Part shown: positions 1 through 32,455 of the stretch, piece after piece | How positions within the stretch are numbered: position 1 is the stretch's first letter | Layout of the letters: each line of letters begins with the position of its first letter | Source of the DNA: Octopus bimaculoides | Taxonomy: Eukaryota | DNA length: 32,455 bases | Assembly (NCBI RefSeq): GCF_001194135.2 | Contig: NC_068984.1 | Location: 101,750,520 to 101,782,974 of the forward strand | Reading direction: 5' to 3' | Translations under genes and position numbers: made by a program | The notes under the pieces: model-generated | Databases searched by the model: none | What the model was told of the DNA's origin: nothing | Seen by the model: only the letters and a program-made list of their open reading frames with translations

Positions 1-44
<44 letters not shown>

Positions 45-99
45 CACATGCATGAATACATATACATATGTACATACATATGTATATATTAGTATTAAT

Positions 100-865
100 A
101 ATAATAATAATGAGTATGGAGACTTGTCCATCCACAAAATATTTGATAGTTATATGCAGTATATTACAATGTCTTATACGTGTTTCCACTGCAGCGACGA
201 CTCACTGTTGCAGATGCGACTTTTCAGTATTGTCAGTGCAGTCTCATCAGAGTCCATCCATCTGGTCTTCTTTGAAGTCAACTGGCTGAAGTAAACTTTT
301 GTTAGTTGTTCTGTGGAAAGCAGGGATGTTGTTATTTATAGATATGTGCTGTTGACCTTGATTCCACTTTAGTCATTGTCCAAGGTTAAGGCTTGGTCCT
401 AAAATAGGTCAATACTGAGGTTGTTGTTTTTGTGAGGTTCCTTGTTCATCTGAATCCTTGTGTGCTTTGTTTTTTATTCTGAATGCAGTGTTTGTATTGA
501 AGTGTTTTTGTTTGTTTAAATTCATTTTTGGTTGAGTTCATCCATTTTTTGTGTTGGGTATTCATTGATTTGATGATGTTTATAACTATTTTTTTATTAA
601 ATATTTTTGTTTAACTGCTATTATTTATATTTATATTAGGCTTTACATTTTGCAGGGGCATTGACTATCTAGAATCATTTATATTGTTTAAAAGTCTATG
701 TGTGTATGTGTAAACAATTCACTGCTTGTTCTTGTCTTTCATTTATTAATGCGTATTTTGATGTAAATATTTGGTAAACCTCCTCTACACAGAAGTCACT
801 TCTATTTCCCCCTATGCTGTAAGGCTTAGCAGTACTAATTAGTTCCCAATCCCCTCTAAACTCAT
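100..865 (-). mobile_element. 5'-truncated Penelope-like element (GIY-YIG C-terminus, 3' UTR, hammerhead region)
   Basis: The minus strand reads DWELISTAKPYSIGGNRSDFCVEEVYQIFTSKYALINERQEQAVNCLHIHT*, a Penelope-type C-terminus. It is colinear with 17925-18006 + 20697-20724 + 21161-21690. Confidence 0.75.
168..257 (-). ncRNA. Decayed type I hammerhead ribozyme with long helix II and ACGT helix III loop
   Basis: Minus strand: atggact CTGATGA gACTGCA...TGCAGTg GAAA c ACGT a TA agacatt. The core is intact; there are mismatches at the base of helix II, in helix III and in helix I. Confidence 0.6.
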
Positions 866-889
866 TTTATATATGTATATATATATATA

Positions 890-2077
890 TCTTTTCTTCT
901 ATTTTATTTTGACTTGTTTCATTCATTAGACTGTGGCCATGCTGGGACACCACTTTGCAGAATTTTTAGGGATCTTTCTGATTTGGCGGACACCATTTTT
1001 TATTTAGTGTATTTTCTAACAAAATACTTTAAAACTTTGTATAATTGTATATTTTGTCTCACAGAACAGAAAAATTTTTATATTCGAAGTTATTTCATGT
1101 TAAAAGTTGTCGTATTTCAGTAATTTCAACCAATCACTGACATCTATTGAGGTGAAAACAATTTCTGCTGTGGTTTGTCAACAACATGTTGTGGCGGTGT
1201 AATGGGATCTTTTCCCTTGAATAAAATTACTCCCGTTGTTGGTCAACAATAACTATTGGCGGTACTGTTATTTATGACATCGTTTGTGTGTTTGTACTGG
1301 TTTTAGCTTTAGGGTTAGGGTTTGGGTTTTAGAGTTCGGGTTTTAGGGTTAGGGTTAGGGTTATGAGTATTTTTGCCAAATTTGGTGAAAATCTGTTCAA
1401 TACACAGCCACAAATTTTTCACCAAATTTGGCAAAAATACTCATAACCCTAACTGTAACCCTAACCCTAACCCTAAAACCCTAAAGCTAAAACCAGTACA
1501 AACGCACAAACGATGTCATAAATAACAGTACCACCGATACTTGTTGTTGACAAACAACGGCACTAATTTTATTCAAGGGAAAAGATCCCATTACACCGCC
1601 ACAACGTGTTGTTGACAAACCACAGCAGTAATTGTTTTCACCTCAATAGAAGTCAGTGATTGGTTGAAATTACCAAAATACGACAACTTTAATACGAAAT
1701 AACTTTAAAAATATAAACTTTTCTCAACAACACTAAGAGTAAAGGATGTTTTATATGACACATTCTACCAGTGTCCCAACTTTGAAAGTGTTTCGTTAGA
1801 AAACAAATGGTGTCTGCCAAATCAGAAAGATCCATTTTTAATTGAATATCCCAACTCCAGTACTTATTTTTTAAAGCCTGGTACTTATTCTATCAGTCCC
1901 TTTTGTTAAACTGCTAAGTTATGAGGATGCAAAACACACCAGCACTGGTTGTCAAGCAGTGGTGGGCTGACAAATACAGACACAAAGATACACACACATA
2001 TATACAATGGGCTTCTCTCAGTTTTTGTCTATCAAATCCACATACAAGGCTTTGGTTGTCCTGAGGCTATAGTAGAA

Positions 2078-2146
<69 letters not shown>

Positions 2147-2298
2147 AGCTTCTTTCAGTTTCCATCTACCAAATCCACTAACAAGGCTTTAGTTGGCGCA
2201 AAGCTATAGTAGAAGATACTTGCCCAAGGTACCATGCAGTGGGACTGAACCCAGAACCATGTGGTTGAGAAGCAAGCTTCTTACTACACAGCCATGCC
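890..2298 (-). mobile_element. tRNA-derived SINE (CORE-like motif, internal microsatellite), interrupted by the 970-1833 foldback element
   Basis: Head at 2145-2298 and tail at 890-968 plus 1842-2005 match the other copies in the window (2488-2895, 3421-3812). Confidence 0.75.
970..1833. mobile_element. Foldback/MITE-like DNA element, ~420-bp inverted arms containing telomeric-type repeats
   Basis: Arm 970-1391 is the reverse complement of arm 1417-1833 (GGATCTTTCTGATTTGGCGGACACCA ... TGGTGTCTGCCAAATCAGAAAGATCC). Flanks ATTTTTAG (962-969) and ATTTTTAA (1834-1841) form a near-perfect 8-bp TSD. Confidence 0.9.
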
Positions 2299-2487
2299 TA
2301 ATAAAAACAAGTTTACATTAATCTGACGGGTTGACTTTTGTAGAGTATAAATTTATATATTTTATTTTATTTCAATTTCTTTTTTAAATTAAATTATATT
2401 ATAATTTTGTTCCCAGCATATATCTAGAACAGGATTTGAAGAAATTTTATAAACAAAGAACAAACAGACTTCACCTCCACAAAACAG

Positions 2488-2895
2488 GAGGTGTGGCTGT
2501 CTGGTAAGAAGTTTGCTTCTCATATGGTTCTGGGTTTAGTCCCACTGCATGACACCTTGGGCAAGTATCTTCTACTATAGCTTTGCACCAACCAAAGCCT
2601 TGTTAGTGGATTTGGTAGATGGAAACTGAAAGAAGCTCATTGTATATATATATATGTGTGTGTGTGCGTGTGAATCTTTTGAGTCTGTGTTTGGCCCCCA
2701 TGATCACTTGACAACTGATGTTGGTGTGTTTACATCCCCATAAACTAGCAGTTTGGCAAAAGAGACTGATAGAATAAGTACCAGGCTTACAAAGAATAAG
2801 TCTTGGGGGCGATTTCTTTATCTAAAAACCCTTTAAGGTCGTGCTTCATCATGGCCATAGTCAAAGTGACTGAAACAAGTAAAAGTAAAAAAAAA
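2488..2895 (+). mobile_element. Full-length tRNA-derived SINE (Octopus OK/OR-like)
   Basis: A-box-like TGGCTGTCTGG, B-box-like GGTTTAGTCCC, CORE-like ACCTTGGGCAAGT, internal (TA)/(TG) tract and GTAAAA-type tail. Confidence 0.85.
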
Positions 2896-3420
2896 GTAAA
2901 GGAAAAATACCAATAAAATTGCATATAGAACAATGAACACCTAGAGAGAAACATATAAATATGCAATCTCTGCTCAAACACTTTTGTGAACATCAAAGCA
3001 CATGAGAAATAATTTTCTATACTAACAAAGCCATGACATGCCTTACAGATGTAAGTTGGAAATACCATAAATAACACGACAAAACAGGACCAACCTAAAC
3101 TCACCACCTATCTAGATTATTTTGTGGAAAAAAGATTAACACACCCTATTACTAAAGCCTTCAATACCGGACTTTGTATCTTTGACTTATATATTGTTAA
3201 AGTAAAAGGATGATTAAATCCAATAGTACCAAAATCAACAAAAATACTGTCACGCTGCCTGTCTACCTAACGTAAGAGAAACAGTTACAGGCTTGTTTAC
3301 AAAGTTCTACATGCATGAATAAACTTTAAACAATATCGTAACCTTGAATTTAATCAATAAAAGTTTTTCAAAAGCACCTTTCCACGAAAATCTAATTACT
3401 GACCTCATTCAAACTTACAT

Positions 3421-3629
3421 ACTCTTTACTCTTTTACTTGTTTCAGTCATTTGACTGTGGCCATGCTGGAGCACCGCCTTTAGTCGAGTAAATCGACCCC
3501 GGGACTTATTCTTTGTAAGCCTAGTATTTATTCTATCGGTCTCTTTTTGCCGAATCGCTAAGTGACGGGGACATAAACACACCAGCATCGGTTGTCAAGC
3601 ATTGCTAGGGGGACAAACACAGACACAGA

Positions 3630-3682
<53 letters not shown>

Positions 3683-3812
3683 GATGGGCTTCTTTCAGTT
3701 TCTGTCTACCAAATCCGCTCACAAGGCTTTGGTCAGCCCGAGGCTATAGTAGAAGACACTTGCCCAAGATGCCACACAGTGGGACTGAACCCGGAACCAT
3801 GTGGTTGGTAAA
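3421..3812 (-). mobile_element. tRNA-derived SINE, same family
   Basis: Reverse complement of 2488-2895 with an internal (CA)n tract. Confidence 0.85.
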
Positions 3813-4129
3813 CGCTCAAAGATGATTCTTAACTCCACAGAGACTTTATAAAAACAAAACTAACTTTATTGCATCCAATGATGATTTAGCTGGCTGAAAC
3901 TTCCAAGTCACTGTCAACAACATTCTTGTATAAGAATAATAAACACACACGTGCACGCACATGCATGTGTGTAGTTATGTATTTGTTTTGCAAGATTCCT
4001 GATGTGAAATCATGTGTTGAAAGAGATATTGTTGTATTTTGGGATGGTCATTTGGCAGGAAAAATGTCTGTAGCTATTGTAAAGTGGGGCATGGAAGACA
4101 TGTCAATATGTTTCCTCTGTGTGTGTGTG

Positions 4130-4290
4130 ATACAGGCTTCTTTCAGTTTCCGTCTACTAAATCCACTCGGAAGGCTTTGGTTGGCCCATAGCTATAGTAG
4201 AAGACATTTGCTCACAATGCAAAGCAGTGGGACTGAACTTGAAACCATTTAGTTGGGAAGTAAGCTTTTTAACCACACAGCCATGCTTGT
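4130..4290 (-). mobile_element. SINE head fragment, same family
   Basis: TTTCAGTTTCCGTCTACTAAATCCACTC...AACCACACAGCCATGC matches the family head. Confidence 0.75.
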
Positions 4291-4315
4291 GTCCCGTATA
4301 GCTATGTGTGTGTGT

Positions 4316-5918
4316 TTATCAGATGAATTTGTTTTTTGCTTCTGATTTTATTTACATCAACACAAAGAATATTGTTATTGCAATGTTTTATGGGTTTTTT
4401 ATAGCTCTATTTTTCCTGTACAACTTTTATTTATCACTTTTGAAATTTGAATAAATCTTACCTCTTTTCAGACATATGACAATGGAATGTTAAGTAGAAA
4501 AAAAAAATGAGGATTTTTGACACTTGCTTCTCTTGGTTTTCAGTCAAGGTTCCAGATCTGCTAAAGCTGCTTGAGACATTTGTCCTGTGTACAGAGAAGG
4601 CACTTTTACTGAAAGGGCTGCACAAAAATGATTTTCTGGCTTGAAGGAGAGGAAATTTCATGTTACAGACTCTTCATTCCAGCCAGTTTGTTAAAGAGGA
4701 TTGATTGAAAGAGCTCATCTACAAGGATCCAAACTAATCCACAATGGAATTGGCCCTGCAGATAGGATACTCTCATGATACCATCACCCAATGAATAACA
4801 TTCAAAAGCTCAGTGCATGAGTGCAACATGCTCTGGATCCAAACTCCCATGTTTCTCTGTTGCTGTCAGTTCACTCACTTAACACCAGGCTGCTCATGGA
4901 CACAAACGGAGATTTCTTTACTTCATTGTCACAAGCAATGAAAAACAGTGTCTGTACATAAATGTGAAGCAGAGGAAAGAATAGCTTTGTCCTGACAAGC
5001 AAACAGCACCTTGAGCCAAGCCAGAGCTGCACCCCTGCAAAACTGATCTGCACTTGGTGGGATTGGGCATCGCTAATCCACTACAAAATGTTTAAAAACA
5101 ACCACATGGCCAGTGCAGAGTTTTACATTTATCAAATGCACCAGCTCAACAAGGCAATCCTGCTGAAGCAACACAACTGGTGACACGGCTTACTTCTTCA
5201 ACACAACAGCAATCACCTGCACATTGCTTATTTGATCATCATCATCATCATCATCGTTTAACATCTGCTTTCCATGCTAGCATGGGTTGGATGATTTGAC
5301 TGAGGACTGGTGAACCAGATGGCTACACCAGGCTCCAATCTGATTTGGCAGAGTTTCTACAGCTGGATGCCCCTCATAATGCCAACCACTCAGAGAGTGT
5401 AGTGGGTGCTTTTACGTGCCAACGGCATAAAGGCCAATCAGGCGGTACTGGCAATGGCCACACTCAAAATGGTGTATTTTATGTGCCATCTGCACAGGAG
5501 CCAGTCCAGTGGTATTGGCAATGATCTCGCTCAAATATCTTTTCACGTGCCACCGGCACAAGTGCCAAGAAGGTGACGCTGGTAACGATCATGTTCAAAT
5601 GGTGCCACCAGCATGGAAGCCCAAGAGCTCACCTGGGAAGTTCTACTGTACCCACCATTTTCTCCTAATAAAGCACCTTCAGATTATCACCTTGTTCTGG
5701 TTACTTTCCAACAGGTTGTGACATGGAGCTGAAAAATGATTCAATGAATTCTTCAAGTGAAGACTTGGTGATTTCCATTATTAAGGCATTTACAAGCTAG
5801 TGGAACATTGACAAGAAATTATGAACAATGAAGGAGAATAAATTATTGACTGCACTGTTAGAATTGTTGAAAAATAAGGATTAAAATAAATGGTAAAAGA
5901 AACAAATTTATCTGAGAA
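4316..5918 (+). mobile_element. Decayed mariner transposon interrupted by an RTE-tail insertion
   Basis: Remnant transposase from ATG 4482 (MEC*VEK...HLLLLVF.QG), FIVTSNEKQCLY, WEVLLYPPFSPNKAPSDYHL. Degenerate TIRs TTATCAGATGAATTTG and CAAATTTATCTGAGAA. Many stop codons. Confidence 0.8.
5237..5612 (-). mobile_element. RTE LINE 3' end with (GAT)n tail, inside the mariner
   Basis: (CAT)n-CGTTTAACATCTGCTTTCCATGCTAGCATGGGTTGG matches the 3' end of the 18007-20696 RTE. Confidence 0.85.
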
Positions 5919-5936
5919 TATATAAATATATATGTA

Positions 5937-6132
5937 TTTCGTGCCGGTGGCATGTAAAAGCACCCACTACACTCTCGGAGTGGTTGGCATTAGGAAGGGC
6001 ATGCAGCTGTAGAAACTCTGGCAAATCAGATTGGAGCCTGGTGTAGCCATCTGGTTCACCAGTCTTCAGTCAAATCGTCCAACCCATGCTAGCATGGAAA
6101 GCGGACGTTAAACGATGATGATGATGATGATG
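5937..6132 (+). mobile_element. RTE LINE 3' end with (GAT)n tail
   Basis: ...CATGGAAAGCGGACGTTAAACGATGATGATG; inverted relative to 5237-5420. Confidence 0.85.
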
Positions 6133-6165
6133 TGTGTCTGTATGCGTGTGTGTGCGCGCGCATGC

Positions 6166-6205
<40 letters not shown>

Positions 6206-6361
6206 GTTCTCTATAGCAAGACACCTGTTCGCATTCCTGTATCATACTTTAGCCTTTCAGCACCTGGCATAAAGCCACCGCTCCCTTCTAAATCACTTCC
6301 ACCTCCACACTTAGCCATGGGAGCTTTTCTCTTTCCTGTTCTTTTCTGACTTACAATTTAC

Positions 6362-6576
6362 TTGGTGACCTCACTAGTACTGGTGGTACAAAAAAAGCAC
6401 TCAGTACACACTGTAAGGTGGTTGGTGTTAGGAAGGGCATCCATCCATAGAGAACATGCCAAACCTGATACTAGAGCTCAGCACAGCTCTGCAGCTTGCC
6501 AGATCCTGTCAAACTGTCCAACACATGCCAGCATGGAAAACATACTTTAAATGATGATGATGATAATGACAATGAT
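6362..6576 (+). mobile_element. Diverged RTE-tail-type fragment
   Basis: GTGGTTGGTGTTAGGAAGGGCATCC...CATGCCAGCATGGAAA...ATGATGATG. Confidence 0.6.
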
Positions 6577-6594
6577 CTATATAGCTATGTAAAT

Positions 6595-6750
6595 AGCTTG
6601 CTTGTGAATCACATGGTTCCGGGTTCATTCTCACTGTGTGGCACCTTGGGCAAGTGTCTTCTACTATAGCCTCAGGCTAACCGAAGCCTTGTGAGTGGAT
6701 TTGGTAGACAGAAACTGAAAGAAGCCCTTCGTATATATGTGTATATATAT
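6595..6750 (+). mobile_element. SINE head fragment
   Basis: GGTTCCGGGTTCATTCTCACTGTGTGGCACCTTGGGCAAGTGTCTTC. Confidence 0.75.
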
Positions 6751-6966
6751 CATGTTTCATGTTCCAAGTCTATTCTGGCATGACACTTCTTATTTACGAC
6801 CCACCACTGAGATAGACAGATACAGCTCATACATATCTATCCCTTACGACCTTTAAGATCTTTGTATCTATTTTATTTATCACTTTATCTTCTTCTACAT
6901 TTAGATTGTTCCTCACCACCCTTCACCAACCCATCGAAATAGCTTAGATGTAGCTTACTTGACTAT

Positions 6967-7501
6967 NNNNNNNNNNNNNNNNNNNNNNNNNNNNNNNNNN
7001 NNNNNNNNNNNNNNNNNNNNNNNNNNNNNNNNNNNNNNNNNNNNNNNNNNNNNNNNNNNNNNNNNNNNNNNNNNNNNNNNNNNNNNNNNNNNNNNNNNNN
7101 NNNNNNNNNNNNNNNNNNNNNNNNNNNNNNNNNNNNNNNNNNNNNNNNNNNNNNNNNNNNNNNNNNNNNNNNNNNNNNNNNNNNNNNNNNNNNNNNNNNN
7201 NNNNNNNNNNNNNNNNNNNNNNNNNNNNNNNNNNNNNNNNNNNNNNNNNNNNNNNNNNNNNNNNNNNNNNNNNNNNNNNNNNNNNNNNNNNNNNNNNNNN
7301 NNNNNNNNNNNNNNNNNNNNNNNNNNNNNNNNNNNNNNNNNNNNNNNNNNNNNNNNNNNNNNNNNNNNNNNNNNNNNNNNNNNNNNNNNNNNNNNNNNNN
7401 NNNNNNNNNNNNNNNNNNNNNNNNNNNNNNNNNNNNNNNNNNNNNNNNNNNNNNNNNNNNNNNNNNNNNNNNNNNNNNNNNNNNNNNNNNNNNNNNNNNN
7501 N
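6967..7501. other. Assembly gap (other gaps: 8461-9308, 17235-17244, 18894-19773, 22055-22612, 24144-24397, 30598-30607)
   Basis: N runs, several bordered by (TA)n or other repeats. Confidence 0.99.
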
Positions 7502-7554
7502 TTTGTAGTTTTGTTGTTATTTTTTTGTTTTGGATTTACAATTTATATATATAT

Positions 7555-7790
7555 ATATGTATGTGTGTGTATATGTTTGTGTGTCTGTGTTTGTCCCCCC
7601 AACATTGCTTGACAACCGATGGTGGTGTGTTTACGTCCCCGTAACTTAGCGGTTCGGCAAAAGAGACCAATAGAATAAGTACTAGGCTTCCAGAAAGAAT
7701 AAGTCCTGGGATCGATTTGCTTGACTAAATGTGGTGCTCCAGCATGGCCACAGTCAAATGACTGAAACAAGTAAAAGAGAAAAGAGAGAA
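7555..7790 (+). mobile_element. SINE 3' half
   Basis: GTGTTTGTCCCCCC...GACTGAAACAAGTAAAAGAG matches the family tail. Confidence 0.8.
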
Positions 7791-7815
7791 AGATATATAT
7801 GTATATATATATACA

Positions 7816-8280
7816 TACACCAAATGAAGGAAATAGAAAATGGAATTCATAAGATTCTTTATTAATTACAACCATAATTTTGACCCATCTTGCATCAGTC
7901 CTTCATGGGTGAGATACTATACAACCGGTTGTGGTGCATCCTTCGGTGCAGATCTGTCATGTCAGGTAACTTTTCAAAGGGTACCTCAATAAACTCTGTT
8001 TCGCTTGGTTCTATTATAATGCGTGTCGTTATTTGCCTGTAGTTGGTTGCATACAGGCAGATTACGACATGCATTATAAAAGAGCCAAACAAAATCAAGT
8101 TGATTGAGCAAAGTACCTTTTGAATAGCCACCTGATCAGATACATCTGCACCGAAGGATGCACCACAACTAGTTGTACAGTATCTCACCTGTGAGGGAGT
8201 GATGCAAGATGGGCCTAAACGATTGTTGTGATTAATAAAGAATCTCACGAATTCCATTTTCTGTTTCTCTCATTTTTATA
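7816..8280. mobile_element. Fully palindromic MITE-like element (~228-bp arms, 10-nt loop)
   Basis: Arms 7816-8041 and 8052-8280 are reverse complements, with loop GTTGGTTGCA. The element sits in TA-rich flanks. Confidence 0.85.
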
Positions 8281-8414
8281 TACTCAATGGACACCAAAGG
8301 ATTCTTGACATAGATCCAGTGGCATTTATGTGAATACTGTGGGTGACATCAGGTAGCCATAGACAGTGAAAGTGCTTTAATTGGCATACTGCCAGGTGTA
8401 TACCCAAAGTGTAA

Positions 8415-8460
<46 letters not shown>

Positions 8461-9741
8461 NNNNNNNNNNNNNNNNNNNNNNNNNNNNNNNNNNNNNNNN
8501 NNNNNNNNNNNNNNNNNNNNNNNNNNNNNNNNNNNNNNNNNNNNNNNNNNNNNNNNNNNNNNNNNNNNNNNNNNNNNNNNNNNNNNNNNNNNNNNNNNNN
8601 NNNNNNNNNNNNNNNNNNNNNNNNNNNNNNNNNNNNNNNNNNNNNNNNNNNNNNNNNNNNNNNNNNNNNNNNNNNNNNNNNNNNNNNNNNNNNNNNNNNN
8701 NNNNNNNNNNNNNNNNNNNNNNNNNNNNNNNNNNNNNNNNNNNNNNNNNNNNNNNNNNNNNNNNNNNNNNNNNNNNNNNNNNNNNNNNNNNNNNNNNNNN
8801 NNNNNNNNNNNNNNNNNNNNNNNNNNNNNNNNNNNNNNNNNNNNNNNNNNNNNNNNNNNNNNNNNNNNNNNNNNNNNNNNNNNNNNNNNNNNNNNNNNNN
8901 NNNNNNNNNNNNNNNNNNNNNNNNNNNNNNNNNNNNNNNNNNNNNNNNNNNNNNNNNNNNNNNNNNNNNNNNNNNNNNNNNNNNNNNNNNNNNNNNNNNN
9001 NNNNNNNNNNNNNNNNNNNNNNNNNNNNNNNNNNNNNNNNNNNNNNNNNNNNNNNNNNNNNNNNNNNNNNNNNNNNNNNNNNNNNNNNNNNNNNNNNNNN
9101 NNNNNNNNNNNNNNNNNNNNNNNNNNNNNNNNNNNNNNNNNNNNNNNNNNNNNNNNNNNNNNNNNNNNNNNNNNNNNNNNNNNNNNNNNNNNNNNNNNNN
9201 NNNNNNNNNNNNNNNNNNNNNNNNNNNNNNNNNNNNNNNNNNNNNNNNNNNNNNNNNNNNNNNNNNNNNNNNNNNNNNNNNNNNNNNNNNNNNNNNNNNN
9301 NNNNNNNNATATATATGAATGAAGTCAAACCAAGTAATGATATTCTGATAAAATCCCAAACTTCTGTTCTTTGACAGAAGTTTTGGGTTTTAGTTGAGAT
9401 GCTTTGATATAACTAAAGCAAGTGTTGATACATCTTAATTCATACTGGAAAAGAAGTCAGTGGTGAGTAAACAAACAGTGAAAAGTGAACAGTTTATTGC
9501 TAGCTATTCTGTTGAACATTGCATTCCCTTGGTAAACATTAATCATCTTCTGTAAGTATGTAAGAGAGCATTTTTGGACATTAAAACTGCTGAAAATTAT
9601 CAATGGAAAGAACAAAATTTCCTCATCTTAGGATGGAATAGACTTTCGTGAATAAACACTGAGAGTACCTATCTGTAAGACATAAAAGTTTTCTGCCATA
9701 ACTGAAGGAAGTTTAGCTTTTCAGTTACCCAAATGTTGGGT

Positions 9742-10026
9742 ATCATCATCATCATCATCATCGTTTAACGTCCGCTTTCCATGCTAGCATGGGTTGGACG
9801 ATTTGACTGAGGACTGGTGAAACCAGATGGCAACACCAGGCTCCAGTCTGATTTGGCAGAGTTTCTACAGCTGGATGCCCTTCCTAACGCCAACCACTCA
9901 GAGAGTGTAGTGGGTGCTTTTACGTGTCACCCGCACGAAAACGGCCACGCTCGAAATGGTGTCTTTTATGTGCCACCCGCACAAGCCAGTCCAGGGGCAC
10001 TGGCAACGATCAGAGCACTGGCAACG

Positions 10027-10027
<1 letters not shown>
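9742..10027 (-). mobile_element. RTE LINE 3' end
   Basis: (CAT)n-CGTTTAACGTCCGCTTTCCATGCTAGC... Confidence 0.85.
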
Positions 10028-10062
<35 letters not shown>

Positions 10063-10333
10063 ATCAAAGTGCAGGAAAGGCGTGATCCAACAGGAACAGT
10101 AATCCGAGGTACAAAAGATTCCGGCAGTTGGGTACTCCAAATCCAGTTGAAAGGCCATTGTTTTTTGTCTTTTTTTAACTTATATATATATGTATATGTA
10201 TATATCTACATATTAAGATTATCTCTACAAATTTTATATAGGAATTATAGCCAGCACTGATTTGTAATGATGTGTCGTATCCGATGATGTCTAATGTAAA
10301 CAACAATGCAATTGAAGCTGGGAAAATAGATAA

Positions 10334-10384
10334 TGGGTGTATATGCATATTTCAGGAGTTCTTGCTCCTTCTTTAGTACCCCAT
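10334..10384 (-). ncRNA. Decayed minimal type I hammerhead (G5A) with TGCA loop
   Basis: atggggta CTAAAGA AGGAG caagaa CTCCT GAAA TA TGCA TA TA cacccat. Confidence 0.6.
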
Positions 10385-10660
10385 CATCAGATATGAAATG
10401 TAACAAATCAGTGTTGTCTATAATTTCTATAGTGATATAATTGCACTGCTAACATAGTAGGACACAGTTTCAAATTATAAAGCATTTAATATACTTTATA
10501 GTATATTATGGTTGCACAACAAAATATGGTGTCTCTACATGTAATTAATATGTATGTACCAGCTGCCAAGAATATGTAAAACTGGTATATCCAATAATGT
10601 TATACTGCTTTATTTAGTGACTATTTAAGCAATGAGTTTGAGGGTGGTTAATGAATTGGG

Positions 10661-10712
10661 TATGGTGCTGAAGGAGGAGGAAGAACTCTTGAAATGCACA
10701 TATGCATCCATT
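10661..10712 (+). ncRNA. Decayed minimal type I hammerhead (A9G, cleavage site mutated to UG)
   Basis: tatggtg CTGAAGG AGGAG gaagaa CTCTT GAAA tgcacata TG catccatt; homologous to 10334-10384. Confidence 0.5.
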
Positions 10713-10958
10713 ACCTATTTTTCCATCTTCTATTGCATTGTTGTTTAAATTGGTGTCTTCAGATACAAAATGTTGTAACAAATCAGTGCTGGTTATAATT
10801 TCTATAGAAAATTTGTAGAGTTAACCTTAACATGTGATTTAATAGCACTGTTAACACACTATTGACTTATACTGTGTTTAGCATACTTTGTAGTATATTA
10901 TCGTTGTATAATGAAATAGTGTCCCTACAAGTAATTAACATATACATATATAGTGTCT

Positions 10959-11345
10959 CTGAGGCGCAATGGCCCAGTGGTTAGGGCAGCGGACTCGCTG
11001 TCATAGGATCGTGGTTTCGATTCTCAGACCGGACGTTGTGAATGTTTATTGAGCGAAAACACCTAAAGCTCCACGAGGCTCCGGCAAGGGATGGTGGCGA
11101 ACCCTACTGTACTCTTTTGCCACAACTTTCTCTCACTCTTACTTCCTATTTCTGTTGTGCCTGTAATTCAAAGGGTCAGCCTTGTCACACTGTGTCACGC
11201 TGAATATCCCCGAGAACTACATTAAGGGTACACGTGTCTGTGGAGTGCTCAGCCATTTGCATGTTAATTTCATGAGCAGGCTGTTCCATTGATTGGATCA
11301 GCTGGAACCCTTGACGTCATAAGCGACGGAGTACCAACACAATGC
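10959..11345 (+). mobile_element. tRNA-derived SINE, second family
   Basis: GGCCCAGTGGTTAGG (A box), GGTTTCGATTC (B box), body CCTGTAATTCAAAGGG shared with 12878-13400, CAA-type tail. Confidence 0.85.
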
Positions 11346-12329
11346 TATAATTGCACTGCTAACATAGTAGGACACAGTTTCAAATTATAAAGCATTTGAT
11401 ATACTTTATAGTATATTATGGTTGCACAACAAAATATGGTGTCTCTACATGTAAATAATATGCCAGGAATATGTTTAATATGTAAAACTGGTATATCCAA
11501 TAATGTTATACTACTTTATTTAGTGACTATTTAAGCAATGAGTTTGAGGGTGGTTAATGAATTGGGTATGGTGCTGTACCTATTTTTCCATCTTCTATTG
11601 CATTGTTGTTTAGATTAGGTGTCTTCAGATAAATCAGTGCTGATTATAATTTCTATAGTAAATTTGTAGAATAAACCTCAACATGTGATTTAATAGCACT
11701 GCTAACACACTCAGACACACTGTTGACTTATACTGTGTTTAACATACTTTGTAGTATATTATGGTTGTATAATGAAATAGTGTCCGTACAAGTAATTACC
11801 ATATACATATATAGTGTCTACAACATCATGCTTATGCTTCTTTTCCTTACAAAAACTCTCTTTGGCTCACTTTTCCGCACTGCCCTCTTCTCCTATAACA
11901 AATTTATTGATATACTATTTGCGCTTGTTTTAATTTTAATTTAAATTTTGATTTTGTCAGCTTACATTGTCTATATTTTCTAAACTCTCAAAACGGTTTA
12001 TATGATTTTTCCTTGCAGCAGAAATTACTATTATTTTCCTTCATCAAGGCTTAATGCTTTGTTTTATTCAACTTCACTTCACTTGTTATGAATCTTTATA
12101 TTATATTCGTTAGTGTTCAATTGACTTAACCAACAAATTCTATCAATGTTTGAAATGTAACAACATTCTGTCCTATAAACTTCAGATGTTTATATGATTA
12201 TTTGCCACCTGATTCCCACTGCAACATTTCAAAGACCAATGTATTGTTCTAAAAGTTGACTTTTGTTTGATGATTAGTTACAAGACTCTCAGAATAATAG
12301 TTTGTAAGGTTTTTCAGCTTCAGCAGAAC

Positions 12330-12520
12330 TAATATATGTACATACGTATGCATGCATGCACTCATACACACAGGCACGCATGTACTTACATACGTACATA
12401 CATATTTGTGTGTGTGTGTTTGTTTCAGTGTGTGGTGTGTCTGTGTACACACACACACACGCGTGCGTGCACACACACTTGCGCACGCACACCCACACAC
12501 GCGCACGCACATGCACATAA
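12330..12520. repeat. Compound (CA)/(TG)/(CG) microsatellite
   Basis: Directly visible; source of several spurious ORFs. Confidence 0.9.
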
Positions 12521-12674
12521 TAGAAGCAGGCAGGCCTGAGTAGAGAAGGCAAGTCATTCAGGAGGTCACAAACAACAACAAAAGGACTTTAACAAACCTA
12601 GTTGATTGGTCAGTTGACCAAACAAATTAATCAAACAACTGATTAGTTAATTAATTTAATGTCAAGAAATTCAC

Positions 12675-12728
<54 letters not shown>
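12675..12728. repeat. (AAT)n microsatellite
   Basis: Directly visible perfect tract. Confidence 0.95.
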
Positions 12729-12730
<2 letters not shown>

Positions 12731-12877
12731 GAAGTTGAAGTTGAACCAGCATGTGTGTATTTATTTATTGGCCTTCTTGAGATACAACAAAATCTGTTTC
12801 AACACACAACTTCATACCATGAAGCTTGCAAACCAAATACAAAAATAAATATGTGTATATATAATGTCATATATGTG

Positions 12878-13400
12878 AAGGCACGTGGCTCAGTGGTTAA
12901 GGTATTCAGCTTATGATCATAAGGACGTGTGTTTGGTTCCTGGTGGTGAGTTGTGTTCTTAAGCAAGACCCTTTATTTCCTGTTGCTTCAGTCCACTCAG
13001 CTGGCAAGAATGAGTAGTACCTGTAATTCAAAGGGCCAAACTTGTCACTCTCTGTGTCATGCTGAATTTCCCTCAGAACTACATTGAGGATATGCGTGTC
13101 TATGAAGTGCGCAGCCACTTGCACAATAATTTCACGAACAGGCTGTTCCATTGATCTAATTTCTTTACTGCCTACAAGGGGCTAAACATAGAGGGGACAA
13201 ACGGATTAAGTCGATTATATCGACCCCAATGCCTAACTGGTACTTATTTAATCGACCCCGAAAGGATGAAAGGCAAAGTTGACCTCGGCGGAATTTGAAC
13301 TCAGAATGTAGCGGCAGACGAAATACTGCTAACGTTTCTGCTAGCTTGCCGCCATTGATCTAATTAACTGGAATCCTCATCTCCATGACCAACAAAATGT
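12878..13400 (+). mobile_element. Diverged second-family SINE interrupted by a third-family SINE
   Basis: GTGGCTCAGTGGTTAAGG head; body matches 11155-11300. Confidence 0.7.
13162..13353 (-). mobile_element. Third-family SINE (GGCGAGCTGGCAGAA-type head) with 12-bp TSD
   Basis: TSD ATTGATCTAATT at 13150-13161 and 13354-13365; matches 31594-31815. Confidence 0.85.
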
Positions 13401-13534
13401 CAGTATATACATGCATACATTTAAGAAAGGTACATTGGATTATATAGTTCTTGAATGACAATGTCTGAATAACAAGTTGAAAAATCGATGTTGGAATGCC
13501 TTTATCAAACTACTGGATCAAGCTCCAGTAGATT

Positions 13535-13648
13535 TTTTTTGTCACAGACAAGTGAATTTTGGAAGAGGGGCCTTTCAAGTCTACCAGATAGATGAAAAAG
13601 CATTGTAGAAAATGAAGGAGAGAATACTTTAGATTAAAAAAGAACTTG
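13535..13648 (+). mobile_element. Mariner 3' fragment, same family as 14121-15331
   Basis: Closely matches 15200-15305 (TTTTGTCACAGACAAGTGAATTTTGGAAG...TTAGATTAAAAAA). Confidence 0.8.
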
Positions 13649-13794
13649 GTTTATCGTAACACTAGAACTAAACAGCTATAACAAAGTCTGCTTGTTAAGG
13701 GTTAATCTCAGGGTTTTTAACACCAAAATCTACAACAACAACAACAATAATTATCACGTCAATATTCTGATGTTCTTTTTGCTTTCCTTTTCAG

Positions 13795-13917
13795 AATCAG
13801 TTGAAATTGAGGATAATTCTACAATTCATCATTGCTGATGGTGTTTTTATCATTCTACAAGAATCATCACATTTTCCAATGATCTACACATCTGAGCTTG
13901 CTTGAGGGTTATACATC
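13795..13917 (+). other. 5' UTR part of coding exon 1 (implies an upstream non-coding exon that was not located)
   Basis: Strong polypyrimidine tract plus cag acceptor at 13771-13794, with stop codons upstream of the ATG. Confidence 0.55.
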
Positions 13918-14008
13918 ATGAATGAAACCACAACATTCCAGCCATCTACACAATCATTAATCACGTCTCACCCAGTTACACAGTCATCCAACAATGATGT
14001 AATAATAG
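13918..14008 (+). CDS. Coding exon 1 of an uncharacterised 139-aa single-pass membrane protein (MNETTTFQPSTQSLITSHPVTQSSNNDVII-G)
   Basis: The exon starts after a pyrimidine-rich acceptor (tttccttttcag|, 13794/13795). There is an in-frame TGA just upstream of the ATG at 13918. The donor G|gtatat at 14008/14009 is phase 1 and matches exon 2. Confidence 0.75.
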
Positions 14009-14120
14009 GTATATCTTACGTGTATCACTTTAGTTCTTGAATGTTTATGTAAATTGAGACACCATCTGTATTAAAATAATCAAGCTATTTATTCATTTCG
14101 TCACCACATCTTAATATATA

Positions 14121-15331
14121 TTGGGTCATCCCATAAATAATGCGGGCTTTTTTCAATTACATGAACTAAAAATCGGAGGGGGACAGGATAAACTAACTAC
14201 ATGAACTTGCTATAAAAGCAGGTAGTAATTTTACTTCGTCCTTATTCTTAGTGCAAGTTTGGAAGAGTGCTTTTCAATTTGAACAGTTATTTTTTCAAAG
14301 CTATAATGGAAGTGACAAAGGAGCATATTTGGCATATTTTGCTAGAAAAGTGTGAGGAATATAAATACAGTATGTGGGGATCAGTCAATAAGTGTAACCA
14401 GTGTCAATGGTGGTTCCAGAAATTCCATGTCAGAAACTACAGCCTAGAAGACAAGCTTTGTCCTGGAAGATCTGTAGAACTTGACGAGGACGTCCTGCAA
14501 ACCCTGGTAGAACAAAATCCCATCATTACTGTTAAGGATCTAGCAGAGAAGCTTGGATTTGGTCATTCAACCATTTATTGACACCTGTGTGCCATTGGGA
14601 AAGTCAGCAAATTGGGTCAGTGGGTTCCTCACAAATTTTCCAAGTCTAACCATGTGCAGAGAGTGAATGTGTGCTCTTCTATGTTGTCATGTCACACAAA
14701 TGAACCTTTTTTGGACTGAATAGTGACTGGTGATGAGAAATGGATTCTCTATAAAAATGTCAAGTGCCAAAGACAGTGGGTAAGGAAAGGAGAAACACTG
14801 GCACTCATGCTAAAGAAGGTCTTTACCCAAGTAAGATGTTATCTGTTTGGTGGGATATGAAAGGTTTAGTCCACTTTGAACTTTTAAACCCAAACCAAAC
14901 GATAACAAAGGAGATATACTGCGAATAGCTTGAGCAGCTTAAATTAGCACTAGAAGAAAAATGACCATCTTTGGTTTCAAGATGAAAGGTGTTCTTCCAT
15001 TACAATAATACTCAGCCACATACAGCAAGAATGACACTCCAAAGGCTGGAGCAGTTTGAATGGGAAATGATGCCCCACCCACCACATTCGCCAGACATTG
15101 CCCCATCTGATTACCATTTATTCCGCAGTCTTCAAAATCATTTGGATGGAAAAAATATGAATTCTGTAGACAAGGTAAGAACAGTAATGGAAAAGTATTT
15201 TTTGTCACAAACAAGTGAATTTTGGAAGAAGGGCCTTTCAAGTCTACCAGATAGATGGAAAAACATTGTAGAAAATGAAGGAGAGAATATTTTAGATTAA
15301 AAAAAAACGCATTATTTATGGAATGACCCAA
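14121..15331 (+). mobile_element. Near full-length inactive mariner (DD34D) transposon in intron 1
   Basis: TIR TTGGGTCATCCCATAAATAATGCG / CGCATTATTTATGGAATGACCCAA with TA TSDs (14119-20, 15332-33). Transposase motifs WVPH, VTGDEKW, HSPDIAPSDYHLF, with stops and frameshifts. Confidence 0.95.
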
Positions 15332-15370
15332 TAAAATGAATGTGTGTTTGTTTATGTGTGTATGTAGGTT

Positions 15371-15412
<42 letters not shown>

Positions 15413-15470
15413 TGTGTGTGTGTGTGTTTGAATATATGCATTTAGCTATGTGTATATGTTTGTGTGTATA

Positions 15471-15745
15471 CAGGGCCAGCACCAGGAAGTGCAGGACCCA
15501 ATTAGAGAATTGTCAGTGGGGCCCTCTACTCTATAAAAGCTAAAGACTGATGTTTTATGCATCATGTAGTATACCAGTCCCTTCCAAAAAAGCATTGAAG
15601 GATCGAAGCTCCACCATTAGCCACAATGATATACTAAAAAGCGAAAGCTTATATGAGAGTTTTAATGTTTTATTACAAGTCAAGCGTGTGTGTGTGTGTG
15701 GCCCAATCTGAACAAATCAGTCTAACTTTCTTAAAACTGTCACTG
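15471..15745. mobile_element. hAT-like MITE with 8-bp TSD
   Basis: Ends CAGGGCCAGC and ACTGTCACTG (imperfect TIR). TSD TGTGTATA at 15463-15470 and 15746-15753, though the flank is microsatellite-like. Confidence 0.55.
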
Positions 15746-16044
15746 TGTGTATATCACTAATCCTTATCTGTTCCAAGTAAGATAATATTTCTCCGTGGCT
15801 AGACATGTTTACATGGTAGTACACTGCTTGTAAGATGGTGATACTTGTTTTATAATTATCATGTGATGTCAAGACAAAGAGACAGTAACATTCCCATCTT
15901 CCAACACACATAAACACATGCATACACACACATACATGTGCACATATACATACACATTACACACACACACATTTTTTTATTATCATCAGTCAACCATAGA
16001 CGAAACTATAGTATCTTCATGTCATAACGTTTTCTATGGAATTA

Positions 16045-16205
16045 TATGCAACAGGTTTCTTTCAGTTTTCATTTACCAAATCCACTCACAAGGCTTTGGT
16101 TCATCAAGGATTATAGAAGTTACTTGCCCAACATACCACACAGTAGACTGAACCCAAAGCCAAGTGGCCGGGAAGCAAACTTTTTAATCACATGGCCATG
16201 CCTGC
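16045..16205 (-). mobile_element. SINE head fragment
   Basis: TTTCAGTTTTCATTTACCAAATCCACTCACAAGGCTTTGG family match. Confidence 0.7.
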
Positions 16206-16584
16206 ACCTACACACACACGTACGCACACACACTCACACATTTATAGATTTAGTTTTTAAAAAATTCCAAGAAGGAAATAAAATTGGCCTCTTTCTCTGT
16301 GATTATCTCATTGTTTAAATATTTTTTTTTCTTGTACAAACAGACTGCTTGTGCATGCAGCCTTCCCTTCAACCTGTTGCCTATTCTATATGCCTACACT
16401 ATCTAATCTCCTATCTGTTGTGCTTACTGTATACCCTTTCATTTTCCCATCATCTCTTCTACACACCATACCATTGAGAAGAAAGCTGAGGAAATGATAA
16501 AGGACCAGGAGATGTGATTTGCTGTACTTGATAAGACACATCAAGCTAAGTAAAATCGCTGTCTTCCACACATACAGGCTTGTA

Positions 16585-16853
16585 CTTTCAGGTGCTGGTA
16601 CCACTTGAAAAGTACCCATGTCAGTGGTGCATTAATGCACCCATGCCAGTGCTGCATAAATGCACCCTTGTCTGTGGCACATAAAAAGCACCCAGCACAC
16701 TCTGTTAAGTGGTTGGTATTAGGAATGGTATCCAGCCATAGGAACCATGCCACAACAGATAGTTAGAGTCCGGACAGCTCCCTGCTAGCCAGCTCCATAT
16801 CAAACCATCCAACCCATGCCAGCATGGAGAGTGGATGTTAAATGATGATGATG
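16585..16853 (+). mobile_element. RTE LINE 3' end
   Basis: AAAAGCACCCAGCACACTCT...CCAACCCATGCCAGCATGG...ATGATGATG. Confidence 0.75.
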
Positions 16854-17094
16854 AAAGCAATCAGTTTATGCATATTTATCACTGGGGTTGATTGGAATCA
16901 ACTTAACACCTTCTCCAAACTTGCTGGCCTTGTGTCAAAATTCGAAACCAATATTTTTCCATAGCCAGAAATGTTTACCATGGAAGACTGGAAATGAACA
17001 ACACTGCATATATGATAGGGATACTCATTCGCAACCATTATACGTTGTCACAGCAAGGGTAGACACAAACGTGTGCACACATACACGCATACTG

Positions 17095-17225
17095 ATGATG
17101 GGCTTCTTTCAGTTTCCCCTCACAAAGCTTTGGTCTGCTCAGGGCTATAGTGGAAGATACTGTGGTGTGAGACTGAACCTGAGATCGCATGGTTGGGAAC
17201 AAACTTCTTAACCACACAGCCTTAT
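17095..17225 (-). mobile_element. SINE head fragment
   Basis: GGGCTTCTTTCAGTTTCC...TTAACCACACAGCC. Confidence 0.7.
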
Positions 17226-17244
17226 CTGCACTAGNNNNNNNNNN

Positions 17245-17281
<37 letters not shown>

Positions 17282-18006
17282 TTTCTTCCTTATGATAATT
17301 GTTAGTTATTTCTTCCTTGTGGTTCAGGATTACTAGAATCTCCTTGGAAGCTGCATAGTTTACTTCCAAAGGAGATCCTAGTTATATCTGAATCATAAGA
17401 AAGAAATAACAACAGAATGGACCTAGGTGCTGAGACCATAGTAGCATGCACTGGAGGAAGGAGGAAATGGTAACAGACGAATCAACAATCAAAGGGAAAC
17501 AATTCTAACAAATTCTTTCTTAGGCATAGAAATAGAAGGATGAACTGCTAGAAAAAGCAGCCTCAAAACTAATATCCATAATGAATTCAGAAATAATACC
17601 AGGCCAGCAGGAGAGAGAATAGGAGAGACATCTAGAAAAGTCAATAACACTATAAATAATAGAAATAGGCATACAGGTTTATGCAACTGTGCTAGAGGTA
17701 AACTATGCCTATTGGACAAAGAATGTTAACTGAACAACCTGGTCTATAGATGCCAAGTTACCTGGGAGGGAACAGAATACTTTTATAGGGTCCTGGTTCT
17801 CTTTTTTTCAAAAGGAAACTAGCCAATTGTTTAAATTCTTTTAGAAATAGGAAAAAAATAAATAATACAAGCCTAAGCAAACTAATTTGGTCAATTAGAG
17901 ACAAAAATAATAGCTATTCCATCGATTGGGAACTAATTGGTATTGTTAAGCCTTATCAAATAGGGGGAAATAGACGAAACCTATGTGTAGAGGAACTTTA
18001 CCAGAT

Positions 18007-20696
18007 CATCATTATCATCATCATCGTTTAACGTCCGCTTCCATGCTAGCATGGGTTGGACGATTTGACTGAGGACTGGCGAACCAGATCGCTGCACCAG
18101 GCTCCAATCTGATCTGGCAGTTTCTACAGCTGGATGCCCTTCCTAACGTCAACCACTCCTAGAGTGTAGTGGGTGCTTTTACATGCCACCGGCACGAAGG
18201 CCAGTCAGACAGTACTGGCAATGGCCACGCTCAAATGGTGTTTTTTACATGCCACCTGCACAGGAACCAGTCCAGTTCGAATGTTTTTTCACGTGTCACT
18301 GGCACAAGTGCCAGTAAGGCGACGCTGATAATGTTCACGCTTAAATGGTGCTTTTTACATGCCAACCGCACAGAAGCCAGACTACTGCTCTGGCAATGAT
18401 CATGCTTGGATGGTGCTATTAGCATTCCACTGGCACGGGTGCCAGTCAACGAATTTGGTTCGATTTCAATTTCACTTGCCTCAACAGGTCTTCGCAAGCA
18501 GAGTTTAGTGTCCAATGAAGGAAAGGTACGCATAAGTGGGCTGGCTACACTGCTGGCAAAGGCCACAGGTTATAGTCTCACTTGGCTTGCTGGGTCTTCT
18601 CATGCACAGTATATTTCCAAAGGTCTTGGTCACTAGTCATTGCCTCGGTGAGGCCTAATGTTCGAAGTTCGTGCTTCACCACCTCATCCCGGGTCTTCTT
18701 GGGTCTATCTCTTCCACAGGTTCCCTCAACCACTAGAGCGTGACACTTTTTCACACAGTTATCCTCATTCATTCTCGCCACATGATCATACCAGCGCAAT
18801 CGTCTCTCTTGCACACCATAACTGATGCTTCTTAGGTCCAACTTTTCTCTCAAGGTACTTACACTCTATCGAGTATGCACACTGACATTACACNNNNNNN
18901 NNNNNNNNNNNNNNNNNNNNNNNNNNNNNNNNNNNNNNNNNNNNNNNNNNNNNNNNNNNNNNNNNNNNNNNNNNNNNNNNNNNNNNNNNNNNNNNNNNNN
19001 NNNNNNNNNNNNNNNNNNNNNNNNNNNNNNNNNNNNNNNNNNNNNNNNNNNNNNNNNNNNNNNNNNNNNNNNNNNNNNNNNNNNNNNNNNNNNNNNNNNN
19101 NNNNNNNNNNNNNNNNNNNNNNNNNNNNNNNNNNNNNNNNNNNNNNNNNNNNNNNNNNNNNNNNNNNNNNNNNNNNNNNNNNNNNNNNNNNNNNNNNNNN
19201 NNNNNNNNNNNNNNNNNNNNNNNNNNNNNNNNNNNNNNNNNNNNNNNNNNNNNNNNNNNNNNNNNNNNNNNNNNNNNNNNNNNNNNNNNNNNNNNNNNNN
19301 NNNNNNNNNNNNNNNNNNNNNNNNNNNNNNNNNNNNNNNNNNNNNNNNNNNNNNNNNNNNNNNNNNNNNNNNNNNNNNNNNNNNNNNNNNNNNNNNNNNN
19401 NNNNNNNNNNNNNNNNNNNNNNNNNNNNNNNNNNNNNNNNNNNNNNNNNNNNNNNNNNNNNNNNNNNNNNNNNNNNNNNNNNNNNNNNNNNNNNNNNNNN
19501 NNNNNNNNNNNNNNNNNNNNNNNNNNNNNNNNNNNNNNNNNNNNNNNNNNNNNNNNNNNNNNNNNNNNNNNNNNNNNNNNNNNNNNNNNNNNNNNNNNNN
19601 NNNNNNNNNNNNNNNNNNNNNNNNNNNNNNNNNNNNNNNNNNNNNNNNNNNNNNNNNNNNNNNNNNNNNNNNNNNNNNNNNNNNNNNNNNNNNNNNNNNN
19701 NNNNNNNNNNNNNNNNNNNNNNNNNNNNNNNNNNNNNNNNNNNNNNNNNNNNNNNNNNNNNNNNNNNNNNNNNAGAGGTTTATCTTTGGCTAGGTATTTC
19801 TCCTGCAGCTGTCTTACCAGAAATACGGTATCAGTGGTGCTTTTCCCTGTTACAAACCCAAACTGCATCTCATCTAAATTGACCCTCTCCCTAATTAGTT
19901 GGGCTATGACCCTCTCCGTGACCTTCATTACCTGATCCAACAACTTGATACCTCTGTAATTATTTGTATCTAAAGCATCACCTTTACCTTTGTAGCAGTT
20001 GACTATGGTGCTGCTACATCAGTCATTAGGTATGACTCCTTCCTGTATCATCTGGTTAACAATACGGGTGACTAGGCTATAGCTGATACTGCCAGATATT
20101 TTGAGCATCTCTGCAGTGATTCCTGATGGGCTGGGGGCTTTCCCTGTCTCCATACTCTTAATTGCTTTATCTACCAAGGTACTGTCAACTCGGATAGCTG
20201 GTCCCTCTGTTGGGTCGACATTCGGCAGACTCTCTTTCTCCCTTTCATTTCCTTTATTGAGGAACCTTTCATAGTGACATCTCCAAACCTCTCTTTTTGC
20301 AGCCTCATTTAGTGCAAGTGACCCATCAACCATGCGGACACATATCTCTCCTCTGACATCACGATTCTCTCTCACACACTGTCTTGCAACATGAAATACC
20401 TAAAGTCTTTGGTCCTCACGGTACAGAACATTGGCAAATTTTTTCTTATCTGCTAAATAAGCCTGCCTCCTAGCTTCCCTTCTAGCAGTCTGATACAATT
20501 CCCTGCTACCACCGTTCTTCCAGTCCTTCCAAGCCTGTTTCTTTTCTTTAATGGCCCTGTCAACAACATTGTTCCACCACCACGTTATTTTGGGTCGAGA
20601 GGGGACTTTGCACCATCCACAGATCTGGTCAGTGGCCCTCAGCAGGTTGTCCCGTAGAAACCTCCAGTTTTGTTCTACATCGTGTGAAGCTATATC
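18007..20696 (-). mobile_element. 5'-truncated RTE-clade LINE (RT region, partly in an N gap), inactive
   Basis: Minus-strand frames KITWWWNN, DEMQFGFVTGKSTTDTVFLVRQLQEKY and RRLRWYDHVARM...; (GAT)n tail; TSD CCAGAT at 18001-18006 and 20697-20702. Confidence 0.92.
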
Positions 20697-20724
20697 CCAG
20701 ATATTTACAACAAAACATACGTTA

Positions 20725-21150
20725 GAAAGTTAAAGAAGTGATTTTTTTAATTCTCAATCGCAGAATAGTGCTAATAATATAGCCTGAACAAGATAAACTA
20801 CCCCTATTTTGCAGAGAAAAGTGTAGGTGGCTAGCTGTGGACACAAACTCACATCCCCGTGATTATGCGCCACGATGCTTTGACCGATTAAGCTAAACTA
20901 CCCACTACAAATTCCTCTGCAAATTTAAGATATATAAATCTCGCTTTATGAGACGCTCTCATATGTTAAATTCAAATAACGACAAACGTAAATAAACAAA
21001 CGAAGTTTGCTTTTAGAAGCGTTGAGATGTGTTAGAAAGTTAAAGAAGTGATTTTTAAAATTCTCAATCGCAGAATAATACTAATAATATAGCCTGAACA
21101 GAATAAACTACCCCTATTTTGCAGAGAAAAGTGTAGGTGGCTAGCTGTGG
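20725..21150. mobile_element. 426-bp insert with 123-bp terminal direct repeats and a tRNA-like core
   Basis: Repeats 20721-20843 and 21031-21153 differ at about 6 positions. TSD ACATACGTTA (20715-24) and ACATATGTTA (21151-60). Removing the insert restores the Penelope reading frame. Confidence 0.75.
20829..20902 (-). pseudogene. tRNA-like cloverleaf (CAT anticodon, Met-like) with a degenerate T-loop
   Basis: GGTAGTT TA GCTT AATCGGTCA AAGC AT CGTGG CGCATAA TCACG GGGAT GTGAG TTTGTG TCCAC AGCTAGC C, followed by TTTT 8 nt downstream. The B box is broken. Confidence 0.55.
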
Positions 21151-21707
21151 ACATATGTTAATTACAACAAGATACGAACAAGCTCTAAGAAGTTTACACA
21201 AACACAAACAGTAGGACCTTTTAAGAGATATAGGGAAAATTCTAGATAGCCAACACCCCAGCAACAATTGAGCTTGATGTGACAAATAGAATAACATAAC
21301 CTAAACATTAAAAATTTTTAATACCTATCATTAATAAAAGATTAAAAAAAAATACCCTACCCAAGGTGTAACATAAATCAGAGCAGCCCAACCCAAAAAA
21401 TGAATATAAATAAACATGAACTCTTCAATACAAATACTACACTCAAAATCAAAACAAAACACGTGCAACCATTAAAATGAATAAAGAACTTTATAAAAAC
21501 ACTAATCTAGACCTTGACCTATTTTAGATCAAGCTCTAACTTTGGACAGCAGCTTGTGTGTGTCTCAGGTCAGCAGCACAGGCCTATAAATAACAACACC
21601 CCACCCCTCACAGAACACTAACAGAAATTTACTTCAATCAGTTCACTTCGAGGATGACCAAATGGACGGACTCTGAACTGACAATAATGCAAGGATTTCA
21701 GGGTTAT

Positions 21708-21752
21708 CGAACGCCGACGAAGGGAAATAACCCTGAAATCCGGATCTGTTCG
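21708..21752 (+). ncRNA. Minimal type I hammerhead ribozyme (U4C variant) with CCGG helix III loop
   Basis: CGAACG CCGACGA AGGG aaataa CCCT GAAA T CCGG A TC|TGTTCG. Helices I-III are all complementary; predicted cleavage after 21746. Confidence 0.75.
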
Positions 21753-22612
21753 TGCTACAGATCATGGTGAGAGGGATAACTTCCCTTGGCAAACAGGACA
21801 CAGTAGTGTGTCGATAAGCCAGCTGGAGGAGATGTCCTCCTGGGGCTAAAAGCAACAGTAACATCCACCCCTAGGGGTCAGCCACACTTAAGTGGCAATA
21901 TACTACACTTTATCGTGCAGTTACTGTTAATACTTCATTTAGAGAATTAACATATATATATATATATATCTGTAGAACTTATCCCTTCGATAGGTCCCCA
22001 TGTATGGAGACAATTGTATATATATATATATCATTATCATCATCATTTAACAGTNNNNNNNNNNNNNNNNNNNNNNNNNNNNNNNNNNNNNNNNNNNNNN
22101 NNNNNNNNNNNNNNNNNNNNNNNNNNNNNNNNNNNNNNNNNNNNNNNNNNNNNNNNNNNNNNNNNNNNNNNNNNNNNNNNNNNNNNNNNNNNNNNNNNNN
22201 NNNNNNNNNNNNNNNNNNNNNNNNNNNNNNNNNNNNNNNNNNNNNNNNNNNNNNNNNNNNNNNNNNNNNNNNNNNNNNNNNNNNNNNNNNNNNNNNNNNN
22301 NNNNNNNNNNNNNNNNNNNNNNNNNNNNNNNNNNNNNNNNNNNNNNNNNNNNNNNNNNNNNNNNNNNNNNNNNNNNNNNNNNNNNNNNNNNNNNNNNNNN
22401 NNNNNNNNNNNNNNNNNNNNNNNNNNNNNNNNNNNNNNNNNNNNNNNNNNNNNNNNNNNNNNNNNNNNNNNNNNNNNNNNNNNNNNNNNNNNNNNNNNNN
22501 NNNNNNNNNNNNNNNNNNNNNNNNNNNNNNNNNNNNNNNNNNNNNNNNNNNNNNNNNNNNNNNNNNNNNNNNNNNNNNNNNNNNNNNNNNNNNNNNNNNN
22601 NNNNNNNNNNNN

Positions 22613-22647
<35 letters not shown>

Positions 22648-22760
22648 GTTTATTTGTGTGTGGATATATCTATACATATACTCCCAGAACCACACTAATA
22701 GCTTAGGAGTGAAATTTAGGATTTCTCAGTTTTCTGTGAATCAATTTTGATAAAACTTTT

Positions 22761-24124
22761 CCCAGCTGGTTTGCACACTAGGGCAACACCATTGTTATAT
22801 TTTCATTATTCTGTGTAACATACTTTCTTTTTTATTTCAGATTATTCAGTTTTTGGGTGAATCACATTTACAGCATCTTTCCACTCTAAGAACAGTGGGA
22901 TGTGGAAAAGGCCTTAATGATGAAAAGTCTGTCATCATCAAGGAAAGTGCTAAAGGCACCTCTCTTCATGCCACTGTAGAGAAGTTAAGTCGTCATGAGG
23001 ACACGGTTAGATGATTCCTGAAGGATCCTTCACCAAGGAAGAAACGATTCGATTGTGAAACCTCCAAGACTGTGACAGCTAGGAATTTAAGGACTATTGG
23101 CCGCAAGTTATATGAGAAACCAGTACAAACAAGCAAAGCCATTCTCACTGCCTCCAGACTTCCTCATATACTGATAACCACCAGAAATCGCATCTTCAGG
23201 AGCATGGCTTCTGTGCAAGAAACTGCCTCCTTTAATGCCCTGTCACAGGAGTTTGGGGCTTCAACGGGCCCAAAAGTACATGACGTTAGACATGAGTTGT
23301 GTTCTGTTCACTGACAAAACCAAGGCAACTTTTGATGGACCTGATGGTTGGGCAAATGGTTGGGTCTATTTTGGAGATGAGTGTCACCAATGTTTACAGT
23401 GTCAATAACAGGGTGGAAGAGTCATGTTGTTGGCTGGTATCATTGGGGATAGACTAGTTGGCCCAGTCAGGGTGCCTGAAGGGGTTAAAGTGATTGCAGC
23501 CACCTACTGCAATCTCTTGAAGGAGGCCTTGGATCCTTGGTAGATGACATACTACTGTCACTTTTAAGAAATCTCATGTTCATGCATGACAATGCTTCTG
23601 CTAGGACCACCCAAACATTACTAGGGTCTTGTGGCATACAAGGTGAAAGGTTGATGGTGTGGCCACCAGCATCTCTGGATTTCAACCCTATCTTTGATCC
23701 ATCATTAAACAAGATGTTTATGCTGATGGACGCCAATTTATGTCGAAAGACATCTTATGGGCAACCATCAAAGCTAGAGTGGAGGCAGTCCCACCTGCTA
23801 TTATGAAGAAATTGACAGATTCCATGACTAATAGGGTTTTTGAAGTTATCTGTCGAAATGGCACTCATGTAGCTAAATAATAATTCATTATGTCAATAAA
23901 TGTTATATTATTATGGTTTTCTGTTAAAAATATACTCAATGTATGCTTAATGTATCATTACCCTTCGTTTTCTGAAAAAACATGTCCAGATGGGCAATTT
24001 TCATTTAAAATTTATTAGCATGGTTCACCCTAAAACTGAAGAATCTGAAATAAAAAAGAAAGGACATTACACAGAATAATGAAAATATAACAACGGCGTT
24101 ACCACAGTGTGCAAACCAGCTGGG
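22761..24124 (+). mobile_element. Decayed Tc1-like transposon with ~105-bp TIRs
   Basis: TIRs 22761-22864 and 24021-24124 are reverse complements. Remnant motifs DGPDGWANGW, VMLLAGIIG, FMHDNA, WPPASLDFNPI. Confidence 0.9.
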
Positions 24125-24397
24125 TGTGTATGTATGTATATATNNNNNNNNNNNNNNNNNNNNNNNNNNNNNNNNNNNNNNNNNNNNNNNNNNNNNNNNN
24201 NNNNNNNNNNNNNNNNNNNNNNNNNNNNNNNNNNNNNNNNNNNNNNNNNNNNNNNNNNNNNNNNNNNNNNNNNNNNNNNNNNNNNNNNNNNNNNNNNNNN
24301 NNNNNNNNNNNNNNNNNNNNNNNNNNNNNNNNNNNNNNNNNNNNNNNNNNNNNNNNNNNNNNNNNNNNNNNNNNNNNNNNNNNNNNNNNNNNNNNNN

Positions 24398-24450
<53 letters not shown>

Positions 24451-24689
24451 TATACATACACACACACACACATATATTTGTGTGTACATGTATAAGTGTA
24501 TGAATATGGCCATGTATGCATGGGTGTATATGGATGTGTTTGTGTATGATATATACACAGATGTGCAGATCTTGGCCCTCACTTGGTGTCCTTAATATTA
24601 AAATAGCTTGATTCTAATAAATCCAACAAACAATTAATAATAATAATGATATATATGCATAATGTAAATCTTTTTTCTGTTTGCAATAG

Positions 24690-24759
24690 GTGTCTCTATA
24701 TCTGTGGTTCTTTTAATTCTGGTTATCTCTCTAGTTCTACTTTGCAAATATAAACCACA
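24690..24759 (+). CDS. Coding exon 2, transmembrane helix (G-VSISVVLLILVISLVLLCKYKP-Q)
   Basis: Acceptor ttttttctgtttgcaatag| and consensus donor |gtaagt. The 70-nt exon enters in phase 1 and leaves in phase 2, matching both neighbours, and encodes a hydrophobic run followed by CKYK. Confidence 0.85.
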
Positions 24760-25037
24760 GTAAGTGTATTTTATTTCTCATAGTTCTGAATATATTGATG
24801 TCAGCCCTTATCTGTGTGTCATTCTTAATCCAGCTGTGTTTAATACAGCTATGATTACCAATGTTGTTATATGTACATGCTGATAAAGCTTAAATTTGAG
24901 AGGATGAATAAATTTGTGATGTCAGAATTATATTCAATTATGTCAGGGCATATAAGAGCTGGATTGCTGCCTTCAGATTTGATCCTGGTTCTCAAATGTG
25001 AATATGAAATAATTATAATTTATCATATTGATACAAA

Positions 25038-25300
25038 CTTGGCCTAGTGGTTAGGGTGTTTCAATTCCTAGACCGGGTAAAGCATTGTGTTCTTGAGCAA
25101 AACACTTCATCTGACCTTGCTCTGCAGTCACTTTGACACCTGACACTTAGTACACCATGCACCTGTTCAGGCAACGTCAATTTGATGGAGAGAGTGAGCT
25201 AATGTATGGCTTGAACATTTGAAATATCTATAAACAAATCATTTGTGCAGGCTGTTCACCAAAAGCTGAACTCTCATACATTATCTTCAAAGGGAGAGTC
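25038..25300 (+). mobile_element. Diverged tRNA-derived SINE
   Basis: GGCCTAGTGGTTAGGG...TTCCTAGACCGGG...GTTCTTGAGCAAAACACTT. Confidence 0.55.
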
Positions 25301-25365
25301 CATCCATACATTTGGAAAAATAGGTTATAGTTCAAAATTGAGAGAGAACTGCGCTGGTATGACCA

Positions 25366-25912
25366 TGTGATGCATATGTATGAGGACAGCTGTGTGAAGA
25401 GGTGTCACACTCTAACAGTGGATGGAACCTGTGGAAGTAGCAGACTCAGGAAGATATGGGATGAGGTAGTGGAGCATGATCTTCGAATCTTGGGCCTCAC
25501 AGAGACAATGACAAGTGACCAAGACCGTTGGAGATATGCTGTGCTTGAGAAGACCCCTCAAGCCAAGTGAGATCATAGTCGTGACTGATGCCAGTGTCAC
25601 CTGACTGGCATGTAAAAAGCAGCATTTGAGTGTGGCCAATGCTAGGGCCACCTGACTGACACCCATGCCAATGGTACATTAAAAGCACCATTAGAGCGAT
25701 GCCACTACTGCCTGACTGGCACCCATGCCAGTGGCATGTAAAAAGCACCTACTACACTCTCAGAGTGCTTGGCGTTAGGAAGGGCCTCCAGTGGTAGAGA
25801 CTTTGCCAAATTGGATTGGAGCCTGGTGCAGCCTCTCAGCTCACCATTTCTCAGTCAAACTGTGCAAGCCATGCCAGCATGGAAAGCGGACATTAAACGA
25901 TAATGATGATGT
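25366..25912 (+). mobile_element. RTE LINE 3' end (ORF C-terminus, 3' UTR, tail)
   Basis: MYEDSCVKRCHTLTVDGTCG...WDEVVEHDLR...AVLEKTPQAK*, homologous to the 18578-18853 ORF. Confidence 0.9.
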
Positions 25913-26061
25913 CATTTACCATCGTGTTGTCAAACACTTTGTGGATTTTTGATACAGTGCCTATCCATCATGTCAAAGAGAATGTAATAATTCTTTCTAC
26001 TATAGGCACAGGACCTAAAAGTTTGGGCAGGTTAGGGCGCTAATTTATTACATTGATTATC

Positions 26062-26260
26062 CAACCCATGCTAGCATGGAAAGCGGACGTTAAACGATGA
26101 TGATGATGATGACCCCAGTGCTCAACTGGTACTTAATTTATTGATCCTGAAAGGATGAAAGGCAAAGTTGACCTCTGCAGAATTTGAACTCAGAATGAAA
26201 AGCCAGAAGACATGTTGCTCAGCATTTTGTCCTGTGTGCTAACAATTCTGCCAACTTGCT
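26062..26260. mobile_element. 50-bp RTE tail (+) inserted into a third-family SINE (-)
   Basis: CCAACCCATGCTAGC...GATGAT followed by GACCCCAGTGCTCAACTGGTAC...CTGCCAACTTGC. Confidence 0.7.
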
Positions 26261-26599
26261 ACCTTATAATAATAAGAAATAAATGCATTGACTTGTTATG
26301 CTATTAATTTTATATCACATTCATTGAGTAGTGTCAAGTTAAGTATGCAAGATGCTTCCAGCATCTCAGCAGCTTCCTTGAAAGTCCTGCAGCTATACTG
26401 TGATGCCTTTAACAAGTTTCAGCTATCCTTATTCCATTCATACTTTTTGTTCAGAAATCTGAAATCCTTTTCCTATAGGCACAACACAAATGCCACAACA
26501 TTATTTAATCTGAAATTTTGATAAGAAATTCAATAGTATAAAGTATTGGACCATCAACTCATCATATGTCCTACCTTAAAACATTTCTTTCAACTTCAT

Positions 26600-26885
26600 C
26601 ATCATGATGTAAGCTGGAGAGCTGTACAAGGCTCCAGTCTGATTTGGATGGGTTTCTATGGCTGGATGTCCTTCCTAATGCCAACCACTCCAAGAGTGTA
26701 GTGGGTGCCTTTTACATGTCACTGGCACTGACCACAACTATGATTTCACTTGGCCTGACATGTCTTCTCAAATACAGCAAATCATCAAAGGTCTCAATCA
26801 CTTGTCATTGCCTAACATCCGAAGGTCATGCTTCACCACCTCATCCCATGTCTTCCTGGGTCTACCACTTCCACAGTTAGAGATC
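26600..26885 (-). mobile_element. RTE LINE 3' fragment
   Basis: Reverse complement of parts of 25400-25900. Confidence 0.75.
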
Positions 26886-26994
26886 GGTACTTCTTTAGCT
26901 GTTAAAAGTAGATCCCAGATCTGTTAGGAATGTTGTATTCAATAGATTGCTATCCTGTCTCGTAATAGGTTTATCTTTCATTTATGTAATACTA

Positions 26995-27182
26995 CAAGGG
27001 AGTGCTGAAACGTTCCTGGTTTTAAGGGCATCACAAAAGGCCTTTTACAGGGCTTAGAGAATCTGAAGGATCACAACAATAAGTGTGAATCTGAGAAGAG
27101 AATACGTTGAATAAAATCATAATTAACTGATCCTCCTGTATTTTCTTTTACCCAAAGTCAGGAACTTTTCTGCACCCCCTTC
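26995..27182. mobile_element. Mariner-derived MITE
   Basis: TIR CAAGGGAGTGCTGAAACGTTCCTG / CAGGAACTTTTCTGCACCCCCTTC, with TA on both sides. Confidence 0.7.
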
Positions 27183-27589
27183 TATATATAAACAATATTT
27201 AAATTAGCTCTTTTCATTATCCATCCCTAGACCTTTGAAGATGTTTAGCCTTATATAAGTTAGTTTTGTTCTTCAACTATTATGTTCCTGGAAATTAACT
27301 GAGAATCTTGATAAACGAGTTTGTTTGTTGTAATGTATTGCAGGCAACAACATATATTATCGAAGTTATGTTCATTTCTAATTGAACACTCTTCTTTCAT
27401 CAGTAAATGAAATGATTGGTATTATAAAAATACCAATCATCAGATAACTTGAAATTTGTACTGTAAAAGGATTTAATAATTAATAATATAATTGAGAGTA
27501 ATTGCTATGTGTGATAGGTTAAAGACATATGCAAGAATATTGGTTTCAGATTTTGGCACAAGGCCAGCAATTTTAGGGGAGGGAATGAG

Positions 27590-27750
27590 TCAATTATATT
27601 GACCTCATTATTCAGCTGGTATTTATTTTATCAACCCTGTAAGGATGAAAGGCAAAGTCAACTTCAGCAGAATTTGAACTCAGAACCTAAACGAAATGTC
27701 ACTAAGAATTTTGTTTGGCATGCTAATGATTCTGCCAGCTTGCTGCTTTC
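27590..27750 (-). mobile_element. Third-family SINE, diverged
   Basis: GGATGAAAGGCAAAGTCAACTTCAGCAGAATTTGAACTCAGAA...CTGCCAGCTTGC. Confidence 0.7.
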
Positions 27751-28200
27751 ATATGTAAGAATTGTTAGTAATATGGAATCATATTATTATTTGGTTAGGA
27801 AGTCACTGAAAACTTCACGAAGCATAAAGCAATACTCAATCTAACAGAATCCATTTTTCTTCTTGCTGTGTCCATGGAAGTATTTGGTTTTATCACCAAT
27901 TCTGAAAAATGGATGCTGTATGCCTTTCATGATACATATTTAAAAGTAGTGAGACTGAATCATTGAGAATGAAGAGAACATTATATTTACTTTGTAAGTG
28001 ATAGAGGATGACTCGTTGCCCCTTAGCTCTTGAATGGTACTCTTTCAATTTATATATTTATTCAATATAAATCTATAAGTTAAAGTAGTGAGGAAAGGCA
28101 AGCAATTAGTCAAAGCAGGACATGGACATTTGATTTCATTTAATCCAGTCTAAAAATTTAACTGCATAACGAATGGTAAAAATACTACAAACTGGTAAAC

Positions 28201-28297
28201 ATATTCTCTAACAGCTGTTTCTGGGATATCCCAGCTATTGGAGCCTTGTATTGAGCGAAGACTTTATAAGTCGGGTATTCCATCATCAGAGAAATAT
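28201..28297 (-). ncRNA. Type I hammerhead motif with long helix II and AGCT helix III loop
   Basis: Minus strand: ATATTTCT CTGATGA TGGaATAcCC...GGaTATcCCA GAAA C AGCT G TT|AGAGAATAT. Core and helix III are intact. Confidence 0.65.
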
Positions 28298-28728
28298 AGG
28301 CTAGACAGTGGAAAGAATGTTCCTCATCAATGATATTTGTTGTAGCTCATTATGTCCAGGAAGGCAAGAGAGTCCAATTCAATTCATTTGGATCAGGTCT
28401 TCTTCAGAAAGAATGGTTAAGTGGTATGTCAAAGTGAGAAGGGGGAAAGATATGTTATACATACAGTACACTATATTAAGTGAAAATGAAAGTGAATGCT
28501 ACCAGATCCATCATTATGCATGGAATAAAGATACTTTCTGATGAGAGAAAAGATAAAAAAGTAAGAGGTATGCATTGGATATGTATTATTCAGTATATTG
28601 AAGGGTCTTCCCTCTAGAGGGAAAGTGAATGCTAATAGTTCCAAAGTTGTGTGAATAATGAGAGGAGGAATAAATAGTATATTCAATATAAACTTATTAT
28701 CATAAGATGATTCCTGTTTCTTTTTTAG

Positions 28729-28987
28729 ATTATTTCCATGTTTTAGTCACAATTACCAAAGAGCACGTCAATCATCTCAACTTGGTTTATCATTTGAGCA
28801 AGACAAAGATTACCAACATGAAACAGATGTTCCTGACATTGTGTCAAATGATGAAGGATATTTTTATGATGAAATATTTGGAAAATCTGCTTTTACTGAT
28901 GAAACTACCAACCATTCCATAACAAACTTGTTTTCAATAACTGATTATGATGATAATCCTGAGCGATTTACTTCTGAGCGTTTCTGA
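28729..28987 (+). CDS. Coding exon 3, acidic tyrosine-bearing tail (LFPCFSHNYQRARQSSQLGLSFEQDKDYQHETDVPDIVSNDEGYFYDEIFGKSAFTDETTNHSITNLFSITDYDDNPERFTSERF*)
   Basis: Acceptor gtttcttttttag|A completes CA|A (Gln) from exon 2. It is followed by 85 open codons in very AT-rich DNA and ends at TGA 28985-28987. Confidence 0.85.
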
Positions 28988-29691
28988 ATGGATATTAAAA
29001 TCTGTTAATGGCAGGTAAATTATTCTGTTGTTCTATTTCTGGCAACTTGTTACTACAATACGACGCAAAAACTTTCAAAAGACTGCCATTAGAATTGTCT
29101 GTTAAAAAGAAACGGTTTCTGTGGTCAAGAAATAATACAGCTGTAAACATACATCTTAGTATTAATCTTACATTAATCTTATATGGATTTTGTAAATAGG
29201 CAAAGTGGAAGAAACAAAATAAGGATTTCTTTTTATTTTAGAAAAACAACTAGATTTAACAAATATGGAGTAGTTTCCTTCTATAAACTGTCGGTTGTTA
29301 TTTAACCCCAGGTTAAAATACTTTCAAGCAGTTAACACTAATTTTTCTTCTTTGGATATAATGTCTCTAGGATTTCATTATCCAATGTGCCCTTTCTCTT
29401 TTTAACATATATAGGAAATTTGATTGCTATTTCTGGTTCTTGAAACAACCATGTAGAGGCTCCTCCATTTGGGCGTATAAACTACTAACTAAAACAAATA
29501 ATATTTTTGTAGGTGACAACAATTCTCAAACAAGGGGAAATAACTTTAAAAGAAAATTTTAAAATGGTGTTGTTTCATGGTGAAATTTAATTCTCCATAC
29601 CAATTCCTTGGTCAATATAAACATCATCCGTCAATTTATCATGGACATATTTTATTATTCAAAAATGAATTTCATATTTTTGTATATTTTG

Positions 29692-29697
29692 AATAAA
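29692..29697 (+). promoter_or_regulatory. Candidate polyadenylation signal AATAAA
   Basis: AATAAA about 700 nt after the stop codon, followed by T-rich sequence. The motif is common in DNA this AT-rich. Confidence 0.25.
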
Positions 29698-29879
29698 AAT
29701 TTTATTTTCCTTCAAATGATTCTTCTGTTACTCAAGCATTTTAATTATGAAATACTTTTTTTTATTAAAAGCAAACATTTAAAACTCATTATTAAATGTC
29801 TCCTTTCTCAACATGACATTGAGCCATCATGGTTGTATTGTCAAATACTAGGCATCGTGTTTTCATTGTATCTTTATCT

Positions 29880-30090
29880 TTTAGCATTTACTTGTTGCAG
29901 TTATTGGACTAAGGTCGTGCTGAGACCCTGCCTTAAAGGGGTCTTAGACAAATTGGCCCCAGTACTTATTTTGTTTATCAGTATGGTTACTTATTCTAGC
30001 ATTCTCTTAAGCCAAACCACAAAGTTACAAGAATGTAAACAAACTATAATCAGCTGTCAAGTGGTTTGAAGTGATAAATGCAGACACATA
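29880..30090 (-). mobile_element. Highly diverged SINE tail
   Basis: TTTACTTGTTGCAGTTATTGGAC...CCCCAGTACTTATTTTG resembles the family tail. Confidence 0.5.
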
Positions 30091-30334
30091 TAAATATGTG
30101 TCTGTATATATACTGTCTCTTTTGTTGACTTTTTTCATTTTTAGACAAAACTACAGAACATAACAAGAATACTTTCAATTAAATATCAAAATTGTCTCTT
30201 ATTCCTAATTAAAAACCAAAATTGATTATCTATTGAGTGTTTGCAGAAAACAATATTGCCTTTATTGGTTTCCATCCAGTTTGTTTGCATTTTTTCTGCA
30301 TGCCACACATTTGATAATTTTTAGGGCTCTTCAA

Positions 30335-30715
30335 ACGTTGGGCCTCATGGAGGTGATGATAAGTGACTGAGACCTTTGGAGATATGCTGTACTTGAGAAG
30401 ACTCAAGCCAAGTGAAATCATAGTCATGGCCACTGCTGGGGTCGTGTAAACAGCATCTGTGAAATCGTAGTCGTGTCTGTTGTTGGTGTCGTGTAAAAAG
30501 CACCCATTACACTCTTGGAGTGGTTGGCATTAGGAAAGGCATCCAGCCGTAGGAACCATGTCAAATCAGACTGGAATTTGGTACAGCTCTCCAGCTTNNN
30601 NNNNNNNATGTCAAATCAGACTGGAATTTGGTACAGCTCTCCAGCTTACTAGTTCCAGTCAAACCGTCTAACCCATGCCAGCATGGAAAGCAGACACTAA
30701 ATGATGATGATGACG
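30335..30715 (+). mobile_element. RTE LINE 3' end
   Basis: TTGGGCCTCATGGAGG...GAGAAGACTCAAGCCAAGTGA...ATGATGATG. Confidence 0.8.
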
Positions 30716-30721
30716 ATTATC

Positions 30722-30905
30722 ATCATCATCAGTGTTTTAACATCCAGTTTTCCATGCTTGCATGTGTCATATGAAATTTGTTGAGGCTGATTTTTCTATG
30801 AGTAGAGGCCTTTTGTTGCTCACCTTCACCTGTTTCCAAATAAGGTAATATTTCCCCATGACCAGACATGTTTTCACAGAAGATTGGAAACAAAAGACAC
30901 TGCAC
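30722..30905 (-). mobile_element. Retroposon 3' end with a (GAT)n tail, abutting the previous element tail-to-tail
   Basis: (CAT)n then GTTTTAACATCCAGTTTTCCATGC; the body resembles 15770-15850. Confidence 0.55.
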
Positions 30906-31593
30906 AGTAACATTCAATTATAATTGCCAAGCCAAGGAAACAGAAGCATATATATACACACACACACATACATATTTATATATTTATGTATATATACATG
31001 ACAGACTTCTTTTAGTTTCTACCAAATCTATTCACAAAGTTTTGGTTTGTCATCATCTTCATTTAATGCCTTTTTTCCATGCTGGTATGGCTGGACAGTT
31101 TGATAGGGGCTGGCTAGGCAAAAGACTGCACCAGACTTCACTGTCTGTTTTGGCAGGGTTTTTATGGCTGGATGCCCTTCCTAACACCAAGGGCTATAAC
31201 AAAAGACACTTGTAGAAGGTGCTACAGTAGGACCGAACCCCAAATCATGTAGTTGGGTATCAAACTTGTTCCCACACAGCCATGCCTGGATGGACCTTCA
31301 ATATCATTTGAAAAAGAAAACTGCTAAAATTTAGAGTAAATATTGATTATATTTTGAACTAAATACGTTTTCTCTCATTCACGAAAAGAAAGTTTTCATT
31401 AATTGTGTTTTGTCTTTGAAAACACAAATTAACTTACCTTGAATAATGAATGTATGAGTAAATTGTAATTTTTTCTGGATATTTCAAACACTTCACATCT
31501 TTTTTATGGTGAAGTATTCAATTTTTTTCCTTCCCTGTAAAGCAGTGAGTTGACAGAATCATTAGCATGCTAGCTCACTGCCTTAAGCGAGCT

Positions 31594-31815
31594 GGCAGAA
31601 ACGTTAGCGTGCCGGGCGAAATGCTTAGCGGCATTTCGTCTGTCATTACGTTCTAAGTTCAAATTCCGCCGAAGTTGACTTTGCCTTTCATCCTTTCGGG
31701 GTCGATAAATTAAGTACCAATTACGCACTGGGGTCGATGTATTCGACTTAATCCCTTTGTCTGTCCTTGTTCGTCCCCTCTATGTTTAGCCCCTTGTGGG
31801 CAATAAAGAAATAAG
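31594..31815 (+). mobile_element. Young third-family SINE nested in an older copy
   Basis: GCGAGCTGGCAGAAACGTTAGC...GTTCAAATTCCGCCG...AATAAAGAAATAAG; flanking repeat AGAATCATTAGCATGC. Confidence 0.85.
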
Positions 31816-31974
31816 AATCATTAGCATGCCATCTTCATGGTGTGTGTTCAAATTCCACCATGGTTTTTATCCTTTTAGTCTTGATAAAATAAGTACCAGT
31901 TGAATTAGCTTAACACCCTCCCCAAAATAGCTGGCTCTGTGCCAAAATTTGAAATCAATATTATTATTATTCAT

Positions 31975-32185
31975 AAGGTAACGAGCTGGCAGAATCGTTA
32001 GCAAGTCAGGTAAAATGCTCAACAGCATTTTGTCTATCTTTACATTTTGAGTTCAAACTCTGCCAAGGTCAACTTCGCCTTTCATCTTTTCAGATGTACC
32101 AGTTGAACACTGGGATTGATTTAACTGATAAACTTGCCCCTCGAATCACTGGCTTTGTACCAAAAAATTTGAAACCAGTATTATT
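31975..32185 (+). mobile_element. Third-family SINE, diverged
   Basis: ACGAGCTGGCAGAATCGTTAGC...GAGTTCAAACTCTGCC...AAATTTGAAACCAGTATT. Confidence 0.7.
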
Positions 32186-32455
32186 AAGGATAAACCTCTG
32201 TACCTGGCTTTCGTTGACATGGAGAAAGCCTTTGACAGGGTCCCCCGATCCCTTATCTGGTGGTCAATGAGGAAACTTGGGATAGAAGAATGGTTAGTGA
32301 GAGCTGTGCGAGCCATGTACAGAGATGCTGCCAGTAAGGTGAGGGTTGGAAATGAGTACAGTAATGAATTCCGGGTAGAGGTAGGGGTCCACCAAGGTTC
32401 CGTCCTCAGCCCCCTCCTATTTATCATAGTCCTCCAGGCAATCACAGAGGAGTTC
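32186..32455 (+). mobile_element. RTE LINE reverse-transcriptase fragment running off the window
   Basis: Open frame KDKPLYLAFVDMEKAFDRVPRSLIWWSMRKLG...GVHQGSVLSPLLFIIVLQAITEEF contains non-LTR RT motifs. Confidence 0.92.

Follow-up and report, generated by a model that had tools for sequence, protein, structure and literature searches.

The vertebrate transmembrane adaptors (TRAPs) LAT, PAG/Cbp, NTAL/LAB, LIME and GAPT are leukocyte-specific proteins with a short ectodomain lacking a signal peptide, one transmembrane (TM) helix, juxtamembrane Cys, and an acidic disordered tail that carries tyrosine motifs and no enzymatic domain. The tail is long, with several tyrosine motifs, up to 10 (PMC2803307). 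Sites matching the consensus of the Nck SH2 domain, pYDxV (PMC2661883), are found in the cytoplasmic tails of nephrin, which has three YDxV sites, and of bacterial Tir. Small type III sialoglycoproteins and mucin-like single-pass proteins such as glycophorin C, podoplanin and endomucin, of 100-250 aa, combine a Ser/Thr-rich, N-glycosylatable N-terminal ectodomain with a single TM helix and a basic juxtamembrane stretch. In this study, we examined an octopus protein that the first-pass annotation of its locus had described as a LAT/PAG-like phosphotyrosine adaptor. The protein shares the TRAP layout listed above. However, it belongs to a mollusc-wide family with no detectable sequence relationship to TRAPs, and the family tail is about 90 aa long with one conserved tyrosine cluster and no YxN sites.

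The window, that is, the whole 32,455-nt stretch of Octopus bimaculoides DNA analysed, contains three exons on the + strand (13918-14008, 24690-24759 and 28729-28987) that join to 420 nt encoding 139 aa and a stop. Splicing is in frame with GT/AG borders, which read AG/GT, AG.../GTAAGT and TTTTTTAG/ (slash, exon border). The features are as follows.

13918..14008, + strand: coding exon 1, from Met1 through base 1 of codon 31; Ser/Thr-rich ectodomain and start of the TM helix
13918-13998, + strand: Ser/Thr-rich ectodomain, residues 1-27, with the N2-E-T4 sequon inside
14009..24689, + strand: intron 1, 10.7 kb, with all four assembly gaps and transposon-like insertions
24690..24759, + strand: coding exon 2, remainder of the TM helix, which ends at 24742 (residues 31-48), and juxtamembrane C49-K-Y-K-P-Q54
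24760..28728, + strand: intron 2, 4.0 kb, gap-free, with GTAAGT donor and TTTTTTAG acceptor
28729..28987, + strand: coding exon 3, entire cytoplasmic tail L55-F139; TGA stop at 28985-28987
28739..28741, + strand: juxtamembrane Cys58, candidate S-acylation site; Cys in 36/43 aligned members
28760..28777, + strand: R65-A-R-Q-S-S70, candidate basophilic-kinase site; degenerate version of the basic RRRxSSxSS stretch seen in the family
28850..28933, + strand: conserved cytoplasmic box, residues 95-122, DEGYFYDEIFGKSAFTDETTNHSITNLF; contains Y98, Y100 and YDEI (Y98-I103 at 28859-28876)

The spliced product was 100% identical to LOC106868157 of O. bimaculoides, an "uncharacterized protein" at NCBI. 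The three-exon, 139-residue membrane protein is a real, expressed-type gene that is not new to annotation; it was missing from the open reading frame track because its exons are short (longest 259 nt). The first-pass annotation had proposed these phase-matched exons over 15 kb, and its exact sequence was reproduced. Its residue details were also verified on the translation: Tyr51, Tyr63, Tyr82, Tyr98, Tyr100 and Tyr127; Cys49 and Cys58; 11 Ser/Thr among the first 27 residues; and an acidic tail (17 D/E vs 4 K/R in residues 77-139). Its statement that no homolog was recognised was superseded, as an annotation already exists and related proteins occur throughout Mollusca.

The four assembly gaps (17235-17244, 18894-19773, 22055-22612 and 24144-24397) all lie within intron 1, so no exon touches a gap; exon 1 and exons 2 and 3 are on different sequence blocks of the assembly. 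The gap-free loci of O. vulgaris (L003) and O. sinensis (L002) contain the same three exons with identical splice-site sequences. Exons 1 and 2 were 94.5% and 98.6% identical to their counterparts in these species, the GT donor of exon 1 included, and intron 2 falls inside a block 89.7% identical to the O. vulgaris locus. Intron 1 was colinear with the 6.0-kb intron of that locus except for the window-specific blocks 16535-17651 and 18007-21150. Two gaps sit in these insertions, and the remaining two match 607 bp and 89 bp of normal intron sequence in O. vulgaris. By sequence comparison, this colinearity supports the exon order and strand across the gaps.

The octopus protein was 86% identical to its O. 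vulgaris/sinensis ortholog and 61% identical to that of Argonauta. A 142-aa ortholog is encoded without interruption in RNA-seq contigs of Sepia esculenta. Its contiguous ORF was present in assemblies of 94 sequencing runs; the 10 contigs listed were 1.1-1.9 kb long, and 6 of their 10 runs are cited in Sepia esculenta transcriptome papers. In Logan, no transcript contig encoding the identical octopus protein was found. The MN-x-TT start is common to the octopus protein, the Sepia ortholog (P0004) and P0007. All 10 listed Sepia contigs have an in-frame stop 24 nt 5' of the ATG, and in the window an in-frame TGA at 13903-13905 precedes the octopus ATG by 15 nt. Because of these stops there is no upstream signal-peptide exon. 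Together with the MN-x-TTT start, they bear out the earlier claim that the protein has no signal peptide.

Profile searches of 1.84 billion representatives gave 56 family clusters at E<=1e-3, and every named member was a mollusc (cephalopods, chiton, bivalves, gastropods). As judged from these searches, the LOC106868157 family is previously undescribed and present in all major mollusc classes sampled. Its members have in common a Ser/Thr-rich glycosylatable N-terminus, one TM helix, an N-out/C-in charge bias, the box, and a gene of three exons that encode ectodomain, TM helix and tail separately. A separate TM exon is also present in Pecten and Aplysia, and the whole tail is on a single last exon in these two and two further species. 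In most full-length members the N-terminal region is about 30-45% Ser/Thr, with 1-5 NxS/T sequons. Neither Pfam nor PDB gave a match for the family, and no folded-domain family was found. The family resembles the glycophorin C type of protein in its glycosylatable ectodomain, single TM helix, size and basic juxtamembrane stretch. Over the ectodomain and TM helix, the Pfam models Podoplanin, Endomucin and MGC-24 all stayed below their cut-offs, with compositional matches. The tail motifs of the glycophorin C, podoplanin and endomucin type (4.1/ERM and PDZ binding) are missing in the family, and the YFYDE box is missing from those proteins.

Topology, glycosylation, acylation and phosphorylation were predicted by sequence rules. 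In 44 members taken together, K/R numbered 188 and D/E 8 in the 15 residues C-terminal to the TM helix, compared with 24 K/R and 65 D/E in the 15 residues N-terminal to it. An N-out/C-in orientation is therefore predicted from this bias, in agreement with the single-TM, type III-like layout proposed earlier, and the Ser/Thr-rich N-terminus with its sequon would lie outside the cell. AF2 runs with 19 and with 63 sequences were confident for the TM helix only (pLDDT 94-97), with tail pLDDT of 50-68. A low-confidence tail with one short helix is as expected of a disordered tail carrying short motifs, and the acidic tail of about 90 residues is predicted to be disordered and cytoplasmic. Cys58 is probably S-acylated, and several bivalves have CxxC(xxC) in this region. 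The basic Arg/Ser stretch, with R67 in 48/56 sequences and R68 in 40/56 followed by a Ser run, is probably phosphorylated on Ser.

The strongest conservation was in the box, whose consensus over about 27 residues is D-x-Y-[FY]-Y-D-E-[IV]-F-x2-S-x-F-x-D-x2-T-x6-L. Ten of its positions were invariant or nearly so in 63 sequences: D101, E102, S107, F109, D111 and L121 in 63/63, T114 in 62/63, Y98 and Y100 in 59/63 each, and position 103 always I or V. Y98 was replaced by Phe in 4/63 members, and Y100 by Phe in 3 and by Met in 1 (Lottia). Between O. bimaculoides and O. vulgaris, no non-synonymous change was found in residues 95-128 (82 non-synonymous sites), compared with 20 in the 243 non-synonymous sites outside. 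The overall dN/dS was 0.94, and that of the TM and juxtamembrane region was 0.42. With the box and TM helix set aside, dN/dS is close to 1, which shows, at the level of sequence, that about half of the protein is weakly constrained. In the AF2 models the box began as an extended stretch of low confidence, and residues 112-121 formed a short helix.

These results suggest, with a probability of roughly 0.55, that the protein is a membrane-anchored docking or recruitment platform whose disordered tail works through short motifs. Each candidate motif, however, is a 4-6-residue pattern that is frequent by chance, and such motifs leave the invariant or nearly invariant S107, F109, D111, T114 and L121 unexplained. 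Alternatively, the protein could act by way of its TM segment, assisting a channel or receptor as an accessory subunit, and the tail would then be regulatory.

Among the alternatives, a TRAP-like adaptor survives best, although we consider it unlikely. Here, acidophilic or Src-class kinases would phosphorylate Y98 and Y100, and pY-D-E-[IV] would recruit Nck/Dock or Src-family SH2 domains to an acylated anchor. Acidophilic tyrosine kinases favour acidic residues N-terminal to Tyr, such as those at -3 to -5 here, and Src-family SH2 domains prefer pYEEI, with which Y-D-E-[IV] agrees. This tetrapeptide occurs in 59/63 members, always with D and E, and is compatible with the Nck consensus (PMC2661883) as in nephrin and Tir; the mollusc family, however, has a single candidate site within its 27-residue conserved box. 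The short ectodomain, one TM helix and juxtamembrane Cys agree with the TRAP description (PMC2803307), and some bivalve members have a CxxC after the TM helix. The octopus protein lacks this LAT/PAG/NTAL/LIME palmitoylation motif, its C49 and C58 being 9 residues apart; Cys58 is conserved in the family. Non-conserved tyrosines among orthologs would have spoken against the first-pass reading. Those of the DEGYFYDEI segment were kept in the family, but Y63, Y82, Y127 and DYDD are restricted to octopods, and the idea of several TRAP-like tyrosine motifs gave way to the single conserved cluster. The Phe and Met exchanges at Y98 and Y100 are not expected of an obligatory phospho-acceptor. SH2 contacts reach about +5 from the phosphotyrosine, and conservation extends 21 residues beyond Y100. 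No TRAP Pfam family reached its cut-off (GAPT, 13.8 bits vs 21.1, over the TM region). The architecture and the conserved YDE[IV] remain in accord with a LAT/PAG-like adaptor.

It is rather improbable that the box is an extended Y/F-type LIR and the protein an Atg8-binding membrane receptor or cargo tag, possibly switched by Tyr or Ser phosphorylation as in FUNDC1. In a canonical LIR, position 1 is aromatic, position 4 is L/I/V and the flanks are acidic; its contacts reportedly extend 8-10 residues downstream, a C-terminal helix can raise affinity, and Y-to-F exchange is permitted (PMC7297954). The core [Y/F]100-D-E-[I/V]103 with D/E at 95-97 fits this definition, as does the AF2 helix. The LIR of FUNDC1 (YEVL) likewise has an acidic run, then [Y/F]-x-x-[I/V], with a potentially phospho-regulated Tyr, but the likeness is a pattern match only. 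Heterobranch members also have a C-terminal D-F-D-F-E-T-L, which presumably resembles the FIP200 LIR. However, the four-residue pattern is frequent by chance, the Met at position 100 of Lottia disagrees with it, and the LIR definition offers nothing that corresponds to what the family conserves from +4 to +21, which includes the invariant S107, F109 and D111. A UniRef label of "Cadherin Y-type LIR-motif" on an Elysia homolog failed to reproduce.

We give similarly little credence to sorting signals, in which a constitutively cycling endosomal/lysosomal membrane protein or cargo escort would use YxxPhi (YDEI), recognised by AP-2 mu2, together with a clathrin-box-like L-F-S-I-[DT] and, in other molluscs, an acidic dileucine-like [DE]xPDL[ILV]; all three are defined by ELM-type consensus patterns. 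The family alignment contains [ED][LM]F[ST]I-x-D and a C-terminal [IV]PDL-x-F[KR], and octopus residues 120-126 are NLFSITD. All these matches are short; the octopus protein lacks PDL-x-F and has a degenerate form, GLSFEQD, of the first LFSI-like motif. YxxPhi strictly requires Tyr and leaves the two middle residues free, opposite to the family, in which D and E never vary and Phe or Met at times stands in for Tyr.

It is very unlikely that the protein serves a channel, transporter or receptor as a beta-type accessory subunit comparable to KCNE, FXYD or RAMP, with the TM and juxtamembrane part as the main element. KCNE-type proteins are small, without a signal peptide, and have an N-terminal sequon and a single TM helix. 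The octopus protein matches this layout, with its sequon at residue 2, and its TM and juxtamembrane region is constrained between octopus species. However, ISK_Channel was not among the Pfam matches listed, RAMP, with 13.1 bits over the TM helix, stayed below its cut-off of 27, and conservation is strongest in the distal tail.

Remote homology to the classical cadherin cytoplasmic tail (catenin-binding region, PF01049 CADH_Y-type_LIR), suggested by the UniRef name of the Elysia protein A0AAV4HKC7 (P0061; 'Cadherin Y-type LIR-motif domain-containing protein') and by the acidic-aromatic Y-x-Y motifs of cadherins (YYYDE / DYDYLNEWG-x-RF resembles the box by eye), is barely credible, since P0061 and six relatives had no PF01049 match at E<=10 in a local Pfam scan (control, human E-cadherin tail, 107 bits), hhalign of the family profile gave a probability of 0.8% with the E-cadherin tail and of 0.08% with three aligned cadherin sequences of the catenin-binding domain, and hmmsearch --max gave 1.6 bits. 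The cadherin label was rejected at the sequence level, the profile-profile and HMM tests being negative. A second family member was automatically named after the L1/neurofascin tail; as the two names differ, such UniRef labels are marginal matches.

For a membrane-anchored docking platform, the reader of the box could be an SH2 domain on phosphorylated YDE[IV], which we hold to be a minority prospect. Atg8/LC3 through a Y/F-type LIR and the AP/clathrin sorting machinery are each doubtful candidates, and another partner class takes the rest of the split. The ectodomain would be free to evolve, serving merely as a glycosylated stalk. Function would be carried by the short linear motifs of the tail, namely the juxtamembrane Cys, the basic Arg/Ser stretch and, above all, the acidic-aromatic box, which, as an extended strand leading into a short helix, is probably the docking site for a conserved cytosolic partner.

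LOC106868157 has three coding exons on the forward strand of the window:

13918-14008, forward strand: coding exon 1, 91 nt, with the 3' border AG/GTATAT
24690-24759, forward strand: coding exon 2, 70 nt, with a pyrimidine tract and CAATAG before it and GTAAGT after it
28729-28987, forward strand: coding exon 3, 259 nt, with the acceptor TTTCTTTTTTAG directly before it

The joined exons (420 nt) were translated from the window into 139 amino acids and a stop codon, residue for residue the three-exon protein proposed in the first-pass annotation. Splice signals were canonical at every junction. The translation also confirmed the tyrosines at positions 51, 63, 82, 98, 100 and 127, the cysteines at 49 and 58, the 11 Ser/Thr in residues 1-27, and an acidic distal tail (17 D/E vs. 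4 K/R). The protein had been described as absent from the ORF track, which reflects only the shortness of the exons; the gene is already annotated. At 100% identity, the protein matched the NCBI entry "uncharacterized protein LOC106868157 [Octopus bimaculoides]", and the window lies near 101.75 Mb on chromosome CM046604.1 of GCA_001194135.2. The finding is real and correctly assembled. An ATTAAA was observed at 28994, 7 nt past the stop codon, and more AATAAA/ATTAAA signals were present at 29692-30208, 0.7-1.2 kb downstream of the gene.

The whole window contains seven runs of N, and the four originally named all lie within intron 1 (14009-24689). No exon was in contact with a gap. Exons 2 and 3 lie on a sequence block that does not include exon 1, so continuity was checked from loci outside the window. 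The gap-free loci of Octopus sinensis (L002, GCA_006345805.1) and Octopus vulgaris (L003, GCA_951406725.2) carried the same three exons and matched the window in flanking splice-site sequences, exon order and strand, with exon nucleotide identities of 94.5%, 98.6% and 92.3% for exons 1, 2 and 3. Intron 1 was colinear with L003 except for the window-specific blocks 16535-17651 and 18007-21150. Two intron-1 gaps sit inside these blocks; where the other two fall, L003 has ordinary intronic sequence of 607 bp and 89 bp. Nothing in the comparison with the gap-free L002 and L003 pointed to a hidden coding exon in intron 1. The intron is longer in the window (10.7 kb) than in O. vulgaris (6.0 kb) because of the two blocks, which lack an O. 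vulgaris counterpart, and of transposon-like fragments:

14267-14581, 14989-15300 and 23537-23806, forward strand: transposon-like ORF fragments
18578-18853, 19774-19943 and 20019-20375, reverse strand: transposon-like ORF fragments

We take these fragments to resemble mariner-type transposase and LINE reverse transcriptase, and none had a Pfam match at E<=0.01. Microsatellites of the (AT)n/(AC)n type flank the larger gaps (24398-24470 and the borders of 6967-7501, 8461-9308 and 22055-22612) and show up as YIYIYI/HTHTHT ORF translations; the gaps probably stand for collapsed repeats rather than missing unique sequence.

The ortholog in O. vulgaris and O. sinensis is 139 aa long and 86% identical to the octopus protein, and a partial model from Argonauta hians is 61% identical. 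The Sepia esculenta ortholog (P0004, 142 aa) is 45% identical over 92% of the query. Contigs of 94 public sequencing runs encode it without interruption in a single ORF, and the ten contigs shown were 1.1-1.9 kb long. Of the ten runs to which these belong, six are cited by S. esculenta transcriptome papers (PMC10466719, PMC10571815, PMC10141105, PMC11917092); PMC10466719, a study of larvae, cites its run in the data-availability statement. The unbroken ORF and these citations indicate that the contigs are spliced mRNAs. In Logan, the exact protein of O. bimaculoides or of O. vulgaris was matched by genome records only and by no transcript contig, so the octopus splice junctions are backed by conservation and Sepia mRNA rather than octopus reads. 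The Sepia protein begins with MNVTTT, and each of the ten contigs shown has an in-frame stop 24 nt before the start codon; for LOC106868157, the window has an in-frame TGA 15 nt before the ATG. Given these stops, it is very unlikely that a further exon upstream supplies a signal peptide or enlarges the ectodomain, and the earlier claim that the protein has no signal peptide held.

The family was collected in two steps, first a word-seeded search run iteratively and then an exhaustive HMMER profile search against 1.84 billion representatives, for which the tail alignment supplied the profile. The profile search gave 56 clusters at E<=1e-3, including 41 at E<=1e-10, and the octopus protein was matched at E=3.8e-21. 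All members of the 56 clusters were 60-313 aa long, with the profile match at the C-terminus. Every member carrying a source name came from a mollusc:

Chiton: Liolophura
Scallops: Mizuhopecten, Pecten, Ylistrum
Clams and other bivalves: Ruditapes, Mya, Pinctada, Sinanodonta
Gastropods: Aplysia, Elysia, Plakobranchus, Physella, Pomacea, Babylonia, Nucella, Haliotis, Patella, Lottia

Among the source-named members, none was detected outside Mollusca; since some Logan, ENA and JGI members carry no species name, this is absence of detection rather than proof. A plan of three coding exons (ectodomain, TM plus ~5 residues, entire tail) recurred in Pecten maximus, Aplysia californica and O. vulgaris, and the same last-exon start was seen in two further genomic contigs. 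The shared exon plan supports common descent, not convergence, within the family. The octopus protein has both this plan and a single TM followed by a box-bearing tail. What is new is that it belongs to a mollusc-wide family, so far undescribed, whose tail box is exceptionally conserved.

Cephalopod genomes had one copy each. The locus tags of Patella caerulea P0046 (SNE40_000447) and P0069 (SNE40_000446) follow one another on a single contig, suggesting tandem duplication in limpets. In the gene call of family member P0005 (Logan contig L014, 1882-2190), two TGA codons are translated as Trp in the manner of genetic code 4; the true L014 ORF ends in DDDPFR and a stop, and the contig represents the final exon of a chiton gene closely matching Liolophura sinensis P0009. 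A 138-aa gene call was noted at L003 26483-26899. Outside the window, O. sinensis and O. vulgaris both have a FERM and RING (zf-C3HC4_3) gene ~8 kb downstream on the opposite strand:

L002 28652-30452 and L003 28643-30401, reverse strand: FERM and RING gene, MYLIP-like by its domains

The core of the tail motif, which we call the YFYDE box (octopus residues 95-122), is D-x-Y-[FY]-Y-D-E-[IV]-F-x2-S-x-F-x-D-x2-T-x6-L and was present in every family member. In an alignment of 63 sequences, D101, E102, S107, F109, D111 and L121 were invariant, T114 was present in 62, and position 103 was I or V in all; position 104 was F in 56 and Y in 6. Tyr occupied position 98 in 59 sequences (F in 4) and position 100 also in 59 (F in 3, M in 1). 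Of 43 sequences, 36 have a juxtamembrane Cys at the position of octopus C58. An Arg-rich stretch that leads into serines (R67 in 48/56) is degenerate in the octopus, where it reads RARQSS. Non-cephalopod tails carry an [ED][LM]F[ST]I-x-D motif and end in [IV]PDL-x-F[KR] or LD[FL]DFETLGIKI. Comparing O. bimaculoides with O. vulgaris gave an overall dN/dS of 0.94. None of the 20 non-synonymous changes fell in residues 95-128, although these hold 82 of the 325 non-synonymous sites (chance under uniformity ~0.003, by simple arithmetic). The sequence comparison indicates that the ectodomain, linker and extreme C-terminus drift almost neutrally.

The octopus ectodomain is 27 aa long and the TM segment spans residues 28-48. 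In the 44 members with a recovered TM, the 15 residues before it held 24 K/R and 65 D/E in total, and the 15 residues after it 188 K/R and 8 D/E. By the positive-inside rule, this charge bias indicates an N-out/C-in orientation. The N-terminal part of most full-length members was ~30-45% Ser/Thr with 1-5 NxS/T sequons, and the family ectodomain appears mucin-like and poorly conserved. AF2 runs with 19 and 63 sequences gave confidence for the TM helix only (residues 25-51, pLDDT 94-97). Tail pLDDT was 50-68, with one short helix at 112-121, directly after the aromatic-acidic stretch. This predicted pattern is the signature of a disordered tail with short linear motifs that would fold on binding. 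Since tail confidence was low, the model was unsuitable for fold comparison. We would place the protein among bitopic adaptor-type membrane proteins.

We also compared the family with known proteins. No Pfam model reached its cut-off, among the matches listed, for the octopus protein or the other members scanned, including all 63. Sub-threshold matches (Podoplanin, Endomucin, Amnionless, Myc_target_1, GAPT, RAMP, DAG1 and others) all covered the TM or the mucin-like region and reflect the TM or sequence composition. Searched against the PDB, the profile of the tail alignment had no match at E<=10, and literature searches found nothing on the genes of six homologs or on motif strings. UniRef names Elysia marginata P0061 a "Cadherin Y-type LIR-motif domain-containing protein" and Plakobranchus ocellatus P0058 a "Neurofascin/L1/NrCAM C-terminal domain-containing protein". 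These labels point to different, unrelated tail families and are likely marginal matches on acidic-aromatic sequence. PF01049 (CADH_Y-type_LIR, 60 positions) gave no match at E<=10 in P0061 or six relatives; as a control, a human E-cadherin tail scored 107 bits. Comparison of the family with the cadherin catenin-binding region gave probabilities of 0.8% and 0.08% by hhalign and 1.6 bits by hmmsearch --max, and cadherin-tail homology was rejected. The L1/neurofascin label was not reproduced either: the ten Pfam matches of P0058 at E<=10 were weak and TM-type, none an L1-family tail. By eye, FFAT, gamma-ear/GAE, hemITAM, ITAM, RVxF and CtBP motifs each failed at an invariant position and were set aside.

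Transmembrane adaptor proteins (TRAPs) have a short ectodomain, one TM and a long tail with several (up to 10) tyrosine motifs, and LAT, PAG, NTAL and LIME also have a juxtamembrane CxxC (PMC2803307). The first-pass annotation had proposed such an architecture. The short ectodomain, single TM and missing signal peptide agree with it; the CxxC and the multi-tyrosine tail do not. Octopus C49 and C58 are 9 positions apart and only C58 is widely conserved, whereas a CxxC was found only in some bivalve members. Of the tyrosines in the 91-aa octopus tail, the Y98/Y100 cluster alone is shared across the family; Y63, Y82, Y127 and DYDD are octopod-specific. The conserved Y-D-E-[IV] fits the pYEEI preference of the Src family. 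It also fits the Nck SH2 consensus pYDxV (PMC2661883), so the idea of an SH2 adaptor is not empty. However, Y98 and Y100 are replaced by Phe or Met in some members, conservation runs 21 residues past Y100, and the protein has no detectable sequence relationship to TRAP families. No TRAP model (LAT, PAG, LAT2, LIME1, GAPT, others) reached its Pfam cut-off among the matches listed for the members scanned; the best GAPT E-value was 0.0015, and one scored match of 13.8 bits (cut-off 21.1) spanned the TM. The proposed architecture is confirmed. The analogy to LAT/PAG is architectural only, and a role in phosphotyrosine signalling has a rather low probability.

Alternatively, the box may be a Y/F-type LC3-interacting region (LIR). 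A canonical LIR has W/F/Y at position 1, L/I/V at position 4 and acidic or phosphorylatable flanks, and its contacts can reach 8-10 residues downstream, including a C-terminal helix (PMC7297954). Among the 63 members, 62 have [Y/F]100-D-E-[I/V]103 preceded by D/E at positions 95-97, and a Y/F exchange is allowed; however, the LIR pattern is frequent by chance and the match is one of pattern only. The tail could also hold sorting signals, with YxxPhi, clathrin-box-like LFSI[DT] and acidic dileucine-like PDL[ILV] as candidates, but YxxPhi leaves the invariant D-E and the tolerated Phe unexplained. A role as an accessory subunit acting through the TM is at odds with the strongest constraint lying in the distal tail. 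None of these three readings explains the conserved S107, F109, D111, T114 and L121.

Because no single reader of the box accounts for these five residues, we commit to a general mechanism only. The protein would be a membrane-anchored docking platform, probably acylated and phospho-regulated, whose 27-residue box captures a conserved cytosolic partner. A more specific form of this docking model is that the box is phospho-switchable. In the unphosphorylated state, its aromatic residues would bind one partner, such as Atg8 or the sorting machinery; once the tyrosine of YDE[IV] is phosphorylated, the box would recruit Nck/Src-class SH2 proteins. The family would then be a mollusc-specific transmembrane signalling adaptor of independent origin that converged on vertebrate TRAPs and nephrin. 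We assign this phospho-switch reading a probability of roughly 0.15.

Since no Pfam model or literature was found for the YFYDE-box family, its definition makes ~56 clusters searchable as a family and supplies a short peptide directly usable as bait. The practical value is modest, as this is one small orphan family with no new mechanism. Since the divergence of the molluscan classes, the 27-residue motif has hardly changed, and this implies a cytosolic partner that is just as conserved. Under the docking model, molluscs would have a membrane docking protein restricted to their lineage, among them the cephalopods, whose nervous systems are large and whose immune cells are distinct.
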